Made by a program: the position numbers and the translations under genes
Source: Candidatus Parcubacteria bacterium
Lineage (GTDB): Bacteria > Patescibacteriota > Minisyncoccia > Phycocordibacterales > UBA918
Length of the DNA: 64,000 bases
Direction: 5' to 3'
NCBI GenBank assembly: GCA_021731405.1
Contig: JAKFXN010000004.1
Span: 1,563 to 65,562, forward strand
Shown here: positions 1 through 64,000 of the stretch, in pieces
Position numbering within the stretch: the first letter of the stretch is position 1
Layout of the letters: each line of letters opens with the position of its first letter
The notes under the pieces: model-generated
Told to the model about the DNA's origin: nothing
Databases searched by the model: none
What the model saw: only the letters and a program-made list of their open reading frames with translations

Positions 1-2
1 GA

Positions 3-1241
3 GGCACCTTCACCTATGAACTTGAATTTCCCGATACAGGTGTCTTTTGGTATCACCCACATGTACGTGAAGATTACCAGCAGGAACTCGGACTCTACGG
101 TAATTTTGTTGTCGAAGAGCCAGAATACTGGAACGATGTCGATCAAGAGGGATACCTTGTTGTTGATGACGTTCTTGAAAACGGTGATTTTGACAAAGAT
201 GTTGTAACTAATACACTGATGGGTCGTTTTGGGGATGCCCTCCTTATCAATGACTCAGAAAATTTTACGCTCAAAGTAAAACAAGGCGAAGTTACTCGTC
301 TCTTTCTCACAAACGTCGCTAATACTCGCACGTTCGATCTCGCTTTTACAGGTGCAAAGACAAAAGTAGTGGGCGGAGATAATGGTCGCATTGAGAAAGA
401 AGTAATGATTACCGATGTCGTTATTGCTCCATCAGAACGTTACGTACTTGAAGTGTTCTACTCATTGCCGGGTACATACACCATCACGCACCGTGGAAAG
501 AAAATGGGTACGGTCGTTGTTGAGCCAAGTGGCACAAATAGAACAGCAGCATTTGAAGTACTTCGAGATAACTCTGTTGATTACGCCAGTTTACGGGGAG
601 ATATGCAGTCATTACTTGCTCGTACTCCAGACAAACAGCTTCGGCTTGATATCACTATGAAGGGTGACATGGAAAAGATGATGCAAGATATGGAGAGTGG
701 CGAAGGTATGTCCATGTCGATGGGTATGGGTGGAGATGATGAAGCGATGCGCGCCCACTGCCAGATGATGCCAAATATGGCTGGTTGCGAGAAGTATCTT
801 GATTCTACAGAGTCAGAAACTAAGACTGAGAAAGATGACGGTATCGAATGGGAGGAAGGCGACATGGCAATGATGAATAGTATGAGTACTGATGAAAATA
901 TTGAGTGGTTTATAGAAGATGCGGTTACTAAAAAAAGAAATGAGGATATTGATTGGTCCTTCAAGAAGGGCGACCTTGTGAAAATAAGCATCAAGAATGA
1001 TGAAAATGGTATGCACCCAATGCAGCACCCGATTCACTTCCACGGTCAGCGCTTCGTAGTGCTCAGTCGTGACGGTGTAACCAATGACAACCTGCAGTGG
1101 AAAGACACCGTATTGATTCCTCGGGGCCAGACGGTCGATATTCTGGTTGAGATGAGTAATCCTGGCGAATGGATGGCACATTGTCATATTGCTGAACACT
1201 TGGAGTCTGGCATGATGTTCGACTTTACAGTAACTGAATAA
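3..1241 (+). CDS. multicopper oxidase, 5'-partial (open from window start), with a Met-rich insert
   Basis: Frame 3 is open from nt 3 and continuous with the listed ORF 219..1241. It has the WYHPH copper-site motif near the start and C-terminal HCHIAEHLESGMMF (the MCO type-1/trinuclear Cu motif). A Met-rich segment MSMSMGMGG resembles CueO/CopA Met-rich inserts. Confidence 0.8.
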   Translation, partial: GTFTYELEFPDTGVFWYHPHVREDYQQELGLYGNFVVEEPEYWNDVDQEGYLVVDDVLENGDFDKDVVTNTLMGRFGDALLINDSENFTLKVKQGEVTRLFLTNVANTRTFDLAFTGAKTKVVGGDNGRIEKEVMITDVVIAPSERYVLEVFYSLPGTYTITHRGKKMGTVVVEPSGTNRTAAFEVLRDNSVDYASLRGDMQSLLARTPDKQLRLDITMKGDMEKMMQDMESGEGMSMSMGMGGDDEAMRAHCQMMPNMAGCEKYLDSTESETKTEKDDGIEWEEGDMAMMNSMSTDENIEWFIEDAVTKKRNEDIDWSFKKGDLVKISIKNDENGMHPMQHPIHFHGQRFVVLSRDGVTNDNLQWKDTVLIPRGQTVDILVEMSNPGEWMAHCHIAEHLESGMMFDFTVTE

Positions 1242-1252
1242 TCAAATATCGT

Positions 1253-2077
1253 ATGTCTTATAAAAAAATTATGTATGGGTCTGTCCTGGCAGGAATCGTA
1301 GTGGTAAGCGCTGTATCGTTTTGGTCACGAAGAGACACGACTATTCCTGATGCTCCAGCTGGAAATTCCAATACTGTCACCATTAATGACGTGATGAGTA
1401 TTGTCTCTCCGACCACTGACACCGTTACAGAAGTTACGGTGTCAGCTGTCACAATGCCTGAACCTGGCTTTATTGTCGTACGCGAAGTTGATGACACACG
1501 ACTAGGACAAATTGTCGAAATCAGTAGCTACCTTGAAGCTGGTATGCAAACTAATATCACTGTTCCGCTAGGAGACGAACCAAGACCAACCGATAGTCTT
1601 GTGGTCATGGTATACGGAGATGCTAAGAATGACAAAGTCATGAACGACCTCGATCGCCCAGTGCGAACAGTCAGCAATCTCCCGATTGCTTACTATGTAC
1701 AAAGTGGTCAATCCGTTCCCATCGATATTTTAGCTAATGGCTTTCAAGCTGAAGCTATAGCGATGATGGAAATGGGAAAAAGCATGCCGGGCATGGCCAT
1801 GCCGATGGAAACAATCCGCTATACCAATGAAGGCTATGTGCCCGCGAACATAACGGTTAAGGCAGGTACCATGGTGATGTTTGTAAATGAAAGTGATCAA
1901 GATATGTGGGCTGCTTCAAATGGTCATCCGGCTCACACGGATTTGCCAACCTTTGATCAATTTGAGTTTTCACCAAAAGGTAGCCAGTATGTCTACACCT
2001 TCGATCAGGTCGGGTCTTGGAAGTATCATGATCATATTGCACCAATTTATGGCGGAGTTATTACTGTCACTGAATAA
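1253..2077 (+). CDS. membrane-anchored/secreted cupredoxin-like copper protein, Met-rich
   Basis: N-terminal TM helix. The C-terminal segment GHPAH..WKYHDHIAPIYGGVITVTE resembles type-1 Cu ligand spacing. The Met-rich AMMEMGKSMPGMAMPME segment and C-terminal tail resemble the upstream MCO. Confidence 0.5.
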   Translation: MSYKKIMYGSVLAGIVVVSAVSFWSRRDTTIPDAPAGNSNTVTINDVMSIVSPTTDTVTEVTVSAVTMPEPGFIVVREVDDTRLGQIVEISSYLEAGMQTNITVPLGDEPRPTDSLVVMVYGDAKNDKVMNDLDRPVRTVSNLPIAYYVQSGQSVPIDILANGFQAEAIAMMEMGKSMPGMAMPMETIRYTNEGYVPANITVKAGTMVMFVNESDQDMWAASNGHPAHTDLPTFDQFEFSPKGSQYVYTFDQVGSWKYHDHIAPIYGGVITVTE

Positions 2078-2086
2078 TAATTACGT

Positions 2087-2800
2087 ATGTTATTAGGAAT
2101 TAAAAGTACAAAAACGTTACTGTTACGACATCTAGGTGTGGCGATTGCGGGTATCCTTGCGGTCACATTGGTCTGGCAGGTAAATAGCACATGGAGTCCC
2201 GATATGCGACTCTGGAAAGCGTTTGGTGGAGGATCATTCTTTTTGCTCTGGTTTGCGCTATTTATTGGACCTGCCGCTCGGGTCTGGCTACCACTCCAAC
2301 GTTTCGTTTCGTTTCGTCGCGAAGCAGGAGTATGGTTTTTTCTGATTGCAGTGGTGCATTCGTACCTCATTCTTGATGGGTGGGTACGTTGGAGTGTCTG
2401 GGAGTTTTTTGGGTATCAATTTATCCCCGAAACAGAGATGTATATGCGAGTTGAGTCCGGATTTGGTCTCGCGAACTTGGCTGGATTTGTAGCTCTGACG
2501 TTTGCGCTTACTTTGGCGGCGACATCATTTGATCGGGCAATTAACTTTCTAGGTGTGTCATCGTGGAAATGGCTACATTCGTTCTCGTACTTGGTGTTTT
2601 ATCTCAGTGCTATCCACGTCCTGTACTTTGCCTTCATTCACTACACACCATCGCTTTTGCGAGCAGTCTTAGGGCAACCGACGAACTATCCCGATAATCC
2701 GCTCAAGTTTTATTATCTAGCAGCATTTCTAAGTGTGCTCTTGGTGCAAATTATTGCCTTTATTCTGACAGTTCGTAAACAAAGAAATAGTGGTTGGTAA
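2087..2800 (+). CDS. ferric-reductase-like transmembrane domain protein (bis-heme b, MsrQ/FRE-type)
   Basis: About 6 TM helices. Conserved His pairs in TM helices (VVHSYLIL; LHSFSYLVFYLSAIHVLYFAFIH with H-x13-H spacing) are typical of PF01794-type heme ligation. Confidence 0.5.
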   Translation: MLLGIKSTKTLLLRHLGVAIAGILAVTLVWQVNSTWSPDMRLWKAFGGGSFFLLWFALFIGPAARVWLPLQRFVSFRREAGVWFFLIAVVHSYLILDGWVRWSVWEFFGYQFIPETEMYMRVESGFGLANLAGFVALTFALTLAATSFDRAINFLGVSSWKWLHSFSYLVFYLSAIHVLYFAFIHYTPSLLRAVLGQPTNYPDNPLKFYYLAAFLSVLLVQIIAFILTVRKQRNSGW

Positions 2801-2802
2801 GT

Positions 2803-3483
2803 ATGTACTTTGAAACACAAAAAATATCCCATCAGTTGGTTGCAAAGAACACCTACGAGGTCGTCTTCAAACGTCCGAAAGGTTTTGTATTTACCGTTGG
2901 TCAGTATACACAAGTTGCACTTCAGCACCTGATTCATCCAGATCCCAAAGGACGGTCGCGTCAGTTTTCAATTGCAACCTCGCCACTGAATCTTACCCAA
3001 ATCGCAGTCGTGTTTCGTGATACTGGTAGCGGCTTCAAACGGACATTGCTTGAATTACCTGTCGGTTCATTAGTTACCCTAGAACAAGGAGCGGGGAGTT
3101 TTGGTTTGCCTATAGTCCCAACAAAGCCTCTGGTCCTTGTGGCTGGTGGAGTCGGTATTGCACCATTCATTAGTTATATTCGCACGATAGCTGTCACAAC
3201 ACTACCGCAACCTATAACGTTGTTGTATGGTAATCAGCATCCTGAAAGTGCAGCTTATCGGAATGAAATAACTTTGTTTGCAAAAAAGTTTCAACAGTTC
3301 AGACTTGAAGAAATCTACAAGCAACCTACTCCTGCGCTATTCGCAAAATACGCAAACAAATTACATTCGGCAACGTGGTTTGTGGTTGGTCCGCCAGGCA
3401 TGGTAGCGACCACTGTGTATGGACTGGAAGCTGCTGGAGTCCACCCGAACTCGATTATTAAAGAATCATTTGATGGATACTAA
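2803..3483 (+). CDS. FNR-like FAD/NAD(P)-binding oxidoreductase domain protein
   Basis: RQFSIATSP (the RxYS FAD-binding motif), GGVGIAPF (the NAD(P)-binding GGxGxxP motif) and C-terminal VVGPPGM. The reading frame opens with TTG at 2794, overlapping the stop of the upstream gene; the likely ATG is at 2803. Confidence 0.6.
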   Translation: MYFETQKISHQLVAKNTYEVVFKRPKGFVFTVGQYTQVALQHLIHPDPKGRSRQFSIATSPLNLTQIAVVFRDTGSGFKRTLLELPVGSLVTLEQGAGSFGLPIVPTKPLVLVAGGVGIAPFISYIRTIAVTTLPQPITLLYGNQHPESAAYRNEITLFAKKFQQFRLEEIYKQPTPALFAKYANKLHSATWFVVGPPGMVATTVYGLEAAGVHPNSIIKESFDGY

Positions 3484-3591
3484 AATAGTTAAAAAATGTA
3501 ATGTCCAAAATTATTAAACTAATACCATTGTCATAATGTTAACTAACAAAACCGCTCACTATTGTGAGCGGTTTTGTTATACGTACTATCT

Positions 3592-4278
3592 TTATAATCC
3601 AGTCAGCAATTTTTTCATTAGTTGAATCTCCTCAGTCTGTGTTTCAACTATTGCTTTCGATAAATCAGTAATCTCTTTATGTTCAATATACGGCTGGACA
3701 CTTTGCGCCATCATAACTGCTCCCATATGGTGCATGAGCATGTCTTCCAAGAACACCTTATCAAGTGCTGCTCCACTGAGTTTTGATAGGTCCCGCATCA
3801 TTGGTTCATAATCGTTAGGATCAGCAACATACGCTTCTCCATACCATTCCTGATACCAGCCTTTCATCATGGCGATTTCTTTCTCTTGAGCTACAATGAT
3901 GTCTTCCGCTAACTTCTTAATCTCAGGCGTTGAGCCACCACGAGCAATGACTTCTTTGGCAGTATCAACTGCTTCTTGATGGTGTGGAAGCATACCTTCA
4001 AGAAACTCTCGTTCGCTTTTTACCATCATGGCACTGTGATCCATGCCTCCCATCATACCCATACCAGAATTGGATTCGCTGGTTGGAGAGGTTGGATTAC
4101 CCATAAGTGAACCATCGGGCATACGGTGCATACCAGCCGGTACGTCATCTTGAGTATTCATATCCATGTTCATACCCATTGAATTGTCGGTAGACTTGCT
4201 CGTGCCAAAGCTATACGAAACTGCTCCGATGACTAATACTGCTAATCCTATAATTATTGCAACTGATTGATTTTTCAT
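3592..4278 (-). CDS. DUF305-family periplasmic protein (copper-resistance associated), Met-rich
   Basis: Signal/TM N-terminus. Paired HH motifs (LEGMLPHHQEAV; LEDMLMHHMGAVMM) are typical of DUF305. Met-rich MGMNMDM.. region. There is a paralog at 26126..26788. Confidence 0.7.
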   Translation of the reverse strand: MKNQSVAIIIGLAVLVIGAVSYSFGTSKSTDNSMGMNMDMNTQDDVPAGMHRMPDGSLMGNPTSPTSESNSGMGMMGGMDHSAMMVKSEREFLEGMLPHHQEAVDTAKEVIARGGSTPEIKKLAEDIIVAQEKEIAMMKGWYQEWYGEAYVADPNDYEPMMRDLSKLSGAALDKVFLEDMLMHHMGAVMMAQSVQPYIEHKEITDLSKAIVETQTEEIQLMKKLLTGL

Positions 4279-4292
4279 AAATAATTTATTTG

Positions 4293-4841
4293 TTACATGA
4301 CCATCATGGTCATACTATTAAACATCACGAGCATCCAGAGACACATAAGTATCATAAAACTAGCTTCAATAAGCGTGACGGTTGAAAGCGGCAGCTTAAA
4401 ATACGTTCCGAGGCACACACAGTGCAGTGTCTCTTTTTTCATCATTGACTGGATTGCTCCATACAGACTAGCACTGTATATAAAGAGCGTGATGAGTGTT
4501 GCAGGTAGAATAATGATCTGGAGAATAAAGAGAATACCTAAAGTGATTTCAAGAAACGGATACGACTGGGCATAGGCAATACTTCGTTTCGCTAATGGAT
4601 CGTACTTTGCAAATCCATCCGCAAAACCAACGACATCAGTGAGTTTAATGAGTCCAAAAAATACTAGTACCCAGCCCATGAGGTGAGACATATAGTCGGG
4701 ATACATGTGCCATTGTGCACTATATACAGACACTATGGCAGCTACTATATACAGGAGGGCAATCGGCCAATATGACCAGATAGGTACCTTGGCGGTATTA
4801 TGAACTCGTACTTCGTGATGGTTTGTTACTGTATGTTCCAT
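4293..4841 (-). CDS. integral membrane protein with conserved HCVCLGTYFKLP CxC motif (putative metal-handling; DUF4396/MauE-like)
   Basis: 4-5 TM helices. It is about 60% identical to the paralog at 26800..27348, and both sit between csoR and the DUF305 gene. Confidence 0.6.
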   Translation of the reverse strand: MEHTVTNHHEVRVHNTAKVPIWSYWPIALLYIVAAIVSVYSAQWHMYPDYMSHLMGWVLVFFGLIKLTDVVGFADGFAKYDPLAKRSIAYAQSYPFLEITLGILFILQIIILPATLITLFIYSASLYGAIQSMMKKETLHCVCLGTYFKLPLSTVTLIEASFMILMCLWMLVMFNSMTMMVM

Positions 4842-4851
4842 ATGATTAACG

Positions 4852-5187
4852 TTATTTTTCTAAGGTTTTACCTAATGTGTAAAAAGTGACTGCTCCGACT
4901 CCCCACGCAAACGGTAGCCAGAGTGGTATTGGTAATACGCCGGCGTTGCTCCAAACTTGCACTCGATCAATGCTAGTCAGTAATAGTTCGATTGCTAACC
5001 CAAGTGAAAATCCGATAACATATAAGCAGAGAATCACTTTCTCTCTTTTTATATTTCTTAAGATGTAGAGTGAGTACAGTACGACAAGTACTAACGGTAC
5101 ATATTCGTTACCATGGAATAACACCTCAGTTGCAAAGAATACTGCTAGTAGACAGACATACTTAAGTAAAAGAAAAGTTTTGTTCAT
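4852..5187 (-). CDS. small integral membrane protein
   Basis: 111-aa ORF with 3 predicted TM helices, located inside the csoR cassette. No paralog in the second cassette. Confidence 0.45.
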   Translation of the reverse strand: MNKTFLLLKYVCLLAVFFATEVLFHGNEYVPLVLVVLYSLYILRNIKREKVILCLYVIGFSLGLAIELLLTSIDRVQVWSNAGVLPIPLWLPFAWGVGAVTFYTLGKTLEK

Positions 5188-5195
5188 ACCTGCTA

Positions 5196-5462
5196 CTATT
5201 TTCTTTTTAACTGGTAGACTCGCAAAATTTCTTCAGTAGCTTTGGCAGCTTTTCCAACTTTAATTTGGTTCACAACACAGTTACTAAGGTGTTCTTCAAG
5301 TAATACATCTTCAATGTTTGAAAGTGCTTGCTTGATGGCAGAGGTTTGGGTAATGACATCAATACAGTACGTTTCTTTCTCAATCATACCTTGCAAGCCA
5401 CGCACTTGACCTTCGATGATCTTAAGTCGACGAATTAGTTTTTTATGTGATTCTTTCATCAT
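5196..5462 (-). CDS. csoR: CsoR/RcnR-family (DUF156) copper-sensing transcriptional repressor
   Basis: 88 aa, with the C-H-C signature (YCIDV...EEHLSNC). Near-identical paralog at 27350..27616. A palindromic operator lies directly upstream. Confidence 0.8.
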   Translation of the reverse strand: MMKESHKKLIRRLKIIEGQVRGLQGMIEKETYCIDVITQTSAIKQALSNIEDVLLEEHLSNCVVNQIKVGKAAKATEEILRVYQLKRK

Positions 5463-5470
5463 GAGGAATA

Positions 5471-5488
5471 ATACCCCCTTGGGGGTAT
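5471..5488. promoter_or_regulatory. CsoR-type operator palindrome ATACCCCC-TT-GGGGGTAT
   Basis: Perfect 8-2-8 inverted repeat, 9 nt upstream of the csoR start. It resembles the known B. subtilis CsoR operator (TACCC..GGGTA) and is repeated at 7743..7760 and 27625..27642. Confidence 0.55.
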
Positions 5489-5512
5489 TATTGCAACTAT
5501 GATAAACACATA

Positions 5513-7732
5513 CTAATTGTCAGCCGTTAAGTCTTTCTCTACTCGCTTCAGCAGCACTGCGTTAACCGCTACGATAATTGAAGATATGCTCATTAAAAGC
5601 GCAGCGAATTCTGGACGAAGCATAATACCGAAACTCGGATACAAGATTCCACCAGCAACTGGTATAGCTAGAACATTGTAAATTGAAGCCCAGAAAAGAT
5701 TTTGTTTCATTTTTCGAACTGTTGCCTTACTTAAGGTTATTGCCCTAAGAATGTCTAACGGGTCAGATTTCATAAGGACCACTTTTGCTGTTTCAATCGC
5801 TACGTCAGTGCCCGCACCAATTGCGATGCCAACGTCAGCTTGAGCAAGTGCTGGAGCATCATTAACGCCGTCACCAACCATTGCGGTAAATTTTCCTTCT
5901 TTCTGGAGTTTTTTCACATACCCAGCTTTATCTGCAGGCATCACTTCCGCAAATACTCTCTCTATACCAATTTGACTCGCCACTTTATCTGCTGTCGTTT
6001 TGTTGTCGCCGGTGATCATGGCAATTTCAATTCCTAAAGCCTTTAACCGCTCCACAGCTTTTATAGCATTTTGTTTTATTGGATCTTGCGCTCCTATCAC
6101 TGCTTTAATAGCACCGTCGACTGCCAATATCATAATTGTTTCTCCTCTTTCCAAAAACTCATTTATTTTCGGCTCCAAAGTGCTGAGAGTAATGTTATTT
6201 TCTATCATGAGCTTTACGGTACCAATAAGCAGAGATTTTCCATCTACAACAGCTTTTACTCCTAAGCCAGACAGGTTTTCAAATTTATCAACTGATTCTG
6301 GTAGCGTGAGGTCACGTTTTTTAAGCTCCTCAAGTACGGCACCTGCCAACGGGTGAGATGACTTCGCTTCTGCCGCGCCAACAAAGCGAAGCGCCTCACC
6401 TGCATCATATCCATTTATCGTGGCAACATCTGTAATTTTTGGCTTTCCTTCAGTGAGCGTGCCAGTTTTATCGAGAACTATTGCTTGAATCTTTGAGACT
6501 TGTTCAAGTGTTGTTGCGTCTTTAATGAGAATATTATGTCTTGCTCCAATGCCGGTACCGACAGCAACTGCCGTCGGGGTAGCAAGTCCAAGCGCATCTG
6601 GACACGCAATAACAATGGTGGCGATGGTAAAGGAAAGTGCCAAAAGTATCGGCACTCCGACGACAAAATACCAAATAACAAAAACCAAAAGACCAGAACC
6701 TAAAGCACCAATGACTAGGTATTTTGCAAATCTATCAGCAATTCTTTGACCTGGAGCTTTCGAGTTTTGGGCTTCTTCAACGAGGCGAACAATCTGAGCA
6801 AGAGCTGTATCTTTACCAATTTTTGTTGCTTTAAATTTAACAGATCCAGTAGTATTGATTGATCCGCCGATCACCGGATCCCCAGTCTTTTTAGGAGTAG
6901 GGATTGATTCCCCGGTAACTAAAGATTCATCGATAGCAGTTTCTCCTTCTATTATCTCCCCATCAACAGGCACCTTGTCGCCCGGCTTGAGGATAATGAT
7001 GTCTCCAAGCTGGATATCTGAAGTAGAAACCATTACCTCCTTCCCATCTTTAAAAACTCTGGCTTGGGGCGGTACCAGATTGAAAAGTGCCTGAAGAGCG
7101 TCAGTTGTTCCGCGACGAGACTTCATCTCCATCCAGTGTCCGAAGAGAACAAAAGTAATGAGCATGGCGGCCGCTTCGTAGTATGAATCTGTACTGCCAA
7201 TTACAGTAAGTAAAATACTAAAACCATACGCCGCAGTAATACCAACAGCAATGAGCACGGCCATATTGAGGACTCTTTCTTTCAATGCGAAATAGGTCGA
7301 GTACAGAAAAATCCAGCCCGAATAAAAGAATACTGGTGTTGTTAAAATAAAGAGAAGCCACGGGAGTGGCATTGGAGAAGGAAGATTGAGCTTTAGAAAC
7401 TCAGTGCCGAGTGGCGAATACAGAATTATAGGAATCGTGAGTACAAGTGCAAAAAAGAATTTATTTCGAATATCTATCTCCATCAACCGAGCCATCTCAC
7501 GACCCGCAAGTCCTGTATGGTCCATGCCCATAGTCATAGACATACTCATCTTAAATTTCCCCCACATACTCATCTTAGAGGAGTCTCCCATTACATGACC
7601 AGAGTGAGCGCCGTGGTCTATGGTCTTTTCATTCTTTACGAGCATCATCCAGCACTTCGGACATCTGCCAGGTTTGTCTTTTTTCACACCTGGATGCATC
7701 GGACAAGCGTATAGTTTTTTATTGTTTGTCAT
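5513..7732 (-). CDS. copA: Cu(I)-translocating P1B-type ATPase
   Basis: CPC motif in TM6 (IACPDALGLATP), DKTGTLT, GDGVNDAPAL. N-terminal CPMHP...CPKC heavy-metal-binding domain plus a His/Met-rich stretch. The start is set at the Met of MTNNKK because the upstream operator lies inside the longer listed ORF. Confidence 0.9.
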   Translation of the reverse strand: MTNNKKLYACPMHPGVKKDKPGRCPKCWMMLVKNEKTIDHGAHSGHVMGDSSKMSMWGKFKMSMSMTMGMDHTGLAGREMARLMEIDIRNKFFFALVLTIPIILYSPLGTEFLKLNLPSPMPLPWLLFILTTPVFFYSGWIFLYSTYFALKERVLNMAVLIAVGITAAYGFSILLTVIGSTDSYYEAAAMLITFVLFGHWMEMKSRRGTTDALQALFNLVPPQARVFKDGKEVMVSTSDIQLGDIIILKPGDKVPVDGEIIEGETAIDESLVTGESIPTPKKTGDPVIGGSINTTGSVKFKATKIGKDTALAQIVRLVEEAQNSKAPGQRIADRFAKYLVIGALGSGLLVFVIWYFVVGVPILLALSFTIATIVIACPDALGLATPTAVAVGTGIGARHNILIKDATTLEQVSKIQAIVLDKTGTLTEGKPKITDVATINGYDAGEALRFVGAAEAKSSHPLAGAVLEELKKRDLTLPESVDKFENLSGLGVKAVVDGKSLLIGTVKLMIENNITLSTLEPKINEFLERGETIMILAVDGAIKAVIGAQDPIKQNAIKAVERLKALGIEIAMITGDNKTTADKVASQIGIERVFAEVMPADKAGYVKKLQKEGKFTAMVGDGVNDAPALAQADVGIAIGAGTDVAIETAKVVLMKSDPLDILRAITLSKATVRKMKQNLFWASIYNVLAIPVAGGILYPSFGIMLRPEFAALLMSISSIIVAVNAVLLKRVEKDLTADN

Positions 7733-7742
7733 TGTAACAATA

Positions 7743-7760
7743 ATACCCCTGAGGGGGTAT
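7743..7760. promoter_or_regulatory. CsoR-type operator palindrome ATACCCC-TGAG-GGGGTAT upstream of copA
   Basis: 7-4-7 inverted repeat, 11 nt upstream of the proposed copA start. Same half-sites as the csoR operators. Confidence 0.55.
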
Positions 7761-7807
7761 CTATGCAACTTGAATACCAATCTAATGGTACTGTCAGTGC
7801 AAAATAG

Positions 7808-8143
7808 TTATATCTTATTACAGGAGGTCCACCAGCAGTCTAAAGAGTCAGTAATCATATGTAAAAGTAAACCGACAGCAATGACTTGGATATAAAAATT
7901 AGGAACAAACAGAAGTAATGTATATATACAGATTGCAAAATATGAATGAAGAGGATGGAACCCAATACTACAGCGGTTAGGATCAAAAATTGGTCTGGCA
8001 AGTAAATGGTCAAGGTCAACCAACATAGTTCCAATCATTATGGCCCAGGCAAGCTCCCACCGCTCACTAAAAAATATCCAGGCTAGAAACCCGGGAGCTA
8101 AAAAATGTAAACTATAGTGGATGATAGTTTGTAGCTTAGGCAT
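7808..8143 (-). CDS. hypothetical integral membrane protein
   Basis: 111-aa ORF with 3-4 TM helices and no recognisable motifs. Confidence 0.4.
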   Translation of the reverse strand: MPKLQTIIHYSLHFLAPGFLAWIFFSERWELAWAIMIGTMLVDLDHLLARPIFDPNRCSIGFHPLHSYFAICIYTLLLFVPNFYIQVIAVGLLLHMITDSLDCWWTSCNKI

Positions 8144-8196
8144 TAACTTACTATAACAGAACTAGCGCGAGACAAGCGTCTCGTGCTAGCACGATT

Positions 8197-8286
8197 TGGC
8201 GGAGAGAGAGGGATTCGAACCCTCGAGGAGCTTTCACCCCTAACGGTTTTCAAGACCGCCGCCTTCAACCACTCAGCCATCTCTCC
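8197..8286 (-). tRNA. tRNA-Ser(TGA), CCA encoded
   Basis: The reverse complement folds as a cloverleaf: acceptor GGAGAGA/TCTCTCC, anticodon loop CTTGAAA, long variable arm, T-loop GGTTCGAATCC, discriminator G then CCA. A hairpin follows at 8161..8190. Confidence 0.85.
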
Positions 8287-8373
8287 AATATATGTAGGGC
8301 GTCTGCCCGTTAGCAACAGATACTAGCAAATTAGAGGCAAAAAGTACACTAGCGGTGTGATACAATTTTTGTA

Positions 8374-8844
8374 ATGGAACCATTAGCTCGTGCAATTACT
8401 TGGGAAGCCCCAGAACACCATCACTATGAAAAGAGTGGGGATTGGTTCTTTGCGCTAGCAATTGTTATTGTGGCGCTTTCTATTGCCGCTGTTTTGTTTG
8501 GAAATACGCTATTTGCGCTCCTTATTGGCGTCGCAGGAGGGGCTTTAGCTGTCTCCGCAGCCAAGCGGCCCTCCGTAGTGCCCTTTGCCATTACGGTGCG
8601 TGGAATACGTATAGACGATCAACTGTATCCCTATACAACGCTCCGCGCCTATCATATTGATGAGGAAGATGAGTACGGACCTCAGCTCTTGGTGCTTTCA
8701 AAAAAGCGCTTTATGCCCCTCATGGTCGTGCCTTTGCCAAGCGAATACATTGATGATGTAGAAGACATTCTTCGCGACAAATTGCCCGAGCGTTTTCTAC
8801 AAGAACCGCTTTTCATGAAGCTACTGGAAAAATTTGGATTTTAG
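8374..8844 (+). CDS. hypothetical membrane protein
   Basis: 156-aa ORF with two N-terminal TM helices. Confidence 0.45.
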   Translation: MEPLARAITWEAPEHHHYEKSGDWFFALAIVIVALSIAAVLFGNTLFALLIGVAGGALAVSAAKRPSVVPFAITVRGIRIDDQLYPYTTLRAYHIDEEDEYGPQLLVLSKKRFMPLMVVPLPSEYIDDVEDILRDKLPERFLQEPLFMKLLEKFGF

Positions 8845-9012
8845 GGTATGATGCTCTGCGAAGAAAGTCCGAACGTTTGCTCTACTGTCTTCTCGACTAA
8901 GGTTGGGGGAAAGAAGAGTTTGCTCTACTGTCAAAATTTTATATAAAAATTTTGGCGAGAGCTTCATTCAGAACTCAAATAAAAGCAAAAGCTTTTGCTT
9001 GATTCTTCATTC

Positions 9013-9084
9013 GCTCTCGTAGTTTAATGGATAAAATGCTGGTTTGCGGTACCAGCGCTCCAGGTTCGATTCCTGGCGAGAGCA
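9013..9084 (+). tRNA. tRNA-Arg (anticodon read as GCG)
   Basis: Cloverleaf: acceptor GCTCTCG/CGAGAGC, anticodon stem CTGGT/ACCAG with loop TTGCGGT, T-arm CCAGGTTCGATTCCTGG, discriminator A. No CCA encoded. The anticodon assignment is less certain than the fold. Confidence 0.7.
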
Positions 9085-9266
9085 CAAACGGCCGGCCCAA
9101 ATGCGAAAGCATTTGGGCCGTTGTCGTTTGTAGTTCTCGCCAGGAATCGAAAGACGGAGCCGGGGACCCTCTGGGCAGGCGAGTCGGGGTCGAGAACACT
9201 TAGTAGATTTGGAGCGAAGCGAACAAATGTACTTAGTGATTCGTGACCGAGACTGGCGAGAGCACA
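9085..9266 (+). repeat. tRNA-3'-end-linked structured element, copy E1 (downstream of tRNA-Arg-GCG)
   Basis: Order of parts: a long bulged hairpin at 9085..9131; an antisense copy of the tRNA T-arm/acceptor (agttctcgccaggaatcgaa) at 9132..9151; a module with GAGCGAAGCGAA; and a direct repeat of the tRNA 3' end, CTGGCGAGAGCACA, at 9073..9086 and 9253..9266. Confidence 0.55.
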
Positions 9267-9302
9267 TAAAACAAAACTCACTTCTTAAGAAGTGAGTTTT
9301 GT
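9267..9302. terminator. bidirectional rho-independent terminator
   Basis: AAAACAAAACTCACTTcttaAGAAGTGAGTTTTGTT, between E1 and the convergent gene 9319..10497. Confidence 0.6.
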
Positions 9303-9318
9303 TAAGTAGAGAGTCCTA

Positions 9319-10497
9319 TTAGTTGTCATTGTCGTCATCTCTATCATCGTTACCAACGTTTAACTGTAAACTACCGCGAACATCTAGGAGACGGTCGTCC
9401 TTATCATCAGAGTTACGATCATCATCTCCTGAATCACCATCATCCTTGTCATCGTTAGAATCGTCATCTTGGCCAGCATCGTTTAAGTCGTCTTTGTCAT
9501 CTCGGCTATCGTCGTCAGATTCATTCTCACTTTCTCTTTTGTCTTCAAAATCATCGTCATCAGGTGTCTTGGTGTCGATACGTATTTCACCGTCTTTCTC
9601 TCGGATACGAATTCTGTTTTCGTCATCACGGATTTCGATTCGGCTGTCATCTCCATCATCGTCATTTCTAATTTCTACCCAAGCGTTGGTATCTTGGATA
9701 CGCATCCGCTGTGAGTTCATCTTTACCGGCACTCCATCCAGTAGGGTAGAAAGTTCTGAAAGAAGGGTGTTTCGAGTGTCGTCGTCAAAATTTCCGTTGA
9801 GTACATACCCAAGGGTAATAGCAACGGCCTCGTTTACACGAACTTCATTTTCGCCTGAAATAGTCAGCTTTGACTTGTCTTCTGCCTGACTTCCTCGATC
9901 TTCCACTTCAAAATCTAAATTTGTCTCTACTACCGCTCGGGTCACCCCAAAGCGATTCATAATCTCAAGTACTACTTCTTCTCGTGTGTCAGCATTGGTC
10001 TCAAACACCGTCTTCCGGTCATTGAGTTCCACTTCAACAATAGTAGTGTCTGAAAAGACATCTGCTTCAGCTTCAAAGCTGTTGGTAGTAGACGCTGTAA
10101 TAACGCGATTGTTCTTTTGTACAGATTCGTTCAAAATTGAGCTGAGCTCTAAAAGTCGTTCTGCTGCAAACTGAGCTTCCAGGCGGGTTTTTGTTTCGTC
10201 ACTCGAGAGAGCGAGACGAAGTTCTTCAACCTTCTGTTCAATCACAAATAATGAGTCACCAGGACGAGCTGTCTCTGAAGCCGCTACAATTCCCGTGGTA
10301 CCAAGCATCAACATCAAGGCAAGAGCAATAGGAACCATATGTTTTTTTTGGTTAAATATAAATAAATAAGGCGACAGTGTAGGGGTCGAGTTGCCAACGT
10401 GTGTATCTATTTTATCCCACAGCGCATCTTTCTCCGTTTGCGAAAGCTTCGGAGTGTAACCATCTAGGGTTTCTGAAATTTTATTGTTTTCATCCAT
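9319..10497 (-). CDS. membrane-anchored putative anti-sigma factor with a poly-acidic (D/E-rich) C-terminal region
   Basis: Immediately downstream of, and 2 nt from, the sigma-factor gene. Single TM helix (HMVPIALALMLMLGTTGIVAA). C-terminal ~120 aa are about 50% Asp with IRxxDxxIRI micro-repeats. Confidence 0.45.
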   Translation of the reverse strand: MDENNKISETLDGYTPKLSQTEKDALWDKIDTHVGNSTPTLSPYLFIFNQKKHMVPIALALMLMLGTTGIVAASETARPGDSLFVIEQKVEELRLALSSDETKTRLEAQFAAERLLELSSILNESVQKNNRVITASTTNSFEAEADVFSDTTIVEVELNDRKTVFETNADTREEVVLEIMNRFGVTRAVVETNLDFEVEDRGSQAEDKSKLTISGENEVRVNEAVAITLGYVLNGNFDDDTRNTLLSELSTLLDGVPVKMNSQRMRIQDTNAWVEIRNDDDGDDSRIEIRDDENRIRIREKDGEIRIDTKTPDDDDFEDKRESENESDDDSRDDKDDLNDAGQDDDSNDDKDDGDSGDDDRNSDDKDDRLLDVRGSLQLNVGNDDRDDDNDN

Positions 10498-10498
10498 A

Positions 10499-11035
10499 CT
10501 AGGTTTGATTAGTAAGCGTTGTTGCTAAAGATTTTAAGGCGCGGTGGTGGCGAACTCGTACCGCCGACTCTGTCATATTAAGAAGTGAAGCGATTTCGGG
10601 AAACGTGTACCTTGACCAGTGATGCAGAATTATAATTTCACGCGTGTCCTCCCCCAATGTATCTAGTGCCCGTCTAACACTATCTGCCTCTTCAATTTTG
10701 TCTGGAGGTGAAGCGGTGATTGATTCATCAAAGGCTATTTCCATCTCCATCTTATTGTTTGTAGACATATAGTATTTGGCAAGCTTTCGTTTTGTGATAA
10801 GGAAAACGAAGCTATAAAATTGAGCGTCAGACTGATATGTGAAATTTTGTAATCCGGCGTGTAGGTCAATAAATATCTCTTGCACAATGTCAGTTGCGGT
10901 ATCTCTATCCAAGACACGGTAACTAACATACGCAAAGATTTTATCTACAAGGAGTTCGTAGACAGTTTTAAAGCGCACAGAATACTCTGTGTCTTTTGCT
11001 GTTAGTAACGCTTGTAAGGTAACGTTTTCCGTCAT
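10499..11035 (-). CDS. sigma-70 family (ECF-like) RNA polymerase sigma factor
   Basis: Region 2 plus a region 4 HTH (LHHWSRYTFPEIASLLNMTESAVRVRHHRALKSL). Confidence 0.75.
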   Translation of the reverse strand: MTENVTLQALLTAKDTEYSVRFKTVYELLVDKIFAYVSYRVLDRDTATDIVQEIFIDLHAGLQNFTYQSDAQFYSFVFLITKRKLAKYYMSTNNKMEMEIAFDESITASPPDKIEEADSVRRALDTLGEDTREIIILHHWSRYTFPEIASLLNMTESAVRVRHHRALKSLATTLTNQT

Positions 11036-11146
11036 ATGTTCTTCACTCTACTATACAATGGCAAAAAATCAGCAAAACGTTACATCCTGCCAGAGGGGTA
11101 ATTTTAGGGAGTTTTTGATTAGAAATCCTCATGGTATGCTACCAAT

Positions 11147-11536
11147 ATGTCTCGATTGCTCGGTATAGATTATGGTCATAAACGTGTTGGTTTAGCGGTG
11201 TCGGACGAAACAGGTACGATGGCTTTTCCACACAAAGTCTTTCCAAATGACCAAGCGCTGGTAAAAAACATTTGCACTGTCATACGTGAGCAGAAGGTGG
11301 GTGAAATAGTGGTTGGACATTCGCTTGATAAAGAGGGTAATCCAAACAGCATTCACGATAAAGTGGAGGCTCTCATGCTCGATCTTACGCTTGAAACTGG
11401 ACTTCCTATCCATCTTGAGCCAGAGCAGTACACCACTCAAGCCGCCCTTCGAATCCAAGGGAGGAATGCCATGACTGATGCTGCCGCAGCGACCCTCATC
11501 CTCGATACTTTTATTGTTCGAAATAAGAAAAAATAA
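11147..11536 (+). CDS. ruvX: Holliday-junction resolvase-like RuvX/YqgF
   Basis: MSRLLGIDYGHKRVGLAVSD N-terminal YqgF/RNase H-like signature. Confidence 0.8.
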   Translation: MSRLLGIDYGHKRVGLAVSDETGTMAFPHKVFPNDQALVKNICTVIREQKVGEIVVGHSLDKEGNPNSIHDKVEALMLDLTLETGLPIHLEPEQYTTQAALRIQGRNAMTDAAAATLILDTFIVRNKKK

Positions 11537-11537
11537 C

Positions 11538-11870
11538 ATGGACCAAATTTCATACGACGATTTTGCAAAGCTAGAAATAAAAATTGGAACTATTCTTTCT
11601 GTGGAAGTAGTTCCAGAAGCCGATAAACTATTAAAGCTGAGTGTTGATGTGGGGGAAGAGACCCCAAGACAAATTATTTCTGGGATCAGAACATATTTTG
11701 AAGATCCGCAAGTGCTGGTGGGACGACAGTGCCCATTTCTCACCAATTTAGAACCTAGAACCATTCGGGGTTTTGAAAGTCAGGGTATGATTTTGGCGGC
11801 GAGTTTTGATGAAGAGTTTGCCCTTCTGCATCCACATGTAGCACTACCTTCTGGTTCAAAAGTTAGGTAA
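11538..11870 (+). CDS. stand-alone tRNA-binding domain protein (CsaA/Trbp111/MetRS C-terminal-like OB fold)
   Basis: FAKLEIKIGTILSVEVVPEADKLLKLSVDVGEE..RQIISGI matches the MetRS C-terminal/EMAP tRNA-binding domain. The ATG at 11538 follows the ruvX stop. Confidence 0.75.
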   Translation: MDQISYDDFAKLEIKIGTILSVEVVPEADKLLKLSVDVGEETPRQIISGIRTYFEDPQVLVGRQCPFLTNLEPRTIRGFESQGMILAASFDEEFALLHPHVALPSGSKVR

Positions 11871-11934
11871 CACTATTCGTTTTTAGATGTGAGTTTTGAC
11901 GAGTTTCCGATAATAAACAGCGTATACTATTTGT

Positions 11935-13029
11935 ATGCGGTTATTTAATGCGCTCTCAAAACTCGTGCCTCCGCCAAGTTATATTGCTCTACCAAGCATG
12001 GGGGTGGATATTTCTGACACGTCTTTAAAATACGTTTCTTTTTTGCCGTCACTACGGCCAGAAAAAGTGAAAGTGCTCGACGTGTGGGGTGACATTACTA
12101 TTCCGGAAAATGTTCTCCAACGTGGTGAAATAAAAGATTCAAAAACACTCACGAGTGTACTTAGTGAATTTAAAGATAAAACCAAAGCTGACTTTATTCG
12201 AGTCTCGCTACCGGAAGAGCGAGCGTATATTTTTGAGACTGAGATAAAGAAGAATGTTCCTGTAAAAGAGATTCATAGCTTGCTCGAATTTCGTCTAGAA
12301 GAAAACGTACCAATCTCAGCCCGGGAAGCAATTTTTGATTATGAAATCGTGGCTAGTGATGACAAAAACCAGACTGCTAAAGTAGTGGTAGCTGCGTATC
12401 AGCGCGAAACCATCATGCAGTACTACGAAGCTTGTCGTGCCGCTGCGCTCACCCCACTTTCTTTTGAGGTGGAAGCACAGGCTATGGGAAGAGCGGTGGT
12501 ACCAAACAACATGACCGACACCGTGATGCTTATTGATTTTGGCAAGACGCGAACGGGTGTTGGTATTATAAATAATGGAACCCTCCTGTACACCTCAACC
12601 ATTGATATCGGAGGGGGACAGCTTTCACAAGTACTCAGAAAGACGCTGGGGGATGTCGCGGAGTCAGAATTGACGGCCATTAAAAACACGAGCGGCCTCA
12701 TTCGTGGGGTAGAAGATACTCGTGTCTATGAATCACTCATCTCAATCATTTCAGTCATCAAAGACGAGATTGCGTCACGAATGCAGTATTGGCATTTGAA
12801 AGATAGTAACCGGAATAGTCGTCGAATAAAAAAAATTATTCTCTGTGGCGGTAGTGTAAATCTCAAAGGCTTGCCTGAGTACCTTACCGAGTCGCTTGGT
12901 GTGTCGTGTGTACGAGCTGACGTGTGGGGGAACGCCTTTAGGACCGATCTGGTTGTTCCGCCATTTGAAAAGCGGTACTCATACGGGTACGCGACCGCCA
13001 TTGGTCTTGCCCTCAAAAACACTGTTTAG
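11935..13029 (+). CDS. pilM: type IV pilus assembly protein PilM (actin-like ATPase fold)
   Basis: MLIDFGKTRTGVGIINNGTLLYTSTIDIGGGQLSQ actin-like motifs, followed by pilN/pilO-like genes. Confidence 0.8.
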   Translation: MRLFNALSKLVPPPSYIALPSMGVDISDTSLKYVSFLPSLRPEKVKVLDVWGDITIPENVLQRGEIKDSKTLTSVLSEFKDKTKADFIRVSLPEERAYIFETEIKKNVPVKEIHSLLEFRLEENVPISAREAIFDYEIVASDDKNQTAKVVVAAYQRETIMQYYEACRAAALTPLSFEVEAQAMGRAVVPNNMTDTVMLIDFGKTRTGVGIINNGTLLYTSTIDIGGGQLSQVLRKTLGDVAESELTAIKNTSGLIRGVEDTRVYESLISIISVIKDEIASRMQYWHLKDSNRNSRRIKKIILCGGSVNLKGLPEYLTESLGVSCVRADVWGNAFRTDLVVPPFEKRYSYGYATAIGLALKNTV

Positions 13030-13031
13030 AT

Positions 13032-13571
13032 ATGATTAACCTAATTCCACCAGTTGTACGAAAAAGCATAGTTACCGAATATTGGATACGGGTGGCTTCA
13101 GTCTGGCTTTTTATTGTGGCGGTAGCTGCGACTGCGGTTGTGTTTTTGTCACTCCCTGTCTATGTGCTCGTGTCTTCACAGGTAGATGTGTACGCCCAGT
13201 CGGCGGCGGAAGCAACAGAGCGTGTGACGGAGTATGACCTATCTGCCGGCGCGCTTGTGCGCGCAAACGTGATGGCGCAGAAAGTATTTGAGCTTCGTGA
13301 AGTAGAAAAGTTTTCAACTATTGTTGCCAGTATTGAAGCTCTGCAGGGAAGCGATATCGTGATTGATGGATTTGAGTTTGCGCGACAAGAAAATAGCCTT
13401 GCTCCTGTCCAAGTGACGGGGCGAGCGGCGACTAGACAAGCGTTGTCTGATTTTCGAGAGAGTCTTTTAAGTCAAGAGAGCATTAGTGATGTAATACTAC
13501 CTATTTCTAACCTCGCAAAGGATAGAGACATTCAGTTTTCAGTCTCGATTACCTTTAAAGAACCGCAATAA
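13032..13571 (+). CDS. pilN: type IV pilus assembly protein PilN-like (bitopic)
   Basis: N-terminal TM helix. Position and size match pilN in a pilMNO cluster. Confidence 0.55.
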   Translation: MINLIPPVVRKSIVTEYWIRVASVWLFIVAVAATAVVFLSLPVYVLVSSQVDVYAQSAAEATERVTEYDLSAGALVRANVMAQKVFELREVEKFSTIVASIEALQGSDIVIDGFEFARQENSLAPVQVTGRAATRQALSDFRESLLSQESISDVILPISNLAKDRDIQFSVSITFKEPQ

Positions 13572-13574
13572 TAT

Positions 13575-14093
13575 ATGGGAACAAAAACAAAAAAAATATT
13601 TATAATCTCTGTAATTACCGCTCTGGTAAGTATTGCCGTGCTCGTTTTTTTCTCGTACGAAATCCAAAACCAAGGAGTTCGTCTCGAAGAACAAATTGCC
13701 ATTCTGACCGAGAGTAACACTAAAGAATCAGCTCATGTACGCCTCAATCGCCTTGTGCAGGATACCGAGTCAGAGAGAGCACTTTTAGCCTCTAGTTTTT
13801 TCAAAGATGAAGGCGACAGTATCCTATTCTTGGGTGAAATAGAGACGCTCGCTGGTGCCCTCGGTCTCTCACTCAAGACCGAAGAGCTCGATAAAGTAGT
13901 AGACGAAGAAAAACGTGAATCTATCAGAATGACTTTTTCCTATGATGGAGCAAAAGATACCGTCTTCACGTTTTCAAAATTAATGGAAGTCACCCCGTAT
14001 CATTCACGAGTCGAAAGCCTGTCGTTACGTAAACTCACCAATGAAAATTGGCAGGGAACCCTTACCATACTCATTAGTATCAATTCACTATGA
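13575..14093 (+). CDS. pilO: type IV pilus assembly protein PilO-like
   Basis: N-terminal TM helix and coiled coil. Translationally coupled to pilN. Confidence 0.45.
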   Translation: MGTKTKKIFIISVITALVSIAVLVFFSYEIQNQGVRLEEQIAILTESNTKESAHVRLNRLVQDTESERALLASSFFKDEGDSILFLGEIETLAGALGLSLKTEELDKVVDEEKRESIRMTFSYDGAKDTVFTFSKLMEVTPYHSRVESLSLRKLTNENWQGTLTILISINSL

Positions 14094-14551
14094 TAGAAAA
14101 TGCTTTTGTTAAAAAACTGGTAAAAGGAGTGCTTAGAAATCGAAAGCAGTCGCTTTTAGATAGAAGTATTATGCACCCAACTCGGGAGTGGGTGACTGGT
14201 CTTGCCCTAGGGATTCTTATTTTAACTTTGGGAGTGGCGTGGGGAGTCAGCACCTATATTCAGTTTAGTAATGTATCGGTGAGTGGGGAGGCTGTAGAAG
14301 ACGCTGCAGTTGTGTACCGACAAAGTCTAGTTGAGACTGCTCTGACGGATTTTGAGGCGCGAAAAAAAGAATATGAAACCCTCAAGCAAACGCTTCTTAA
14401 TAAACAGAGAAATGTAGAGACAGTAGCACTACCGCCACAAGTAGAAATAGCTACCACAACTGAAGAGACTGTCACTGAATCAGAACCAGATATGTCTAGC
14501 CCAATACTAGAGGGGAGTGAGTCGAATGAGGGTCCGGAGTTGGGGTTGTAG
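14090..14551 (+). CDS. pilus-cluster-associated bitopic membrane protein (possible PilP analogue)
   Basis: Start overlaps the pilO stop. Single TM helix with an acidic C-terminus. Confidence 0.35.
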   Translation: MIENAFVKKLVKGVLRNRKQSLLDRSIMHPTREWVTGLALGILILTLGVAWGVSTYIQFSNVSVSGEAVEDAAVVYRQSLVETALTDFEARKKEYETLKQTLLNKQRNVETVALPPQVEIATTTEETVTESEPDMSSPILEGSESNEGPELGL

Positions 14552-14601
14552 GTTGTGCTTGGGTTAAAGCTTCTGTGAGGTCAAGTTTCTAAATTCACTG
14601 T

Positions 14602-14800
14602 CCGCGAGGAATGATCCTGCAGTTTCTAATTCGCTACGCTCATAAGAACTGCTGGACGCAGCTCACTAGTTTTCTTTCTAGAAAGGAAAGAAAACATCGC
14701 TCCGCTGGTTCGATTCCTACGGAAAGTGCATTAGCACTTTCCTCGCGGGGGCACGAACAAAAACAGCACACTTAAATAAAGTGTGCTGTTTTTATACTCG
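14602..14800 (-). repeat. tRNA-3'-end-linked structured element, copy E3 (downstream of tRNA-Arg-TCT)
   Basis: Read on the + strand: a direct-repeat copy CCGCGAGGAAT at 14602..14612; a conserved block CGCTACGCTCATAAGAACTGCTGGACGCAGCTCAC; a hairpin GTTTTCTTTC-TAGAAAG-GAAAGAAAAC; CGCTCCGCTGG; a T-loop copy GGTTCGATTCCT + AC + hairpin GGAAAGTGC-atta-GCACTTTCC + CCTCGCGGGGGCA (inverted copy of the tRNA 3' end); and a terminator hairpin at 14759..14794. Confidence 0.55.
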
Positions 14801-14872
14801 TGCCCCCGCGAGGAATCGAACCTCGAATAACGGCTTAGAAGTCCGCAGTTATATCCATTTAACTACAGGGGC
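14801..14872 (-). tRNA. tRNA-Arg(TCT)
   Basis: Reverse complement GCCCCTG..CGGGGGCA. Anticodon loop CTTCTAA, T-arm CGAGGTTCGATTCCTCG, 72 nt. Confidence 0.8.
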
Positions 14873-15046
14873 AAGTGAGGAATAGAATGGAAGCTTGCTT
14901 ACATTCTAGTTCCGAACGCAGCCCTTGTATGCGGAGCATACAGGGGCAAACGTTCAACTTGAAGATTCAGGTCACCTCGCTCGCAAGAATAGCAGAAAAC
15001 AAGAGGAGAGGGAATATATAAAAGAATGCCCCACCAAGGTGGGGCA

Positions 15047-15475
15047 TTAATGCGTGTGTGTTTTGGAGGGGGTTACCTCAAGTCGCAGAATGATGTCTCT
15101 GTAAAAGAAAAAACCTTTGACCTTTCCGCGTTCTGGTGGAGCTTGATAGAATTCTCGCCTCTCTTCGTGTACTAGCATCGAGACTGCTGTTATGAACCCC
15201 TGATCACCAATTCCGTATATATAAGAAGTGGGACTGTCCTCAGTTGAGGTGATGGTAGCTCCGGGAAAAAGTGTGGAGGTCTGTGATTGGAGTTGGCTAA
15301 TTAAGTAGTCAAACTGAACGCAGGGTATCACACAGAAAATGGCTGCCTCCTCTCGATTTCCAGCCATTTTCATGGCTTTTACGGCAAGACCTGCCAGCTC
15401 CTCTAACTTTGGAGCTATGGAGGCTACCAGTTTCTCTACGAGATGGTTGGATACTTCCATACTATAACCCTCCAA
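15047..15475 (-). CDS. hypothetical protein
   Basis: 142-aa ORF followed by a terminator hairpin at about 15017..15043. Confidence 0.4.
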   Translation of the reverse strand: MEGYSMEVSNHLVEKLVASIAPKLEELAGLAVKAMKMAGNREEAAIFCVIPCVQFDYLISQLQSQTSTLFPGATITSTEDSPTSYIYGIGDQGFITAVSMLVHEERREFYQAPPERGKVKGFFFYRDIILRLEVTPSKTHTH

Positions 15476-15582
15476 TTGTTTAAAGAACTAGAAAATAGAG
15501 TACGGCCAAAATAAAAATCTGTAAAGCAAAATTGGTTTTGAAATTTAAAAAGCGGTACCAACGAAGTTAGTACCGCCTTTGG

Positions 15583-16029
15583 TTACAGCAAGTGTCCAAA
15601 ATTGCTTGGTTTGACCTGCATGATTTCAACTCTTGTTCTTGTACAGACAAGAGCTTTTACGAAACCTGGTGAGAGAGGTGTATTCAGAATGACCTCAGTC
15701 GTTTCAGGGAGCATTTTTTCAAAATTTGCAAAAAATGTCTCGGTGGCAACCCCATAAAAAACAGGACTGCTTTTTGGTGATTGAACTTTCTTCCAGTCAC
15801 TTCGTTCCTCGACTCCTTCAATAAGCCTTCTCCAGCTGGAATTCCCTTCAAGGCAAAAAACAATAAATTCTTCAGGCTGGCGATTGTTGCGATGAACCTC
15901 TTCCCAAGCAAGGGTCTGAAGAATTCGTGCTGCTTCGTAGACAACAAGTGCGTGGAAATCTTCTGGATCCAACTCATCTGTAGCCAATGTGTGATTCGTA
16001 GTCATGGTTTGCTCCCAGAACAGTTGCAA
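15583..16029 (-). CDS. hypothetical protein
   Basis: 148-aa ORF with the most protein-like composition of three overlapping frames. Confidence 0.4.
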   Translation of the reverse strand: MQLFWEQTMTTNHTLATDELDPEDFHALVVYEAARILQTLAWEEVHRNNRQPEEFIVFCLEGNSSWRRLIEGVEERSDWKKVQSPKSSPVFYGVATETFFANFEKMLPETTEVILNTPLSPGFVKALVCTRTRVEIMQVKPSNFGHLL

Positions 16030-16134
16030 AAGAACAAATTACCTACGTACAATACTGCTAACGCTGCTTTTGTAAAGAGAAGAGTTATTTATGTGCAAAA
16101 AGTCGTTAGCAGAAGCTAACGACTTTTTGTATTG

Positions 16135-16414
16135 TGTGCGATGAGAGATTAGTCCCACTTTTTCTAATTCCTTAACAGGAACTGTCCACTCATTGGGGTT
16201 TTTCATTCTTCAAAACACCTCAATGAGTCTTGCGAAATGACATTATGGTCATTTCTCACGCTTCGCTCATAAGAACGCTGGACGCGGCTCAACGGTTTCA
16301 ATTTCTGGGAAAGGAAATTGAAACACGTCTCCGCCGTTCAAATCTCTACAAAAGTGCCGCAGGGCACTTTTTCATCGCGCATATAAAAAACCCGCATTGC
16401 GGGCTTTTTATCTG
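16135..16414 (-). repeat. tRNA-3'-end-linked structured element, copy E4 (downstream of tRNA-Val)
   Basis: Read on the + strand: a direct-repeat copy TGTGCGATGAGAGATT at 16135..16150; a long imperfect hairpin; CGCTTCGCTCATAAGAACGCTGGACGCGGCTCAAC (31/34 identical to E3); a hairpin GTTTCAATTTC-TGGGAAAG-GAAATTGAAAC; CGTCTCCGCCG; a T-loop copy TTCAAATCTCT + AC + hairpin AAAAGTGCC-gcag-GGCACTTTT + TCATCGCGCA; and a terminator at 16386..16409. Confidence 0.55.
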
Positions 16415-16487
16415 TGCGCGATGAGAGATTTGAACTCCCGACCTTCTCAGTGTAAATGAGCTGCTCTACCAACTGAGCTAATCGCGC
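16415..16487 (-). tRNA. tRNA-Val(TAC)
   Basis: Reverse complement GCGCGAT..ATCGCGCA. Anticodon loop TTTACAC, T-arm AGGTCGGGAGTTCAAATCTCTC. Confidence 0.85.
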
Positions 16488-16568
16488 ATGCCTACCTAAG
16501 TAGTGCCACACATAGTACCTGTTTTTGAAATTATTTCAATATCAGATACTTGAGGTATACTGACGGTC

Positions 16569-16841
16569 ATGATTGAGATGCAAAGTACTATTATTGGTAA
16601 AGTCCAAGGCGTACGCTACCGAGACTATGTCCAGGCGGCTGCAGGGGAGCTTGGATTGGTGGGGTACGTCAAAAATAACCCTGACGGTACGGTTTTTGTC
16701 TTAGCTCAGGGCGAGCCTGAGATTCTTCGAAACTTTGTGGAATACCTCCATGAGGGTTCTGTCTTAGCGACAGTTGATTCTGTGAGTGTAGACTGGGCTA
16801 CTGCGCAGAAACACTACGATGATTTTTCAGTGGTACGGTAA
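16569..16841 (+). CDS. acyP: acylphosphatase
   Basis: 90 aa with the VQGVRYRDYV and GYVKNNPDGTV acylphosphatase signatures. Confidence 0.8.
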   Translation: MIEMQSTIIGKVQGVRYRDYVQAAAGELGLVGYVKNNPDGTVFVLAQGEPEILRNFVEYLHEGSVLATVDSVSVDWATAQKHYDDFSVVR

Positions 16842-16845
16842 ATAT

Positions 16846-17529
16846 ATGAACACAACCATTCCTACGTGTATCGGCTTTATGATGGACGGCAATCGACGTT
16901 TTGCAAAAGCTTCGGGACTGGATACCTTGTTTGGACATGTGGCAGGGAAGGAGAAATTTTTTGAGGTGGTGACGTGGGTTCACGAAGCAGGTATCAAGCA
17001 CGCCGTGTTTTATGCTTTTTCTACTGAAAATTGGCAGCGTGAACAAGCTGAAGTCGACGGGCTTATGACCATCTTTCTCAATGCCGTAAAAGAATTACAA
17101 CAAAAAAATGACGGTCGGAATATTTCTATCCGGATAATTGGTCGAAGAGAAGATCTTTCGTCTGAAATGCAGGCGGCAGTAACCTTGGTAGAAAAGGAAA
17201 CTGCCTTTGAAAATCTTGATACGACTATTTGGATTGCGCTTTCATATGGTGGACGAGCAGAAATAGTTGACGCAGTTAACAAAGCGGTAGCAGAAGGTTC
17301 CTCTGTCACCGAAGAAAGCTTTAAGGGTCTCATGTGGAGCGCAGGGATGCCTGATCCTGACCTCATTATTCGCACCGCTGGAGATAAGCGCCTTTCAAAC
17401 TTCTTACCGTGGCAGGCTGTTTATAGTGAACTCTTTTTCATAGGTACGTATTGGCCGGCTTTTACAAAAGAGGAATTTACGCGTATCCTCAGTGATTATG
17501 AAAAGCGCGAACGAAGAATTGGAAAATAA
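16846..17529 (+). CDS. uppS: undecaprenyl-diphosphate synthase (cis-isoprenyl transferase)
   Basis: GFMMDGNRRFAK, RTAGDKRLSNFLPWQ. Start placed at the ATG after the acyP stop. Confidence 0.9.
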   Translation: MNTTIPTCIGFMMDGNRRFAKASGLDTLFGHVAGKEKFFEVVTWVHEAGIKHAVFYAFSTENWQREQAEVDGLMTIFLNAVKELQQKNDGRNISIRIIGRREDLSSEMQAAVTLVEKETAFENLDTTIWIALSYGGRAEIVDAVNKAVAEGSSVTEESFKGLMWSAGMPDPDLIIRTAGDKRLSNFLPWQAVYSELFFIGTYWPAFTKEEFTRILSDYEKRERRIGK

Positions 17530-17533
17530 GCCT

Positions 17534-18277
17534 ATGACAGAACCGGCTGTTATATATGAAGACACTTCAGTCTTGGTGGTAGATAAGCCGTACGGGATGC
17601 TCGTGCATGAAGACTGGCATTCGGGCGCAGAGGGGACACTCGTGGAGTGGTTTTTGAAGCGAGTACCCGAAGCGAAGGGAGTTGGGGAAGAAACCACTAA
17701 GCCTGACGGTACTCCGCTTGAACGTTCGGGAGTAGTACATCGACTTGACCGTGAGACTTCGGGAGTGATGATTTTGGCTAAGACCAAAGAAGCACACACC
17801 TTTTTGAAGGCGCAGTTTCATGACCGGCAAGTAAAGAAGGAGTACCGCGCTTTTGTGTATGGACGGATTCATGACAAGTGGGGGACCATTAATCGCCCAA
17901 TTGGCCGCAGTGCCAAAGACTTCAAAAAGCGTTCAGCCGAGCGGGGAGCTAAAGGCACTATGCGTGACGCCGTCACTCACTTAGAGCGGATTGGGGTGGG
18001 GGAATATAACACTGAGCCGTTCTCATACCTAAAACTTATGCCGCAGACTGGTCGTACCCACCAATTGCGCGTTCATTTGCGGGCTATTGACCGTCCCATT
18101 GTCTGTGACCCGCTCTATGGTGAGAAGCAGCTAGCTACCTCAAATAACCTAGGGTTAGACCGTCTGGCGCTCCATGCTCATGTACTCGAAATCGTCCTAC
18201 CCCATGGCCAAACAGAACGATTTATTGCCCCGTTACCACTAGAGTTTGAGCGAGCCGCTGAACGTATTGCAGAGTAG
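17534..18277 (+). CDS. RluA-family pseudouridine synthase
   Basis: HRLDRETSGVMILAKT catalytic Asp motif. The ATG at 17534 is preceded by a GGAAAA RBS. Confidence 0.85.
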   Translation: MTEPAVIYEDTSVLVVDKPYGMLVHEDWHSGAEGTLVEWFLKRVPEAKGVGEETTKPDGTPLERSGVVHRLDRETSGVMILAKTKEAHTFLKAQFHDRQVKKEYRAFVYGRIHDKWGTINRPIGRSAKDFKKRSAERGAKGTMRDAVTHLERIGVGEYNTEPFSYLKLMPQTGRTHQLRVHLRAIDRPIVCDPLYGEKQLATSNNLGLDRLALHAHVLEIVLPHGQTERFIAPLPLEFERAAERIAE

Positions 18278-18295
18278 GGAAGCTTGTGGTAGATT

Positions 18296-18919
18296 ATGGC
18301 ACGCTTAAACGGCCTATTGTTTAGATATTATATTATGAAATCAGCAGTTACTGGGGTGACAATCTCACCCGTCAACATGAACGAACGAAAAGAACTTGGT
18401 ATCAGACCAGGAGATACTATTCGTGTTCACCAAAAAATTCAGGATAAGGGCAAGACTCGTATCCAGATTTTTGAAGGACTTGTACTCGCGCGAAAGCACG
18501 GAGATGAGCCAGGAGCTACTTTTACTGTACGTAAGGTAGCGAGTGGAGTTGGAGTAGAAAAAATCTATCCGCTGTACTCACCACTTATTGATAAGCTTGA
18601 AATTGTTAAACGAGCTAAGGTTCGTCGAGCAAAGCTTTACTACATCCGTGAGAAGGTAGCTCGTGAAATCAAGCGACAAATGCGTCGCATGACACTTGTA
18701 GGATTCTCAACCGAATCAGAAGCAGAGGCAAGTGTACGAGCAGCAGCTGAAGCCAAGGCTCTCGAGGAAGCTGAACTTAAGGAGAAAGAAGCTGTAGCAG
18801 CAAAGGAAGCTGAAATGGCTACTCCAGAAGTAGTGGAGGAGACACCAGCTGAGGTTGTAGCAGAAGCTCCTGTTGAAGAAGTTGCAGCAGAGGCAGAAGC
18901 TGAGGTTAAGAAGGACTAA
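18296..18919 (+). CDS. rplS: 50S ribosomal protein L19 with an ~80-aa Ala/Glu-rich C-terminal extension
   Basis: IRVHQKIQDKGKTRIQIFEGLVLARKHG..KIYPLYSPLIDKLEIVKRAKVRRAKLYYIR is the L19 core. The tail EAEASVRAAAEAKALEEAELKEKEAVAAKEAE.. is low complexity. Confidence 0.85.
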   Translation: MARLNGLLFRYYIMKSAVTGVTISPVNMNERKELGIRPGDTIRVHQKIQDKGKTRIQIFEGLVLARKHGDEPGATFTVRKVASGVGVEKIYPLYSPLIDKLEIVKRAKVRRAKLYYIREKVAREIKRQMRRMTLVGFSTESEAEASVRAAAEAKALEEAELKEKEAVAAKEAEMATPEVVEETPAEVVAEAPVEEVAAEAEAEVKKD

Positions 18920-18931
18920 GGTCTGCAAAAG

Positions 18932-18964
18932 AAAAACCCGCACCCCTGTGCGGGTTTTTCTTTT
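18932..18964. terminator. rho-independent terminator after rplS
   Basis: AAAAACCCGCACccctGTGCGGGTTTTTCTTTT. Confidence 0.7.
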
Positions 18965-19037
18965 AGTATGCGCCATGCCGTAAAACTTGAACAGTTATGG
19001 GTTTTCGTGCATAATAACGGCCTTGAAGTAACGACCT

Positions 19038-19121
19038 GTCCAGGTGGCGAAATTGGTAGACGCACTACCTTGAGGTGGTAGCGCCTTTACGGGCATGCTG
19101 GTTCAAATCCAGTCTTGGACA
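19038..19121 (+). tRNA. tRNA-Leu(GAG)
   Basis: GTCCAGG..CTTGGACA. D-arm TGGCGAAATTGGTAGACGC, anticodon loop TTGAGGT, long variable arm, T-arm TGGTTCAAATCCAG. Confidence 0.8.
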
Positions 19122-19309
19122 CAAATAAAAACTCCCCGAAAGGGAGTTTTTTGTGTCTAAGAAAAATGTGCCCTGCGGCACATTTGCCTGGATTTGAAAA
19201 CCGCAGTGATGCCGAAGGCGAGCGAGGTGGGGTCGAGAGTACTTAGCAGAATCTGAGCTTGCGAAAGATTATGCTTAGTAACTCGTGACCTAATCCAGTC
19301 TTGGACACA
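19122..19309 (+). repeat. tRNA-3'-end-linked structured element, copy E2 (downstream of tRNA-Leu)
   Basis: Terminator hairpin at 19126..19151; hairpin AAATGTGCC-ctgc-GGCACATTT; an antisense T-loop copy GCCTGGATTTGAA; a module GGGGTCGAGAGTACTTAGCAGAATCTGAGCTTGCGAAAG..CTTAGTAACTCGTGACC homologous to E1; and an 18-nt direct repeat AATCCAGTCTTGGACACA at 19106..19123 and 19292..19309. Confidence 0.55.
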
Positions 19310-19389
19310 CTGCAAAAAGCCCCAAATGGGGCTTTTTGTTTTTCTTAAGAGTTTGAAATTCCACGTTCAGTTTTGCGTAGCAATAGAGT

Positions 19390-20286
19390 ATGATACACAC
19401 TATGCGACTCTTACTAGCGCCTTTATTTCTCGTCTTAATACTGACATTTGTTAGTATCCCTTCGTCTGCTTCTGCTGTAACAATGACCTATGAGGAAGGG
19501 AAGGTACATGCTGCGCTCTTATTACAGATTAAGTCACTTTTGGCTGAGGTGGTGCGACTTCAAGAGTTGTTGGCTGAGCAAAAGGAGCGCTCGCTCGCCT
19601 CTGCTTCGTATACTCCTTACGACACGGTCATCTTTCCACTTTCGTTTGAACGAATCTATGAAGTGAAAAACGGGACTATAAAAAATACTAATGGAGAAAC
19701 TGGACAGCGTGTAGTAGATAAACAGCTCTTTGATTTATTTGCAGCCGTGATTGGAGATGATGCGGTTGATGAGTATGTAAAAGAGTGGCGGGTGTTTAAA
19801 AATGACAACAGTGACCTCGGAGCATTTGTGGAATTAATTGCTGGTACAGAATCATGGGTAATTGGAGTAAACCGTGAAAGCTATAGTTCGGGAGATGAAC
19901 AGCTTACGCGCGCCTTTGCAAACCTCTTCACTCACGAGTACGCACATATATTACTATTCAATGAAACTACCTTTGAGACTACCTACAAAAATCTTTTTTG
20001 GACAGCTGAAGACCAAAGGCATTCTGCTCGAGTACAAAATCTTAACAGTCAGTTTTCGGCACTCAGCCGATATTACGACGAGAATCGCAGTCGGTTTGTG
20101 AGCGACTACGCTACCTTAAGTGCTGAGGAAGATATGGCTGAGACCTTTGTCTCGTTTGTACGTGAAGAGAAGCCGCTTGGTACAACTATCCGTGAGAAAA
20201 AGATAAACCAGTTTTATACCTCAAAGGTTTTTGTTGAGGCGCGAGCTGAGCTACGAGCTAACCTTCAAGCTCTGGGAGTTCTCTAA
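19390..20286 (+). CDS. secreted hypothetical protein with an HExxH motif (putative Zn-metallopeptidase-like)
   Basis: Signal peptide. LFTHEYAHILLFNETT contains HEYAH. Confidence 0.4.
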   Translation: MIHTMRLLLAPLFLVLILTFVSIPSSASAVTMTYEEGKVHAALLLQIKSLLAEVVRLQELLAEQKERSLASASYTPYDTVIFPLSFERIYEVKNGTIKNTNGETGQRVVDKQLFDLFAAVIGDDAVDEYVKEWRVFKNDNSDLGAFVELIAGTESWVIGVNRESYSSGDEQLTRAFANLFTHEYAHILLFNETTFETTYKNLFWTAEDQRHSARVQNLNSQFSALSRYYDENRSRFVSDYATLSAEEDMAETFVSFVREEKPLGTTIREKKINQFYTSKVFVEARAELRANLQALGVL

Positions 20287-20317
20287 TAAAAAGCCCCGCG
20301 CATGGCGCGGGGCTTTT
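20287..20317. terminator. bidirectional terminator
   Basis: AAAAGCCCCGCGCatgGCGCGGGGCTTTTT, between convergent genes. Confidence 0.7.
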
Positions 20318-20324
20318 TAGTAGT

Positions 20325-20846
20325 CTATAGTCCTAGTGCTCCTAACAATCTATCTTTAAGAGTTGTTTTGGGCATTGAGGGTGCTTTGTTTATAGGATTT
20401 CTTGATGTTGGACCTGAAGTTAATGGATATACAGGTTTCGCGGGAGGTACAAAGTCTGAAAAACCTTTATCTGGAGAAATTTTTCCGCCAACGTCAGTAA
20501 GTTGACCGACATATATACCTGGATTTTTTGGGTCTTCTCTCATGACTCTAGTTACATTTTCACTCACTCCACTCTTTAGGATGCTGGACGCATCCTCCAC
20601 TACATCTTCAAGTTGTGCCCCTGTAACATCAGCAACCGGAGAACGTTCTTTGTCGGTTTTTATAATATAGTCTTGCACACCTGGTGAAGTCATTTTTTCC
20701 AAATCAGCTAACTCTTCGGGGCTTGAAGAAAAGCCCGTATCTGTAGCTTCTGATGTTCTTATCTCATTGACCCGCCTTTCTTTCTCTAAACGAGCAGCTT
20801 CTGGTGTCTGGTCTTTCCAAAGGTTTTCACTCATATAAGTAACCAT
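20325..20846 (-). CDS. hypothetical protein
   Basis: 173-aa ORF with no recognisable motifs. Confidence 0.4.
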   Translation of the reverse strand: MVTYMSENLWKDQTPEAARLEKERRVNEIRTSEATDTGFSSSPEELADLEKMTSPGVQDYIIKTDKERSPVADVTGAQLEDVVEDASSILKSGVSENVTRVMREDPKNPGIYVGQLTDVGGKISPDKGFSDFVPPAKPVYPLTSGPTSRNPINKAPSMPKTTLKDRLLGALGL

Positions 20847-20920
20847 TAATTATTTAATACTGATATTGTCACACAAAAGCAGTTGGAGCTCAATCTAGGT
20901 AAATATGATATGCTGTTGCG

Positions 20921-21679
20921 ATGCAAAATCTTCCAATGTTAGAAATAAAGAACTTAGTAAAGGTGTACGGGACTGGTACAAAAGCCAAAACAGCAGTAAA
21001 TGACGTATCATTATCGATCCCAAAAGGTAGTTTTTTTGGACTTCTTGGTCCAAATGGGGCAGGCAAGAGTACAATTATTCAGTGTATTACCGGTATCTCG
21101 CAGCCTACCTCAGGGCAGATTTTGATTGATGGTACTGATGTGGTAACTGAGTATAAGCTGGCACGTACCAAAGTTGGCCTCTCACCACAGGAATACAATG
21201 TCGATATTTTTGCCACCCCAGTTGAACTCATGGACTATATGGGTGGGTACTACGGAATCGAAAAGGAGCAGCGCGCCATCCGAACTGAAGAATTAATTAA
21301 GCGTTTTGATTTGGAGGGGCACCGAAACGTAAAGTTTCAAAAACTATCAGGCGGACTGAAGCGGCGAGCAATGCTCGGGCGCGCGCTTATTCATACTCCC
21401 GACCTCCTTATCTTAGACGAACCAACCGCTGGAGTAGATGTCGAGCAGCGACGTGATTTGTGGGCGTATCTTAAAGAACTCAACGAAAAAGAAGGCAAGA
21501 CCATTATTTTGACATCTCATTATTTAGAAGAGATTCAATATTTGTGTAAAGACATTGCGATTATTAACAAAGGTCGAATTGTGGCGGAGGGGACAAAAGA
21601 AGATTTTATGAAAGAGGGAAGAAGTATAGAAGATTCGTACTTGCAGATTACTCGCGACAGTAACGCCCAAACCATATGA
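20921..21679 (+). CDS. ABC transporter ATP-binding protein
   Basis: Walker A GPNGAGKST, signature LSGGLKRR, Walker B LILDEPTAGVD. Confidence 0.9.
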   Translation: MQNLPMLEIKNLVKVYGTGTKAKTAVNDVSLSIPKGSFFGLLGPNGAGKSTIIQCITGISQPTSGQILIDGTDVVTEYKLARTKVGLSPQEYNVDIFATPVELMDYMGGYYGIEKEQRAIRTEELIKRFDLEGHRNVKFQKLSGGLKRRAMLGRALIHTPDLLILDEPTAGVDVEQRRDLWAYLKELNEKEGKTIILTSHYLEEIQYLCKDIAIINKGRIVAEGTKEDFMKEGRSIEDSYLQITRDSNAQTI

Positions 21680-22443
21680 AAATAAATACCATTGGACTCT
21701 ACACGATGCTTCGTCGAGAAGTGAGGCGAACCATGCGTGTAATGATACAGACATTGGTTGCTCCAGTAGTCTCAGCGGCACTCTATATCTTTATTTTTGG
21801 TACCGTAATCGGCTCACAAATAACTGAAGTATCTGGCGTACCATACATCTCGTTTGTGTTCCCCGGCATCCTTATGCTTTCAGTTATCAATGCTTCGTTT
21901 GCAAGTGCATCTTCAGCTTTATACTTCATGCGCTTCACCAGAGGAATTGAAGAAATTCTCATCGCTCCATTTTCGTATGTGGAAATGCTCATAGGGCTTG
22001 TGGGTAGTGCCGTCATGCGAGCACTTATGGTCTCGTTTCTTATTTTGGCAGTTGGTGTAGCTTTTGGCGCGGTCTCTCTTGAGCACCCGCTCCAATTTGT
22101 GTTTTATGTTTCGAGTATTGCCGCTATTTTTGCAACGCTCGGTATTATTGTGGCGCTCTGGGCAGAAAGTTTTGAGCAGCTGCAGGTTCTCAATACCTTC
22201 GTTATTACGCCGCTTACGTATCTTGGCGGTATCTTCTACTCAATCTCGTTCTTGCCAGAACTGGCAGCGACCCTGACCCGTCTCAATCCGTTTTTCTACT
22301 TTGCTGATGGTATTCGTAGCAGCATGATTGGTATTAGTGAAGCCAATAGCTTTGTGGGGCTCTGTCTCATTCTTGCTCTGTTAGCGGGATTATCCTTTTT
22401 GGTAACTCAGCTCTTCAAGCGTGGTTGGAAGATTCGTTCATAA
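21676..22443 (+). CDS. ABC-2 family transporter permease
   Basis: 6 TM helices. Translationally coupled to the ATPase gene. Confidence 0.7.
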   Translation: MKINTIGLYTMLRREVRRTMRVMIQTLVAPVVSAALYIFIFGTVIGSQITEVSGVPYISFVFPGILMLSVINASFASASSALYFMRFTRGIEEILIAPFSYVEMLIGLVGSAVMRALMVSFLILAVGVAFGAVSLEHPLQFVFYVSSIAAIFATLGIIVALWAESFEQLQVLNTFVITPLTYLGGIFYSISFLPELAATLTRLNPFFYFADGIRSSMIGISEANSFVGLCLILALLAGLSFLVTQLFKRGWKIRS

Positions 22444-22556
22444 GAAGCTGCTTTTCTTAGTAAGAGTTACCATGCCAAAACCTGTCTCCTGGTAAGAAAA
22501 CGTGGTTGTGGTAGTCTACATATATATATAGGTGCAGAAAGGGGGCTTCTGCTAGG

Positions 22557-24338
22557 TTGCTCCCAGATACATGTATGAAAAACTCTATCTATACAAGGGT
22601 GCGTTTTCTCTTCCCAACCATCATACTGGGAGTAATTTTCTGCATTGCTTTTACCACTGAAGCTTTGGCGCAGAGTGGGTCATATGGCGTTAGTTTTAAA
22701 GCCTCGACAGCTGCGGTGGGGAGTGAGGTTGCTGTCAATTGGCAAGCTCCAACTAGTCGGCCAAAAGATGGGGCATGGATAGGCTTGTATATTGTTGGTG
22801 CCTCAGATCAACGGTATGAAGCGTGGAAATATGTCCCCAACACTGGTACCAGCGGCGAAGTTTCTTTTTATATTAATAAAGCCGGTGAGTACGAGGTGCG
22901 AATTTTTGATTCAAGTGCATACACAAGAGCGGCGGTAAGTGCAGTGACTCTTCAGGTGGGAACAGGTGTTCCGCCTGATGAAGAAGATGACGACGACGAA
23001 GAGGAAGAAGAGGAAGAACCAGGTGGAGGAACAGGTAGCGGTTCATATACAGTGACGACAAACAAAGGTACGTATCAAACTGGCGAGACTATAGAAGTGC
23101 GCTTCACTACCCCGAGCCCAAGGGAGTCATACAATGATTGGGTGGGGCTCTATGCAATAGGTGATGGAGACCAGCGATACAAAGTTTGGAAAAGTTTACC
23201 AAATAACAGCACTAACGGGACTCTGACGTTTACTGCTAGCGCCGGCACGTATGAATTTCGCCTTTTTAATAGTGGCGGATACACTAGAGTAGCGAACTCA
23301 GCCCAAATAACAGTGACTACAGAGACGGCACCTCCTCCTGGTGGCGGAGAGGGTAGTGGTGAATATGAACTGGAGATAAATAAAACAGAGCTGATGGTTG
23401 GTGAAACAGTGACTCTTTCGTGGTCAGCTCCTTCGTCTGATAACTTACAAAACGACTGGATTGGAGTGTATTACTCGACAGCTTCCAATGGCTCGTATCG
23501 AGCTTACCGCTACACTGACGGAAAGACATCTGGTACCCTCACCTATACTCCAAGCAGTCCGGGGACTTATGAATTCCGATACTTAAAAAATAACGGCTAT
23601 ACCAGTGTAGGTAAGTCACCAACATTTGTGGTCTTGGATGACGAAGCAGAAGAAACACCTATTGCCTGTATTGTTCCGGCCACAACACTCAATACCATTA
23701 CCAATTATCCTGTTGGGTCAGGAAATATTGTTGCTTTCGGAGACAGTCTCACGGCTGGGGTTGGAGCCACTGCTGGTCGAGATTATGTGAGTCAACTGGA
23801 GGACTTATTAAGTGTCACTATCGAAAATGAAGGAGTGTCTGGTGATACCACCAGAGACGCACTGCTACGACTTGATAACGATGTTATCGCCAAAAGTCCA
23901 GAAGTGGTTATCGTGTGGCTCGGTGGCAATGACATTCTGCAACGTTACTACGAAGATGTGTTTACCGGTGCACAAAATCCAGGCCTCGCTGATACTCTCC
24001 GTCTCATTTTGCTTCGTATTACCGGTAAGCTTCCAGAGCCACAGGGTATTACTGAAGCAGAAACATTTGAAAATATCACAGAGGTGGTGACGCGCATTCA
24101 GGATAGTGGAGCGATAGTTGTCATTGTTGGCTTTAGCGGGGGAGTTTTTGATTCTGGTTTAGAAAACAGGTACCGCGAGGTAGCACTTGATACAGGTGCA
24201 CTGTATGTACCAAACGTTCTCCGCAATATTATCGGAAGACCTTCACTCATGAGCGACCTAGTACACCCAAACAATAGCGGGTATGCGATAGTAGCCGAGC
24301 GTATTGCGGAGTATGTGAGTTGTACGATTCCTGAATAG
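22557..24338 (+). CDS. secreted SGNH/GDSL hydrolase with three tandem ~95-aa beta-rich repeats and a poly-acidic linker
   Basis: Signal peptide. Repeats start at SGSYGVSF.., SGSYTVTT.. and SGEYELEI.., each with a W(I/V)G(L/V)Y motif. Linker DEEDDDDEEEEEEEPGGGTGSGS. C-terminal IVAFGDSLTAGVG (GDS block) and DLVHPNNSGYAIVAERI (DxxH block). Confidence 0.7.
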   Translation: MLPDTCMKNSIYTRVRFLFPTIILGVIFCIAFTTEALAQSGSYGVSFKASTAAVGSEVAVNWQAPTSRPKDGAWIGLYIVGASDQRYEAWKYVPNTGTSGEVSFYINKAGEYEVRIFDSSAYTRAAVSAVTLQVGTGVPPDEEDDDDEEEEEEEPGGGTGSGSYTVTTNKGTYQTGETIEVRFTTPSPRESYNDWVGLYAIGDGDQRYKVWKSLPNNSTNGTLTFTASAGTYEFRLFNSGGYTRVANSAQITVTTETAPPPGGGEGSGEYELEINKTELMVGETVTLSWSAPSSDNLQNDWIGVYYSTASNGSYRAYRYTDGKTSGTLTYTPSSPGTYEFRYLKNNGYTSVGKSPTFVVLDDEAEETPIACIVPATTLNTITNYPVGSGNIVAFGDSLTAGVGATAGRDYVSQLEDLLSVTIENEGVSGDTTRDALLRLDNDVIAKSPEVVIVWLGGNDILQRYYEDVFTGAQNPGLADTLRLILLRITGKLPEPQGITEAETFENITEVVTRIQDSGAIVVIVGFSGGVFDSGLENRYREVALDTGALYVPNVLRNIIGRPSLMSDLVHPNNSGYAIVAERIAEYVSCTIPE

Positions 24339-24375
24339 GCTTGCCCCATAACTATTGATTGAGAATTTTAATAAT

Positions 24376-24422
24376 AAAAAAAGCCCAGGACTTAGCGTGT
24401 AATAGCTAATAGTCCTGGGCTC
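24376..24422. terminator. bidirectional terminator
   Basis: AAAAAAAGCCCAGGACT...AGTCCTGGGCTCTT hairpin between convergent genes. Confidence 0.6.
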
Positions 24423-24445
24423 TTGTGACCATATTGGTCAACAGG

Positions 24446-25450
24446 TCACTTCTTGCGCATGACTTCCGTCACGGGCTCGATCTTGCCGGCGGTGATGCTG
24501 AAGACCGAATAACGGTCGTCGTCACCAGCCTTCGGGCACATCACGAGCGTTCCGCTGTTGAGGCCTTGGTCTCGCAGTCTTCGGATGCTGTCCATGTCGG
24601 AAGCCAAGATGACTTCTTCCAGCTCACCCTTGACGGGTACCGTCACGAAGGAAATGTTCTGCTGGGAAACCTTCTTCACCGAAGTGTTTTCCTTTGTCAC
24701 TGTGGCGACAGCATGACGGGCTTTCCTTGCGCCGTCTACTTTCACCGCGAAGGATTCGATCAGCTCCCCGATCTCCCCATTCTTGGTGTCGTACGAAGTG
24801 ACAGATATGCAGAAGGCGCCAGCACTGAGCACCAGCCATTCGTCACCGACCACAGGGTAGCCGTGACGGCGATCACCAGATAAGGTGTAGGCGAAGATGC
24901 GTTGACGGCCAGTGATTTCGGCCCGCTTGGCATCCCGCTTGGCGTAGTGCAAAGCACGCTCTCGTTCATATGCTGCGTCCACGGCAAGCTTTTCTGCTTT
25001 GCGCGCCTCGACCGAAGCCTTGTGGAGAGCCGTGCGAAGGGCTGCTTCACGCGGCGACCAGAGAGGTTCAAGACGTTCAGCCGCTGCGACCAGCTCCTTC
25101 AGCTGGACCAGCTCCTTCAGCTTCCGTCCACCGACAACTTCGTTGCCGATGATTTGGCGGTGCGAGAGATCTCGAACCGGCACCACCTCGTAGAGGGTGT
25201 GCCTGGTGGAGACCATGATGACGAGTTCGTCACCAACCTCGCGTAAGAACGCCATTCCGCCGAAGTTCTTGTGGTCTTTCGAGAAAGACCACACCTCTTT
25301 GCCGTCGAAGACGACCCGGGCAGGCAGGAATTCCGCATCAGACGAAGCGCGCGGTGACCGCAACTGCTCGATCTTGAAGCCCTCGAAGAGGGTAGTTTGC
25401 AGATGAAACCCGCGGGAGTCGGTGGTCTCGTTGGTGATGGTCCAGGTCAT
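24446..25450 (-). CDS. hypothetical protein encoded in a GC-rich (~58%) island, likely horizontally acquired
   Basis: 334-aa ORF with protein-like composition. GC content and codon usage differ sharply from the flanking genes. No recognisable motifs. Confidence 0.5.
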   Translation of the reverse strand: MTWTITNETTDSRGFHLQTTLFEGFKIEQLRSPRASSDAEFLPARVVFDGKEVWSFSKDHKNFGGMAFLREVGDELVIMVSTRHTLYEVVPVRDLSHRQIIGNEVVGGRKLKELVQLKELVAAAERLEPLWSPREAALRTALHKASVEARKAEKLAVDAAYERERALHYAKRDAKRAEITGRQRIFAYTLSGDRRHGYPVVGDEWLVLSAGAFCISVTSYDTKNGEIGELIESFAVKVDGARKARHAVATVTKENTSVKKVSQQNISFVTVPVKGELEEVILASDMDSIRRLRDQGLNSGTLVMCPKAGDDDRYSVFSITAGKIEPVTEVMRKK

Positions 25451-25629
25451 GGCATGCTCCTTCTTAAGTTCCCCACAGAACTAAGGTATGTAAAGAATTG
25501 GTGTGTGGGCACCGCTATAAATATTATAGCACAATTCTAGGTAAAAAGCAAGTATTTAAGACCTAGAATAGAGCGAGTAACAAAGCTTATTTTAGCTACT
25601 AAGTCCGTCAGTGGTATCATATGTAAGAT

Positions 25630-26088
25630 ATGGACTATTCCTGTAAAAGGCTAGGGGAAAACGATGTTGAGCTTATACAGCAGCTACGGCAAGTGTTTAG
25701 AGTCGCTTTTGATGAGGACGATACGTGGAATGCAAACCCACCCAAAGATTCATATCTGTCTAAAGTACTGGCAGACAAAAACTACATTGCCCTTGTGGCA
25801 ATTCTGAATGAGGAAGTGGTCGGTGGTCTCGTGGCGCATGTATTGCCAAAAATTGATCAAGCCCATAGCGAACTCTACTTATATGATTTGGCTGTTGCGA
25901 GTGAACATCGTCGAAGGGGCATAGCCACCAAGCTTATTGAAACTTTAAAAGAGGTAGGAAGGGAGGTCGGAGCGTCTGTAATATTTGTGCAAGCCGACAA
26001 TGTCGACATCGGTGCGGTGGCTTTGTATGGAAAGCTAAGTGATAGCAAAGAAACCGATATCTCACATTTTGATATACGGATTGATTAA
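25630..26088 (+). CDS. GNAT-family N-acetyltransferase
   Basis: LAVASEHRRRGIATKLIE acetyl-CoA-binding motif (R/Q-x-x-G-x-A). Confidence 0.8.
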   Translation: MDYSCKRLGENDVELIQQLRQVFRVAFDEDDTWNANPPKDSYLSKVLADKNYIALVAILNEEVVGGLVAHVLPKIDQAHSELYLYDLAVASEHRRRGIATKLIETLKEVGREVGASVIFVQADNVDIGAVALYGKLSDSKETDISHFDIRID

Positions 26089-26125
26089 GTGGGAAAGATT
26101 GCCAGTCAGCTACTTATTTCTACGG

Positions 26126-26788
26126 CTAAAGACCACGAATCAATTGACGCATTAATTGTATTTCTGCTGTTTGAGTCTCAACGATCGCTTTAGTCAAGTC
26201 GGTCATTTCTTGATGTTCAATATACGGTTGGACGCTCTTGGCCATCATGATTGCTCCCATGTGGTGCATTATCATGTCACTCAAGAAGACTTCATCTAGT
26301 GGCGCACCACTGAGCTGAGACAGGTCGCGCATCATTGGTTCGTAATCGTTCGGGTCAGCTACATAGGCTTCAGCATACCAACTCTGATACCAATTTTTCA
26401 TCATGCTGATTTCTTTCTCTTGAGCCACCACAATGTCTTCAGCTAACTTTTTAATTTCTGGAGTTGAACCGCCACGTTCAATTACTTCTTTGGCAGTGTC
26501 TACTGCTTCTTGGTGGTGGGGAATCATGCCTTCAAGAAACGCCCGCTCACTTTTGACCATCATCGTGCTGTGATCCATCCCATTCATCATACCCATCTCG
26601 CCTTCAGCGGGGGCATTTCCCATAAGTGAGCCATCAGGCATACGGTGCATTCCAGCCGGTACAGACATGTCATTAGTCTGCATTTGAGAAGTGTACTTAC
26701 CGGCAGGAGAACCCCACAGGGCGTAACCCAGAGCTAACCCAACTCCGACAGCGAGAATACTAATTACAATAATTGATTGATTTTTCAT
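26126..26788 (-). CDS. DUF305-family periplasmic protein (second copy)
   Basis: About 70% identical to 3592..4278 over the C-terminal 150 aa, with the same HH motifs. Confidence 0.7.
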   Translation of the reverse strand: MKNQSIIVISILAVGVGLALGYALWGSPAGKYTSQMQTNDMSVPAGMHRMPDGSLMGNAPAEGEMGMMNGMDHSTMMVKSERAFLEGMIPHHQEAVDTAKEVIERGGSTPEIKKLAEDIVVAQEKEISMMKNWYQSWYAEAYVADPNDYEPMMRDLSQLSGAPLDEVFLSDMIMHHMGAIMMAKSVQPYIEHQEMTDLTKAIVETQTAEIQLMRQLIRGL

Positions 26789-26799
26789 ACAAATTTTTA

Positions 26800-27348
26800 T
26801 TACATGGCCATGTGAGCCATTTCATTAATCATTAAGAGCATCCACAGACACATCATTACCATAAAACCAGCTTCAAGGATGGTGACGGTAGAAAGTGGGA
26901 GTTTGAAGTATGTGCCCAGGCAAACACAGTGAAGGTCTTCCTTTTTGCGGAGCGATTGTATGGCACCGTACAAACTCGCGCTGTATATAAAAAGAGTAAT
27001 AAGCGTGATAGGAATAGTGAGGAGTTGCAAGATAAACAGTACCCCGAGCGAGATTTCCAGAAACGGATACATCTGTGCATAGGTAATGCTCCGTTTGGCT
27101 AGAGGGTCATACTGACCAAACCCTTTGGCGAAGCCTGCTATGTCTGACAACTTGATGGCCCCAAAAAGCACTAACACAAAGCCCATCAGGTGTGACATGT
27201 AGTCTGGGTAAGTGTGGAATTGAATCGTGTAGAGGGCAAAAAGAGCAGAGAGTAAGTAGATGCATGCAATCGGCCAGTACGACCAGACACTTACTTTAGT
27301 TACGTCGTGCACGTGAACTTCGTGATGAGTGTGAGAAGAATGTTCCAT
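26800..27348 (-). CDS. integral membrane CxC-motif protein (second copy)
   Basis: Paralog of 4293..4841, sharing the HCVCLGTYFKLPLSTVT segment. Confidence 0.6.
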   Translation of the reverse strand: MEHSSHTHHEVHVHDVTKVSVWSYWPIACIYLLSALFALYTIQFHTYPDYMSHLMGFVLVLFGAIKLSDIAGFAKGFGQYDPLAKRSITYAQMYPFLEISLGVLFILQLLTIPITLITLFIYSASLYGAIQSLRKKEDLHCVCLGTYFKLPLSTVTILEAGFMVMMCLWMLLMINEMAHMAM

Positions 27349-27349
27349 G

Positions 27350-27616
27350 TTATTTTCTTTTTAGTTGATAGACCTGCAAGATTTCTTTAGTAGCCTTGTC
27401 AATTTTACCCGCTTTAATTTGGCTTACGACACAATGTTGCAGGTGGTCTTCTAATAAAATATCCTCGACATTTGAAAGAGCCTGTTTGATAGCTGAGGTC
27501 TGAGTAATTACATCAATACAGTACGTTTCATTTTCAATCATTGCTTGCAAGCCACGAACTTGCCCCTCAATTATTTTTAAACGGCGGATTAATTTTTTCT
27601 TGTCTTGTATCATCAC
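27350..27616 (-). CDS. csoR: CsoR/RcnR-family copper-sensing repressor (second copy)
   Basis: About 85% identical to 5196..5462, with the same YCIDV / H..C signature. Confidence 0.8.
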   Translation of the reverse strand: MMIQDKKKLIRRLKIIEGQVRGLQAMIENETYCIDVITQTSAIKQALSNVEDILLEDHLQHCVVSQIKAGKIDKATKEILQVYQLKRK

Positions 27617-27624
27617 CCATAAGT

Positions 27625-27642
27625 ATACCCCCTAGGGGGTAT
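27625..27642. promoter_or_regulatory. CsoR-type operator palindrome ATACCCCC-TA-GGGGGTAT
   Basis: Perfect 8-2-8 inverted repeat, 9 nt upstream of the csoR-2 start. Confidence 0.55.
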
Positions 27643-27696
27643 CAGTGCAAATGATGTGAAGTGCAAAGTGTGTGAGAGGTGAGAGGGGAAGGCGTG

Positions 27697-28122
27697 TTAT
27701 TTTAGGTGATTTTCTACTTTGAACATTTGAGCTAGCTTTGCCACTCCATCGAAAACCTGCATCGATTTGATGTCATTGGCATCAACAAATTTTATTTCCT
27801 CACATTCATCTGAAGATCTGAAATTATAATGCTCCAGTACACATTCGTAGATAACGTTAGCAATTTTGATATTTGGGTTAGTTGTTTGTTGACCGGTTAA
27901 GAAATAGCTCGGATTATCTGCAATCCATAAGACATTTAATCCCATTTCTTCCATAATTTCTCGCTTCAAGTCTTCTTGTGCAGTGACACCCCACTCAAGT
28001 CCTCCGCCAGGGAGTTCCCAGTAGTTGCTATTTTCTCGACAAACTAAAAACTTATCTCTCGCTTCATTTAGAATTAACGCTTTGATACTGACACGATAAA
28101 AGCAATTTGGCACTTCATTCAT
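27697..28122 (-). CDS. NUDIX hydrolase
   Basis: Nudix box GGGLEWGVTAQEDLKREIMEEMGL. Confidence 0.8.
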   Translation of the reverse strand: MNEVPNCFYRVSIKALILNEARDKFLVCRENSNYWELPGGGLEWGVTAQEDLKREIMEEMGLNVLWIADNPSYFLTGQQTTNPNIKIANVIYECVLEHYNFRSSDECEEIKFVDANDIKSMQVFDGVAKLAQMFKVENHLK

Positions 28123-28326
28123 AGATTGTGTTTATGTTATAAGAGGTACCAAGACGCGTTGTCTCCGGCGCTGAGTATTTTGATTTTACCAACAGACTGT
28201 ATTGATTTCAATGGCACGACCCTTTTGGTGAAGCCAGTTTGAGGATATTCATTTGAGATGGTTAAAAAAGCGAAGTTAGTTTTTTGGATAAAGAAAATGC
28301 CCCACAATTAAGTGGGGCATAGGCAA

Positions 28327-28809
28327 CTATCGTTGGGCGATACTTGGAAAAGCTTTTTCGGCTGCTCGTCGAGCAACTCTGGCTACTTCGTTTCCTCGAG
28401 AGCCAAGCAAACTGCTCTCTGCCCACTCAATCTCTAAAATTTCTGGATTGGTTTTTATTGTAGAAGTGCTTTCAATTGTTCCTCTGTACATGGTGACGGT
28501 GTCTTTTTTCCCCTCTATTGAGGTTAAGTATTCACCAAGGAGACTCAACTGTAAAACTTCTACTCCTAGCTCCTCGAAGACCTCACGTCTTGCTGCTTTT
28601 TCGGCACTTTCATTCTTCGGGTTATATCCGCCGCCTGGAATGTTCCAGAGCGACGTGTTTCCGTATGAATGCCGTACCAACAGCACTTTGCTTTTTTCAG
28701 CAGGGTGGGTGAGTAGCACTTTTACACCGAATGATTTTGGTTTGAATATACGCCAGTACACTTTTACAAATGGCATGAGAGCTGCAAAGAAAAATTGTTT
28801 GAATTTCAT
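28327..28809 (-). CDS. NUDIX hydrolase
   Basis: Nudix box GGGYNPKNESAEKAARREVFEELGV. Confidence 0.75.
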   Translation of the reverse strand: MKFKQFFFAALMPFVKVYWRIFKPKSFGVKVLLTHPAEKSKVLLVRHSYGNTSLWNIPGGGYNPKNESAEKAARREVFEELGVEVLQLSLLGEYLTSIEGKKDTVTMYRGTIESTSTIKTNPEILEIEWAESSLLGSRGNEVARVARRAAEKAFPSIAQR

Positions 28810-28811
28810 GA

Positions 28812-29522
28812 TTAGTACCTGATTCTTGCGTTGAGTGTATCATCGTATCTGACTCTGAGCATTCTACGATGTCCGGTAAAAGGAAGTCTATCGTGCAGCG
28901 TAATGAGATTGTTGACAAAAAGTAAGTCCCCGGCCTCCCACTTGTGACTTACTAACAGACAGCTTTGGATAATCGCATCGACGTGCTGGTATACCTCATC
29001 TTCAGAAAACTTACCTGACTTAATGATAAAGTTTGTCTCAACTTTTGAACGGTACCGAACCACTCTTTCTCCCTCTGTAACAACAAGTGGGTAACGAATT
29101 CGTGCCTGCGGATTTGCAAGTGCCGAGTATTCGATAATCACATCATTTAGCCCAGGTATCGCATCAATAGCAGCGGCAGCTTTTCTTCCATCAAAGAGAC
29201 GTGTTTCACCTCCTGAAGATGAAGGTTTAATACAACCAAGAGCAAAGTATGGAATGATTCTACTATCGTTAGAAATACCCTCAGTGTGCAAGGCAAGTAT
29301 GTCATTTGAGCCTGTAGCGTCTAGGGTGTGATACCCAAAATTCTCCCCTAGGTCTGTGCCAGCAAGGGTGCAAATAACCAGCATGTCACTTTCAATTTTT
29401 ACCGAAGGCTCAATCTTTACTAATGCCCAGCCTTCTGTGGGTAGGTTGGCAGAAAGAAAGGGAAGCAAGGTGCTTTTCACACTTGCTTTTGTATCAAGAA
29501 AAAGAACGTTACTCATGAGCAT
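28812..29522 (-). CDS. TauD/TfdA-like (clavaminate-synthase-like) Fe/2OG dioxygenase, putative
   Basis: An H-x-D/E segment (LHTEG) and the C-terminal LHDRLPFTGHRRMLRVRYD resemble the TauD-family 2OG-binding HR tail. Low sequence complexity limits confidence. Confidence 0.45.
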   Translation of the reverse strand: MLMSNVLFLDTKASVKSTLLPFLSANLPTEGWALVKIEPSVKIESDMLVICTLAGTDLGENFGYHTLDATGSNDILALHTEGISNDSRIIPYFALGCIKPSSSGGETRLFDGRKAAAAIDAIPGLNDVIIEYSALANPQARIRYPLVVTEGERVVRYRSKVETNFIIKSGKFSEDEVYQHVDAIIQSCLLVSHKWEAGDLLFVNNLITLHDRLPFTGHRRMLRVRYDDTLNARIRY

Positions 29523-29740
29523 CTCCTGTGTTGTGAATGTTCAGTCCTAGTATTGAAAATACAACACTATTATGAATTTGTCTACGGGCAATAAATATGT
29601 TCAGGAAGTTCAAAAAATAGGAGTCCGACACAAGTCGGACTCCTATTATATTCTGGGCACGTACTGTCTTCGGGGGGAATTAGTTTGAAGAAATGTGTCT
29701 GTGCCTATTTTCTCTAGGTCAGATTAACTTTAGTTAAGGT

Positions 29741-30370
29741 TTATCTGGTGCGATCTAATGTTTTCTTAATATAATTAACATAGTCGCGATAAATAGTGAG
29801 TGTCATCTCTGGGCCCCAACCAGGGCCTAGACGTTGTAACAAACTGGATGTCACATCCCATTTGGCGCATTCATACGGACTTTTATCTGGGAGATGGATT
29901 ATATGATTTTTTCCGTCTAGGAATAAAGTCATGCGTTCTTGATCATTATTATTTTGAATTTCTTCCCAGCGACGCCCGTACTCTTCTGTCAAACCTTCAA
30001 ACTCTCTTTCTAGATTTTTAATTTGGGTTTCAAGATTTGGTTGCCAGCCCCCTCTACCTTCAATCACGGTATCTTCACGGAGCGTATCAGGAGACGTTTC
30101 CTCTTGTGAGAGACTTTCATTTCTGTTTTGCTCTTCTTGTAGAAGCTGGGCTCTCCTAAGACTTAAGGTGTGAACAGCATCAAAATTATTGTTTGCTACG
30201 GATTCCCTTATCTGCTCCTCAGTTTGTCGTATTTGTTCCTCAATCGGATACCTATTATCAATATTTTCACCCAGCCCAGTTTGTCTTATATATTCAGGTC
30301 CTAACATTCTTTTATTAAAGCATAAAATTAATACATTAGTAATCTGTCTAATTTCTGAAGGTAGAAACAC
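29741..30370 (-). CDS. hypothetical coiled-coil protein
   Basis: 209-aa ORF with a Gln/Glu-rich heptad region. Confidence 0.4.
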   Translation of the reverse strand: MFLPSEIRQITNVLILCFNKRMLGPEYIRQTGLGENIDNRYPIEEQIRQTEEQIRESVANNNFDAVHTLSLRRAQLLQEEQNRNESLSQEETSPDTLREDTVIEGRGGWQPNLETQIKNLEREFEGLTEEYGRRWEEIQNNNDQERMTLFLDGKNHIIHLPDKSPYECAKWDVTSSLLQRLGPGWGPEMTLTIYRDYVNYIKKTLDRTR

Positions 30371-30407
30371 TAAATACAGATTAATGCCTTGCTGAGCAAG
30401 GAAAATG

Positions 30408-30580
30408 GGCGGCTATCGGGGTAATATTTCCCTACGGGAACGGTACAGTCTTCATAGCTCACTTCGCCAAAGGCTCGCTCCGCTATATTCAGACTCTTCG
30501 ATTCCCGAACGGAAGCAAAGCAGTTTGCTTCCTTAGCCGTCCTCTACGTAAAAATCCCCCGAAGGGGATTCTTACTACGA
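30408..30580 (-). repeat. tRNA-3'-end-linked structured element, copy E5 (reduced; downstream of tRNA-His)
   Basis: Read on the + strand: a direct-repeat copy GGGCGGCTATCGGG at 30408..30421 (matching 30581..30594 of the tRNA); AGCTCAC..CGCTCCGCT blocks; a T-loop copy TTCGATTCCCGA + AC + hairpin GGAAGCAAAGC-agtt-TGCTTCC + TTAGCCG; and a terminator AAAAATCCCCcgaaGGGGATT at 30550..30571. Confidence 0.5.
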
Positions 30581-30654
30581 GGGCGGCTATCGGGAATCGA
30601 ACCCGAATAGCCGGTACCACAAACCGGAGTAATAACCGTTATACCATAGCCGCC
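30581..30654 (-). tRNA. tRNA-His(GTG) with genome-encoded G-1
   Basis: Reverse complement G-GCGGCTA..TAGCCGC-C. Anticodon loop TTGTGGT, T-arm TCGGGTTCGATTCCCGA, C73 discriminator pairing with G-1. Confidence 0.85.
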
Positions 30655-30882
30655 ATACTTGTTTGCTTCACTACTGTGGTGGGACAGTTATACCTATTTT
30701 TAATAAAAAAGTCGAGGGGTGCTTTGCGGTTTAAAAAAGTTGGTGCTACACTAATATATGAATATGGACCAAGAGCCGCTAATGGTCACCCTTTTTTTCA
30801 CCTTTATGTTAGGCGCAGGTATTGGCTTTTACCTCGCACGACTCGTTTTCTAGCGGCATTATCATCTAAGTACGTTTGTTGT

Positions 30883-32178
30883 ATGAATCTTAAAAGTTTC
30901 GTGGGAGTTTGGTTATTCTTGTGTTTGAGTTTTTTTGTGTCTCCGGTGCAGGCGCAGGAAGTGCATCAAGAGTTTCAGGAGACGGTTAAAGCCGAGGTAA
31001 TTGAGATTACTGCGCAATATGAGCGTGACATTATGGGTACTGGGGCGACTACCACTGTGCAAGAGATGCGTATCCAAATCAAAGGCGGTCTGCGAGAAGG
31101 AGAGGTGGTGCGTCTTGATAACGACCTTGTGGTGCTTGAAGAAGGAGATAAAATTTTTGTGAACCGACTCCAATCAATTGATGGCGCAGAGTACTATGTC
31201 TTTAAAGATGTGGAGCGACGGTTACCGCTTTTAATACTGGTAGGTATTTTTGTCCTTTTGGTTATTTGGCTTTCAGGTATGCAAGGGGTGCGAGCAGTTT
31301 TGAGCCTTGGACTCAGTATTGGTTCGATTATTTTCCTCCTTATCCCGGCCCTTTTGGCCGGCTATTCACCGGCACTTACAAGTCTCGTGATTGCAGGACT
31401 TATCTTGAGCGTTACCCTCTTCTTTACGCACGGCTTTAAGCCAAGAGTGTTCATCACTTTCCTCGGTACCTTTGGAGCGGTGTTTGCCACCTGTGTGATT
31501 GCTTGGATATGGGTAGAGTGGATGCGCTTCACTGGCTTTAGTGACGACTCTTCGGTCTACCTCAACTTTGCAACAGGCGGAACTATTGATCTTACAGGAC
31601 TACTCCTTGGTGGAATTATTATCGGACTCCTTGGTGTACTTGATGATGTTTCTATTACACAAGCATCAGTGGTACAAGAACTCAAAGGCGCAAACCCGCA
31701 GTTTGGTTTTAAAGATTTGTACCAGCGGGCGCTTCGGGTAGGGCGAGACCATGTCGGGTCACTGGTGAACACACTTGCGCTCGCGTACGCCGGTGCGTCT
31801 TTGCCGATGCTTCTTCTCTTTGCGTACTCAGACTCTTCAATGATAATGCTGGTAAACCAAGAAGTACTTGCCGCTGAAGTGCTTCGAATTGTGGTTGGTA
31901 GTATCGGACTTATCTTAGCGGTACCGTTTACTACCGCCATGGCCGCCTGGTACTTCAAAGATAAATTTGTGGATCCAAATGAAGATGCGGGACACTCACA
32001 CGGACACAGTCATGGACACGCAGTCCCGGCGGAAGCAGAGCACTCACATAAGGAACATCAACATGAGCATTCTGGGCATGAACACCATGACCATATTCAT
32101 GACGAGCACGAACATGATCATCATGAACACAAGCCACACGACCATAAACATCACGCTCATGCGCACCACAACCACTAA
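30883..32178 (+). CDS. YibE/F-family membrane protein with a 60-aa His-rich C-terminal tail
   Basis: Signal peptide MNLKSFVGVWLFLCL, GVLDDVSITQASVVQEL YibE/F block, multiple TM helices. Tail HSHGHSHGH...HEHHDHIHDEHEHDHHEHKPHDHKHHAHAHHNH. The listed ORF start at 30676 is unlikely; the Met at 30883 precedes the signal peptide. Confidence 0.7.
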   Translation: MNLKSFVGVWLFLCLSFFVSPVQAQEVHQEFQETVKAEVIEITAQYERDIMGTGATTTVQEMRIQIKGGLREGEVVRLDNDLVVLEEGDKIFVNRLQSIDGAEYYVFKDVERRLPLLILVGIFVLLVIWLSGMQGVRAVLSLGLSIGSIIFLLIPALLAGYSPALTSLVIAGLILSVTLFFTHGFKPRVFITFLGTFGAVFATCVIAWIWVEWMRFTGFSDDSSVYLNFATGGTIDLTGLLLGGIIIGLLGVLDDVSITQASVVQELKGANPQFGFKDLYQRALRVGRDHVGSLVNTLALAYAGASLPMLLLFAYSDSSMIMLVNQEVLAAEVLRIVVGSIGLILAVPFTTAMAAWYFKDKFVDPNEDAGHSHGHSHGHAVPAEAEHSHKEHQHEHSGHEHHDHIHDEHEHDHHEHKPHDHKHHAHAHHNH

Positions 32179-32238
32179 AAGATGAGTTATAATTTAGAAA
32201 GATTTAAGTGGTACGGTTTAAAAAATAAGTAATTATCT

Positions 32239-32631
32239 ATGAAAAATTTTGTGGCTGAGTTTAAAGCTTTTGCGATGCGAGGTAATGTGATTGACTTGGC
32301 AGTGGCGGTCGTTATTGGCGCAGCGTTTGGGAAAATTGTTTCTTCACTCGTTGAAAATATTGTGACCCCACTCATCGGGGTGCTTTTAGGAGGAGTTAAT
32401 TTTAGCGGGCTCTCGCTTCAAATAGGGGAGTCAGTTATTACCTACGGAATATTCTTGCAAAGCATTTTTGACTTTGTGATTATTGCACTCGCTATCTTTA
32501 TGGCTATCAAAGCACTGGCAAACTTACAGAAAAAAGAAGAAGCAGCACCCGAAGCACCAAAACCAACACCAGAAGATGTCCTACTCCTGCGTGAGATTAG
32601 AGACAGTCTACGGAATCGACATTCAAACTAA
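32239..32631 (+). CDS. mscL: large-conductance mechanosensitive channel
   Basis: [35 protein letters not shown]-terminal MscL signature. Confidence 0.9.
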
Positions 32632-32639
32632 CAGAAGAC

Positions 32640-32671
32640 AAAACATGACCTGCTAAGGGTCATTTTTTGTT
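32640..32671. terminator. terminator after mscL
   Basis: AAACATGACCtgctaaGGGTCATTTTTTGTT. Confidence 0.6.
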
Positions 32672-33064
32672 GCCTTGAGACCGTCTTTTGTGGAGCAGAA
32701 AACATTTTTTTTACCCTGAACACTATGCAAGCCCGCAAACGGTTGCTGTAACTGGTTTTTGAAAAAAGTTATCCACACAAATAAGCAGGGGATACAATAA
32801 AAAAAGCTTTAGGTTAGCCATTTGCTAAAATGTGAACGCTTTTTTAAAGAATGGTATTATCTAGGGACGCACGAGTCTCTCCACCGTGTGTCGGAGGTAA
32901 CTATGACACGCTTGTATTTCAAGCTATGCAACTAGAACGCATGGTGTTGTCTATAGCTACGTCATCTTTCTTAAACCTAATTGAGCAGTACACACACGTG
33001 TACGCATCACCGTCGCTTATGTTTGTGAGAGATGAGCAGAGATCTCCATTTAATAAATTTATTC

Positions 33065-34390
33065 ATGTCTAAAAGTATGGAAATCAAAAGTATTCGTAAA
33101 CGAGATGGATCAGTTCAAGAATTCAACATCGACAAAATCGAAGGTGCTATTCTGAAGGCTCTCTACGAAACGAAGGAGGGGGAGGCAGCTGATGCAAAGC
33201 GTGTCGCTGAACTCGTTCACCAAAAAACGATTGCCATGTGTGTACAAGCTGCAACAGCGGCGCCTGACGACCCAAAAGCAAAGAAGTGTGTGGATGGACA
33301 TCCGGCGGTGGAGGAAGTCCAAGACTTGGTGGAGCAGGCGCTCATGGAGCTCGACTACTTCGAGACTGCCAAGGCATACATCATTTATCGTAACGCGCGA
33401 AAGAAACTGCGTGAGCGAGATATCTTTAAGAAGCGGACAAACCTCAAGCCGTACGAATATCCAGAACTCTACGAGTATGTGAGTTCGGTGCGACACTCAT
33501 ACTGGATTCATACTGAGTTTAACTACACGAGTGATGTGAACGACTTCCATGTGAACGTGTCTGCGGCAGAACGAAATACTATCAAGAACGCCATGCTTGC
33601 TATCGCACAGATTGAAGTAGCAGTGAAGACCTTCTGGGGAGACATCTACAAAAAAATGCCGAAGCCAGAAATCGGTGCGGTTGGATTTACTTTTGCAGAA
33701 AGTGAAGTCCGTCATGCTGACGCCTACTCACACCTGCTTGAGATTCTTGGTCTCAATGAAGAGTTTGAAAAGATTACCCAGGTGCCAGTAATGCAAGAGC
33801 GTATTAAGTACCTAGAAAAGACTATCACCCTTGCGCGGACTGACGAAAACCGCCAGTACATGCACTCTGTGCTTCTGTTCTCGCTCTTTATCGAGCATGT
33901 GTCGCTCTTCTCACAGTTCCTGATTATGATGTCTTTCAACAAGCATCGAAACCTCTTTAAGGGTATTAGCAACGCGGTGGAAGCAACGTCTAAGGAGGAG
34001 CAAATTCACGGCATGTTTGGTATCGACGTTATCAATACCATCAAGAAGGAACACCCAGAATGGTTTGACGATGCGTGCAAAGAAATGATTATCAAAGCCT
34101 GTCACGAAGCCTTTGCAGCTGAGAGTAAGGTAGTAGATTGGATTTACGAAGCAGGGGAACTCGATTTCTTGCCATCAGCCAACGTGAAGGAGTTTATTAA
34201 GCATCGATTCAACAACTCTTTGGTAGCTATCGGACTACCACGTATCTTTGAAGTAAGTGAAGCCCTGCTTGAGGAAACAGATTGGTTTGATAATGAGGTA
34301 ATTGCCACAAAGCATGTTGATTTCTTCCACAAGCGCTCAATCAACTACAATAAGCGAAGTGCGAGTGTAACGAGTGACGATTTGTTTTAA
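33065..34390 (+). CDS. nrdB: ribonucleotide reductase class I beta (R2) subunit with an N-terminal ATP-cone
   Basis: The N-terminal ~90 aa (IKSIRKRDGSVQEFNIDKIEGAILKA) match the ATP-cone fold. The rest is a ferritin-like diiron R2 with FAESEVRHADAYSHLLE and EEQIHGMFG Fe-ligand motifs. Confidence 0.85.
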   Translation: MSKSMEIKSIRKRDGSVQEFNIDKIEGAILKALYETKEGEAADAKRVAELVHQKTIAMCVQAATAAPDDPKAKKCVDGHPAVEEVQDLVEQALMELDYFETAKAYIIYRNARKKLRERDIFKKRTNLKPYEYPELYEYVSSVRHSYWIHTEFNYTSDVNDFHVNVSAAERNTIKNAMLAIAQIEVAVKTFWGDIYKKMPKPEIGAVGFTFAESEVRHADAYSHLLEILGLNEEFEKITQVPVMQERIKYLEKTITLARTDENRQYMHSVLLFSLFIEHVSLFSQFLIMMSFNKHRNLFKGISNAVEATSKEEQIHGMFGIDVINTIKKEHPEWFDDACKEMIIKACHEAFAAESKVVDWIYEAGELDFLPSANVKEFIKHRFNNSLVAIGLPRIFEVSEALLEETDWFDNEVIATKHVDFFHKRSINYNKRSASVTSDDLF

Positions 34391-34419
34391 GAGTTTGTTA
34401 GTAATTGTAATTTACGTAT

Positions 34420-36108
34420 ATGGAACCGTGGTATTGGTTGAATGACAACAGTCGGGGATTCTTAGATCGAGGATACCTCGCCCCAGGACAAACAGCGGAA
34501 GAACGAATTCGCGTAATTGCAGAAGCGGCTGAGAAGTTTCTCGGACGCCCTGGTTTTGCTGACAAATTTTATGAGTACATGGGGAAGGGGTGGATTTCAC
34601 TCGCATCTCCAGTGTGGTCAAATTTTGGCGTAAAGAAAGGACTACCAATCAGTTGCTTCGGTTCGTACGTGGCAGACAGTATGGGGAGTATTCTCTATAC
34701 CAATGCAGAAGTAGGGATGATGAGTAAGTTTGGCGGTGGATGCTCCGGCTACTTTGGTGATCTTCGTGAACGAGGCTCTGGCATTTCTGACAATGGACAT
34801 TCATCGGGTTCAGTACACTTCATGCAGCTCTTTGAGACGTTGGTGGATGTGGTGAGTCAGGGGTCAGTTCGTCGCGGACATTTTTCACCGTACCTTCCGG
34901 TTGAACACCCAGACATCATGGAATTTTTGGATATCGGAACAGAAGGAAACCCAATCCAAAAGCTCACCCACGCTGTTACGGTAACTGATAAGTGGATGGA
35001 AGATATGATTGGGGGAGATGAGGAGAAGCGGGCTATCTGGGCACGAGTCATACAAAGACGCGGAGAAATGGGATATCCGTATATCTTGTTTAAGGATACT
35101 GCCAACAAAAACACGGTAGATACCTACAAAGACAAAGGACTTACTATCTACGCTAGTAACATGTGTAGTGAAATCATGCTCCCGTCTCGTGAAGACTGGT
35201 CGTTTGTGTGTTGTCTCTCATCTATAAACCTTCTCCACTACGATGCCTGGAAAGATACCGACTTGGTAGAAACAATGATTTCTTTCTTGGACGCAGTAAT
35301 GGAAGACTTTATCCAGAAGCTTGAAGCAATGCGCGATAGTGAAGATTCTGATAAGCGTCTTGGTTTTAGTTTTATGGAACGAGCATACAACTTTGCTAAG
35401 GCAAACCGCGCCCTTGGACTCGGTGTACTCGGCTGGCACTCACTACTGCAAGCCAAGCACCTTTCATTTGAAGCAGAAGAAGCACAAGCACTCAACGTAG
35501 AAGTATTTAAATTAATAAAGGAGCAAGCTGACGCAGCAAGTAAGAAGCTTGCTGTAGAACTCGGTGAACCAGAAGTACTCAAGGGATATGGTCGCCGCAA
35601 CACTACGCTTCTGGCTATTGCGCCAACTACTTCAAGTGCGTTCATCTTAGGACAGGTATCGCAAGGAATTGAACCTATCTGGTCAAACTGTTACATGAAG
35701 GACGTCGCGAAGATGAAGGTGACTATCAAGAACCAATCACTCGTCGCACTTTTGGCAGAGAAGGGGAAGGACACCAAAGAAGTGTGGGACAGTATTCGCG
35801 ATGCAGACGGTTCAGTCCAGCATCTCGATTTCCTGACGGAAAATGAACGAGCCGTCTTTCGTACCTTTGCTGAGATTGACCAAGCGATGGTCATCAAACA
35901 AGCCGCTGATAGACAGGTCTATATCGACCAAGGACAGTCTCTCAACATTATGGTTGAGCCAGCGACGCCGGTAAAAGAAATCAATCAGCTTTACATCAAT
36001 GCGTGGAAGCAGGGAATTAAGTCTCTCTACTACCAGCACAGTATGAACGCCGCGCAGCAAATGGTTCGAAAGAAGCTCGCTGCAAACGCCAAAGAAGTGA
36101 AGGAGTAA
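34420..36108 (+). CDS. nrdA: ribonucleotide reductase class I alpha subunit (short form, no ATP-cone)
   Basis: SNMCSEIMLP and CCLSSINL active-site Cys motifs. 562 aa with no N-terminal cone domain. Confidence 0.9.
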   Translation: MEPWYWLNDNSRGFLDRGYLAPGQTAEERIRVIAEAAEKFLGRPGFADKFYEYMGKGWISLASPVWSNFGVKKGLPISCFGSYVADSMGSILYTNAEVGMMSKFGGGCSGYFGDLRERGSGISDNGHSSGSVHFMQLFETLVDVVSQGSVRRGHFSPYLPVEHPDIMEFLDIGTEGNPIQKLTHAVTVTDKWMEDMIGGDEEKRAIWARVIQRRGEMGYPYILFKDTANKNTVDTYKDKGLTIYASNMCSEIMLPSREDWSFVCCLSSINLLHYDAWKDTDLVETMISFLDAVMEDFIQKLEAMRDSEDSDKRLGFSFMERAYNFAKANRALGLGVLGWHSLLQAKHLSFEAEEAQALNVEVFKLIKEQADAASKKLAVELGEPEVLKGYGRRNTTLLAIAPTTSSAFILGQVSQGIEPIWSNCYMKDVAKMKVTIKNQSLVALLAEKGKDTKEVWDSIRDADGSVQHLDFLTENERAVFRTFAEIDQAMVIKQAADRQVYIDQGQSLNIMVEPATPVKEINQLYINAWKQGIKSLYYQHSMNAAQQMVRKKLAANAKEVKE

Positions 36109-36112
36109 AACT

Positions 36113-36146
36113 AAAAGCGCCGACCCCTAGGGGTTGGTGCTTTTAG
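36113..36146. terminator. terminator after nrdA
   Basis: AAAAGCGCCGACCCCTAGGGGTTGGTGCTTTTAG. Confidence 0.6.
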
Positions 36147-36258
36147 TTTGTAAACACCACCCTTGCTTGCAAGCTTATTTTTCTAGGAGTACCATGTTTA
36201 ATACCTCAGGCCAATGGTGGCAGGAGGAGAAACAAGTACCTTCACAGAGGAGTAAAAA

Positions 36259-36471
36259 ATGGGAAATCAAACAGGCGGTGACTTTTGCGGCGGCCTACCG
36301 ACTGAAGAACGGAATCTGCTCACGGGCAGTACCACCAAAACAACCACAACCAATGGATCCTGCGGTTCCGATACCAGTCATCTCTCAAACACCCGCCTTG
36401 CCCGGCAGGCCACCAACCCGGTGAGTCAACTGCGGCCTGGTTGGCACCCCAATCTCAAACCCAAGGGTTGA
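36259..36471 (+). CDS. small hypothetical protein in a GC-rich island (70 aa, Thr/Ser/Gly-rich, 3 Cys)
   Basis: GGAGTAAAAAATG RBS context, followed by a terminator at about 36490..36515 (AAAGCCGCCcttcaccaGGCGGCTTTT). Overlaps another frame (36134..36424), so coding status is uncertain. Confidence 0.3.
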   Translation: MGNQTGGDFCGGLPTEERNLLTGSTTKTTTTNGSCGSDTSHLSNTRLARQATNPVSQLRPGWHPNLKPKG

Positions 36472-36601
36472 TTCCAACCCAAGCCACAAAGCCGCCCTTC
36501 ACCAGGCGGCTTTTCACATTTTAGCTAGGAGATAATTGACACTAAGGGTAAGCAGTTGTAGTCTAAATAGGGTTCTTTTCACAACGCAACAGGAGAAATA
36601 G

Positions 36602-36952
36602 ATGCCAGCAGGCAGAAGACAAGAGGGTCGTGTGGGGTTCGGTCGAAAATCAGTCAAGGACGATAAAAGAAGCCTGACTCCGGCGGCAGATAAAACAGCA
36701 CCTAAGGCTGCTGAAGATGTAAAGGAATGGTTCGAGAGAACTGTCGAGGATGAAGATCTGAAGCAATTTGCCCGTGACAACCCTTCCATCTTTCCCTTCG
36801 CAGTGGAGCGGGCTAAGAAATATGGTCGCTCTGAAAAGGAAATCAATGATTTGATTGTTCAGGCCATCACGGCAGAGTACAGTGCCAGACGAGTTCAAAA
36901 AAAACACAGAAGGATTGTCGCCGCCTGTCAGTCGTATCACAGAACTCCCTAA
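36602..36952 (+). CDS. small basic hypothetical protein in a GC-rich island
   Basis: Upstream TTGACA-17-TAGTCT promoter-like element and CAGGAGAAATAGATG RBS. A terminator follows at 36974..36999. GC is about 55% versus about 42% in the flanks. Confidence 0.45.
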   Translation: MPAGRRQEGRVGFGRKSVKDDKRSLTPAADKTAPKAAEDVKEWFERTVEDEDLKQFARDNPSIFPFAVERAKKYGRSEKEINDLIVQAITAEYSARRVQKKHRRIVAACQSYHRTP

Positions 36953-37070
36953 CCGCAGAACCACCTCACCCACAAAGCGCCCCTTACAAGGCGCTTTTTT
37001 CGTAGGTGTTGAAAGCTCGACTATTCTTCTTCTGGGGCAGTGTATTATGTAGAGAAGCTTCTGATGTGTA

Positions 37071-37134
37071 AGGACAGAGAGCAGGGACTACGTATCGCGA
37101 CTACGCAGTCCCCGCTCTCTGTCTTTTTATTTTA
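37071..37134. terminator. long hairpin terminator
   Basis: GGACAGAGAGCAGGGACTACG..CGTAGTCCCCGCTCTCTGTCTTTTTATTTT. Confidence 0.6.
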
Positions 37135-37166
37135 TTTAAACGATATCTGGTATTATTTGAGATACT

Positions 37167-38111
37167 ATGCGTCCGCTATTTGGAATTTTAGCTCTGGTCG
37201 TCTTGCTCTTTGGGGTGAGTAATTGGTATGTAGAGACAGCCGCTATCTGCCCAGTACCTATTTCGTATCGTCTCGGGGATTTTGATGAACGTTTTTTGAT
37301 TACAAAAGAAGAAGCTACTGAAGTTTTGGCGGATGCGGAGCGGGTCTGGGAGGAGGCTCTCGGACGGGACTTATTTGTGTACGAGGACGATTCAACCTTT
37401 GCGGTTAATTTTATTTTTGATGAACGACAACAGCTTGCTCGGACCGAAGAAGAGTGGCGCATGAATCTTGATAAGCAAGAACTTCTTAGTACTTCAGCCA
37501 TAGAGCGAGTAAAGGCAGAGGGGGTTGTGTATCAAGCGCTCCAGGCTGATTATGAAGAAAAACGAACTGCCTATGAGACACGCTTATCTTCATACAATGA
37601 AGAAGTGGAGACTTATAATGCTGAAGGAGGAGCTCCAGAAGAAGAGTTTGAAGAGCTCGAGGAAGAGCAGGAGCAACTGAGTGATATTTTGCGGGAGCTT
37701 ATGACTTTAGAAAAAGAACTCAACGCCAAAGCTGAAGGAATAAATAAGCTTGGTGAAGAAGGGAATGCTCTTATCGAAGCCTATAACGCCGAAGTATTAA
37801 AGTATAACGAGGTCTATGGAAATCGTGACTTGTATACACAGGGAGATTTTCAGCGCGACCAAATAAACGTCTATAAATTTAGTGATACTACCGAACTCAC
37901 CAAGGTGATTGCGCACGAATTTGGGCACGCGCTAGGCATCGGTCACGTTGAAGGGGTTGAGTCAATCATGTACTATTTAATGGCAGAACAACCAGATACC
38001 ATCATTCCGACTATTGAAGATCGAACTGCATTGGTGGAACTCTGCGGAGATGGTACTGGGTTTTCTCATCAAGCCCGAAAAATTATTCGTTCCGCATTAT
38101 CATTCTTATAA
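37167..38111 (+). CDS. membrane-anchored metzincin (matrixin-like) zinc metalloprotease
   Basis: VIAHEFGHALGIGHVEGVESIMYY is the HExxHxxGxxH motif plus a Met-turn. N-terminal TM helix and a central coiled coil. Confidence 0.65.
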   Translation: MRPLFGILALVVLLFGVSNWYVETAAICPVPISYRLGDFDERFLITKEEATEVLADAERVWEEALGRDLFVYEDDSTFAVNFIFDERQQLARTEEEWRMNLDKQELLSTSAIERVKAEGVVYQALQADYEEKRTAYETRLSSYNEEVETYNAEGGAPEEEFEELEEEQEQLSDILRELMTLEKELNAKAEGINKLGEEGNALIEAYNAEVLKYNEVYGNRDLYTQGDFQRDQINVYKFSDTTELTKVIAHEFGHALGIGHVEGVESIMYYLMAEQPDTIIPTIEDRTALVELCGDGTGFSHQARKIIRSALSFL

Positions 38112-38120
38112 TAACTTTTT

Positions 38121-38909
38121 ATGGATAAAACTTTTTTTAGTTTCACATACAATCGTTTACTCACAACGTTGGCGCTCGTAACACTGGTTGCGGCTCTCGG
38201 GACCTACGCATACTACACACTCCAACAATCAAAATATATCTACACCGGGCCAACCACTATCTCAATTACGGGAGAAGGAGAGGTGGTCGGAGTACCAGAC
38301 ATTGGCACCTTTAGTTTCTCAGTTACCGAAGCTGGGGCTGATGCTGCCGCTGCCCAAGCTGCTTCAGGAGCAAAGATTAATGATATCCTCGCCGCTCTTA
38401 AAGAGCAGGGGATTGAAGAGCGAGATATCAAGACCGAGTACTACAGCCTGTATCCAAAGTATAAGTATGAGACGGGAGTTTGTTTCCCAGGTTCGTATTG
38501 TCCGGGAGAGCAAGTACAGGATGGTTTTGAAGTAAATCAAACTATCGTGGTAAAGGTGCGTGACCTTACAAAAGCTGGCGCACTCCTTGCGCTTGCTGGA
38601 GAGAAGGGAGCAACAAACATCAGTGGTCTTTCATTTACTATTGATGAGCCAGAAATACTGAAGGCTGAAGCGCGTACTCTTGCCATTGCCGACGCAAAAG
38701 CAAAAGCAGCGGTGCTCGCAGATGAGCTTGATGTTCGCTTGGTAAAGATGGTTGGATACTACGAAGATGAGTACGCAACTCCATATTATGACGCCCGTAT
38801 GGGAGGAGACATGATGATGTCAGAACAGGCCGCCTACTCTGCACCGTCAGTGCCAACAGGAGAAAACACCACCACCAGTCGAGTCACTATTACCTACCAA
38901 GTTCGCTAG
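38121..38909 (+). CDS. SIMPL/DUF541-domain periplasmic protein
   Basis: ISITGEGEVVGVPDIGTFSFSV..TIVVKVRDL is the SIMPL signature. N-terminal TM helix. Confidence 0.7.
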   Translation: MDKTFFSFTYNRLLTTLALVTLVAALGTYAYYTLQQSKYIYTGPTTISITGEGEVVGVPDIGTFSFSVTEAGADAAAAQAASGAKINDILAALKEQGIEERDIKTEYYSLYPKYKYETGVCFPGSYCPGEQVQDGFEVNQTIVVKVRDLTKAGALLALAGEKGATNISGLSFTIDEPEILKAEARTLAIADAKAKAAVLADELDVRLVKMVGYYEDEYATPYYDARMGGDMMMSEQAAYSAPSVPTGENTTTSRVTITYQVR

Positions 38910-38928
38910 GGAAGGATTAATGCACTAT

Positions 38929-38957
38929 GAAAAAGCGCCCCATTAGGGCGTTTTTTC
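38929..38957. terminator. terminator
   Basis: AAAAAGCGCCCCATTAGGGCGTTTTTTCG. Confidence 0.7.
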
Positions 38958-39052
38958 GTAGTGCAGACACACACTTTGACTTTAGAGTAATCTCAGGTAT
39001 AATGAGAGGTAATCCGCCCTAGAGGCGTTTTTATTTTGGTTAATTAATATCT

Positions 39053-39244
39053 ATGAGCAATCTAAGCAATTACTTCAAAGCCACTTTGGCAGAAATGAAG
39101 CAAGTATCTTGGCCGAGTCAACGCCAAGCGTTTCTCTATACCTTCTTGGTGATTACCATCTCTGTATTGGTAGCGCTTTTCTTGAGTGCGTTTGATTATC
39201 TCTTCAGTCTTGGGATTGATGCTATTGTTAGTAGTAACATATAA
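39053..39244 (+). CDS. secE: preprotein translocase subunit SecE
   Basis: 63 aa, ATLAEMKQVSWPSQRQAFLYTFLVITISVLVALFL. Precedes nusG. Confidence 0.85.
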   Translation: MSNLSNYFKATLAEMKQVSWPSQRQAFLYTFLVITISVLVALFLSAFDYLFSLGIDAIVSSNI

Positions 39245-39254
39245 ATAATCTACT

Positions 39255-39800
39255 ATGGCTAAACAACACAGCACGGGAGAGCGGCATTGGTACGCTATCC
39301 ATACATACTCAGGGTATGAAAATGCGGTTACTCGAAACCTCAAGCAGCGTATTGACTCACTTGGCATGAATGACAAAATTTTTAGTGTCGTTGTACCAAC
39401 TGAAAAAAAGATTCGCGTGAAGGGAGGAAAGCGAGTAATGGAAGAAGAGCGAATTTACCCAGGATACGTACTGGTAGAAATGATTGTAGACGATGAGTCT
39501 TGGTATGTAGTTCGAAACACTCCACGCGTAACTGGTTTCGTAGGAAGTGGTACCCAACCAGTACCGCTCACTGAAGCTGAGTACAGCGCTCTGATGAAGC
39601 AAATGTCGACTGATGAGGTAAAGCACAAGCTTGACCTTACTCCAGGCGATATCATCACCATTGTGGATGGGCCGTTCAAGGAACTAGAAGGAAAGGTAGG
39701 AGAAGTAGACGAGAAGAGCGGAAAGGTGAAGGTATTGGTGTCTATGTTTGGACGCGAAACGCCCGTTGAGCTCGACTTCCTCCAAGTTAAAAAAGTCTAA
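39255..39800 (+). CDS. nusG: transcription termination/antitermination factor NusG
   Basis: NGN domain (WYAIHTYSGYENAV) and C-terminal KOW (GDIITIVDGPFKELEGKV). Confidence 0.9.
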   Translation: MAKQHSTGERHWYAIHTYSGYENAVTRNLKQRIDSLGMNDKIFSVVVPTEKKIRVKGGKRVMEEERIYPGYVLVEMIVDDESWYVVRNTPRVTGFVGSGTQPVPLTEAEYSALMKQMSTDEVKHKLDLTPGDIITIVDGPFKELEGKVGEVDEKSGKVKVLVSMFGRETPVELDFLQVKKV

Positions 39801-40033
39801 TATCACGGCATCTACGTCGTCAGACTACAGAAAAAGGGCCTCGTCGTACGACATGTACGCCTCGGCCCTTTTTCTTTGTCTTCCTCGTATCTACCGTAAT
39901 CTTAGACTTTTTACTGTAACGAAGCGGCCTTTTCTCTTGCAAAACAGGGTTTTTTCTTGTACGATACGCAGGCTTCAAAGGTCGGCTTGGTTATGGAACA
40001 AGCCTACTTTCAACATTAATCCATATACACAAC

Positions 40034-40456
40034 ATGGCTAAAAAATTAGTAAAGAAAATCAAAGTTCAGGCCACTGGTGGTAAAGCTACACCAGCTCCAC
40101 CTTTAGGTCCGGTTCTTGGACAGGCAGGTATCAATATCGGAGAGTTCGTTAACCAGTTTAACGAGCAGACACGTGACCGAATGGGTCAGGTGGTACCGGT
40201 AGAGCTTTCAGTCTTTGATGACCGAACATTTACGTTCATCACAAAGGTTTCTCCAATGTCACGACTTATCTTGAAGAAGATTGGAAAGGACAAGGGTTCA
40301 AGTAAGAATGCTACTCAAAAGGTAGGAAAGCTTACTCAAGCTCAAGTACGAGAAATCGCTGAAGAAAAGATGGCTGACCTCAACGCCGCTTCAATCGAAG
40401 CTGCAATGAAGACAGTAGCGGGTACTGCTCGCTCAATGGGTATTGATGTGGAATAA
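40034..40456 (+). CDS. rplK: 50S ribosomal protein L11
   Basis: [46 protein letters not shown]. Confidence 0.95.
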
Positions 40457-40473
40457 ATCCATTCAATAAAAAC

Positions 40474-40508
40474 AAAAGGCGCCAGCTATACTGGCGCCTT
40501 TTGTTTTG
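40474..40508. terminator. terminator after rplK
   Basis: AAAAGGCGCCAGCTATACTGGCGCCTTTTGTTTTG. Confidence 0.65.
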
Positions 40509-40521
40509 TTACTATACCTTC

Positions 40522-41238
40522 ATGCAATTTATCCCCGTTAAAACCAGAATCCTTACTCCACCCAAAGACGACCTCTACCAAGTACTCGATGAGTCTTTAC
40601 CTGTCCTGCATGAAGGGGATGTGGTGCTTGTGAGTTCTAAGGTTGTGGCTATCCACCAAGGGCGCTGTGTACCAATTGAGGGAAGTAACAAAACCGCTTT
40701 GATTGAAAAAGAGGCAGATTTTATTGTGCCAAGACCATACTGGCCGGCACCGCTGGCGGTCGCGCACCACGCCTTCTTGGGCGCGGCTGGGATTGATGAA
40801 AGTAACGGGGCGGGGCACTACGTACTTTTACCTGAAAATATTTTTGAGATAGCGGAAGAAATCTATACTCACCTTAAGAAGAAGTACGCTCTGCAAAATC
40901 TAGGTGTCATTATTACCGATAGCCACTCCAGCTTGTTTCGCTACGGAGCAACGGGCGTAGCTTTGTCTTGGCACGGATTCAATCCCGTAGAAGATCATCG
41001 GGGGAGACCAGACCTTTTTGGGCGTGAGATTCAATATGAACGCTCAAACCTTGCTGATGGTTTAGCTTCAGGTGCGGTTGTAGTGTCAGGAGAAGTAGAT
41101 GAGTGTATACCGGTTGTGATTGCCCGAGACATTCCGCGAATTGTCTTTACCGAAGCAAACACAAAAGCAGACCTGCTTGTACCCTACGCTGAAGATACCT
41201 TTCGTGTCCTGTACCAAGACTTTTTACCTAAGGACTAA
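40522..41238 (+). CDS. CofE-like (F420-0:gamma-glutamyl ligase family, PF01996) protein of unknown role
   Basis: VVLVSSKVVAIHQGRCVP, AAGIDESNG, ITDSHSS..RYGATGVAL family blocks. The ATG at 40522 lies inside a TTG-initiated ORF. Confidence 0.65.
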   Translation: MQFIPVKTRILTPPKDDLYQVLDESLPVLHEGDVVLVSSKVVAIHQGRCVPIEGSNKTALIEKEADFIVPRPYWPAPLAVAHHAFLGAAGIDESNGAGHYVLLPENIFEIAEEIYTHLKKKYALQNLGVIITDSHSSLFRYGATGVALSWHGFNPVEDHRGRPDLFGREIQYERSNLADGLASGAVVVSGEVDECIPVVIARDIPRIVFTEANTKADLLVPYAEDTFRVLYQDFLPKD

Positions 41239-41771
41239 GCCTCTTTGCGTTTGTAGTCTACCCATTCAAAAGAGATACCTTCGTGGGTCTGTACTCCGTG
41301 TCTAGCTGTCTCAATAAAATGTTCGACAAATTCTGGGAAAAAAGAATCACCAACCGCCTCATTGTCGACCAATGTTAAGTGCATGCGTGATACATAGGGC
41401 ATGGCCGCGTTGTATATTTCAGCTCCGCCACCAATGTGGATTTCACTTGGGTTTTCACGTTCAGCTATCGCAAACGCAGCTTCAAGCGAGCCAGCAGTCT
41501 CGGCCCCAGGAACTGCATATTCAGGATTGCGGGTTACAACAATATTTATTCTCCCAGGGAGAGGTTTACCAAGGATGGCTAAAATAGATTCAAAGGTCTT
41601 TCTACCCATAATTATTGGGTGACCGTGTGTTAAGACCTTAAATCGTTTAAGGTCTTCTGGAATGTGCCACAAAAGCTTGTTTTGGTAGCCAATAGCACGA
41701 TCCTTTTTGCTTAAAGCAGCAACAATAACTACTGGTACTTTTGGAAAATGCATCATATGTGCATTATACAA
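41235..41771 (-). CDS. folA: dihydrofolate reductase
   Basis: VVIVAALSKKDRAIGYQNKLLWHIPEDLKRFKVLTHGHPIIMGRKTFESI. The start may be the internal Met at about 41753. Confidence 0.85.
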   Translation of the reverse strand: MYNAHMMHFPKVPVVIVAALSKKDRAIGYQNKLLWHIPEDLKRFKVLTHGHPIIMGRKTFESILAILGKPLPGRINIVVTRNPEYAVPGAETAGSLEAAFAIAERENPSEIHIGGGAEIYNAAMPYVSRMHLTLVDNEAVGDSFFPEFVEHFIETARHGVQTHEGISFEWVDYKRKEA

Positions 41772-41830
41772 CAGGCTGGTGGACTTGTCGTTTGGCGCTG
41801 ACTGCGTCTCTCCAGTATAATTAAGTAACT

Positions 41831-42505
41831 ATGGCACACTACGAAATTGAAATTAAAAGTTTACTCGGAGAAAAGGCCGTAGCCGATGCGCTTATTGAAA
41901 AAATGAAGGCAATTGACCCCGCGCTTACGGTCACTGGTACCAATAAACAGCTCAACCATTATTTTATTGATGGTGATGTAGAGATGCTCAGAACACTCCT
42001 TCTCCCATTTCTTTCAGAGCAACAAGAACAAATGTTTCGTGAAATTTTGGAAAAAGGTAAAGATTTTTCAATTCGTAGTCGACAAAAAGATGACCAAGTA
42101 CTTTTGGTTATCAAAGCAGCGCTTGATGGGGGAACAAGCGCCAACGCTGTTTCTCGCTTGGAGTTTGAAGAAGCGATGCCAATTACACTCCCTGAACTAG
42201 ATGCCTTTTTGGAAGCAGCTGGTTTTACCTGCCAAGCTAAATGGTCTCGCGAGCGCGTGGAATATGCATACAAAGACATCACTGTGTGCCTTGATAAAAA
42301 CGCTGGCTACGGCTACCTCGCTGAGTTTGAGACAGTAACCAAAGATGAGTCTGACTTACCGGCAGTACGCGCACGACTTGAAGAGTGTATGAAAGAGCTC
42401 GGTGTCTCAGAACTTCCACAAGATAGACTCGCTCGAATGTTTGCACACTACAACGAAAGTTGGCCAGAGTACTATGGTACCGACAAAGTGTTTACCCTAC
42501 AATAA
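41831..42505 (+). CDS. CYTH-like domain protein (putative triphosphate tunnel metalloenzyme)
   Basis: N-terminal EIEIKSLL resembles the CYTH ExExK signature. Otherwise uncharacterised. Confidence 0.35.
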   Translation: MAHYEIEIKSLLGEKAVADALIEKMKAIDPALTVTGTNKQLNHYFIDGDVEMLRTLLLPFLSEQQEQMFREILEKGKDFSIRSRQKDDQVLLVIKAALDGGTSANAVSRLEFEEAMPITLPELDAFLEAAGFTCQAKWSRERVEYAYKDITVCLDKNAGYGYLAEFETVTKDESDLPAVRARLEECMKELGVSELPQDRLARMFAHYNESWPEYYGTDKVFTLQ

Positions 42506-42512
42506 TTTTTTT

Positions 42513-43061
42513 ATGTTTTTGTCTGATGTTGATATCAAAAAAGGAGTCGAGAGCGGTGCGCTTACCATTGAACCTTTTAATATAAAGCAGCTTCAGCTTG
42601 CAAGTTATGACGTAACTCTCGGCAATGAGTTTGAGGTGGTAGATAGACATCAGATTGGTGCGTCAGATCCCGCAAGGAAGATTTATCCAGCTACCAGAAA
42701 GCTCGTCGTGCCTGATGATGGAGAGTTCGTGCTTCATCCGGGAGAAAATGTACTTGGAAAGCAGCGAGAGTTTATTGGGGTTGATAACGAACACCTTATC
42801 TTACTTTCAGGGAAAAGTAGCTTGGCGCGCATTGGCTTGGTGGTCCACAACACCGCTATGCTTTTTAATCCTGGTCATCACTTTTATCCAACCTTTGAGC
42901 TTGTGAACGCTAGCAGTATCCCAATTATCCTTAGGCCGGGCATGCAGGTAGCTCAGATACTCTTTGCCAAGCTCACCTCAGCCACGAGTAAGTCGTACGA
43001 CGAAGTAGGGCGATACGACGGAGAGAATTCAAATCATTTTGCCGAAGCTAAAAATAAGTAA
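42513..43061 (+). CDS. dcd: dCTP deaminase / dUTPase-superfamily protein
   Basis: MFLSDVDIKKGVESGALTIEPF..ASYDVTLGNEF N-terminal Dcd signature. Jelly-roll dUTPase-like C-terminal region. Confidence 0.75.
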   Translation: MFLSDVDIKKGVESGALTIEPFNIKQLQLASYDVTLGNEFEVVDRHQIGASDPARKIYPATRKLVVPDDGEFVLHPGENVLGKQREFIGVDNEHLILLSGKSSLARIGLVVHNTAMLFNPGHHFYPTFELVNASSIPIILRPGMQVAQILFAKLTSATSKSYDEVGRYDGENSNHFAEAKNK

Positions 43062-43067
43062 TACACC

Positions 43068-44078
43068 ATGTCAAAAAAACACCCTGAATACCAATATTTG
43101 GATTTGATGCAAGACATTTTAGATAATGGAGCTGATAAGCCGTTGTTTTTTAATCAGGTGGTACTTGATGAGTATGCAAGCAAAGGGGAACAGCCACCAT
43201 TTATCCGTTCAGTTTTTGGTCGCCAAATTCGCTTTGATTTAAGTGAAGGCTTTCCACTCCTTACAACCAAAAAAACTTTTTGGCGCGGTATTACCACGGA
43301 GCTTTTGTGGTTTCTCTCTGGAAGTTCGAACATAAAACCGCTTGTAGATAGCAATAATCATATCTGGGATGAATGGGCTTGGAAGCATTACCATATGTGG
43401 GCAACTGAGCATGCTCCAGATGAGGATATGACCCAAGATGAGTTCATTGCTAGGCTCGTGAGCCTACCTGCAGAAGATCCTTTTGTAGTTAAGTGGGGAG
43501 ATATCATTACTATCTACGGTCGCATGTGGCGACGTTGGTCTGCAAAAGATGGTCGAGAGATTGACCAGCTGGCGTGGGTGATTGAGGGTCTTAAGAAACG
43601 ACCTGAGCGGAAGTCATATGTAGTGAGTGCTTGGAATCCAGATTTTATTTATGAAATGGCTTCGGAAGGTCAGCATTCACAGGTGCCGCCGTTTTGTCAC
43701 ACCATGTTCCAATTTCAAGTAGCTAATGGAAAGCTTAACCTTGGTTTATATCAGCGTTCAGGGGATCTGTTTTTAGGTGTACCTTTTAACATTGCTAGTT
43801 ATGCGCTCTTACTCCAAATGGTTTCGCAAGTAGTTGGTATTCCACCTGGAGAATTCGTACATAGTTTTGGTGATGTGCATATTTACTCAAATCACTTTGA
43901 TCAAGTAAAAGAACAGCTGACTCGTGAGCCAATGCCGTTCCCGACTGTGAAGTTAAATCCGGCGATTACCAATATTGACGACTTTACACTAGAAGACATT
44001 GAGTTGGTTGATTACCAGTCACATCCTGGACTTAAGGCTCCAATCGCCAATATCGGTGGTTTTATCCAGAAAAAATAA
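43068..44078 (+). CDS. thyA: thymidylate synthase (long form)
   Basis: TTKKTFWRGI, RSGDLFLGVPFNIASYALL, with the catalytic Cys region conserved. Confidence 0.95.
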   Translation: MSKKHPEYQYLDLMQDILDNGADKPLFFNQVVLDEYASKGEQPPFIRSVFGRQIRFDLSEGFPLLTTKKTFWRGITTELLWFLSGSSNIKPLVDSNNHIWDEWAWKHYHMWATEHAPDEDMTQDEFIARLVSLPAEDPFVVKWGDIITIYGRMWRRWSAKDGREIDQLAWVIEGLKKRPERKSYVVSAWNPDFIYEMASEGQHSQVPPFCHTMFQFQVANGKLNLGLYQRSGDLFLGVPFNIASYALLLQMVSQVVGIPPGEFVHSFGDVHIYSNHFDQVKEQLTREPMPFPTVKLNPAITNIDDFTLEDIELVDYQSHPGLKAPIANIGGFIQKK

Positions 44079-44171
44079 AAGGTATACTTACCCTACTAAT
44101 TTATTCACACCATGATCTAAGTTCACTCGTTCATTTACCGATATCTTTACTAAGTTATTTTCTATTTCAAC

Positions 44172-45440
44172 ATGAACGAGTACCAATTCATAAAAGACCA
44201 AGATGAAGAACTTTACGCGACATTAGTCGGCGAAGAGGAGCGGGAGCGTAAAGGAGTGGAGCTTATCCCAAGTGAGAACTACGTCTCTAAGGCTGTGCGT
44301 GAAGCCAATGGTTCTGTGTTTACCAACAAGTACTCAGAAGGCTACCCAGGCAAACGCTACTACGGCGGACAAAAATATACTGATCTGATGGAGACTATCG
44401 CTATCGAGCGAGCCAAGAAATTATTTAACGCGAAGTATGCGAACGTACAACCACTTGGTGGCGCAGCCGCCAATGTCGCAATGTACTTTGCGCTTATGGA
44501 GCCGGGGGACACGGTCTTAGGAATGGATCTGTCCCATGGAGGACACTTGACCCACGGACATCCTACTACCGCCATCAACAAAGTATTCAACTTTGTGCGC
44601 TACAAGATGAAGGACGTTGATACGGGAGAAATAGACTTTGAAGAACTACGGCGTGTGGCGCTTGAACACAAACCAAAAATTATCTTGGCTGGGTTCTCAG
44701 CGTACAGTCGCGAGCTCGATTACAGCAAGTTTGTGGAGATTGCCAAAGAAGTAGGGGCAATTACGGTGGCTGACGTAGCGCATATCGCGGGACTGATTGC
44801 GGGCGGTGTGGCGAAAAATCCTTTTGACGCTGGTTTTGATGTTATGACTACGACGACTCACAAGACGCTACGTGGTCCACGTGGCGGAATGATTTTGGTT
44901 CGTGAAAGTGAGGAGCTCGCAAAGAAGATAAACAAAGCGGTATTTCCAGGTATGCAGGGAGGTCCGCATATGCATATTATTGCCGCTAAGGCGGTATCTT
45001 TTGGTGAAGCCCTTCATCCAAACTTCAAGGTGTACGCTGCTCAGATTTTAAAAAACGCTAAAGCCATGGAGAAAGTATTTAAGGACGCAAACGTACGGCT
45101 ACTCTGCGGCGGTACCGACAATCACTTACTCCTAGCAGACGTGTACGGCTCACTTGGTATCACTGGACAAGAAGCTGAGACAGTCCTTGATGAAGTGGGA
45201 ATCACACTCAATAAAAATATGATTGCTGACGAGACTCGTACTGCTATGGATCCGTCCGGTATTCGCTTTGGTACGCCAGCTATGACTACGAGGGGAATGA
45301 AAGAAGGGGATGCGGCAACACTCGCTTCAATCATGCTTGAGACTATGGCTGCTAAAGATGATTCAGCCAAAAAACTCGAACTGCAAAAGACCGTACAAGC
45401 ACTCTGTGAAGCCTTCCCAGTCCCCGAAAAGTTTGTGTAG
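44172..45440 (+). CDS. glyA: serine hydroxymethyltransferase
   Basis: TTTTHKTLRGPRGGMIL PLP-Lys block. Full-length SHMT. Confidence 0.95.
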   Translation: MNEYQFIKDQDEELYATLVGEEERERKGVELIPSENYVSKAVREANGSVFTNKYSEGYPGKRYYGGQKYTDLMETIAIERAKKLFNAKYANVQPLGGAAANVAMYFALMEPGDTVLGMDLSHGGHLTHGHPTTAINKVFNFVRYKMKDVDTGEIDFEELRRVALEHKPKIILAGFSAYSRELDYSKFVEIAKEVGAITVADVAHIAGLIAGGVAKNPFDAGFDVMTTTTHKTLRGPRGGMILVRESEELAKKINKAVFPGMQGGPHMHIIAAKAVSFGEALHPNFKVYAAQILKNAKAMEKVFKDANVRLLCGGTDNHLLLADVYGSLGITGQEAETVLDEVGITLNKNMIADETRTAMDPSGIRFGTPAMTTRGMKEGDAATLASIMLETMAAKDDSAKKLELQKTVQALCEAFPVPEKFV

Positions 45441-45452
45441 AGGAGGACTGAT

Positions 45453-45486
45453 AAAAACCTGCCAACCTAGTTGGCAGGTTTTTTAG
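45453..45486. terminator. terminator after glyA
   Basis: AAAAACCTGCCAACctagGTTGGCAGGTTTTTTAG. Confidence 0.7.
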
Positions 45487-45632
45487 TTGTGCTAAAATTA
45501 CTTTGGAGCGGCGGGGTTGACCACCATCCCAATGTTCCAAAATGGTTACCTCTATAGGTTTTGCCCCAGTGTTGAAAAACACTGGGGCGTTTTTATATAA
45601 AAAGAAGCCCAGGCTCGGGGCGCAAGAGAGTA

Positions 45633-45661
45633 TTGCAAAAAGCATAATTATGTGCTATAGT
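45633..45661 (+). promoter_or_regulatory. sigma-70-type promoter TTGCAA-17-TATAGT in a gene-free region
   Basis: Near-consensus -35 and -10 hexamers with a 17-nt spacer. No credible ORF downstream. Confidence 0.4.
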
Positions 45662-45667
45662 AATAAA

Positions 45668-45890
45668 TGGAAGTTGCCAGACTTTCCTCCTCCCCAGCGG
45701 TGCAGAAAAGACCCTGTTGAAGCCTTATGTGTCATCCGACACGTGAGGCTTCTTTTTTGGTTTCTAAAACCACTTTGCAAGGTACCTTGCAAAGTGGTTT
45801 ATTTGTGTTATTGTGTGGCTTGAGCGGAAAGACTTAGACGCCCCTTAAGCCCCATCTGTCACGCGACGGCACTGGGGCTTTTTTTTGCCA
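45668..45890 (+). ncRNA. candidate small RNA (promoter to intrinsic terminator, ~220 nt)
   Basis: Bounded by the promoter above and a hairpin+T8 terminator (GCCCCATCTGTCACGCGACGGCACTGGGGCTTTTTTTT, about 45850..45890). Contains a perfect 34-nt palindrome AAACCACTTTGCAAGGTACCTTGCAAAGTGGTTT (45763..45796). Only 17-codon ORFs are present. Confidence 0.3.
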
Positions 45891-45901
45891 GAATAATTCC
45901 T

Positions 45902-47074
45902 CTAAAGATCTTTTAGGTAGTCACTATAACCAGCTGCTGGCATCTGTGCTTCCGGTACAAAACGGAGGGCTACGCCATTCATGCAGTAACGAAGACCGCC
46001 ACGCTCAGTTGGTCCGTCTGGGAAGACGTGTCCAAGGTGGTTGTCAGCAATTTTTGAGCGCACCTCAGTGCGGGTAGAGAAGAACGTATTATCTTCGTGT
46101 TCAGTCACTGCGTCACCAGTGATAGCAGCTGTGAAAGACGGCCAACCGGTACCAGAATCGAACTTGTCACGAGAAGAGAAGAGTGGTTCGCCAGAAAGAA
46201 TGTCTACATAAATCCCGCGACCATATTCTTTGTCGAGTGGGGAAGTTCCTGCTCGTTCGGTGCCATCTTCTTGAGTTACTTTAAAAGCGAGCGCTTCCAT
46301 TGTTTGTTTCAAGATCGCTTTGTCGGGCTTCTCATAGTTTTTCCAATTAGTTTGTGTCATTGTATTTTGATTAGTTATTTCCCAGTGCAGTGTCGGTCCT
46401 GTATCAGTTCCCCAATTTTTTTCGATAAACTTGTCACGACCAGATGCATTTCGGTAATACTGATATTTTAACGCACTGAGTGTCCCTTTGTAATAATCTT
46501 GATGGTAGTCTTCAGCGGCAAAGAAGAGTGGCCTTTCTATAATGGCTACTGCCAGAGTTTTTTCGTACGGCCCGTTTTCATCTATTGTCTTAATAAGTGC
46601 ATCTAGCACTTCTTTTTGTTCAGCGGTCTCAAAATAGAGGGCGGGACCGTAAGAAACTCCGCGGTCATAAAACGAACCTTCGCCGTCAGTCGGATCCATG
46701 TGTTTAATTGCGTAGATAGCCACTTCACGGAAGGTGACTACATTTTCATCAAAGGTGACCTCAACTACTTCTTTGTGCCCGCTCTGACTATACGTTTCAT
46801 AGGTGGGGTTTTGCGTTGTTCCGCCGGCGTAACCAGAAACTGCTTTTATAACACCGGGCAACTTTTCAATATCTGATTCAACGCACCAGAAACAACCTCC
46901 TGCTACGAGCATGGTGCGTTCTTTAGGCGCTACAGTTGTTGCTACTGGCGTTTCTGTTGTTTGAGTAGACATAGGTGTGGGTGTATCCGTGATATCTTTG
47001 TTATGATTAGTGATAAGTAAAAAAGCGCCGATACTGATAAGGCTGAGCATTGCTATTGCGATAAATAACTTCAT
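45902..47074 (-). CDS. msrAB: secreted bifunctional peptide-methionine sulfoxide reductase MsrA-MsrB fusion
   Basis: GGCFWCVESD is the MsrA active site. GTGWPSF..HLGHVFPDGP..RYCMNGVAL are MsrB/SelR motifs. N-terminal TM/signal. Confidence 0.85.
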   Translation of the reverse strand: MKLFIAIAMLSLISIGAFLLITNHNKDITDTPTPMSTQTTETPVATTVAPKERTMLVAGGCFWCVESDIEKLPGVIKAVSGYAGGTTQNPTYETYSQSGHKEVVEVTFDENVVTFREVAIYAIKHMDPTDGEGSFYDRGVSYGPALYFETAEQKEVLDALIKTIDENGPYEKTLAVAIIERPLFFAAEDYHQDYYKGTLSALKYQYYRNASGRDKFIEKNWGTDTGPTLHWEITNQNTMTQTNWKNYEKPDKAILKQTMEALAFKVTQEDGTERAGTSPLDKEYGRGIYVDILSGEPLFSSRDKFDSGTGWPSFTAAITGDAVTEHEDNTFFSTRTEVRSKIADNHLGHVFPDGPTERGGLRYCMNGVALRFVPEAQMPAAGYSDYLKDL

Positions 47075-47088
47075 ACCCCTAGTATAAA

Positions 47089-48222
47089 GTGTCGCGTTTA
47101 CAATGTAAAGTAAACTTTACATACAGAACTATGTTTCTTTCCCAATTTTCACAACATCCAATTGTTTACTTTACCAAAAAGCACTGGCTCACCATCGCTT
47201 TTTTGTTGGGTTTTATAACTGACTTTATTCTCTTGAATCGGGTTGATGATACGCTCGATAACATCGTCCTTTTAGCCTATGTCCTTCTGGCGACGCTCTC
47301 AATTATTGGTTTTTATTTGGGTATCGCCGAAAAAGTACCGCAGCGGATGGTGGGTCTTTTAAACACTGCTGCGCCAATACTGATGCAGTACTCTTTTGGA
47401 GGACTGCTCTCAGGAATGCTTATTTTTTATGGACGCAGTGGTGACTTGCTTGTGAGTGCACCATTTCTGGTCCTTATCTTGGTAGTTATGATTGCCAATG
47501 AGCTCGTGAAGAAGCGTTCTGATCGGTTGCTCTATAACTTAGCCGTGTACTACACCGGGGTGTTTTCATATTTGGTTCTCATTGTGCCTGTCCTTGTAGG
47601 GGAGATGGGGACTATCATTTTTATCGGGAGCGGACTGTTGTCTCTGCTTGTCGTTGTGTTCTTGATTAAAATTCTTTCATACATTATTCCGCAGTATCTT
47701 GTTCTAGAAAAAAGAAACCTCGTATTTTCTATAGGTAGCCTGTATGTACTTATTAATTGTTTCTACTTCTTCAACATCATTCCCCCGATACCACTTTCCC
47801 TGACTGAGCTGAGTATTTATCAGCAAGTAGAGAGAACTGCCCCAGGTGGGTATCGCATTATCAAAGAGGACTTGCCGTGGTTTAAAGATATTCTGCCGAC
47901 TCGAGACGTCTTTCATCCCATTGCGGGTGAGGGAGCATATTGCTTTGCCCGGGTGTATGCACCAACAAAGCTCTCAACTGACATTGTGCATCGCTGGGAG
48001 TACCTTGATGCAAATGACGTTTGGCAAACACACTATGTTCAGTCATATCGAATTACGGGCGAAAATAAAAATGGCTACCGCGGCTTTACCATGGTGGGTA
48101 GTATCAGAAATGGCACGTGGCGCTGTGGGGTGGAGACAGAGCGTGGACAAGTCTTGGGACGAAAGACGTTTACGGTCGATACGGGAAGTCAGCCTACGCG
48201 TCTCGTGACAGTCGTGGAATAA
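47089..48222 (+). CDS. hypothetical polytopic membrane protein with a C-terminal soluble domain
   Basis: About 7 TM helices then a ~150-aa extracytoplasmic-looking domain. The start may be the Met at 47131. Confidence 0.5.
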   Translation: MSRLQCKVNFTYRTMFLSQFSQHPIVYFTKKHWLTIAFLLGFITDFILLNRVDDTLDNIVLLAYVLLATLSIIGFYLGIAEKVPQRMVGLLNTAAPILMQYSFGGLLSGMLIFYGRSGDLLVSAPFLVLILVVMIANELVKKRSDRLLYNLAVYYTGVFSYLVLIVPVLVGEMGTIIFIGSGLLSLLVVVFLIKILSYIIPQYLVLEKRNLVFSIGSLYVLINCFYFFNIIPPIPLSLTELSIYQQVERTAPGGYRIIKEDLPWFKDILPTRDVFHPIAGEGAYCFARVYAPTKLSTDIVHRWEYLDANDVWQTHYVQSYRITGENKNGYRGFTMVGSIRNGTWRCGVETERGQVLGRKTFTVDTGSQPTRLVTVVE

Positions 48223-49929
48223 TTGGGTATTGTAAGGATATCTATGGAAGGAGTTATTACAACAGCTATCGCTGAAACACTGAAAGAGCTCGGTCTTCCC
48301 GAAGCTGATTTTGCAGTGGAGCACCCAAGCGAAACCTCACATGGGGACTATGCCTGTAACGTGGCGATGGTGTTATCTAAAACTGTAGGAAAGGCGCCGC
48401 GTGAGCTCGCTATCGAGATAAGCAAAGTACTTGAAGGCAAGATTGAATATGTCGAAAAAATCCAAATTGCCGGTCCAGGCTTTCTCAACTTCTACCTCAC
48501 GCGCGATTTTTTCTCAGCGGAAATTGAACGAGCAAATACGCTTGGAGCTGAGTGGGGTAAAAACACCCTCTGGTCTGGTAAGAAAGTGTTAGTTGAATAC
48601 ACTGACGCTAACCCGTTTAAAGAATTTCATATTGGGCATCTCTTCACTAATGCAGTGGGCGAAAGTATCGCCAGACTCTTTATGATGAATGGGGCTGATA
48701 CTAAGCGTATCAACTACCAAGGTGATATAGGGCTCCATGTCGCTCATGCAGTGTGGGGGATGCAAAAGCTCGGCATTGATGTCGAAAGTGATTTTTCTGC
48801 GCGCGAACTCGGCAAAGCATATGCACTTGGGGCTACTACGTACAAAGTAGATGAAGCTGCCGCTGCAGAAATACGAGCTATCAATAAAAAAATCTACGAC
48901 CGCAGTGATGAGTCAATAAATACACTCTACGACAAAGGTCGTGAAGTTTCTCTTGCGTATTTTGAGACGGTCTACAAAGTTATCGGAACTGACTTTGACG
49001 TCTCTTTCTTTGAGAGTGAAAGTGGGATAAAGGGAAAAGAGCTGGTGCTTTCAAATCCAGCTGTCTTTCCTGAAAGTGAAGGTGCGCGAATTTTTAAGGG
49101 TGAAGAGTATGGTCTCCATACTCGCGTATTCTTAAATAAAGAGGGTCTGCCTACTTATGAGGCAAAAGAATTGGCCTTGGCGAAGATGAAAGAGGATACA
49201 CTTGGTGTGTATGACTTGTCAGTAATCAGTACCGCAAACGAAGTGAGTGAATATTTTAAAGTGCTTAAAAAAGCTATGAGCTTTGTGTATCCAGAGCTTG
49301 AAGCTAAAACTGAGCATATTGGTCATGGTATGGTTCGCCTCACTACCGGTAAGATGTCTTCACGAACTGGGGATGTTATTCCAGCTATCGATTTTATTGA
49401 TGAAGTAGCAGTAGCAGCAACTCAAAAAATGGCTACAGAGGGAGATAGTGAGCCTGACGAGGTGCTGGCGCGCGATGTGGCAATAGCAGCTATTAAATAC
49501 GCCACACTCCGCGGGTCTATTTTACAGAACTCGATTTTTGATAAAGACAAAGCCTTGTCGTTTGAAGGGGATTCTGGTCCGTATCTGCAGTACACTCATG
49601 CGCGTATCTGTAGTGTACTCACCAAAGCAGCGGAAGCGGGTCTTAAGAGTAGCGTAGCGCTCGTACCAGAAGGTGTGTATGAAGTTGAGCGACTGGTCTA
49701 TCAATTTCCTGAAGTGATTGAAAAAGCGCTTAGTGAGCGTGCTCCGCATAAAGTGACTGGGTATCTAACTGAGCTTGCGTCAGCCTTCAATACGTTTTAC
49801 GCTCACGAGAAAATTGCTGACCGTGAAGATACCTATGCACCATACAAGATAGCGCTCGCAGAAGCGGTTCGCACCACCCTTAAAAATGGTCTATGGGTAC
49901 TTGCTATCAAAGCTCCTAATAAGATGTAA
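48223..49929 (+). CDS. argS: arginine--tRNA ligase
   Basis: HIGH (FHIGHLFTNAVG) and the ArgRS anticodon-binding C-terminal region. Confidence 0.95.
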   Translation: MGIVRISMEGVITTAIAETLKELGLPEADFAVEHPSETSHGDYACNVAMVLSKTVGKAPRELAIEISKVLEGKIEYVEKIQIAGPGFLNFYLTRDFFSAEIERANTLGAEWGKNTLWSGKKVLVEYTDANPFKEFHIGHLFTNAVGESIARLFMMNGADTKRINYQGDIGLHVAHAVWGMQKLGIDVESDFSARELGKAYALGATTYKVDEAAAAEIRAINKKIYDRSDESINTLYDKGREVSLAYFETVYKVIGTDFDVSFFESESGIKGKELVLSNPAVFPESEGARIFKGEEYGLHTRVFLNKEGLPTYEAKELALAKMKEDTLGVYDLSVISTANEVSEYFKVLKKAMSFVYPELEAKTEHIGHGMVRLTTGKMSSRTGDVIPAIDFIDEVAVAATQKMATEGDSEPDEVLARDVAIAAIKYATLRGSILQNSIFDKDKALSFEGDSGPYLQYTHARICSVLTKAAEAGLKSSVALVPEGVYEVERLVYQFPEVIEKALSERAPHKVTGYLTELASAFNTFYAHEKIADREDTYAPYKIALAEAVRTTLKNGLWVLAIKAPNKM

Positions 49930-50025
49930 CTTTGTTACTTGCCAAAGTTGTAGGTCTGTTGTAATATCTCGCTTCGTACTTCCGATGGTCGGAAGTACGA
50001 AAGTCCTTTTTTTGGAGAAAAGAAG

Positions 50026-50364
50026 ATGAAGAAACGTCCAGTAGTGTTGTTCTTTCCCGATTCCTCCGCTGCCAATCCGAATCCGCATCCCATCATGCTG
50101 CGGTGCACTACGGCCTGTCCTGATGACTTCATCCAGAAGTGCTCGGACCAGCTGAATCAGCTCGAGTTCACACATCCCCAAGGACGGGGCAAGGTGCTCG
50201 TCGGTCGTGAACACGAACCGCACATCGTGAAGCAAGACAGCCAGCACCCGAGCGCCATTGTCTGGGGAGGTGTCCAGAGGTCGGGTAAATTTCCCATCTT
50301 CGTCCGCCCGCACATCTCCAAGCTCTTCTCGTCGTCTGCGGCCACGGCTACCGCCACGATGTAA
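50026..50364 (+). CDS. small hypothetical protein in a GC-rich island
   Basis: GGAGAAAAGAAGATG RBS, followed by the terminator CCATCCGttcGCGGATGGTTTTTTT (50386..50411). GC is about 57%. 112 aa with a C-terminal SSSAATATATM tail. Confidence 0.4.
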   Translation: MKKRPVVLFFPDSSAANPNPHPIMLRCTTACPDDFIQKCSDQLNQLEFTHPQGRGKVLVGREHEPHIVKQDSQHPSAIVWGGVQRSGKFPIFVRPHISKLFSSSAATATATM

Positions 50365-50487
50365 GTCGTCACAGCCTAGACCAAGCCATCCGTTCGCGGA
50401 TGGTTTTTTTCTTGCAAAAGAAATTTTTGTTGCTAGTATGCTGCGTGGAGCTTTCAATGGTTGAAGGTACGTACAAGGAGAAAACAC

Positions 50488-50769
50488 ATGGAAAAAATTT
50501 GTCGCCCACCGTTTCGAAAAGGACACATCGTGACTGTGGCGCAAGGTTTGTTTGATGGCCTTGCGCCAGGACAGGCTTTGGCTCGCAAGATGCTTTTTTT
50601 GGGGGTTGACCAAACCTCTTGGGTTGAGGTTACCGACTTTGTGCGGAAAATTGGCCCTGACGTCTCGGTCGAGTTCCTGCAGCTGGACCCCAAAGACCTG
50701 CATACGGCGTATCTTGAGATGGTGTTTGTCACCGGAGAAGCTGCGATTCAGAGCCACTACCCCAACTGA
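50488..50769 (+). CDS. small hypothetical protein in a GC-rich island
   Basis: AAGGAGAAAACACATG RBS, preceded by a TTGTTG..TAGTATGCT promoter-like sequence, followed by the terminator AAAAAGCCGCCCCATAAAGGCGGCTTTTC (50786..50816). Confidence 0.4.
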   Translation: MEKICRPPFRKGHIVTVAQGLFDGLAPGQALARKMLFLGVDQTSWVEVTDFVRKIGPDVSVEFLQLDPKDLHTAYLEMVFVTGEAAIQSHYPN

Positions 50770-51019
50770 GTAGCCTCGGTTGCCAAAAAGCCGCCCCATA
50801 AAGGCGGCTTTTCTTTTGGGTAGCGTTTGTTATGATGCCTAAGTACATCTGATACATGTGCTCTGAGTCTTTGAAAAAATTGTAGCTACGAGGCGTGGAG
50901 AAGTAAGTGTGAGAGGCGTACTTTTGGTACGTTGAACACATGGGCGACGAACACAACAATGTAGGTACAATTTTTACGAAGACTCTACTTATTATGTCTG
51001 ATACACATAGCTATAATTT

Positions 51020-54000
51020 ATGTCTAAAAAAATTAATCGTGAGAACGATACAGTAGAGGTAATGCCCGATGTCCAAAAATCAGAAGTAGCCCTTCGTGAA
51101 GAAGCGATTCAACAGTTTTGGCTCGAGCATGATATTTTTAATAAAAGTTTAGTGACTCCTGGTGGAGGCACCTGCAAGGGAGACTTTGTATTTTATGACG
51201 GACCACCGTTTGCGACGGGAACGCCACACTACGGCCATATTTTGGCTGGCACTATCAAAGATGCTATTCCACGCTTTTGGACAATGAACGGCTACCGTGT
51301 CCGTCGGAAGTGGGGCTGGGATTGCCATGGGCTTCCACTGGAAAATTTGATTGAAAAGAAACTCGGTCTTGCCAACAAGCGCGACATCGAGGATTTTGGT
51401 GTAAAGAATTTTAACGAAGCAGCGCGCGCTGCGGTGATGGAGTATGCGGACGATTGGAAAAAAGTTGTACCACGCATGGGGCGCTGGGCAGATATGGAAG
51501 ACGACTACAAGACGATGGACACTAGCTATACCGAAAGTGTGTGGTGGGTATTTAAGACACTCTACGAGAAAGGTCTCGTGTATGAAGGTTTTAAGAGTAT
51601 GCATCTGTGTCCACGTTGTGGGACAACGCTCTCAAACTTTGAAGTGAATCAAGGATACAAAGATATCAAAGATATTGCCGTGACGGTAAAGCTCCCGCTG
51701 CTCGATGAAACAGGGAATGTGACCAATACCTCACTCTTGGTTTGGACTACGACCCCGTGGACGCTGCCGGGCAATATGGCTGCAGCGGTGCATCAAGATT
51801 TTACGTACGTGAAAGTGAAGCTGTCTACAGAAACAGGAGAAGAGTTTGTCATTTTGGCAAAGGGTCGACTAGCTCAACTTGGAGACGTTTCTCATGAGGT
51901 AGTGGGAGAAATAACAGGTTCCGAACTTGTGGGTCGTTCATACGAGCCACCATTTGCGTACTTCAAAGACAGAGATATTAAAGGAAAAGAAAATGCTTGG
52001 AAGATTTATCATGCTGACTACGTCGAGTTAGGAGAGGATGGCACTGGCGCAGTGCACCTTGCTCCGGCCTACGGAGAAGAAGACTTGCAGCTCGCGCAGC
52101 GGGAAGGAGTGCCGGTAGTGCATCATGTGAGTTATGAAGGTCGTTTCATGGACTTCATTACCGACTTTGCGGGACAGCTTGTGAAGCCGAAAGATGATGA
52201 CGCCGCTGGCGTTGATCATAAAGACGCTGATATTGAGATTCTGAAAGCCCTTCAGGCAACTGGGAAAATTTTCAAAAAAGAAAACATCACACACAGCTAC
52301 CCGCACTGTTGGCGTGACGAAACACCACTTCTCAACTATGCGACGACGTCGTGGTTTGTGAAGGTGACTGATATAAAAGATGATTTGGTGGCTGCTAATA
52401 ATTTGGTTCATTGGGTACCAGACCACGTGGGTGCAAACCGTTTTGGAAAGTGGCTTGAAGGAGCACGGGATTGGGCTATTTCGAGGCAGCGTTACTGGGG
52501 GGCTCCGCTCCCAATCTGGCGGAATCCAGAGACGGGTGATATCAAAGTGCTGGGTTCACTTAAAGAACTCAAAGACCTCTTGCCAAAACGTGGCAATGAG
52601 TATTTTGTGATGCGCCATGCAGAAGCACAGAGCAACCTCACTGGGGTGATTGATGCAATTGCTGATGAAAATAATCCGCTTACCCCAGCTGGCGAGGCAC
52701 AGTGTCTAGAAGTGGCAGAGACACTGCGTGACAAAAACATTACTAAGATTGTGCATTCAGGTATGCAACGTACGCGCGATACCGCCGAGCGGATTGCAGC
52801 AGCTTTAGGTTTATCCAAGGAGGCGATTGTGATAGACAGTAGACTTATTGAGCTTCAAACTGGTAAAGACTACGAAGGTAAAACCTGGGATGAATACAAC
52901 TCCAACTACGCAAGTGAAGAAGAGAAGTTTAGTAAGGTTATTCCTGGTGTAGAAAATCGGTACGATCTTATTAAGCGAGTCGGAGCATTTTTGTACGAAT
53001 TTGATGCAAAGATTGAAAATGAGCGGGTGCTCATAGTTAGTCATGCAAGCTCTACGTTTGCGCTCCAGTGTGTAGCAGAAGGAGCTGAGCATGAACGGGT
53101 GATTGAGCTCAAGAAAGCAGGCTACCTAAAAAATGCTGAGGTACGACCACTCCCATTTACTGCAGTTCCGCACAATGACAACTACGCGCTTGATTACCAC
53201 CGTCCCTATATTGATGATATTGAACTCTATGAAAATGGGGTAAAGCTGGTGCGGGTACCGGACGTTTTTGATTGTTGGTTTGAAAGTGGCTCAATGCCGT
53301 ATGGCCAGCATCATTACCCGTTTGAGGGTAAAGAAAATTTTGAGGGCCCTCATTTTCCAGCCCAGTTTATTGCGGAAGGTCTTGACCAAACGCGCGGTTG
53401 GTTCTACTCACTCATTGTGCTTGGTGTGGCGCTCTTTGGAAAATCACCGTACGAAAACGTGATTGTAAATGGTCTGGTGCTCGCAGAAGATGGAAAGAAG
53501 ATGAGTAAGTCACTGCGCAATTACCCAGATCCAATGGAAGTAGCAGATCGGGTGGGAGTAGACGCGATACGGTACTATCTTCTTTCTGCGCCAATTATGC
53601 GTGGGGAAGACCTCAACTTTTCAGAAAAGGAAGTACTGGAACTCCAGCGTAAAAATATTGGTCGACTTCACAATGTGCTTTTAATGTATGAAATGTTTGC
53701 TGATGGCACCAAAGCAAATGCCGCTTCAGGTAATGTGCTTGATAGATGGATTGTTGCTCGGCTAAATCAGCTGGTAGCAGAATCAACTACAGGCTACAAA
53801 AATTACGAACTTGATAAAGCCACTCGTCCCGTAACTGACTTCATTGAAGACTTATCTGTTTGGTATCTTCGCCGTTCACGCGAACGCCTCAAGGGTGATG
53901 ATGCAGCTGACAAGGCGCTTGCTCTAGGGACACTCCGTCATGTACTTCATACCTTAGCGCAGACAATCGCTCCAGCGATGCCATTTTATGCGGAGTACTT

Positions 54001-54562
54001 GTACTTAGCTGTAAAAGAAGAGAGTGAAGTAGAAAGTGTGCACCTGACTGCTTGGCCAGAAGGGGGAGAGGTTAACATGGACATAATAATCGACATGGCT
54101 GCCGCTCGAGAAATTGTGACCAAAGCACTAGAAGCGCGCACAAAAGCTGGCATTAAGGTACGGCAGCCTATTGCAGAATTGAGGATTCCCGTACTGCTTG
54201 GTGATTCTTTCATAGAAGTTATTAAGGAGGAGATGAATGTAAAAAAAGTCACAGTAGTTGAATCTGAAGACATGAGTTCTGTCTGGGTTGATACCGTCAT
54301 TACACCTGAACTAAAGGCCGAAGGGGAAGTGCGCGAGTTTATGCGAGCGGTCCAAGAGAAGCGTAAGCAAGATGGGCTTGAACCACAAGATCGAGTTGCG
54401 CTTGTCGTGCAAGCGACCAGTGAAGGACGACAAGTACTTGAGACCTTTAAGGAAATGCTCACAAAGACCGTCGGTGCAACCGAGCTCATGTTCACTGATG
54501 TCGAAGGAGAGAGTGTCACTGCTGGGGAACATACCTTTGTGATTGCTCTCAAAAAACTATAA
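51020..54562 (+). CDS. ileS: isoleucine--tRNA ligase (type 2/eukaryote-like) carrying an inserted histidine-phosphatase (PGAM-like) domain
   Basis: HYGHILAG (HIGH), WAISRQRYWGAPLP, KMSKSLRN. A ~170-aa insert between GSLKELKDLL and DYHRPYIDDI carries RHAE..N, HSGMQRTRDTA and LIVSHASS, the histidine-phosphatase branch-1 signatures. Confidence 0.95.
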   Translation: MSKKINRENDTVEVMPDVQKSEVALREEAIQQFWLEHDIFNKSLVTPGGGTCKGDFVFYDGPPFATGTPHYGHILAGTIKDAIPRFWTMNGYRVRRKWGWDCHGLPLENLIEKKLGLANKRDIEDFGVKNFNEAARAAVMEYADDWKKVVPRMGRWADMEDDYKTMDTSYTESVWWVFKTLYEKGLVYEGFKSMHLCPRCGTTLSNFEVNQGYKDIKDIAVTVKLPLLDETGNVTNTSLLVWTTTPWTLPGNMAAAVHQDFTYVKVKLSTETGEEFVILAKGRLAQLGDVSHEVVGEITGSELVGRSYEPPFAYFKDRDIKGKENAWKIYHADYVELGEDGTGAVHLAPAYGEEDLQLAQREGVPVVHHVSYEGRFMDFITDFAGQLVKPKDDDAAGVDHKDADIEILKALQATGKIFKKENITHSYPHCWRDETPLLNYATTSWFVKVTDIKDDLVAANNLVHWVPDHVGANRFGKWLEGARDWAISRQRYWGAPLPIWRNPETGDIKVLGSLKELKDLLPKRGNEYFVMRHAEAQSNLTGVIDAIADENNPLTPAGEAQCLEVAETLRDKNITKIVHSGMQRTRDTAERIAAALGLSKEAIVIDSRLIELQTGKDYEGKTWDEYNSNYASEEEKFSKVIPGVENRYDLIKRVGAFLYEFDAKIENERVLIVSHASSTFALQCVAEGAEHERVIELKKAGYLKNAEVRPLPFTAVPHNDNYALDYHRPYIDDIELYENGVKLVRVPDVFDCWFESGSMPYGQHHYPFEGKENFEGPHFPAQFIAEGLDQTRGWFYSLIVLGVALFGKSPYENVIVNGLVLAEDGKKMSKSLRNYPDPMEVADRVGVDAIRYYLLSAPIMRGEDLNFSEKEVLELQRKNIGRLHNVLLMYEMFADGTKANAASGNVLDRWIVARLNQLVAESTTGYKNYELDKATRPVTDFIEDLSVWYLRRSRERLKGDDAADKALALGTLRHVLHTLAQTIAPAMPFYAEYLYLAVKEESEVESVHLTAWPEGGEVNMDIIIDMAAAREIVTKALEARTKAGIKVRQPIAELRIPVLLGDSFIEVIKEEMNVKKVTVVESEDMSSVWVDTVITPELKAEGEVREFMRAVQEKRKQDGLEPQDRVALVVQATSEGRQVLETFKEMLTKTVGATELMFTDVEGESVTAGEHTFVIALKKL

Positions 54563-55141
54563 ATGTCTTACGTAACCTACACAACTGAAGCGCTCGTGTG
54601 TGGTTCCTTTGATCAAAACACGGCGGACAAATCGTTCTTATTGTTTACTCGTGATGCCGGAATGCTGTATGCCACAGCCCGCAGTGTTCGTGAAGAAGTC
54701 TCTAAACAGCGAAATGCGCTTCAAGATTTTTCGCGTATTCGTGTATCACTCATAAAGGGGAAGCAGGGTTGGCGGGTTGGAAGTGTCGAGGCAGAGCATA
54801 ATGACTTTAGCGCAGCAACGGATAGAGAAGTTCGGGGCAGTGTGGTGTTGGTATACCGGCTCCTACGACGATTTATTAGAGGAGAGGAAGCTTTTTCTGA
54901 CCTCTATGACTTTACGATTAGCGCACTTGATACGTTAGCAAAGCCGCAGCCAAACCGTCGCCTGCTCGATTTATATGTACAGACCCACATCATGTCGCTT
55001 TTGGGGTATGTAGACTCAAAAGCTGTGCCAGAAATACTAAGGACTAAATCATTAACTGAAATTGCATCTTTGACGGGTGAGTTTCCACTCTCAGAACTCG
55101 AAGATATCGCTGCCAAAGCCACAGAAAGTAGTCATCTCTAA
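54563..55141 (+). CDS. recO: RecO-like recombination mediator (short)
   Basis: The N-terminal OB-fold-like segment (VCGSFDQNTADKSFLLFTRDAGMLYATARS) resembles RecO. Start overlaps the ileS stop. Confidence 0.45.
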   Translation: MSYVTYTTEALVCGSFDQNTADKSFLLFTRDAGMLYATARSVREEVSKQRNALQDFSRIRVSLIKGKQGWRVGSVEAEHNDFSAATDREVRGSVVLVYRLLRRFIRGEEAFSDLYDFTISALDTLAKPQPNRRLLDLYVQTHIMSLLGYVDSKAVPEILRTKSLTEIASLTGEFPLSELEDIAAKATESSHL

Positions 55142-55149
55142 GGTGAATA

Positions 55150-57159
55150 ATGGTATACTGGGTCATATTTATGTCAGGGATACGGGATCAGCAGAATATG
55201 GATGATTTGCGCAAAAGACTCTACGAGCGTGATTTTGGAGAGGGTCAAACTAAACGTCACGGACTCACCAGTACAGAAGTGGATGTTTCGCGTGGTTGGG
55301 GTGATAGCAAAACACCCGCACCAGCTCCAGTCGTACCGCCAGTATCAGAGCAAATGGTCGTACCTGAAACCGCGCCAGAAATGGCTGCTTACGAAGCGCT
55401 TACCCCGCCGGTAGAGACAGTAGAAGAACCAGTGAAAAGGAAACGCTCTTATCGAATGATTATTGTCATTGCGTGTGTCGGGCTATTTATCGTAGCGGCG
55501 CTAGTCTCAAGCGCCTTCCTCTTTTTTGGTACCAATCAAATATCAGCCCGCAATATCAGCATCTCGCTCACGGCACCATTTTCAGTGGCGGCAGGAGAGA
55601 AACTTGGTATACAGGTGAGTGTAGCCAACCAAAACACCGTACAGATAGAAGCCGCAACACTCATTCTCAATTACCCAAGTGGCACGAAGACCGCTGATGC
55701 TGAAGCAAAAGACTTATATGAAGAACGGGTCCCAATTGAAGTGCTGACCCCCGGCCAGGCGCTCAATATTCCAGTCAACGTAATTTTGTTTGGTGAAGAA
55801 AACGAAGAGAAGGAGATTAAAGCGGTTATTGAATATCGAGTGGCGGGTTCAAACGGCACCTTCTTCAAAGACGCTGATCCAATTAAGGTAAAAATAAATT
55901 CTTCACCACTTGTCGTGCGAGTTGATGCGGTAGAAAAAGTTTCCTCAGGCCAAGAAATAGAAATCAAAATTACCCTGCAATCAAACGCCTCTGTAGTGCA
56001 GCGAAATATTCTTGTCGAGGCGGCGTTCCCAAATAGCTTCACGTTCTTGAATGCAGACCCGCAACCAGCGTATGGTCAAAACGTCTGGCTTGTTCCCGAG
56101 ATTTTACCAGAAAGCGCGCAAACCATTACACTACGCGGCCGAGTGCGCGGCGTGGCTAAAGAGCAAGCACAAATACAGATAGCGGTCGGGGCGCCACGTT
56201 CAGACAATCAATTTATTATGGGTTCAGTACTCTCAAAGGCTGATACAAACTACGAGATAGAACGACCATTTATTGATGTTTTAGTTGATATCAATCAAGA
56301 CACCGACGGTGAGGCGGTAGTGGATGCTGGTCTGGACGCTAATGTAGCGGTGCGGGTAAAAAATACGCTCGATGAAACTATCTACGATATGCGTGTCGAA
56401 GTCTCTCCAAACGGAAACCTGATTCGCGACAATCAGCTCTTGGTCCCGACTGGTTTTTATGACACTGACTCAAAGACTATCCGTTATGAAGTATCAGGCA
56501 TGCCCTCACTCGCTGAGGTACGACCTGGGGAAACGCGAGACTTTCTCTTTACCGTACGGCCAGATATAAATCAGAACACTGCATCATTTTCTGTTTCTAC
56601 AAATGTATACGCGCGCCGCGTAGGGGAAGCCAATGCCGCTGAAGAGATTGTTGGAACAGCACTGGCTGAAGCAAAGTATTCATCAACTATCTTGATAGAC
56701 TCTCAGGTCGGTCGAAGCGATGGACCATTTACTGATACGGGGTCAGTGCCACCTGTGGCAAACGCCGAGACGACCTACACCCTTACCTTTGCCGCAGCAG
56801 CAGGAGTAAATGACCTTACGGGCGCAGTGATGACCACTACCTTGCCGCAGTACGTGATATGGCTGAACGAGTATGACGGAGAAGGGACAGTCGAATACAA
56901 TCCAGTTGCCAAACAGCTTCGCTGGAATGTCGGTTCACTTGGTGCAAAAACCGCCAAACAGCTTCAGGTGCAAGTCTCACTCTTGCCAAGTGTGACACAA
57001 GTTGGTACAACACCAGTACTCGTTGGTTTACAGGAGTTTCGTGCCACTGACCGATTTACCGAGGTGGGACTCCGTACATCACGATTACCGCTCAGTACTG
57101 AGCTTTCGACCGAAGCAGGCTTTGATAAAAACAACGGAGTTGTAGAAAGCGCACGGTAG
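55150..57159 (+). CDS. large bitopic surface protein of unknown function
   Basis: ~110-aa cytoplasmic N-terminus, one TM helix (IVIACVGLFIVAALVSSAFLFF), then a ~530-aa beta-rich ectodomain with internal V..V..N repeats. Confidence 0.5.
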   Translation: MVYWVIFMSGIRDQQNMDDLRKRLYERDFGEGQTKRHGLTSTEVDVSRGWGDSKTPAPAPVVPPVSEQMVVPETAPEMAAYEALTPPVETVEEPVKRKRSYRMIIVIACVGLFIVAALVSSAFLFFGTNQISARNISISLTAPFSVAAGEKLGIQVSVANQNTVQIEAATLILNYPSGTKTADAEAKDLYEERVPIEVLTPGQALNIPVNVILFGEENEEKEIKAVIEYRVAGSNGTFFKDADPIKVKINSSPLVVRVDAVEKVSSGQEIEIKITLQSNASVVQRNILVEAAFPNSFTFLNADPQPAYGQNVWLVPEILPESAQTITLRGRVRGVAKEQAQIQIAVGAPRSDNQFIMGSVLSKADTNYEIERPFIDVLVDINQDTDGEAVVDAGLDANVAVRVKNTLDETIYDMRVEVSPNGNLIRDNQLLVPTGFYDTDSKTIRYEVSGMPSLAEVRPGETRDFLFTVRPDINQNTASFSVSTNVYARRVGEANAAEEIVGTALAEAKYSSTILIDSQVGRSDGPFTDTGSVPPVANAETTYTLTFAAAAGVNDLTGAVMTTTLPQYVIWLNEYDGEGTVEYNPVAKQLRWNVGSLGAKTAKQLQVQVSLLPSVTQVGTTPVLVGLQEFRATDRFTEVGLRTSRLPLSTELSTEAGFDKNNGVVESAR

Positions 57160-57184
57160 TATACACTAGGATTTCAAACACATT

Positions 57185-58573
57185 ATGATAAAAGACAGCA
57201 TGGACAAAGTAGTATCACTTTGTAAGCGGAGAGGTTTTGTATTTCAGGGTAGTGAAATCTACGGCGGTTTGGCCGGGGTCTTTGACTTTGGTCCGATGGG
57301 AGTTGAGCTTTTAAATAATCTTAAACGGTCTTGGTGGAAAGCCAATGTCTACGACAAAGAAAACTATTACGGACTTGATTCAGGAATGTTCAAGCATCCA
57401 CGAGTTTGGGATGCGAGTGGGCATACTTCAGGATTCTCTGACCCTCTCTCGGAGTGTCGTGAGTGTAATACACGTATTCGTGTCGATAAGGAGCTAGGGA
57501 AAATTGGTATTGAAGCTGACGAAAAAATGTCTGAAGAGGAGATAAATAAATTATTTGACGAGAACCGAGACAAAATTGTTTGCCCAAAGTGTGGTCAAAA
57601 GAATTTTACGTCAGTGAAAGCTTTTAACTTGCTAATTAAATCGAACCTAGGAGACTTTACTGGAGAAGGGAGTGAACCAGTGTATCTTCCTGGAGAGGCT
57701 TGTCAGGGTATTTATCTTGATTACAAAAACATTGTTGATTCAATGTCACCAAAGCTACCGTTTGGTATCGTACAAATTGGTAAAGCGTTTCGTAACGAAA
57801 TCTCACCGCGGAACTTTCTGTTTCGTACGCGCGAGCTTGAGCAAGCAGACACACAACTTTTTGTTAAGCCAAACCAAAATAAAGAAGCTTACGAGCAAGT
57901 AAAGCAGGATCGTCTCAATTGGTATCTTTCAATTGGTATCAAACCAGAAAATCTCCGCTGGAAGCAGCATGCCAATCTTGTATTTTATGCATCTGATGCA
58001 TGGGACATTGAATACAATTTCCCGGGACTTGGTTTTGATGAGCTAGAAGGAATTCATGACCGCACCAATTATGATCTCACTCAGCATATGGAATTTTCTG
58101 GTGCTGATTTACGATACACTGATCCTGAAACGGGGGAGAAGTATATACCATGGATTCTCGAAACTTCTGTTGGTATGGGACGTATGTTCTTGGCAGTAAT
58201 ATCTGACGCGTACCACGAAGAGGAAATGGATGGGTCTACACGAGTGGTATTGAAACTTCATAAAGATCTTGCTCCATATCGCGTCGCTGTCTCGCCACTT
58301 CTAAAGAACAAACCAGAACTAGTAGAGAAAGCGCGAGAAGTATTTAAACTACTTAAGAAGGAGTTTGGAAATGTAGCGTGGGACGATAATGGCAATATTG
58401 GTAAGCGGTACCGACGCCAAGACGAGATTGGTACCCCAGCTTGTATTGTTATCGATTTTGAAACGCTCGGACAAGAAAAACCAGAGCTTAAAGACACGGT
58501 AACAGTTCGTGACCGTGACACTGGGGAGCAGATACGAGTTGCTATCGCAGACCTTATCTCTCATCTCAAATAA
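57185..58573 (+). CDS. glyQS: glycine--tRNA ligase (alpha2 archaeal/eukaryotic type)
   Basis: RRGFVFQGSEIYGGLAGVFDFGPMGVELLNNLKRSWW N-terminal signature, class II motifs, and an anticodon-binding C-terminal region. Confidence 0.9.
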   Translation: MIKDSMDKVVSLCKRRGFVFQGSEIYGGLAGVFDFGPMGVELLNNLKRSWWKANVYDKENYYGLDSGMFKHPRVWDASGHTSGFSDPLSECRECNTRIRVDKELGKIGIEADEKMSEEEINKLFDENRDKIVCPKCGQKNFTSVKAFNLLIKSNLGDFTGEGSEPVYLPGEACQGIYLDYKNIVDSMSPKLPFGIVQIGKAFRNEISPRNFLFRTRELEQADTQLFVKPNQNKEAYEQVKQDRLNWYLSIGIKPENLRWKQHANLVFYASDAWDIEYNFPGLGFDELEGIHDRTNYDLTQHMEFSGADLRYTDPETGEKYIPWILETSVGMGRMFLAVISDAYHEEEMDGSTRVVLKLHKDLAPYRVAVSPLLKNKPELVEKAREVFKLLKKEFGNVAWDDNGNIGKRYRRQDEIGTPACIVIDFETLGQEKPELKDTVTVRDRDTGEQIRVAIADLISHLK

Positions 58574-58607
58574 TTAAAAAAACCGAAGCCTAGGCTTCGG
58601 TTTTTTT
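58574..58607. terminator. bidirectional terminator
   Basis: AAAAAAACCGAAGCCTAGGCTTCGGTTTTTTT. Confidence 0.7.
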
Positions 58608-58773
58608 AATACCTCGAAATCTTGAACATCACCCAGATTCCTATACAGGCGCCAATAGCATTTCCAATTACGCTGGCCATCGAGAAGCCAGCGGCTCCCC
58701 ACAGGGCTGGTATGTATCCGCCCAAGAGTCCACCGACAAACATACCAAGATAAATAAGACGCTTTGATTCCAT
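58606..58773 (-). CDS. unlisted 55-aa hydrophobic small protein (MESKRLIYLGMFVGGLLGGYIPALWGAAGFSMASVIGNAIGACIGIWVMFKISRY)
   Basis: Manual translation of the minus strand. Two Gly-zipper-like TM helices. Its stop overlaps the bidirectional terminator. Below the 60-aa cutoff of the ORF track. Confidence 0.4.
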   Translation of the reverse strand: MESKRLIYLGMFVGGLLGGYIPALWGAAGFSMASVIGNAIGACIGIWVMFKISRY

Positions 58774-58834
58774 AGCTATAAGTATAGCGCATGCTGGCTG
58801 TTATATTTTCCTTGCTGTGGTAGGATATTTTTAC

Positions 58835-60283
58835 ATGAAAGACTTAAAAGCCCGCTACATTACTACTACCTTACCGTACGTAAACTCTGATCCTCATATT
58901 GGGCATGCTCAGGAATTTATCCAAGCAGATGCCCTTGCTCGCTACTGGCGCGAGCTTGGATACGATGTTTTTTTTAATACTGGTACTGATGAACATGGTC
59001 AGAAAATCGCTCAGAAGGCTGACGAAAAAGGTGAAGATCGCCAGGTTTATGTTGACCACTATGCAGAGGAGTTTAAGAAACTTGGTGGTGCACTAAACCT
59101 CTCGTTTGATAATTTCATCCGTACTACCGACGAAGGACATAAAGCAGCAGCACAAGAGATTTGGCGTCGCTGTGAAGCCAAAGGCGATATCTACAAAAAG
59201 AAGTACAGTGGACTGTACTGTGTAGGGTGTGAACTTTTTTATAAAATTGATGAGCTCGACGAAAATAAGTGTTGCAAAATCCATGGCAAACCAGTAACTG
59301 AAATCGAAGAAGAAAACTATTTTTTCAAACTCTCAAATTACCAAAACTATCTTGAAGAGTATTTGAGTGTAGAAGGGGTCATACTTCCAGAGTGGCGGAG
59401 GCTTGAAGCTATTAATTTTGTGAAAGGAGGTCTCGAAGACTTTAGTATTTCCCGTGAAAAGGAACGTCTCAATTGGGGTGTGCCTGTACCAGGTGACGAA
59501 AACCAAGTTATGTACGTATGGTTTGATGCTCTTACCAACTACATCTCGACACTCGGCTGGCCAGAGGAAGAAGGTAATTTCAAAAAGTATTGGATTGATG
59601 GAGAGGTAATACAAGTAGCGGGTAAAGACCAGGTGCGCTTCCAGTCTGTTATGTGGCAAGCGATGCTTAAGAGTGCTGGGGTGAAAGCCACTGACAAAGT
59701 GGTGTATCACGGCTTTATTAATAGTGGCGGACAAAAGATGTCTAAGTCACTAGGGAACGTGATTTCACCATACGAACTAATTGCAAAGTACGGGACTGAT
59801 GCGACTCGCTACTTGCTGCTTCGTCACGTTCATCCCTTTGATGATTCAGATGTCACTTGGGAAAAGCTCGATGAATGGTACACCGCCAATCTGGTAAATG
59901 GACTTGGCAACCTCGTCTCTCGTGTCATGAAGATGGCTGAGACACATCTAACAACTCCAGTTGCGGTAGAGGAGACTCCGCTCGAAGAGTCGTTTACAAA
60001 ACTCATGAATGAGTACCAACTGGCGCAAGCGCTCGATCTTATCTTTAGTCATATCCAAAAAGGAGACGAATATATCCAAAGTACTGAACCGTTCAAGAAA
60101 ATTAAAAGTGAAGTTGAGAGTGAGCGCGAAGAAGCGCTTGCAGTAATCGCAAAGCTTGTTCAGCACGTGTATACCCTCACGAATTACCTAAAGCCTCTTA
60201 TGCCTGAAACAGCGGTTCTTATAGAAGAGGCGGTCAAAGCAAACAAAAAACCGGAAAATCTTTTCGGTCGGCTAGAAAAATAG
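58835..60283 (+). CDS. metG: methionine--tRNA ligase core (no C-terminal tRNA-binding domain)
   Basis: YITTTLPYVNSDPHIGHA (HIGH), KMSKSLGN. Ends after the anticodon-binding helix bundle. A separate tRNA-binding domain gene is at 11538..11870. Confidence 0.9.
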   Translation: MKDLKARYITTTLPYVNSDPHIGHAQEFIQADALARYWRELGYDVFFNTGTDEHGQKIAQKADEKGEDRQVYVDHYAEEFKKLGGALNLSFDNFIRTTDEGHKAAAQEIWRRCEAKGDIYKKKYSGLYCVGCELFYKIDELDENKCCKIHGKPVTEIEEENYFFKLSNYQNYLEEYLSVEGVILPEWRRLEAINFVKGGLEDFSISREKERLNWGVPVPGDENQVMYVWFDALTNYISTLGWPEEEGNFKKYWIDGEVIQVAGKDQVRFQSVMWQAMLKSAGVKATDKVVYHGFINSGGQKMSKSLGNVISPYELIAKYGTDATRYLLLRHVHPFDDSDVTWEKLDEWYTANLVNGLGNLVSRVMKMAETHLTTPVAVEETPLEESFTKLMNEYQLAQALDLIFSHIQKGDEYIQSTEPFKKIKSEVESEREEALAVIAKLVQHVYTLTNYLKPLMPETAVLIEEAVKANKKPENLFGRLEK

Positions 60284-60284
60284 T

Positions 60285-60854
60285 ATGCGAAATGCAATCA
60301 TCCTTCACGGAAATGGTGACAAAGAAGAGTATTATTCTGCGGACTATCCATCAGCGAGTAATTCCCATTGGCTTCCTTGGTTGCAGAAGCAATTACTTAT
60401 AAATGATATAAGTGCACAAACACCCGAGATGCCCCATAGTTACGCACCAGACTACGCAGTATGGAGCCGTGAGCTTGAGAGATATGATATAGGCCCAGAA
60501 ACAATTTTAGTAGGACACTCAAGCGGAGCAGGTTTTTTGGTACGTTGGTTGTCAGAACACAAGGATGTAAATGTAGGAAAAGTTATTTTGGTGGCACCGT
60601 GGCTTGATCCAAATCGTGAAGATAAAACAGACTTCTTTGATTTTAAAATTGACCACCATCTCGGCTCTCGAACTAAAGGTCTTACCATCCTTAGTAGCGA
60701 TAATGATACTGATGATGTTAAGGAGAGTGTAAGAATCATCGCTCTATCAGTAAGTCGAAATACACATACGTTACTTCACGGACAGGGTCATTTTGTAGGT
60801 GAAGAATTTCGTACCAAAGGATTCCCTGAGTTACTTGAAGAAATTTTAAAATAA
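60285..60854 (+). CDS. RBBP9/YdeN-family alpha/beta serine hydrolase
   Basis: IIHGNGD..HWLPWL, nucleophile elbow VGHSSGAG. Confidence 0.7.
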   Translation: MRNAIILHGNGDKEEYYSADYPSASNSHWLPWLQKQLLINDISAQTPEMPHSYAPDYAVWSRELERYDIGPETILVGHSSGAGFLVRWLSEHKDVNVGKVILVAPWLDPNREDKTDFFDFKIDHHLGSRTKGLTILSSDNDTDDVKESVRIIALSVSRNTHTLLHGQGHFVGEEFRTKGFPELLEEILK

Positions 60855-60855
60855 A

Positions 60856-61713
60856 ATGAAATACACCTGTATCGACACCCATACCCACCTCAATCTTCCG
60901 GCTTTTGCGCAGGATAGGGAAGAAGTGCTCGCTCGAACGCTCGCTGATAACGTGGCGCATATCAATGTCGGTACTACTGAAGCTACGAGCAAACTCGCCG
61001 TAGAGATTGCGGACGCGAATGAAGGTTCGTGGGCGATTATTGGGCTTCACCCCATACAGACTGCGCCAGGTAGCGAAGACGAAGAGGAGACACGGGGCGG
61101 TACGCCGCATTCACATACCCCAGAAGTTTTTAACCCTGACTTCTATCGCGCTTTGGCGAAAAGCCCCAAAGTCGTCGGTATTGGGGAATGTGGCTTTGAC
61201 TACTACCATACTGAAAAAGGGAGCTATAGTGTGCAAGAAGAGGCCTTTATAGCCCAAATACAGCTCGCAAATGAGTTAGGACTGCCACTGATGATCCATA
61301 CTCGTGGCCCAAAGCCAGGTGAGGAAAGTCCAACTGGACGCAGTGTCTATGCAGATGTTTTGGCAGTCTTGAAGCAATACGCCAAGGTACCCGGAAATAT
61401 CCATTTTTATGCTGGTACCAGAGAGGAGGCAGATACATTTTTTGATATCGGCTTTACGGTTTCTTTTACGGGAGTGATTACCTTTGCCAAGGTGTATGAA
61501 GATATGGTGCGAGATATCCCACTTTCACTCATGCACGCTGAAACGGATTCGCCATATGTGGCACCTGTACCATATCGCGGTCAGCGCTGTGAGCCGCGCT
61601 ATGTAGCTGAGGTGGCAAAAAAGATTGCGGAGATAAAGCAACTTCCGCTAGAAGAAGTACAAGAGCAATTACTCAAAAATGCCGAGAAGCTCTACAATAT
61701 AAACCTTCATTAA
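60856..61713 (+). CDS. tatD: TatD-family metal-dependent DNase/hydrolase
   Basis: CIDTHTHLNL, GECGFDYY, HAETDSPY metal-ligand blocks. Confidence 0.85.
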   Translation: MKYTCIDTHTHLNLPAFAQDREEVLARTLADNVAHINVGTTEATSKLAVEIADANEGSWAIIGLHPIQTAPGSEDEEETRGGTPHSHTPEVFNPDFYRALAKSPKVVGIGECGFDYYHTEKGSYSVQEEAFIAQIQLANELGLPLMIHTRGPKPGEESPTGRSVYADVLAVLKQYAKVPGNIHFYAGTREEADTFFDIGFTVSFTGVITFAKVYEDMVRDIPLSLMHAETDSPYVAPVPYRGQRCEPRYVAEVAKKIAEIKQLPLEEVQEQLLKNAEKLYNINLH

Positions 61714-61746
61714 AAAACCGCTGGACTAAGTCCAGCGGTTTTTTAA
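61712..61746. terminator. bidirectional terminator
   Basis: AAAAAACCGCTGGACTAAGTCCAGCGGTTTTTTAAC. Confidence 0.7.
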
Positions 61747-61748
61747 CT

Positions 61749-62696
61749 CTAATCAAATATTTTTACTAGGTACTCATCAATGGTGCGCTGGTCCCAGGTA
61801 TAGAAGTCTGCGTTTTCTCGACGAAGGTCGGAAGCCAAGTCGATACCGACAAAGCGCCAGTGCCAGGGTTCAAATACGTAGAATCCGTTGTCTTCAGGAT
61901 AGGAAAGTATAAATCCGTACTTATGAGCATTCTCAAGCAGCCATTTGTATTCTTCGGTCTGAGCGAAACTGGTGTACGCTCCGCCAGTAACTTGGTCACT
62001 GATGTCTACGGTGGTCCCAAGTTGGTGTTCTGAGTAGCCCTGGTCGGCCGAGAAGGCGTTGGCGCCACTTCCATACACCTGTGTGTACTGACCTTTTAGT
62101 GATTGCTGTTCATCAAAAGAGCGGTAGGCAGAAAGTACCTTTAAGTCCATCCCGTCGTTTTCTGCGTCATCAAGCATGTCGTTCAGGAAGTCGATTGCGT
62201 CACCATGGAAGTACTGCTCTTGTCTTCCAGGCAAAATATATTTTGTTTCTATCTTCGACAACTTCATTGGTACAAAGTTTTCATTCAGGAAGTAGGTACG
62301 TGAATATTTTTGTAAGAGTTCCTCGTCTGTTTTTGAAAGTTTGTCGAGAATACCAACGGTGCCAGAAATAGCTTTAATTTGATCTTCAAAGTCTTCGTTT
62401 TTGTCTTCTTCATGTCGTAAGTCACGTTCGACATCTTCGAGTTCTTCAGCGGTCATTGAGAGACGTTCCGCCAGTTCAGCAATAGTTGAGCTCGCTATCT
62501 CTCGTTCAGTCCTGAAGTTTCTAGAAGAAGAAGCATTTTCAGCCGCAAAATAGTTGAGTTCTTCTTGCAGGGAGCTAATGGTGTTGGCTTGGCTACGATT
62601 TTGGATGATAACAAACACCAGTGTCGCCAAAATGACTACAAAGGCGCTAATAGCGAGGATATTTTTTGTTCTATCTTTTATTTCCATGCCTTCCAT
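61749..62696 (-). CDS. membrane-anchored M15B (VanY-like) D-alanyl-D-alanine carboxypeptidase
   Basis: LSAYRSFDEQ and SEHQLGTTVDI Zn-ligand motifs. The start is set at the Met preceding the TM helix, because the longer listed ORF would overlap rpsF. Confidence 0.75.
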   Translation of the reverse strand: MEGMEIKDRTKNILAISAFVVILATLVFVIIQNRSQANTISSLQEELNYFAAENASSSRNFRTEREIASSTIAELAERLSMTAEELEDVERDLRHEEDKNEDFEDQIKAISGTVGILDKLSKTDEELLQKYSRTYFLNENFVPMKLSKIETKYILPGRQEQYFHGDAIDFLNDMLDDAENDGMDLKVLSAYRSFDEQQSLKGQYTQVYGSGANAFSADQGYSEHQLGTTVDISDQVTGGAYTSFAQTEEYKWLLENAHKYGFILSYPEDNGFYVFEPWHWRFVGIDLASDLRRENADFYTWDQRTIDEYLVKIFD

Positions 62697-62776
62697 TCTA
62701 ACATGCGAGGGTGTCTTGAATAACCTTAGATTTCGTGGTAAGGTACTCCCGTTACTAATTAAGTTCCTGAGACAAA

Positions 62777-63328
62777 ATGTCAGAAACAAATATGCCAGCA
62801 GCCGAAGCAGCTGTAGCAAGTGAAAAAGAAGTCACAAGCTATGAGTTTGCTTTCCACGTTCTTCCAACGGTTGCTGAAGGGGAAGTACCAAGTGTCGTTG
62901 AGATTCTCAAGGCACATATTACTAAAGCTGGTGGTGAAATCTTCGATGAGGAAGCCCCAAAACGATTTGATCTAGCATACGAGATTTCAAAGTATCTTGA
63001 AGGCAAAAATCGAAAGTTCAGTAGTGCTTACTTCGGTTGGGTGCGATTTCGCCTCGACGCTGCAAGCCTCACTGCTCTTACTGAACACCTAGAAGGTACC
63101 AAAGAAGTATTACGATACCTCCTTGTTAAGCTTACAAAGGTAGAAGAGCAAAACCCATTTAAGTTCCACGATTCAATTGTAGACCGAAAGGTTCGCACTA
63201 TCAGTGATGAAGAAATGGCTGAAGTTGAAGCTCTTGCAGCTGCCGAAGTAGAGGGAGAAGTCGTCGTAGACGACGTTTCAGAAGACGTTGTAGCAGTGGA
63301 TGGCAAAGAAGTGGAGGAGACAGTATAA
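62777..63328 (+). CDS. rpsF: 30S ribosomal protein S6 with an acidic C-terminal tail
   Basis: YEFAFHVLP...GGEI..LAYEI...G.Y..V.F is the S6 core, followed by ssb. The exact start is uncertain. Confidence 0.8.
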   Translation: MSETNMPAAEAAVASEKEVTSYEFAFHVLPTVAEGEVPSVVEILKAHITKAGGEIFDEEAPKRFDLAYEISKYLEGKNRKFSSAYFGWVRFRLDAASLTALTEHLEGTKEVLRYLLVKLTKVEEQNPFKFHDSIVDRKVRTISDEEMAEVEALAAAEVEGEVVVDDVSEDVVAVDGKEVEETV

Positions 63329-63359
63329 TAGCGATACTTAACCACTAACCAACAACAGT

Positions 63360-63812
63360 ATGTACTTAAACAAAGCAATGGTTTATGGAAACCTAACTAG
63401 GGATCCAGAAATGAAGGCTCTACCAAGCGGTATGCAGGTCTGTTCATTTTCTCTCGCTACCAATCGTGTCTACAACGACCGAGACGGTAAGCGTCAGGAA
63501 GCAGCTGATTATCACAATATTGTGGTCTTCGGTAAGCAAGCAGAAAACTGCGCAAAATACCTTACGAAAGGAAGTAGTACATATGTTGAAGGTCGGATGC
63601 AAACTCGTAGTTGGGAGAAGGATGGAGTAAAGCAGTATCGCACGGAAGTGATTGCTGACCGAGTCCAATTTGGACCAAAGGGCAGTGGAGCACCAAGTGG
63701 CGCCGCGACAGCTGGAGGAGCTTCTTCAGATTCAGGTAGTGATAAGGGAAGTGCATCGGTGCTACCTGACTACCCAGAGGAGGAGATCAACCCAGAAGAC
63801 ATTCCTTTTTAA
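63360..63812 (+). CDS. ssb: single-stranded DNA-binding protein
   Basis: OB fold (VYGNLTRDPEMKALPSGMQVCSFSLATNR), Gly/Ser-rich linker, C-terminal EEINPEDIPF acidic tip. Confidence 0.9.
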   Translation: MYLNKAMVYGNLTRDPEMKALPSGMQVCSFSLATNRVYNDRDGKRQEAADYHNIVVFGKQAENCAKYLTKGSSTYVEGRMQTRSWEKDGVKQYRTEVIADRVQFGPKGSGAPSGAATAGGASSDSGSDKGSASVLPDYPEEEINPEDIPF

Positions 63813-64000
63813 TCACTGAATATACCTAGTCTACTTTGTTACAACTTCGTTTTTATCGGTCACGGTAGCAATCTACCGCTTCCTCTAAAAACTCGTTGCG
63901 CCTCGTAGACTAGGCATCTCAATGATTAAAACCAAAAATTATATTTTGAATTTGAAACATTACCAGCCAACAAAGAAAACATGGAACAACACAACCTACA

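What the first reader, a model, noticed from the sequence alone, without database searches (positions are those of the whole stretch)
3..3483. Copper redox cluster: multicopper oxidase, cupredoxin, and a ferric/cupric-reductase-like heme-membrane domain separated from its FNR-like partner
A Met-rich MCO and a Met-rich cupredoxin are followed by a 6-TM bis-heme ferric-reductase-like domain gene. Its stop overlaps the start region of a separate FNR-like FAD/NAD(P) domain gene; the two reading frames overlap 2794..2800. Together the two products reconstitute the NOX/FRE domain pair that is normally a single polypeptide. Either this is a genuine two-gene split NOX-like reductase, which would be unusual, or a frameshifted single gene. 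Its position next to the oxidase suggests a Cu(II)/Cu(I) or Fe redox cycle at the membrane.
Basis: partly seen in the sequence, partly recalled or inferred. Interest (0 to 1): 0.55.

Follow-up and report, generated by a model that had tools for sequence, protein, structure and literature searches.

The report
Two-gene MsrQ-like/FNR-like electron exporter in copper island
The haem-membrane gene and the flavin/NAD(P)H reductase gene next to it are a real, conserved two-gene pair, not a broken single gene. They resemble the known E. coli MsrQ plus Fre system and sit in a copper-stress gene island of an uncultured Patescibacteria-type bacterium.

Summary
The four genes are present as described. 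The "split versus frameshift" question is settled: the FRD gene (2087..2800, 237 aa) and the FNR-like gene (ATG 2803..3483, 226 aa) are separate genes.

- Two independent metagenome assemblies carry the identical junction.
- Homologues keep the same lengths down to about 50% identity.
- In 29 related loci the two are separate ORFs, with variable spacers, all three relative frames, or a third gene between them.
- Both genes are under strong purifying selection (ω 0.04 and 0.11).
- Fused forms exist: L023 (470 aa) and proteins of 433-464 aa.

The "bis-haem NOX/FRE" reading is not supported. Only three of the four canonical His are present, and Arg77-Arg78 replace the inner TM3 His. Residues R77, R78, H91, H164 and H177 align with E. 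coli MsrQ R77, R78, H91, H151 and H164. That is the MsrQ/STEAP signature: one outer haem plus an inner flavin pocket.

The partner is a minimal, Fre-sized FNR module. The pair is therefore an operon-encoded variant of the known MsrQ+Fre two-component system, without MsrP. It lies in a CsoR/CopA/CopM/MCO copper island.

The external electron acceptor is not established. Candidates are a Cys-less His-rich cupredoxin, Cu(II), or the MCO.

The parts
3..1241 (+). Multicopper oxidase, C-terminal 412 aa (gene cut by the window edge), with a Met-rich insert; CueO-like
   Evidence: Pfam Cu-oxidase_3, Cu-oxidase and Cu-oxidase_2. NCBIfam CueO E=7.6e-33, below the cut-off. The full 561-aa gene with an N-terminal TM anchor is in L001 7470..9155.
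1253..2077 (+). Membrane-anchored protein: DUF7282 domain, Met-rich linker and a Cys-less cupredoxin-fold domain with invariant HPxH...HDH
   Evidence: Pfam DUF7282 at 56 bits; Cupredoxin_1 weak. Invariant residues in a 34-sequence alignment. AF2 model pLDDT 79. Foldseek hits to amicyanin, plastocyanin and purple cupredoxin.
2087..2800 (+). MsrQ/YedZ-type ferric-reductase-domain membrane protein, 237 aa, six TM helices. Predicted outer haem b ligands are H91 and H177. The predicted inner flavin pocket is R77, R78 and H164.
   Evidence: Pfam PF01794. NCBIfam MsrQ E=1e-8. Alignment with E. coli MsrQ. AF2 model. Best PDB fold matches are STEAP1, STEAP2 and STEAP4, ahead of NOX5, NOX2 and DUOX.
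2803..3483 (+). Minimal FNR-like flavin/NAD(P)H oxidoreductase, 226 aa (Fre-sized). Motifs: RQFS, GGVGIAP, GPPGM and a C-terminal aromatic (...FDGY).
   Evidence: Pfam NAD_binding_1. NCBIfam hits to flavohaemoprotein, BenC, Fre and LuxG, all below cut-offs. PDB sequence hits to the flavohaemoglobin reductase domain and the SpNOX dehydrogenase domain. Motifs shown.
3548..3575 (.). Bidirectional intrinsic-terminator hairpin between the convergent FNR and CopM genes; it ends the + strand operon
   Evidence: Fold of -26.1 kcal/mol, z = -8.2; sequence read.
3592..4278 (-). CopM/DUF305 Met/His-rich copper-binding protein
   Evidence: Pfam DUF305 E=3e-42. NCBIfam CopM at 95.1 bits, above the cut-off of 90.
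4293..4841 (-). MauE/DoxX-like membrane protein
   Evidence: Pfam MauE.
5196..5462 (-). CsoR-family copper-sensing repressor
   Evidence: Pfam Trns_repr_metal E=4e-25. NCBIfam RicR E=5e-20.
5472..5487 (.). CsoR-operator-like palindrome TACCCCCTTGGGGGTA upstream of csoR
   Evidence: Pattern search found 3 sites in 64 kb against 0 expected.
5513..7699 (-). CopA-type P1B copper ATPase (start taken as the ATG at 7699, as called in L001)
   Evidence: Pfam E1-E2_ATPase, Hydrolase and HMBD; gene call in L001.
7744..7759 (.). CsoR-operator-like palindrome TACCCCTGAGGGGGTA upstream of copA

Best explanation
Genes 2087..2800 and 2803..3483 encode a two-component transmembrane electron exporter of the MsrQ/Fre kind.

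Proposed mechanism:
1. The cytoplasmic 226-aa FNR-like protein oxidises NAD(P)H.
2. It passes electrons through flavin to the cytoplasmic face of the six-TM MsrQ-like protein. Arg77, Arg78 and His164 there form a flavin pocket in place of the inner haem.
3. Electrons then reach a single b-type haem held by His91 (TM3) and His177 (TM5) near the outer face.
4. From the haem they go to an extracytoplasmic acceptor.

The two genes are the last in a tightly packed + strand operon and are probably translationally coupled (2-nt spacer). In some relatives the same two proteins are fused into one chain. That implies they work as a complex, with the FRD C-terminus next to the FNR N-terminus.

In Patescibacteria the pair is an accessory module of a copper-stress island that carries CopA, CsoR, CopM, DsbA, cupredoxin-like proteins and sometimes an MCO.

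What is shown: gene integrity, conservation of the split, the residue signature, the fold and the genomic context.

What is inferred: cofactor content, direction of electron flow and the acceptor. My best guess for the acceptor is copper bound to, or presented by, the adjacent membrane-anchored Cys-less cupredoxin/Met-rich protein, or free Cu(II), as with the STEAP metalloreductases. I put that specific step at only about 0.35.
For: Real, separate genes:
- FRD homologues are 237 aa and FNR homologues are 226 aa down to about 50-60% identity, often on the same contigs.
- In 29 of 32 related loci the FNR gene follows the FRD gene as a separate ORF. Spacers are 2-37 nt in all three relative frames, with an in-frame stop when the frames coincide. 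In 11 of these loci a 185-aa gene lies between them.
- The junction is identical in independent assemblies L001 (JGI) and L002 (Logan).
- dN/dS against L005 is 0.04 for FRD and 0.11 for FNR.

Functional coupling:
- Fused FRD::FNR forms exist: L023 (470 aa, in the same operon context) and P0209, P0218 and P0243. The last three match both halves at about 37-42% identity.

MsrQ type:
- R77, R78, H91, H164 and H177 are invariant and align to E. coli MsrQ R77, R78, H91, H151 and H164.
- The roles of those residues in MsrQ are described in PMC12525009. The Arg-for-His signature of YedZ/STEAP is described in PMC3591440.
- The best PDB fold matches are STEAP1, STEAP2 and STEAP4 (TM 0.53-0.58), ahead of NOX5, NOX2 and DUOX.
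- NCBIfam gives an MsrQ hit at E=1e-8.

FNR partner:
- The RQFS, GVGIAP and GPPGM motifs and the terminal aromatic are present.
- There are hits to Fre and LuxG and to the SpNOX dehydrogenase domain and flavohaemoglobin.

Copper context:
- CopA, CsoR, CopM or an MCO lies within ±6 kb in 18 of 32 loci.
- CsoR-like boxes are present in the window.
Against: - No cofactor, activity or interaction has been measured. The haem and flavin assignments rest on alignment to E. coli MsrQ (27-30% identity) and on an AF2 model of moderate confidence (pLDDT 74).
- The NCBIfam MsrQ and Fre scores are far below the equivalog cut-offs (34.9 against 130 bits; 42 against 230 bits). The proteins are relatives, not orthologues.
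- The acceptor is unknown. The DUF7282-cupredoxin also occurs in copper islands that lack FRD/FNR.
- The MCO is present in only 6 of about 32 loci.
- Actinobacterial FRD-mid-FNR loci showed no copper genes with my probes.
- No CsoR box was found upstream of the + strand operon in 7.9 kb of L001.
- A Cu(II) to Cu(I) reductase in a copper-resistance island is counter-intuitive, because Cu(I) is the more toxic form.
Confidence: 0.75

Rival explanations
1. A single NOX/FRE-like gene broken by a frameshift, either a sequencing error or a pseudogene.
For: The two ORFs are in different frames with only a 2-nt spacer. Fused homologues exist.
Against: - The junction is identical in independent assemblies.
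- 29 related loci keep two ORFs with varied spacers and frames, and 11 of them have an intervening gene.
- Hundreds of 237-aa and dozens of 226-aa homologues exist.
- ω is 0.04 and 0.11.
- The stop and start positions are conserved in the alignments.
Confidence: 0.01
2. A true split bis-haem NADPH oxidase (NOX) that reduces O2 to superoxide or H2O2 at the outer face.
For: - The domain pair FRD + FNR is present.
- There is weak NAD_binding_6 similarity and a sequence hit to the SpNOX dehydrogenase domain.
- The genome has an O2-dependent class I RNR, so the organism meets O2.
Against: - The fourth haem-ligand His is replaced by an invariant Arg77.
- The NOX FAD motif H[PSA]F[TS][LIMV] is absent; the protein has RQFS.
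- STEAP structures outrank NOX structures in the fold search.
- By the NOX filters of PMC5676040 it fails two of three sequence tests.
Confidence: 0.05
3. An MsrPQ-type protein-repair system. The pair would feed electrons to an extracytoplasmic reductase that repairs oxidised Met or Cys in the many Met-rich copper proteins of the island. The catalyst would be a non-molybdenum protein such as the DsbA/p198 pair, the rhodanese, or the His-rich cupredoxin.
For: - The pair has MsrQ-like residues.
- The island is rich in Met-rich proteins: the MCO, CopM and the cupredoxin linker.
- DsbA and a CxxC membrane protein co-occur in most Patescibacteria loci.
Against: - No MsrP homologue was found in the 64-kb window or in 41 related loci.
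- No known haem-to-thiol or haem-to-sulfoxide reductase domain was identified.
- DsbA and p198 also occur without FRD/FNR.
Confidence: 0.12
4. A minimal NAD(P)H-to-O2 chain: FNR, then MsrQ-like haem, then cupredoxin(s), then MCO, then O2 reduced to water. It would serve for O2 or Cu(I) detoxification and NAD+ regeneration in a non-respiring bacterium.
For: - In the window, L005, L006 and L020 the MCO and cupredoxin genes lie beside FRD-FNR in one operon. In L021 a plastocyanin-type cupredoxin with Cys and a smaller MCO flank FRD-mid-FNR.
Against: - The MCO is absent from most loci.
- The adjacent cupredoxin lacks the type-1 Cys needed for a classical electron carrier.
- There is no evidence of interaction.
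Confidence: 0.1
5. An assimilatory ferric reductase for iron uptake, as proposed for some MsrQ-like clusters.
For: The FRD family name. MsrQ-like clusters with the VIT1 iron transporter are described in PMC8238504. STEAPs reduce Fe(III) (my knowledge).
Against: No iron transporter, Fur-type or siderophore genes were seen in any of the annotated loci. The context is copper genes.
Confidence: 0.05

Closest known systems
E. coli MsrQ (YedZ) + Fre, the "two-component NOX-like system" (Juillan-Binard et al. 2017, as cited and discussed in PMC5676040, PMC8238504 and PMC12525009)
   Same: - A free-standing six-TM FRD protein is paired with a separate, minimal (about 230 aa) FNR-family flavin reductase.
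- R77, R78, H91 and the H-x12-H pair in TM5 align exactly.
- The FRD C-terminus is cytoplasmic.
   Different: - Here the reductase gene is immediately downstream in the same operon. In E. coli, msrQ and fre are unlinked.
- Some relatives are fused.
- No MsrP molybdoenzyme partner is present.
- Two long conserved extracytoplasmic loops (residues 100-125 and 184-206, including invariant H185) are absent from E. coli MsrQ.
- The context is a copper island in Patescibacteria.
- Identity is only 27-30%, and the NCBIfam cut-offs are not reached.
STEAP1-4 metalloreductases (eukaryotic YedZ-related FRD proteins)
   Same: - The window protein shares the YedZ/STEAP signature (Arg for the first canonical His), which in STEAP goes with a single outer haem plus an inner flavin site. 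This is described in PMC3591440 and PMC12525009.
- STEAP structures are the best PDB fold matches.
- STEAPs reduce Fe(III) and Cu(II) (my knowledge). That makes a cupric reductase role conceivable here.
   Different: - STEAP2-4 carry an N-terminal F420-type NADPH oxidoreductase domain on the same chain, not a separate FNR-fold protein.
- STEAP has Gln where this protein has H164.
- Sequence identity is 13-17%.
Bacterial and eukaryotic NOX/FRE (for example SpNOX, csNOX5, NOX2)
   Same: FRD + FNR-fold dehydrogenase architecture; the NADPH-binding motif GVGIAP; electron flow from cytoplasmic NAD(P)H to the outside.
   Different: - NOX is a single polypeptide with four haem-ligand His and two haems.
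- NOX has the FAD motif H[PSA]F[TS][LIMV].
- The window proteins fail these tests.
[quoted passage not shown] 2021, PMC8238504)
   Same: These are PF01794 + PF00175 combinations used for extracytosolic electron transfer. The fused relatives found here (P0218, P0243, L023) have that architecture.
   Different: - In the window the two domains are separate genes.
- No ApbE or FMN_bind gene appears in the annotated Patescibacteria loci.
- The neighbours are copper-homeostasis genes.
CopC/PcoC-type and other non-blue cupredoxin-fold copper-binding proteins. This comparison applies to the adjacent 1253..2077 product and rests on my knowledge.
   Same: Cupredoxin-like β-sandwich; His/Asp-type site instead of a type-1 Cys site; Met-rich Cu(I)-type segment; location in a copper-resistance cluster.
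   Different: No sequence relationship was shown. The extra DUF7282 domain and membrane anchor are not in CopC. Metal binding is untested.

Membership tests
NOX/FRE (filters of Hajjar et al. 2017, PMC5676040) | Four haem-ligand His: H-x12-14-H in both TM3 and TM5 | tested here: not met
   Only H164-x12-H177 is found. TM3 has H91, with the invariant Arg77 at the position of the other His. This holds in all 17 family members checked.
NOX/FRE (filters of Hajjar et al. 2017, PMC5676040) | NOX-specific FAD motif H[PSA]F[TS][LIMV] | tested here: not met
   The motif is absent from the window FNR and from all 17 relatives. They carry R-x-[FL]-S, which is RQFS in the window.
NOX/FRE (filters of Hajjar et al. 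2017, PMC5676040) | [quoted passage not shown] | tested here: met
   GVGIAP at residues 116-121.
NOX/FRE | FRD and dehydrogenase domains on one polypeptide | tested here: not met
   There are two genes here and in 29 related loci. Fused relatives do exist.
MsrQ/YedZ group of the FRD superfamily | First canonical TM3 His replaced by a conserved Arg (Zhang et al. 2013, PMC3591440) | tested here: met
   R77 is invariant and aligned to E. coli MsrQ R77.
MsrQ/YedZ group of the FRD superfamily | Haem ligands equivalent to MsrQ H91/H164, and flavin-pocket residues R77, R78 and H151 (PMC12525009) | tested here: met
   Window H91/H177 and R77, R78 and H164 are invariant and aligned. Actual cofactor binding cannot be tested here.
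MsrQ (orthologue, NCBIfam NF003831 equivalog) | Score at or above the curated cut-off (130 bits) | tested here: not met
   34.9 bits, E=1.1e-8.
MsrPQ system | Periplasmic molybdoenzyme MsrP encoded alongside | tested here: not met
   tblastn with E. coli MsrP gave no hit in the 64-kb window or in 41 related loci.
Ferric_reduct domain (Pfam PF01794) | Score above the gathering threshold (28 bits); six TM helices | tested here: met
   32.4 bits. Six long helices in the AF2 model. STEAP and NOX are the top folds.
FNR-fold flavin reductases (Fre-like) | R-x-[YF]-[ST] flavin motif, GGxGxxP nucleotide motif, and NAD_binding_1 above the cut-off | tested here: met
   RQFS (53-56) and GGVGIAP (114-120) are present. 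PF00175 scores 40.6 bits against a cut-off of 22. Pfam FAD_binding_6 was not detected in the window protein but is detected in relatives.
Fre (orthologue, NCBIfam NF005963 equivalog) | Score at or above the curated cut-off (230 bits) | tested here: not met
   42.2 bits; 16% identity to E. coli Fre.
Type-1 (blue) cupredoxins | Cupredoxin fold | tested here: met
   Foldseek hits to purple cupredoxin, amicyanin and plastocyanin, TMt 0.73-0.80, probability 1.00.
Type-1 (blue) cupredoxins | His...Cys...His...Met copper ligand set | tested here: not met
   No Cys anywhere in the domain. The invariant residues are H225, H228, H259, D260 and H261.
CueO-type multicopper oxidase | Three cupredoxin domains with a Met-rich insert; equivalog score at or above 525 bits | tested here: inconclusive
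   Domains and the Met-rich insert are present. The NCBIfam CueO score is 114 bits on a truncated sequence.

The most novel reading that the evidence does not exclude
In quinone-poor, non-respiring Patescibacteria, an operon-encoded (sometimes fused) Fre-like reductase plus a single-haem MsrQ-like flavocytochrome would be a dedicated NAD(P)H-driven outward electron pump for the copper-stress island. Its acceptor would be a previously undescribed Cys-less, His3Asp-type cupredoxin (DUF7282-cupredoxin), or copper held by it. The result would be a bacterial STEAP-like cupric reductase, or, together with the MCO, a minimal extracytoplasmic NAD(P)H-to-O2 chain. Either way it would be independent genomic support for the flavin-reductase route of MsrQ reduction that is debated in E. 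coli.
Probability: 0.25. Interest if true: 0.6.

Novelty: new variant of a known kind. Interest (0 to 1): 0.35.

Why it matters
- It shows that the FRD/FNR "split" is a stable natural arrangement that interconverts with fused forms within one family. This is direct comparative evidence on how NOX-like enzymes are assembled from modules.
- A dedicated, co-transcribed Fre-like partner for an MsrQ-type protein supports the NAD(P)H/flavin-reductase route of electron supply. That holds in organisms that lack MsrP. Whether they also lack quinones was not tested here.
- It ties an MsrQ/STEAP-type reductase to bacterial copper homeostasis. That suggests a testable extracytoplasmic copper-redox or repair function.
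- It flags several uncharacterised partners: the Cys-less cupredoxin, the CxxC membrane protein p198 and the "mid" subunit.

Tried and rejected
- **PDB sequence search for the FRD:** a profile search against PDB sequences gave no hit even at E<=10. Structural comparison was needed instead.
- **Model coordinates:** these are not exposed, so His-His distances could not be measured.
- **"mid" protein:** an hhalign comparison of "mid" with the DUF7282-cupredoxin showed no relationship. Pfam found nothing for mid, p198 or p151.
- **Promoters and terminators:** the scan of the + strand operon was uninformative; counts were at shuffle level.
- **CsoR box:** none was found upstream of the + strand operon.
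- **att-type repeat:** a search for a repeat of the tRNA-Ser end upstream of the island found nothing convincing.
- **Literature:** searches for DUF7282 (0 papers) and for CPR copper or ferric-reductase systems found nothing specific. Juillan-Binard 2017 itself was not held.
- **DUF7282-cupredoxin as obligate partner:** I considered this and downgraded it after finding the protein in copper islands without FRD/FNR.
- **TTG at 2794 as the FNR start:** rejected because of homologue N-termini and public gene calls.

Full report
**What is in the sequence**

Region 3..3483 holds four co-directional, tightly packed ORFs.

- **3..1241:** the C-terminal 412 aa of a multicopper oxidase. It matches Cu-oxidase_3, Cu-oxidase and Cu-oxidase_2 and has a Met-rich insert. 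The gene is cut by the window edge. The near-identical contig L001 shows the full 561-aa protein with an N-terminal membrane anchor.
- **1253..2077:** a 274-aa membrane-anchored protein with a DUF7282 domain, a Met-rich linker and a C-terminal domain.
- **2087..2800:** a 237-aa Ferric_reduct (PF01794) membrane protein.
- **2794/2803..3483:** an FNR-like protein (NAD_binding_1).

A strong bidirectional hairpin at 3548..3575 ends the operon. The convergent − strand carries CopM/DUF305, a MauE-like protein, a 111-aa membrane protein, CsoR and CopA. CsoR-operator-like palindromes (TACCCC-N4-GGGGTA) lie upstream of csoR and of copA. There are 3 such sites in 64 kb against 0 expected.

**Split gene or frameshift?**

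The evidence says the two are separate genes.

- The FRD stop is TAA at 2798..2800. The conserved start of the next gene is the ATG at 2803. The TTG at 2794 is only the first possible start codon in the open frame.
- FRD homologues are almost all 237-238 aa down to 59% identity.
- FNR homologues are 226-234 aa down to about 40% identity. Several pairs share contigs and have consecutive locus tags.
- A scan of one genome per species returned 33 loci from Patescibacteria (Paceibacteria, Nomurabacteria, Azambacteria), Saccharibacteria, Spirochaeta and Actinomycetes such as Cellulomonas, Actinotalea and Microcella.
- Of the 32 loci with enough sequence (near-duplicates and the window-identical contigs included), 30 have an FNR homologue downstream of the FRD on the same strand.
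  - In 18 it is directly adjacent, with spacers of 2-37 nt. All three relative frames occur, and when the frames coincide a stop codon separates the genes.
  - In 11 a conserved 185-aa membrane-anchored gene ("mid") lies between them. In L020 this gene is fused to the FRD C-terminus.
  - In one (L023) FRD and FNR form a single 470-aa ORF.
- The window junction is base-for-base identical in two independent assemblies, a JGI metagenome and a Logan assembly of SRR1636513.
- Window versus L005 gives dN/dS of 0.04 for FRD and 0.11 for FNR.

A frameshift artefact or a pseudogene is therefore excluded as far as comparative data can exclude it.

**Relation to fused forms**

An exhaustive HMMER search with the FNR protein shows three arrangements for its closest relatives outside the family (35-45% identity):
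- free-standing proteins of about 225-235 aa;
- C-terminal domains of 433-496-aa proteins whose N-termini are Ferric_reduct domains;
- N-terminal domains of PAS/histidine-kinase sensors.

The fused proteins P0218, P0243 and P0209 match the window FRD at 37-39% identity from the very N-terminus (MLLGIKS...), and they match the FNR at about 38-42%. Fused and split forms therefore belong to one family.

L023 sits in the same DsbA-p198-cupredoxin-DUF7282cup operon context as the split forms. Its FRD is as similar to the window FRD (55%) as many split members are. This points to a simple loss of the stop codon. It also argues that the two proteins act as one complex.

**What kind of FRD is it?**

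- Seventeen family members share invariant R77, R78, H91, H164, H177 and H185.
- In an alignment that includes E. coli MsrQ and the fused relatives, R77, R78, H91, H164 and H177 remain invariant. They fall on MsrQ R77, R78, H91, H151 and H164. H185 is specific to the split family.
- According to PMC12525009, MsrQ His91 and His164 ligate the single outer haem. His151 stacks on the FMN, and Arg77 and Arg78 bind the FMN. Arg77 occupies the place of a haem-ligand His in NOX and DUOX.
- Zhang et al. (PMC3591440) define YedZ/STEAP proteins by exactly this Arg-for-His replacement.
- The NOX filters of Hajjar et al. (PMC5676040) fail on two of three sequence counts: four His and the H[PSA]F[TS][LIMV] motif. 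Only the NADPH motif (GVGIAP) passes.
- The AF2 model (pLDDT 74, pTM 0.74) has six long helices. Its topology puts R77, R78 and H164 at the cytoplasmic side, H91 and H177 toward the outside, and the C-terminus in the cytoplasm.
- The best PDB fold matches are STEAP1, STEAP2 and STEAP4 (TM 0.53-0.58), ahead of NOX5, NOX2 and DUOX.
- NCBIfam gives a sub-threshold MsrQ hit (E=1e-8).

The "bis-haem" description is therefore not supported. The protein is an MsrQ/STEAP-type FRD with a predicted single haem and a flavin pocket.

Zhang et al. found that "long" (three-domain) bacterial forms carry all four His. The fused relatives here instead carry the Arg signature. That is a modest departure from their observation.

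**The FNR-like partner**

- It is a minimal FNR module of Fre size (226 aa against 233 aa).
- It has R53-Q-F-S56, G114-G-V-G-I-A-P120, GPPGM and a C-terminal ...F-x-G-Y. All are conserved across the family.
- Sequence neighbours include flavohaemoglobin reductase domains, BenC, Fre and LuxG, and the SpNOX dehydrogenase domain.
- It is not a Fre orthologue (16% identity).

**Context and the likely acceptor**

- In Patescibacteria the pair sits at the end of a conserved operon. The order is DsbA, p198 (a polytopic protein with GCAACG in a TM helix), a small cupredoxin, optionally p151, a rhodanese and an MCO, then DUF7282-cupredoxin, FRD and FNR.
- CopA, CsoR, CopM or an MCO lies within ±6 kb in 18 of 32 loci. 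An MCO is present in only 6.
- The DUF7282-cupredoxin is immediately upstream of the FRD in most Patescibacteria loci.
- Its C-terminal domain has a cupredoxin fold but no Cys. The invariant residues are W219, H225, H228, D235, Q236, H259, D260 and H261. This suggests a His/Asp metal site rather than a blue-copper centre.
- That protein also occurs in copper islands lacking FRD/FNR. So FRD/FNR is an optional add-on to the island, not an obligate partner of the protein.
- Actinobacterial loci have FRD-mid-FNR and no copper genes detectable with my probes.
- No MsrP homologue exists in the window or in any locus.
- No ApbE or FMN_bind genes appear in the annotated Patescibacteria loci.

The external acceptor therefore remains inferred. 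I favour copper, either bound to the neighbouring cupredoxin or Met-rich proteins or free as Cu(II), by analogy with the STEAP metalloreductases. The rivals are redox repair of extracytoplasmic proteins and an MCO-terminated NAD(P)H-to-O2 chain.

**Comparison with known systems, and novelty**

The closest known system is E. coli MsrQ + Fre, described as a two-component NOX-like system (discussed in PMC5676040 and PMC12525009).

Shared features:
- a free-standing MsrQ-type FRD;
- a separate minimal FNR-fold reductase.

Differences:
- the two genes are linked in an operon, and some relatives are fused;
- there is no MsrP;
- the window FRD has extended, conserved outer loops;
- the pair lies in a copper island in Patescibacteria.

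MsrQ-like proteins with C-terminal NAD-binding domains were catalogued by Méheust et al. (PMC8238504) in flavinylation clusters.

I rate this a new variant of a known kind, of moderate interest. It also gives comparative support for a flavin-reductase electron supply to MsrQ-type proteins. The biochemical function is still untested.

Noticed in passing
window 26126..27641 (- strand): A second, paralogous copper cassette: csoR2 (27350..27616), a MauE-like gene (26800..27348) and a CopM/DUF305 gene (26126..26788). It has its own CsoR-type palindrome, TACCCCCTAGGGGGTA, at 27626..27641. It duplicates the 3592..5487 cassette, apart from the 111-aa gene.
   Followed up: partly
window 51020..54562 (+): A 1180-aa class-I (Ile/Val/Leu-type) tRNA synthetase with a histidine-phosphatase (His_Phos_1) domain inserted at aa 529-697, between the two halves of the catalytic domain. 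This is an unusual insertion.
   Followed up: no
window 33032..36108 (+): Class I ribonucleotide reductase in which the ATP-cone is on the small (NrdB-type) subunit (33032..34390). The large subunit (34420..36108) gave no ATP-cone hit. An O2-dependent RNR implies the organism meets oxygen.
   Followed up: no
L001 5705..6301 (about 1.6-2.2 kb left of the window start; homologues in L003, L005, L007, L040 and others): A 180-198-aa polytopic membrane protein with a GCAACG (CxxC) motif inside a TM helix. It always follows the DsbA-like gene. It has no Pfam family. It is a candidate DsbB/VKOR-like redox partner of DsbA.
   Followed up: partly
L021 6707..7264; L032 6743..7303; L020 6712..7263 (fused to FRD); also L024-L034: A conserved 185-aa single-pass membrane protein ("mid") encoded between FRD and FNR in Saccharibacteria, Actinobacteria and Spirochaeta. 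It is fused to the FRD C-terminus in L020. It has no Pfam hit and no conserved His, Cys or Met. It may be an accessory or acceptor subunit.
   Followed up: partly
L001 1..4391 (left of the window) and window 8197..8286; L042 9189..10478: The copper island is flanked by a large serine recombinase and an N6/N4 DNA methyltransferase on one side and by tRNA-Ser on the other. The JGI contig ends inside that tRNA. Another Patescibacteria copper island (L042) also abuts a serine recombinase. This suggests a mobile island, but no att repeat was found.
   Followed up: partly
P0369, P0394, P0436 (homologues of window 1253..2077); L001 7171..7464: In some genomes a rhodanese domain (active-site CRSG) is fused to the C-terminus of the DUF7282-cupredoxin. 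In the window lineage a 97-aa rhodanese is a separate gene upstream of the MCO.
   Followed up: no
P0207, P0212, P0217 (relatives of window 2803..3483): The same FNR-like module occurs as the N-terminal domain of PAS/histidine-kinase proteins (P0212, P0217) and of a PAS plus sugar-epimerase/dehydratase protein (P0207). The kinase fusions may be redox-sensing kinases.
   Followed up: no
L007 6524..7009; L013 9576..10244; L015 9512..10111; L019 4327..4995; L020 8010..8765: A second, divergent FNR-like paralogue (30-36% identity) lies 0.1-5 kb downstream of the FRD-FNR pair in several loci. None was found in the first 12 kb of the window.
   Followed up: no

Follow-up and report, generated by a model that had tools for sequence, protein, structure and literature searches.

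tRNA Genes and Attached Elements in the Window

The window, by which we mean the whole stretch of 64,000 nucleotides analysed, carried six tRNA genes as called with ARAGORN and Rfam, and structured elements (E1 to E5) stood behind five of the six; tRNA-Ser (8197-8286) was without an element, as the original prediction had stated. Each element began with a terminator-like hairpin (T1), continued with an inverted copy of the tRNA 3' end (IR) and a module, and closed with a direct copy of the tRNA 3' end (DR). E1, behind tRNA-Arg(GCG), and its surroundings were composed as follows.

9013..9085, + strand: tRNA-Arg(GCG), host gene of E1 (ARAGORN; Rfam, 63 bits)
9093..9120, + strand: T1 of E1, a terminator-like hairpin with the 3' flank GTTGTCGTT
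9129..9151, + strand: IR of E1, the reverse complement of tRNA positions 54-73 plus trailer (17 nt exact, 23 nt with mismatches)
9153..9249, + strand: core module of E1, with P2 and its conserved internal loop, the variable hairpin H3 and the long hairpin H4 (GGGGTCGAG...CGTGACC) (covariance model R1, 98 bits, E 1e-22; fold)
9253..9266, + strand: DR of E1, direct copy of the tRNA 3' end (14 nt exact)
9267..9304, + strand: T2, native bidirectional terminator common to the E1 side and the convergent gene 9319-10497

The other four elements followed the same plan, with the IR split in two by H2.

19038..19122, + strand: tRNA-Leu(GAG), host gene of E2 (ARAGORN, Rfam)
19127..19151, + strand: T1 of E2, a bidirectional terminator hairpin
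19152..19198, + strand: IR of E2 (11 + 13 nt), split by H2 (19163-19185) into an acceptor complement (19152-19162) and a T-stem/T-loop complement (19186-19198)
19200..19291, + strand: core module of E2 (P2/H3/H4) (R1, 91.9 bits)
19292..19309, + strand: DR of E2, 18 nt, then terminator T2 at 19312-19339
14800..14872, - strand: tRNA-Arg(TCT), host gene of E3 (ARAGORN, Rfam)
14602..14799, - strand: E3 as a whole (R1, 22.1 bits, E 0.002, tRNA-sense strand)
E3 from the tRNA outward: T1 ~14793-14757; IR part 1 14755-14741; H2 14740-14721; IR part 2 14720-14709
E3 distal parts: divergent short-H4 module 14706-14613; DR 14612-14602
16414..16487, - strand: tRNA-Val(TAC), host gene of E4 (ARAGORN, Rfam)
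16133..16413, - strand: E4 as a whole
E4 from the tRNA outward: T1 ~16409-16385; IR part 1 16383-16372; H2 16371-16350; IR part 2 16349-16336
E4 distal parts: E3-like module and extra domain 16335-16151; DR 16150-16133
30581..30653, - strand: tRNA-His(GTG), host gene of E5 (ARAGORN, Rfam)
30407..30580, - strand: E5 as a whole, with a second ("type 3-like") module type
E5 from the tRNA outward: T1 ~30573-30548; IR part 1 30547-30533; H2 30532-30511; IR part 2 30510-30497
E5 distal parts: hairpin and GTA-triloop mini-hairpin 30496-30421; DR 30420-30407

All five elements were present where the original prediction had placed them, to within 1-2 nt, and its anatomical claims were upheld in part: the hairpins after the tRNAs, a cognate-specific IR in each of the five elements, the GTGCC...GGCAC hairpin with an A:T/T:A swap between E2 and E4, the GAACAC/GTGATTC versus GAGTAC/GTAACTC helix in E1 and E2, and the exact 11-18 nt direct repeat of the tRNA 3' end at all five distal boundaries. 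The count of eight tRNA genes was too high by two, and the surplus calls were probably the T-loop-like strings GGTTCGATTCC and CGTTCAAATC, made by the IRs on the opposite strand at 14708 and 16336. The single shared module that had been proposed held for E1 and E2, which were canonical (98 and 92 bits), but the module was not uniform across the window, as E3 matched weakly (22 bits, E 0.002), E4 was E3-like and E5 was of the second type. The E3 arms comprised a DR of 11 nt exact and an IR of 18 nt, and short-H4 relatives of its module were found in L040 and L101. In E4, the module was 91% identical to that of E3 over 34 nt, the extra domain occurred also in the tRNA-Arg(TCT) element of L003, and the arms measured 13 nt exact (18 nt with one deletion) for the DR and 12 + 14 nt for the IR. 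E5 had a DR of 14 nt exact and an IR of 15 + 14 nt, and a related module stood at tRNA-Arg(GCG) of L150.

A Recurrent Family with tRNA-Specific Arms

A profile built from the module was searched against 146 sequences (~1.1 Mb) and matched 141 copies. The proposed proximity to tRNA genes was found for 93 of the 141 copies, each of which stood behind a same-strand tRNA at a distance of up to 700 nt (mostly 65-130 nt), with ~30 anticodons represented among these tRNAs; three copies followed tmRNA and 17 lay at contig edges. Element size ranged from 130 to 280 nt. Copies on one contig were on average no more alike than copies on different contigs (0.695 vs. 0.674, not significant), giving no support to a recent intragenomic burst; the nearest-neighbour copy was on the same contig 9 times, with 0.7 expected.

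The arms, IR and DR, differed at every tRNA and were identical to the local tRNA 3' end. When 69 pairs of a tRNA with its element, drawn from many genomes, were compared, the IR's longest exact match to the cognate tRNA had a median of 12 nt, compared with 6 nt (95th percentile 9) for non-cognate tRNAs, and about half of the pairs had a DR of 9-20 nt, with a control median of 5 nt. The match of the arms to the cognate tRNA is far beyond chance. The DR ended no more than a few nucleotides from the tRNA discriminator base and varied in length (none, 11-25 nt, 51 nt in L151); it was absent from about half of the canonical copies, which therefore have no closing helix. A fixed 4-nt CGAA target duplication in a palindromic TTCGAA T-loop was rejected because TTCAAAT-type T-loops give no such repeat. 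A primer-binding site as in retroviruses was also rejected: the IR pairs with the genomic trailer past the discriminator base, and there is no CCA complement where CCA is unencoded.

The family appeared to be undescribed, as had been claimed. Rfam 15 gave only tRNA matches; the modules themselves were without any, both between window positions 8900 and 19500 (E up to 5) and in L138, L108 and L082 (E up to 0.1). BLAST against phage and plasmid collections yielded no module match. A 16-mer scan of viral contigs gave 13 matches, none with a module, so that these were taken as chance matches. Full-text literature searches found no description of such elements, and the one Patescibacteria tRNA paper that was found deals with anticodon-loop group I introns and is unrelated (PMC13011429). 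Exact-protein look-ups for strain-level relatives of the window returned none in one case and only a 1.4-kb contig in the other.

Conserved Fold and Strand Preference

The core of the module was a three-way junction of ~96 nt, formed by the hairpin H4 and by P2, whose loop reads G(G/C)A|GA. Pairing at consensus pairs was possible in 95.0% of cells (76.1% when shuffled), 26 of the 28 pairs showed double (compensatory) changes, and the covariation score reached 0.484, compared with 0.158 for shuffled and 0.04-0.075 for slid controls. The fold is real, as are the compensatory changes that the original prediction had pointed out. Long stems were predicted between the tRNA end, T1 and IR, and between IR, module and DR. 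Hammerhead, twister and other small ribozyme cores were considered and rejected, with no consensus seen by eye and no Rfam match.

All 73 distinct cores were more stable on the tRNA-sense strand (mean -41.4 vs. -31.5 kcal/mol), also when DNA energy parameters were used, and their folds contained 143 G.U pairs in the sense and 37 in the antisense orientation. The G.U at the base of the main hairpin, retained in 123 of 133 copies, becomes an A.C mismatch on the antisense strand, and the conserved tandem-GA loops and GNA triloops were sense-strand features that turn into pyrimidine loops there. The preferred reading of the original prediction had been a small RNA convergent with the tRNA, its 3' end mimicking the T-arm and acceptor strand. 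Such an RNA would indeed read, in its antisense IR, as T-loop, T-stem 3' strand and acceptor 3' strand followed by a bidirectional terminator; however, the fold, the conserved G.U and the loops all ran against it, and the covariance model R1 scored antisense copies at only 20-24 bits as opposed to 92-98 bits for sense copies, so that a convergent transcript is highly improbable. The conserved blocks quoted for the shared module had been written antisense to the tRNA, whereas the fold favours the tRNA-sense strand.

The same strand preference, the retained G.U, the strong covariation and the purine-rich internal loop G(G/C)A|GA (conserved in 72 of 81 parsed copies) speak for the main rival explanation, a structured RNA useful to the host that would arise when sense transcription of the tRNA runs on past T1. 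Its IR and DR would form a "minihelix" of 12-20 bp that reproduces the T stem and acceptor stem of the tRNA next to it. The element would then be cut out and finished as a tRNA is, by RNase P, RNase Z and the CCA-adding enzyme, while its three-way junction would serve as a protein-binding site or have a part in tRNA metabolism. The position of the DR end near the discriminator base fits such processing. However, T1 was usually a good intrinsic terminator placed between the tRNA and the rest of the element, there was no promoter-like site inside the elements, and the copies without a DR would lack the closing helix. A generic minihelix would also have no need to copy the local tRNA. Furthermore, the module hairpins favoured GNA triloops (37 of 75 H4 tips), whereas the T1 terminators mostly had tetraloops (47 of 67). 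Loops of the GNA triloop type are those found in DNA mini-hairpins of exceptional stability, d(GCGAAGC) being an example. We regard a host RNA as unlikely; this reading does not conflict with the elements having a mobile origin.

Insertion, Displacement and Loss in Relatives

The 3' flank of T1 in E1 was kept as GTTGCCGTT in elements at other tRNAs, namely in L084 (Ala), L095 (Gln) and L118 (Glu), so that this flank is common to elements at Arg, Ala, Gln and Glu tRNAs and T1 is part of the element. In L108, the complete unit of T1, IR, module and DR was repeated in tandem, and T1 thus moves together with the element. The tRNA-Arg(GCG) site was occupied by a type A element in the window and by one of type 3 in L146. 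Directly after the tRNA the two sequences differed, while behind the DR each had the same A[T/A]AAAACAAAAC-hairpin terminator flank, which is T2 in the window. On this comparison, the DR and its downstream flank are native, and the DR of E1 is the displaced native tRNA end.

Orthologous and related loci recorded serial insertion, displacement and loss. In L149, a type 3 element was followed by a DR and then by a window-type T1 with the first 13 nt of a type A IR, and in L150, an E5-like element was followed by a DR, the last 16 nt of a type A H4 and an old DR. L151, L153 and L154 had a perfect 51-nt repeat on both sides of a type 3 element. The E4 module was missing at tRNA-Val of L146 between two 8-nt repeats, AAAAAG(T/C)G, a pair that the window has as well. 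Tandems of two different elements stood in L003, L006 and L008, and L117 carried a 136-nt unit in five identical copies. Occupancy in syntenic relatives ranged from 0/3 to 5/5 tRNAs, the latter at the L003 locus. Sites with and without an element, exchanges of one type for another at orthologous positions, tandem arrays and older copies pushed outward all supported the earlier suggestion of a miniature mobile element aimed at the segment from T-loop to acceptor. There was no clean isogenic pair of empty and filled sites among the relatives compared. L147, at 98% identity to L146, had no element at its tRNA-Arg, and an inversion confounds the comparison of these two. A free circular form was not observed.

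A host-useful RNA is hard to reconcile with close relatives that range from no occupied tRNA to complete occupancy, with arrays in which as many as five units are identical, and with the common truncated copies. In its favour, the E1 orthologues of the window and L004 were 89% identical between unalignable flanks, with compensatory differences, which points to purifying selection in place; a purely selfish element need not show such selection. L004 also carried one T-loop variant alike in tRNA, IR and DR.

Gene Neighbourhoods and Insertion Sequences

No recombinase, transposase or reverse transcriptase was recurrently linked to the elements within 2.5 kb of ~100 loci. Pfam scans found none of the three in 20 selected window ORFs (~180-360 aa) and no recombinase among the genes of the L005 island, and there was no Y1/HUH gene among the ORFs examined. 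Recurrent neighbours were dismissed as mobilisers, since they comprised only housekeeping synteny, Fic genes, a YraN-like nuclease and an unclassified HTH protein. Larger cargo did occur at such sites: a 4-kb TOTE+Fic island lay between tRNA-end repeats in L005, tRNA-Ser of L146 adjoined an island in which a large serine recombinase gene accompanies restriction-modification genes, and ORF-containing DNA separated the tRNA from an older module copy in L002 and L010. Other cargo with tRNA-end repeats indicated that an active integration process operates at tRNA 3' ends here.

These islands and the direct repeats could be taken to mean that the elements are decayed scars of integrase-borne genomic islands or prophages, reduced to their attachment-site regions. 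Integrases that target tRNA genes classically leave direct repeats of the tRNA 3' end that begin in the T-loop, and a reused att remnant, which the original prediction had named as an alternative, accounts for the direct repeats. It does not account for the same ~96-nt covarying core behind ~30 different tRNAs with no integrase gene or pseudogene adjoining the elements, nor for the tight size range, and islands decaying independently would not all arrive at a single fold, or at an IR. We consider such scars improbable.

An IS110-family insertion sequence was found in two copies (99.8% identical), which had entered the elements of two different tRNAs where IR and module meet; in L117 and L138, an IS110-family transposase gene separated a tRNA from modules. 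It may be asked on this basis whether the elements are IS110/IS1111 derivatives or guide modules, i.e., bridge- or seek-RNA-like cassettes without a recombinase, as both combine a conserved RNA-like scaffold with target-matching segments. However, the IS has its own, unrelated ends and was merely inserted into pre-existing elements, at GGGATTCG^ATGAAAAGG and GGAATCG^ACGAAAAG, and ~100 other loci have elements without such a gene. The guide loops of IS621 bridge RNAs are short, unlike the mutually complementary IR and DR of 11-25 nt, and no homology between the IS 3' non-coding RNA and the module was noticed by eye. A derivation from these insertion sequences is therefore scarcely probable at all. 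IS110/IS1111 elements target repeated DNA of this kind.

Proposed Mechanism and Its Meaning

We read the elements best as a widespread family of structured elements, not found in Rfam 15 or the searchable literature, that behaves like small mobile DNA. It is somewhat probable that they are non-autonomous, site-specific integrative elements homing to the 3' ends of tRNA and tmRNA genes. The mobile unit would consist of a copy of tRNA positions ~57-73, T1, IR and the structured module, equivalent to a small circle, and would recombine with a chromosomal tRNA gene inside the segment from the T-loop to the 3' end. The tRNA would be rebuilt with the element-borne 3' end and terminator, and the original 3' end with its native terminator would be left on the far side as the DR. 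Later insertions would re-use the tRNA and displace earlier copies outward, and the displaced copies would be truncated or lost through recombination between DRs.

In a single-stranded form of the element, the IR could pair with the tRNA-end copy into a duplex that mimics the 3' end of the tRNA gene, which we infer, by anatomical analogy, to be a folded attachment site like those of CTX phage or the attC sites of integrons. The three-way junction, with the P2 G(G/C)A|GA loop and H4, may be the handle by which a putative recombinase or replication protein, encoded elsewhere and acting in trans, engages the element. A distant IR would be superfluous for a classical tyrosine integrase, which would also not be expected to serve ~30 different tRNA sequences. 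Mobility of this kind is weakened by the negative results on a linked enzyme, a recent burst, a free circle and a clean empty/filled pair, and by the selection suggested by L004; it also gives no account of how the two arms are refitted once a module family moves to another tRNA.

One conserved fold with target-matched arms for ~30 tRNAs suggests targeting by base-pairing or homology, and we know of no such mechanism for miniature elements. A tentative extension, which we would not expect to hold, is an "arm-programmed" mobile minicircle of ssDNA or RNA, in which the tRNA-specific arms, and not the sequence preference of a protein, choose the tRNA gene that is invaded. With other arms, one folded core would be directed at whichever tRNA or tmRNA they match. 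If the minicircle were RNA, a read-through transcript would be cut after the discriminator base at the tRNA and at the DR by tRNA-processing enzymes, the IR would hold both ends adjacent as a nicked duplex for ligation, and the product, a circular RNA the size of a viroid, would return into DNA at tRNA genes. Targeting by arms could be of interest as a programmable integration system.

With elements at most tRNA genes in some Patescibacteria genomes (5/6 in the window, 5/5 at the L003 locus), the family would be a major overlooked component of these tiny genomes, and the status of their tRNA 3' flanks as hotspots of rearrangement, IS insertion and defence islands would find an explanation. Annotation and assembly can be misled by duplicated tRNA ends and by the tRNA-like strings that face them on the other strand, and the covariance model R1 provides a handle for genome-wide censuses.

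Likeness to Known Systems

Integrative elements that target tRNA and tmRNA genes, with their non-autonomous derivatives, are similar in inserting within the 3' part of the gene, in restoring it by an element-borne copy that leaves the displaced 3' end as a direct repeat, and in forming tandem arrays by repeated use of the site. The present elements shared the direct repeat of the tRNA 3' end and the native terminator after the distal repeat, but were only 130-280 nt long, without an integrase gene or remnant, and had their own terminator, an extra inverted copy of the target and one folded core for ~30 tRNA targets. CTX phage attP(+), Xer-exploiting elements and integron attC sites also contain inverted site copies, separated by loops and able to fold into a duplex mimicking the target, and in CTX attP(+) and attC it is structure rather than sequence that is conserved, with a strand preference. 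One-strand folding of inverted copies into a target mimic was likewise found here (73/73 cores sense-favoured), although the target is the tRNA 3' end and not dif or attI, and the likeness is anatomical only.

MITEs, REP/BIME, Correia, BOX and RUP repeats are comparable in being short, non-coding, hairpin-rich, modular and present in many copies per genome, and structured bacterial repeat families are likewise targets of IS110-family insertion sequences. They have fixed terminal repeats, fixed short or no target duplications and no link to tRNAs, whereas the arms here were rewritten for each tRNA and the orientation was always that of the tRNA. In place of family-wide terminal inverted repeats related to an autonomous IS, the only IS found (IS110-family) had unrelated ends, and in place of a fixed short target-site duplication, the direct repeats ranged from none to 11-25 nt, and to 51 nt in L151. 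Bridge and seek RNAs of IS110/IS1111 are encoded within the IS beside a DEDD recombinase; such a gene was present at 2 of ~100 loci, as an insertion.

If IR and DR form an acceptor-plus-T-stem helix ending at the discriminator base, the elements would resemble the tRNA-like domain of tmRNA, YrlA/Y RNA and viral tRNA-like structures, with a large insertion where the T-loop would be. In contrast to these, there was no Rfam match and no T-loop or D-loop mimic, half of the copies lacked the helix, and the helix copied the neighbouring tRNA and not a fixed sequence; ARAGORN and the Rfam tRNA and tmRNA models matched genuine genes only, IR:DR being just a stem. Group I introns differ more, as the core here has ~96 nt, two helices and no catalytic elements, gave no match to a P3-P9 core or to Rfam Intron_gpI, and follows an upstream tRNA that is already complete. 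The order of parts, in which a 5' segment pairing with the downstream copy and one pairing with the T-loop precede the core and the 3' copy, nonetheless parallels the P10/P1 guide, ribozyme and 3' exon of guided trans-splicing.

tRNA Genes and Layout of the Elements

ARAGORN and Rfam agreed on six tRNA genes in the window, rather than the eight of the original prediction; the two surplus tRNAs were probably T-loop-like strings, at 14708 and 16336, that the inverted repeats produce on the opposite strand.

tRNA genes of the window (each by ARAGORN and Rfam) and the elements behind them
8197-8286, minus strand, tRNA-Ser, no element
9013-9085, plus strand, tRNA-Arg(GCG), element E1
14800-14872, minus strand, tRNA-Arg(TCT), element E3
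16414-16487, minus strand, tRNA-Val, element E4
19038-19122, plus strand, tRNA-Leu, element E2
30581-30653, minus strand, tRNA-His, element E5

The shared layout that had been described behind five tRNA genes was found downstream of five of these six, and tRNA-Ser, as had been stated, lacked all of its parts. Reading outward from the tRNA, the five elements began with a terminator-like hairpin (T1) and continued with an inverted (IR) copy of the tRNA 3' end, a folded module, a direct (DR) copy of that end (11-18 nt) and usually a second terminator (T2). The IR covered the tRNA from T54 to the discriminator base together with a few bases of the trailer, and in E2-E5 a hairpin, H2, split it exactly at the border between its acceptor and T-stem parts.

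The genes of the window (including PilM/N/O, RuvX, UppS, RluD-like and L19), together with its best-matching genomes, placed it in Candidatus Kaiserbacteria/Paceibacteria, Patescibacteria. Two orphan ORFs (142 and 148 aa; 15047-16029), without a Pfam or NCBIfam match, occupied the space from E4 to tRNA-Arg(TCT). The tRNA-Val to tRNA-Arg spacer measured from 170 nt (L012) up to ca. 4 kb (L004, L006) in relatives, and because of this variation in size it represented a hotspot of variable genes. A DUF305 and MauE-like gene pair was duplicated in the window (3592-4841 and 26126-27348); one copy adjoined multicopper oxidase and ferric-reductase-like genes, and the gene content there suggests a metal-resistance region.

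A Family Tied to tRNA 3' Ends

Similar sequence lay behind orthologous tRNAs at syntenic loci of eleven related genomes. A 16-mer from its best-conserved part matched at least 120 loci in a metagenome scan, and a profile built from the best-conserved part of the elements at the syntenic loci returned 141 module copies from 146 sequences (ca. 1.1 Mb), supplying further copies of the kind for which a search had been proposed. The original prediction had also raised the question of whether every copy sits beside a tRNA. This held for 93 of the 141 copies, which lay on the same strand as a tRNA gene and no more than 700 nt downstream, mostly at 65-130 nt; three followed tmRNA genes, and 17 were too near a contig end for linkage to be judged. 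The tRNAs concerned covered about 30 anticodons and 17 amino-acid identities. In 69 pairs of a tRNA and its element, the IR matched the cognate tRNA exactly over a median of 12 nt at its longest, versus 6 nt for non-cognate tRNAs, and the DR was bimodal, being 9-20 nt in about half of the copies and absent from the remainder; where present, it began 0-3 nt past the final bases of the module (GTGACC). The cognate IR match, the DR and the tRNA linkage therefore indicated that the recurrence first noticed in the window was general and not due to chance, and in substance that observation was confirmed.

Two module types were distinguished. E1 and E2 carried the canonical module, scoring 98 and 92 bits with its covariance model. 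E3 scored 22 bits (E 0.002) and had a shortened H4 hairpin, as in L040 and L101; E4 was akin to E3 (91% over 34 nt), and its extra domain also occurred at tRNA-Arg(TCT) in L003. The E5 module belonged to the second type, type 3, consisting of a hairpin followed by (T/G)ACTGAACNTGTAAN; a 6-bp mini-hairpin in the latter, closed by a GTA triloop, covaried with the initial bases of a longer DR. A near relative of the E5 module stood behind tRNA-Arg(GCG) in L150, its arms fitted to that tRNA.

Fold and Strand of the Canonical Core

The canonical core comprised 96 model positions. Its helix P2 consisted of two 3-bp segments flanking a near-invariant internal loop (5' G(G/C)A, 3' GA), and the variable hairpin H3 formed its cap. 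The second part was H4, a long hairpin (GGGGTCGAG...CGTGACC), its tip reading GA-[2-4 bp, usually with a GNA triloop]-GAA, and where IR and DR were both present they formed a third helix closing the whole structure. The compensatory base changes that had been claimed were borne out by 138 covariance-model hits (133 distinct), an alignment fitted to the model and hence biased toward the structure: 26 of 28 pairs had changed on both sides (17.0 in the shuffled control, 14-19 in the slid control), 95.0% of cells were paired (76.1% and 27-39%), and the covariation score was 0.484 (0.158 and 0.04-0.075). In an independent MAFFT alignment of 26 sequences, 17 of 28 pairs were already compensated. In some elements (L108:1-330, L082:990-1075 and L118:846-913) a second H4 without P2 stood directly behind the first, and H4 therefore behaves like a module able to duplicate on its own.

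An RNA convergent with the tRNA had been proposed. All 73 distinct cores, however, folded better on the tRNA-sense strand, with mean energies of -41.4 versus -31.5 kcal/mol (antisense) under RNA parameters and -21.5 versus -16.8 under DNA parameters, and with 143 versus 37 G.U pairs. Purine-rich loops likewise corresponded to the sense-strand reading, and antisense copies reached only 20-24 bits with the covariance model. The G.U pair at the base of H4, which also speaks for the sense strand, was kept in 123 of 133 copies. The earlier interpretation was half correct: its mobile-like character and the apparent lack of a previous description stood, and its strand was wrong. The conservation of the G.U pair suggests that the folded molecule is RNA. 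Triloops occurred at 45 of 75 H4 tips (GNA in 37 of them) and in 35 of 76 H3 hairpins, and tetraloops in 47 of 67 T1 terminators. C(GNA)G triloops typify DNA mini-hairpins of unusual stability, for example d(GCGAAGC), and the GNA triloops of the module are a hint, although not proof, of single-stranded DNA.

Gain, Displacement and Loss

Several lines of evidence pointed to turnover of the elements through insertion at tRNA 3' ends. Comparison of orthologous tRNA loci, as had been proposed, revealed empty sites: occupancy in syntenic relatives ranged from none of three tRNAs (L002) to five of five (L003), and the tRNA-Ser site, empty in the window, was occupied in L011 and L012. Closer relatives, found via the DUF5673 protein adjoining tRNA-Arg(GCG), differed at that tRNA as follows.

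Sequence found behind tRNA-Arg(GCG)
Window: canonical E1
L146: type 3 element
L149: type 3 element, DR, window-type T1, canonical IR cut off after 13 nt
L150: E5-like element, DR, last 16 nt of a canonical H4, old DR
L151, L153, L154: type 3 element between perfect 51-nt repeats (tRNA end and complete terminator)
L147 (98% identity with L146): element absent

The distal T1/IR piece in L149 is an older E1-like copy, displaced and truncated, and the state of L146 is the one expected if an L149-like locus lost its older copy by DR x DR recombination. After the DR, the window and L146 shared the flank A[T/A]AAAACAAAAC-hairpin, and the sequence directly behind the tRNA differed; the native end is therefore the distal repeat with T2, and the element brought in the proximal one. 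T1 is part of the element. Its 3' flank, GTTGCCGTT, recurred at Arg, Ala, Gln and Glu tRNA elements of one H3 type, and in L108 the whole T1-IR-module-DR unit was repeated. At tRNA-Val of L146, the E4 module was missing, the gap being bounded exactly by a pair of AAAAAG(T/C)G repeats found in the window; T1 was still there, as were a stub of the IR and a DR in decay.

Tandem arrays were common. Five perfectly identical 136-nt units stood head to tail in L117 (4050-4729), and tRNA-Met of L117 was followed by a pair of identical type 3 units at a distance of 142 nt (7153-7295). This pattern is compatible with multimer integration or very recent unequal exchange. Two unlike elements stood in series in L003, L006 and L008.

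Encoded CCA varied among orthologous tRNA-Arg, tRNA-Val and tRNA-Ser genes (L003, L004 and L012 versus the window): that of tRNA-Arg(GCG) was encoded in L003 and absent in the window, and that of tRNA-Ser was encoded in the window and lost in L146. The pattern is consistent with incoming DNA having replaced tRNA 3' ends; no consistent link between CCA encoding and element type was seen among orthologous tRNA genes of close relatives. The 98% identical genomes L147 (1-3332) and L146 (9824-13322) were separated by a 0.8-kb inversion of the segment tRNA-Ser/DUF5673 gene/tRNA-Arg(GCG), its alignment breakpoints within a few nt of the outward-facing 3' ends of both tRNA genes; inverted L147 had no element at either tRNA.

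Proposed Mechanism and Possible Host Function

The elements resembled non-autonomous, site-specific mobile elements. From their anatomy and comparative states, we infer that the simplest fitting model is a small circle, [tRNA-end copy-T1-IR-module], that would recombine with a chromosomal tRNA gene inside positions ca. 57-73, rebuilding the tRNA and giving its gene a terminator. By further inference, in a single-stranded form the IR might pair with the tRNA-end copy and trailer, restoring a duplex identical to the 3' end of the tRNA gene with T1 as its cap, and P2 and H4 could serve as a protein handle or replication origin. The same device of a folded duplex is known from CTX phage and from integron attC sites. 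Some findings call for caution. No recombinase was linked to the elements among the neighboring genes examined. Copies sharing a contig diverged to the same extent as those on different contigs (0.695 versus 0.674), and nearest-neighbor copies shared a contig in 9 cases versus 0.7 expected.

The orthologous E1 elements of the window and L004 were 89% identical over 328 nt between flanks that no longer align, and compensatory changes set them apart (GCC/GGC versus GTC/GAC in the inner part of P2, and one additional pair at the H4 tip). One T-loop substitution in L004 was common to tRNA, IR and DR, and the old IR of the truncated remnant in L149 did not follow the tRNA 7:66 change. Intact elements are therefore under selection, or their three copies are homogenized by conversion. 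For this reason the main rival is a useful sense RNA, whose IR:DR helix would mimic the tRNA acceptor and T stems and be matured by tRNA enzymes; a mobile element could also act through such an RNA. A purely host function was less likely given the patchy distribution, arrays, truncations and DR-less copies, the strong T1 terminators and the absence of promoter-like sites inside the elements.

Among known systems, tRNA-targeting integrative elements came closest to these mobile-like elements in their way of working; the present ones, in contrast, are miniature, lack an integrase and use one core for many targets. Strict MITEs were rejected, as family-wide terminal repeats and a fixed target duplication were absent, and so were IS110 derivatives, model-detectable tRNA-like RNAs and group I introns. 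In agreement with the claim that no known family has this layout, the family was absent from Rfam 15 and no description was found in a literature search of incomplete coverage, so that an earlier one is possible. The family is apparently undescribed; that it forms a new class, by arm-matched targeting or by a circular RNA or single-stranded DNA intermediate, appears rather doubtful.

Other DNA at the Same Sites

In L005, a 4-kb island (114-3990) separated tRNA-Arg(GCG) from a displaced tRNA fragment with an old element, [tRNA fragment-T1-IR-module-DR]. The island had genes for a primase-helicase of a TOTE conflict system (709 aa) and for a Fic/DOC protein (350 aa), and no integrase gene. Another Fic gene adjoined a tmRNA-linked element in L104, and in L002 and L010 DNA with ORFs separated the tRNA from an older module copy. 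Two 99.8% identical copies of a 1352-bp IS110-family insertion sequence (L117:4851-6202 and L138:527-1878) sat at the IR|module junction of type 3 elements behind tRNA-Asp and tRNA-Ser. The IS had an IS1111-like layout, with a 360-aa DEDD transposase and ca. 235 nt of 3' non-coding sequence. Within the latter, TATAGACGAA is identical to the right end of the IS together with the flank of its target, a match that an RNA guide would be expected to show.

In L146, a relative of the window (ca. 80-87% nucleotide identity; DUF5673 protein 96%), the 3' side of tRNA-Ser carried an island (1-9800) with a large serine recombinase, a ParB-N6 methylase, an Eco57I-like enzyme and a PLD-like protein, the sequence stopping before its far end. 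An unclassified protein of 220-245 aa, without a confident Pfam, NCBIfam or PDB match, combined an N-terminal HTH with a conserved G(L/A)(A/M)LYW(A/G)EG motif that recalls LAGLIDADG enzymes. It was encoded at five loci, directly upstream of a tRNA gene in four (L038:651-1388, L045:3540-4220, L100:2060-2746 and L139:608-1336) and ca. 0.9 kb upstream in the fifth (L137:11525-12193).

What the first reader, a model, noticed from the sequence alone, without database searches (positions are those of the whole stretch)
14602..16414. E3 and E4 share a 31/34-nt conserved block and a GGAAAGG-loop hairpin whose stems are entirely different
E3 reads CGCTACGCTCATAAGAACTGCTGGACGCAGCTCAC followed by GTTTTCTTTC-TAGAAAG-GAAAGAAAAC. 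E4 reads CGCTTCGCTCATAAGAAC-GCTGGACGCGGCTCAAC followed by GTTTCAATTTC-TGGGAAAG-GAAATTGAAAC. The single-stranded block is nearly invariant, while every stem position of the adjacent hairpin differs yet still pairs. Both are followed by CG(C/T)CTCCGC, then the inverted T-loop copy with the AC+hairpin insertion exactly between the T-stem 3' strand and the acceptor 3' strand. A conserved unpaired block, a structurally conserved hairpin with a conserved loop, and a tRNA 3'-half mimic together fit a functional RNA. It could also be a protein- or ribozyme-recognition site.
Basis: seen in the sequence. Interest (0 to 1): 0.7.

Follow-up and report, generated by a model that had tools for sequence, protein, structure and literature searches.

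The report
tRNA-targeted cassette end module, Patescibacteria
E3 and E4 are two gene-less copies of a small mobile DNA cassette, apparently undescribed, that sits just behind tRNA and tmRNA genes in Patescibacteria; its conserved block, hairpins and tRNA-end copy look like a folded DNA insertion site rather than an RNA gene.

Summary
E3 (14601-14797) and E4 (16133-16412) share a 31/34 block, a compensated hairpin, CGYCTCCGC and an inverted copy of the neighbouring tRNA's 3' end, split by AC + 22-nt hairpin + T.

About 90 relatives were found, all in Patescibacteria MAGs or metagenomes. Each lies 3' of a tRNA (over 25 anticodons) or a tmRNA, on the opposite strand, and most are flanked by a ~21-bp direct repeat of the tRNA 3' end.

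Units occur:
- in tandem;
- as 1-versus-2-copy polymorphisms between otherwise identical contigs;
- as filled versus empty orthologous sites;
- as the 3' end of cassettes carrying accessory or defence genes (L030).

One helix (Pb) covaries strongly, and about 50 nt are invariant.

The helices lack the RNA signature. G.T versus A.C counts are 0:1 in 347 hairpin pairs, 7:9 in Pa/Pb and 26:26 in Pc. tRNA stems from the same loci give 75:2.

My best reading is a folded-DNA attachment module. The target copy X' pairs with the distal repeat, as in integron attC or CTX-phage attP(+). It would serve tRNA-targeted integrative cassettes whose recombinase acts in trans and was not identified.

There is no Rfam, phage, plasmid or literature match.

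The parts
14601..14614 (+). E3 X_far': degenerate antisense remnant of the tRNA-Arg(TCT) 3' end. It is the distal direct repeat when read on the tRNA strand.
   Evidence: it pairs with the mimic in the fold
14615..14657 (+). E3 helix Pa/Pa' (TCCTGCAG...CTGCTGGA and TTCT...AGAA) with the conserved loop AATTCGCTACGCTCATA.
14658..14707 (+). E3 helix Pb (CAGC 14659-14662 with GCTG 14704-14707), enclosing the variable hairpin Pc (14669-14695).
   Evidence: Pb covariation; Pc
14708..14756 (+). E3 X' mimic: T-loop 14709-14715, CCT, then the AC + 22-nt hairpin + T insert (14719-14743), then CGCGGGGGCA + CGA. It is identical to the tRNA-Arg 3' end.
14757..14797 (.). E3 element-borne bidirectional terminator at the centre of the X'/tRNA-3'-end palindrome.
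   Evidence: the flanks GAGTAYAAAAA...TTTTTGTTCGTG are shared between Arg and Val sites in other genomes
14800..14872 (-). tRNA-Arg(TCT), the target gene of E3. CCA is not encoded.
16133..16152 (+). E4 X_far': antisense copy of the tRNA-Val 3' end with 1 mismatch. It is preceded by a distal terminator at 16097-16131.
16153..16283 (+). E4 helix Pa (TCCCAC...GCTGGAC) carrying an 88-nt structured insertion (16170-16257). The same insertion is found in L017, L028, L039 and L068.
16285..16336 (+). E4 helix Pb (CGGC 16285-16288 with GCCG 16333-16336), enclosing hairpin Pc (16295-16324).
16337..16383 (+). E4 X' mimic: T-loop 16337-16343, CTCT, then the AC + 22-nt hairpin + T insert (16348-16372), then CATCGCGCA.
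16384..16412 (.). E4 bidirectional terminator.
16414..16487 (-). tRNA-Val(TAC), the target gene of E4.
9086..9266 (-). E1: related unit of another subfamily behind tRNA-Arg(GCG), with inverted copy at 9132-9150 and direct repeat at 9253-9264.
19123..19309 (-). E2: related unit behind tRNA-Leu(GAG). Its inverted copy (19145-19202) carries a 22-nt hairpin; the direct repeat is at 19290-19307.
30408..30580 (+). E5: shorter related unit behind tRNA-His(GTG). The direct repeat is at 30408-30425; the mimic (30497-30540) has the AC-hairpin-T insert.

Best explanation
E3 and E4 are gene-less members of a family of small integrative cassettes. These cassettes insert immediately 3' of tRNA and tmRNA genes in Patescibacteria (class Paceibacteria and relatives).

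**The mobile unit, read on the tRNA strand**
(optional leader and cargo genes) - terminator - X' (imperfect inverted copy of the target's T-loop-to-3'-end segment) - a conserved ~110-nt core with helices Pa and Pb/Pc - X (direct copy of the same ~21-bp segment).

**Proposed mechanism (inferred)**
1. It acts as folded DNA, not as an RNA.
2. X' pairs with X to give a ~20-bp stem that imitates the duplex 3' end of the target tRNA gene.
3. That stem is marked on one strand by an extra-helical feature: a 22-nt hairpin in some copies, a single extra T in others.
4. The stem is closed by a three-way junction with the invariant core, where a trans-encoded recombinase would bind.
5. Insertion happens at the 3' boundary of the tRNA. 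The tRNA stays intact and the cassette supplies a new terminator.

**What is shown**
- The anatomy, the family and its target range.
- Direct repeats, tandem arrays, cargo genes and polymorphisms.
- Covariation in Pb and the strand-symmetric pairing.

**What is inferred**
- The single-stranded or folded DNA intermediate.
- Recognition of the target through homology.
- The existence and type of the recombinase.
For: **Family and target**
- About 90 copies, all behind tRNA or tmRNA genes on the opposite strand.
- The ~21-bp repeat is identical to the tRNA 3' end in 19 of 50 copies.

**Evidence of mobility**
- Empty sites at tRNA-Arg(TCT) in L004 and L006, filled sites in the window and L005.
- tRNA-Val carries E3/4-type units in three genomes but two E1-type units in L005.
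- L069 and L088 have 799/799 identical flanks and differ by exactly one 188-bp unit.
- Tandem arrays occur in L084, L088, L037 and L053.

**Cargo cassettes**
- L030 reads: tRNA-Gln, then an ORF-less unit, then X, then ORF + module, then X, then radical-SAM + CYTH ORFs + module, then X.
- ThsB-TIR, a helicase and other accessory genes lie next to modules that have no adjacent tRNA.

**The element carries both X' and X**
- In L071, the mimic and the distal repeat are both TGGGATC, while the resident tRNA has TAGGGTC.

**Structure**
- Pb covaries.
- Folds have z = -5.8 and -7.1, and the same architecture appears on either strand with DNA or RNA parameters.

**DNA rather than RNA**
- G.T versus A.C counts are 0:1 of 347 pairs, 7:9 and 26:26. 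tRNA stems in the same loci give 75:2.
- No promoter-like site lies upstream, and Rfam gives no match.
Against: - No recombinase was found in 149 neighbouring ORFs or by clustering 562 ORFs, nor among 38 of the window's 73 predicted ORFs scanned (the rest were not scanned). The mechanism therefore lacks its enzyme.
- About 50 invariant nucleotides in the 'loop' is unlike attC or CTX attP sites, and is what a protein- or RNA-scaffold would show.
- Pairing between X' and the distal repeat is not visibly maintained after insertion. Mean distance between mimic and distal repeat is 4.1 of 11 positions. In old copies the mimic stays equal to the tRNA while the distal repeat decays.
- The three X copies are discordant in every possible combination (L005, L015, L071), so the crossover point is unresolved.
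- How a cassette acquires X and X' for a new tRNA species is unexplained.
- Transcription was not tested.
Confidence: 0.45

Rival explanations
1. Classical double-stranded att remnants. The units would be what is left (attL/attR plus attP arms) of tRNA-targeting islands moved by ordinary tyrosine or serine integrases, comparable to cis-mobilisable elements. The conserved core would be arm-type protein binding sites, and the hairpins incidental.
For: - Direct repeats of the tRNA 3' end, tandem arrays and cargo genes are what integrase-driven islands produce.
- A large-serine-recombinase island abuts the 3' end of tRNA-Ser or tRNA-Trp in this same organism group.
Against: - No integrase lies in or beside any of the ~90 copies.
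- One core family sits at more than 25 different tRNAs plus tmRNA, whereas a given integrase is usually specific for one.
- Pb covariation and hairpins of fixed geometry with hypervariable sequence have no role in duplex arm sites.
- The obligatory inverted target copy X' is not a feature of such att sites.
Confidence: 0.2
2. Guide RNA. The core would be the scaffold, and the tRNA-end copy the guide, of an RNA made from the strand opposite the tRNA. This RNA would direct a trans-encoded recombinase or transposase to tRNA 3' ends, in the manner of IS110 bridge RNAs or the tRNA-matching homing crRNA of type V-K CRISPR transposons.
For: - It has a conserved scaffold plus a variable segment that tracks the adjacent target.
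- A terminator follows directly.
- In old copies the mimic stays identical to the tRNA.
- E3 lies in the 3' untranslated region of a convergent operon, so it could be transcribed.
Against: - Wobble pairs are strand-symmetric: 0 G.U in 347 hairpin pairs against about 6% in tRNA stems.
- There is no promoter-like site, and E4 is preceded by a terminator.
- No effector gene is nearby.
- Recently inserted copies with perfect direct repeats often have 2-4 mismatches or an extra T in the mimic.
Confidence: 0.15
3. A structured small RNA acting in tRNA biology. It would be a tRNA 3'-half mimic or decoy, or a substrate of RNase P, RNase Z or the CCA-adding enzyme.
For: - The T-loop, T-stem and acceptor copy is exact in E3 and E4.
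- The 5' remnant can pair with it to form an acceptor/T-like helix.
Against: - The same module terminates cargo cassettes kilobases from the tRNA.
- It is absent from about half of tRNAs and absent at orthologous tRNAs in relatives.
- There is no RNA-type wobble bias.
- No T-stem 5' strand lies next to the T-loop.
- Rfam gives no match.
Confidence: 0.07
4. A passive sequence module spread by homologous recombination after natural transformation. It would be an extended palindromic terminator and/or DNA-uptake signal, anchored by the tRNA gene and the 21-bp repeat, with no dedicated recombinase.
For: - It always includes a terminator.
- Patescibacteria carry competence and pilus genes (PilM and others in the window).
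- A 1-versus-2-copy polymorphism can arise by unequal crossing-over between repeats.
Against: - It does not explain the first creation of the repeat at more than 25 different tRNAs.
- It does not explain Pb covariation or the fixed 9-bp/4-nt hairpin.
- It does not explain the foreign X'/X pair behind a different tRNA in L071.
Confidence: 0.08

Closest known systems
Integron gene cassettes and their attC sites
   Same: - Arrays of short cassettes, each ending in an imperfect palindromic site defined more by structure than by sequence.
- Extra-helical features on one arm.
- ORF-less cassettes exist.
- The cargo is accessory or defence genes.
- The pairing constraint is at the DNA level.
   Different: - There is no intI/attI/Pc platform; the docking site is the 3' end of any tRNA or tmRNA.
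- There are no RYYYAAC/GTTRRRY boxes.
- Here the stem varies (it copies the target) and the 'loop' is a ~110-nt invariant structured core, the reverse of attC.
- A ~21-bp direct repeat flanks each unit.
CTX-phage-type folded attP(+) (mobile elements that exploit Xer recombinases)
   Same: - Two inverted target-like segments about 100 nt apart can fold in one strand into a stem that imitates the chromosomal target.
- The integrated form shows: inverted copy - spacer - hybrid site at one end, and a hybrid site at the other.
- The enzyme is not encoded by the element.
   Different: - The target is tRNA or tmRNA 3' ends, not dif.
- No Xer involvement is shown.
- The spacer is highly conserved and structured.
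- The elements are 150-300 bp or small cassettes, not phage genomes.
tRNA/tmRNA-targeting genomic islands, including tycheposons of Prochlorococcus (bioRxiv 10.1101/2020.12.28.424599) and Islander-type islands (PMC4383910)
   Same: - Insertion at tRNA or tmRNA 3' ends.
- The displaced 3' fragment appears as a direct repeat.
- Tandem arrays, cargo of accessory genes, and members that are cargo only.
   Different: - Those carry, or sit beside, their own integrase, and each integrase family has its own tRNA.
- They have no conserved structured module with an inverted target copy.
- Sizes are kilobases, not 150-300 bp.
IS110 bridge RNA and the tRNA-matching homing crRNA of type V-K CRISPR transposons
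   Same: An element-borne conserved scaffold is joined to a segment that matches the insertion target.
   Different: - No recombinase or Cas gene is adjacent.
- Both halves of the mimic are collinear with one target strand.
- There is no RNA-type wobble signature.
- The direct repeats are long.

Membership tests
Integron attC site / integron cassette | R''/R' core boxes RYYYAAC ... GTTRRRY at the ends of the palindrome | tested here: not met
   The stem ends are the T-loop (GTTCRAW) and the acceptor end. The consensus has no GTTRRRY box.
Integron attC site / integron cassette | An adjacent integron integrase (intI) with attI and the Pc promoter | tested here: not met
   No tyrosine recombinase was found among the neighbours of about 90 copies. 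The array starts at a tRNA gene.
Integron attC site / integron cassette | An imperfect hairpin with extra-helical bases, recombined as a single strand | tested here: inconclusive
   X' carries a 22-nt hairpin or one extra T relative to X, and pairing is strand-symmetric. Single-strand recombination cannot be tested with these tools.
Integrase-driven tRNA genomic island | A direct repeat of the tRNA 3' fragment bounding the element | tested here: met
   (19 of 50 identical)
Integrase-driven tRNA genomic island | An integrase gene inside the element | tested here: not met
CTX-type folded attP(+) / Xer-exploiting element | Two inverted target-like sites that fold into a target mimic | tested here: met
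   X' and X_far form a ~20-bp stem.
CTX-type folded attP(+) / Xer-exploiting element | The target is dif and the enzyme is XerC/D | tested here: not met
   The targets are tRNA or tmRNA 3' ends. The enzyme is unknown.
IS110-type bridge RNA | Encoded next to a DEDD/serine IS110 recombinase within the insertion sequence | tested here: not met
   No such gene is nearby.
IS110-type bridge RNA | A functional RNA with strand-specific structure | tested here: not met
   Wobble counts are symmetric, against 75:2 in tRNAs. No promoter-like site was found.
Any Rfam 15 RNA family (tRNA-like, tmRNA, YrlA, ribozymes) | A covariance-model match at or near the gathering score | tested here: not met
   Only the tRNAs themselves match. 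The sub-threshold hits are unrelated hairpin families.
MITE (miniature inverted-repeat transposable element) | Constant terminal inverted repeats plus a short target-site duplication | tested here: not met
   The only inverted repeat (X'/X) changes with the target tRNA, and the repeat is ~21 bp of tRNA sequence.

The most novel reading that the evidence does not exclude
Paceibacteria may possess an integron-like gene-capture system with no fixed platform. Any tRNA or tmRNA 3' end would serve as a docking site. Each cassette would carry its own address: a built-in inverted copy of the target that folds with the direct copy into a DNA mimic of the target. A single trans-acting enzyme would recognise the invariant three-way-junction core. 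This would be nucleic-acid-addressed site-specific recombination at the DNA level, and a main route of gene gain in these reduced genomes.
Probability: 0.25. Interest if true: 0.88.

Novelty: new variant of a known kind. Interest (0 to 1): 0.7.

Why it matters
**Scale.** About half of the tRNA genes sampled without bias in these loci carry such units (31 of 62). In this window it is 5 of 6.

**Cargo.** The same module closes cassettes carrying defence and surface genes. It may therefore be a major, unrecognised vehicle of gene flux in the Candidate Phyla Radiation, whose mobile elements are poorly known.

**Mechanism.** A recombination site in which the variable stem copies the target and the loop is invariant would be a new design. 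It could be re-addressable, which is of interest for genome engineering.

**Annotation.** These units create tRNA fragments and spurious small ORFs (for example 14611-14775) that mislead genome annotation.

Tried and rejected
- **Rfam.** Searches at gathering and permissive thresholds returned only tRNAs and unrelated hairpin hits.
- **Coding potential of the block.** Rejected: 1-nt indels and compensatory changes break any reading frame.
- **Viral contigs, phage records and plasmid records.** No copy was found.
- **Search for a partner enzyme.**
  - Pfam on 38 of the window's 73 predicted ORFs.
  - Pfam on cargo ORFs.
  - Pfam on 149 neighbours.
  - All-against-all clustering of 238 and then 562 ORFs.
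  - These gave only syntenic housekeeping genes. T4SS-pilin genes and HTH proteins turned up but are not credible catalysts.
- **Assigning the functional strand from wobble pairs.** No asymmetry was found. This became evidence for DNA-level pairing, with the tRNA control.
- **Snap-back copying of the target's own terminator as the origin of X'.** Rejected, because the terminator flanks are shared between elements at different tRNAs.
- **Simple target-site duplication.** Contradicted by L071.
- **Insertion in the T-loop with replacement of the tRNA 3' end.** Disfavoured for the same reason.
- **Strict link to tRNAs lacking encoded CCA.** Not upheld: 2 of 7 CCA-encoding bystander tRNAs carry units.
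- **Literature.** Five searches found no description of this element.
Full report
**1. The observation**

The window (GC 0.45) holds six tRNA genes.
- E3 has the block at 14634-14668, a hairpin at 14669-14695 and CGCTCCGC.
- It then has GTTCGATTCCT-AC-GGAAAGTGCATTAGCACTTTCC-T-CGCGGGGGCACGA. Apart from the 25-nt insert, this is identical to the 3' end of the convergent tRNA-Arg(TCT) at 14800-14872.
- E4 has the same layout at 16261-16383, in front of tRNA-Val(TAC).
- The exact cores GCTCATAAGAAC and GCTGGACGCRGCTCA occur only at these two sites in the window.

The description needs correcting in five respects.
1. The E3 and E4 stems differ only in their middle.
2. The E3 loop is TAGAAAG.
3. Part of the 'unpaired' block is paired.
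4. The insert lies after T-stem nucleotide 63-65.
5. Each unit also has an antisense remnant of the tRNA 3' end at its 5' side (14601-14614; 16133-16152) and a bidirectional terminator at its 3' side.

Three more tRNAs in the window carry units with the same layout but other core subfamilies: Arg-GCG, Leu-GAG and His-GTG. Only tRNA-Ser(TGA) has none.

**2. The family**

A 19-base pattern from the block found 31 loci in the genome collection. Of these, 29 are real copies, all in Patescibacteria MAGs labelled Paceibacterota, Kaiser-, Nomura-, Campbell- or Vogelbacteria, with some labelled Saccharibacteria. It found 62 loci in metagenomes and none in viral contigs, phage records or plasmid records.

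A covariance model built from 22 copies recovered 93 strong matches.

About 60 copies lie 100-340 nt from a tRNA or tmRNA gene on the opposite strand. These cover more than 25 anticodons plus tmRNA. A dozen more are cut off by contig ends, and 13 have no tRNA nearby.

The family consensus is cgTCCCGCttTTTCTAATTCgCTnCGCTCATAAGAACGCTGGACGCngCTC ... TCCGccG-tTcga, with about 50 invariant positions.

**3. Structure**

- **Pb.** Helix Pb (CRNC with GNYG, directly before the T-loop copy) covaries: GC 42 / AU 24 at one pair and GC 53 / AU 7 / CG 7 at the next, with 97% of cells paired.
- **Pa.** Pa is almost invariant. It is supported by complementarity, and by one extra pair that covaries in six copies carrying an inserted base.
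- **Pc.** Pb encloses a hairpin (Pc) of very variable sequence and length.
- **Insert in the mimic.** In 37 of 64 distinct copies, the mimic carries AC + a hairpin of fixed geometry (9-bp stem, 4-nt loop, GCAG in 18 of 39) + T. The stem is hypervariable. The other subfamily instead has one extra T near the acceptor end of the mimic.
- **Whole-unit fold.** The 5' remnant and the mimic pair over about 20 bp. This closes a three-way junction with Pa and Pb. The fold appears for a fresh copy on either strand, with RNA or DNA parameters. For E3 and E4 the z-scores are -5.8 and -7.1.

**4. RNA or DNA?**

In bona fide RNA stems from the same loci (acceptor and T stems of 104 tRNAs), G.U pairs outnumber A.C by 75 to 2 among 1248 pairs. 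The element's helices show no such bias.

| Helix | G.T : A.C (strand opposite the tRNA) |
|---|---|
| 22-nt hairpin | 0 : 1 (343 Watson-Crick of 347) |
| Pa / Pb | 7 : 9 |
| Pc | 26 : 26 on the two strands |

Pairing is therefore constrained equally on both strands. That is expected for DNA hairpins or cruciforms and not for a one-strand RNA.

No sigma-70-like site precedes E3 or E4, and E4 is preceded by a terminator. Rfam has no match. The block cannot be coding, because of its frame-breaking indels.

**5. Context: an integrative cassette**

- **Flanking repeat.** Each unit is bounded by a ~21-bp direct repeat, running from T-loop position 56/58 to 1-4 nt past the discriminator. It is identical to the tRNA in 19 of 50 copies and decayed in others.
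- **Empty and filled sites.** Orthologous tRNA-Arg(TCT) genes are empty in L004 and L006 but filled in the window and L005. tRNA-Val(TAC) carries E3/4-type units in three genomes and two E1-type units in L005.
- **The terminator belongs to the element.** Its flanks are shared between units at different tRNAs.
- **Recent change.** L069 and L088 are 799/799 identical apart from one extra 188-bp unit. Tandem arrays are common.
- **Cargo.** In L030 the array reads: tRNA-Gln, an ORF-less unit, X, leader + 231-aa ORF + module, X, radical-SAM + CYTH genes + module, X. Modules without a nearby tRNA always have convergent genes next to them, including ThsB-TIR, a ResIII helicase, an LD-carboxypeptidase and a 1791-aa protein.
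- **Which parts move.** In L071 the mimic and the distal repeat both read TGGGATC, the acceptor of another tRNA-Glu, while the resident tRNA reads TAGGGTC. The element therefore brings both copies and leaves the tRNA untouched.
- **How common.** Among tRNAs in the fetched loci that were not used for selection, 31 of 62 carry such a unit.

**6. Mechanism**

Shown: a structured, conserved end module of tRNA-targeted cassettes that are, or recently were, mobile.

Inferred: it works as folded DNA.
- X' and X form a stem that mimics the target duplex, tagged on one arm by the hairpin or the extra T.
- The invariant junction core is bound by a recombinase supplied in trans.
- Insertion is at the 3' boundary of the tRNA.

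This layout (inverted target copy, ~100-nt spacer, hybrid site) is that of CTX-phage attP(+). The cassette-array logic is that of integrons.

Weak points:
- No enzyme was found.
- The 'loop' is more conserved than in either analogue.
- X'/X pairing is not visibly maintained after insertion, whereas X' stays equal to the tRNA in old copies.
- Re-addressing to new tRNAs is unexplained.

**7. Comparison and novelty**

The module fails the defining tests for each family considered:
- integron attC (no core boxes, no intI);
- integrase-bearing islands (no integrase);
- Xer-exploiting elements (the target is not dif);
- bridge or guide RNAs (no effector gene, no RNA signature);
- MITEs;
- every Rfam family.

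Five literature searches found no description of it. I class it as a new variant of known kinds, namely tRNA-targeted integrative elements and folded-DNA attachment sites. There is a real chance it is a new type of cassette-capture system.

Noticed in passing
window 1-8143; L096 3897-16891, L097, L098: A copper-resistance island (multicopper oxidase, CopA-type ATPase, DUF6122) extends upstream of the window to a large serine recombinase gene. Its end is identical from '...CCA|AATCGTGCTAGC' onward, next to tRNA-Ser(TGA) in three contexts and tRNA-Trp(CCA) in a fourth. It is therefore a mobile island docking at tRNA 3' termini. The encoded CCA of tRNA-Ser 8197-8286 may belong to the island end.
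   Followed up: partly
L021 about 6500-6900 (- strand): A tRNA-Met(CAT) gene is interrupted in the anticodon loop by about 270 nt. This looks like a group I intron; ARAGORN does not call the gene.
   Followed up: no
L069 4495-4611 versus L088 5658-5962: Two metagenome contigs are 799/799 identical in their flanks and differ by exactly one 188-bp unit (one copy versus two tandem copies behind tRNA-Leu(CAA)).
   Followed up: yes
window 14953-14990 (-), and ORFs 15583-16029(-) and 15047-15475(-): TTGCGAGCGAGGTGACC|TGAATCTTCAAGTTGAACG resembles the end of an E1-type core followed by a degenerate tRNA-Val repeat. The two ORFs between E4 and tRNA-Arg have no Pfam match and are absent from L004 and L005. 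They may be the cargo of a decayed cassette.
   Followed up: partly
L039 2014-2688, L011 5255-5914, L044 1667-2353: ORFs of about 220 aa, with an N-terminal HTH_23 domain and a GLYWGEG motif (LAGLIDADG-like?), lie directly upstream of tRNA genes in at least two of three unrelated loci.
   Followed up: partly
L054 1530-2885, L067 243-1562, L072 2057-3412, L013 6784-7615, L023 4464-4850: T4SS-pilin (PF18895) and PrgI-family genes recur beside several modules. They may be ordinary Patescibacteria genes, or a hint of conjugative single-strand transfer.
   Followed up: no
L039 4380-4690: In one tandem array the repeated segment is about 85 bp (X + terminator + X' with hairpin) and flanks two different cores. 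Cores can therefore be exchanged between identical palindromic arms.
   Followed up: no
window 14611-14775 (+), 16230-16424 (+): Mechanical ORFs of 54 and 64 aa overlap E3 and E4. They are artefacts of the conserved module and could be mis-annotated as genes.
   Followed up: yes
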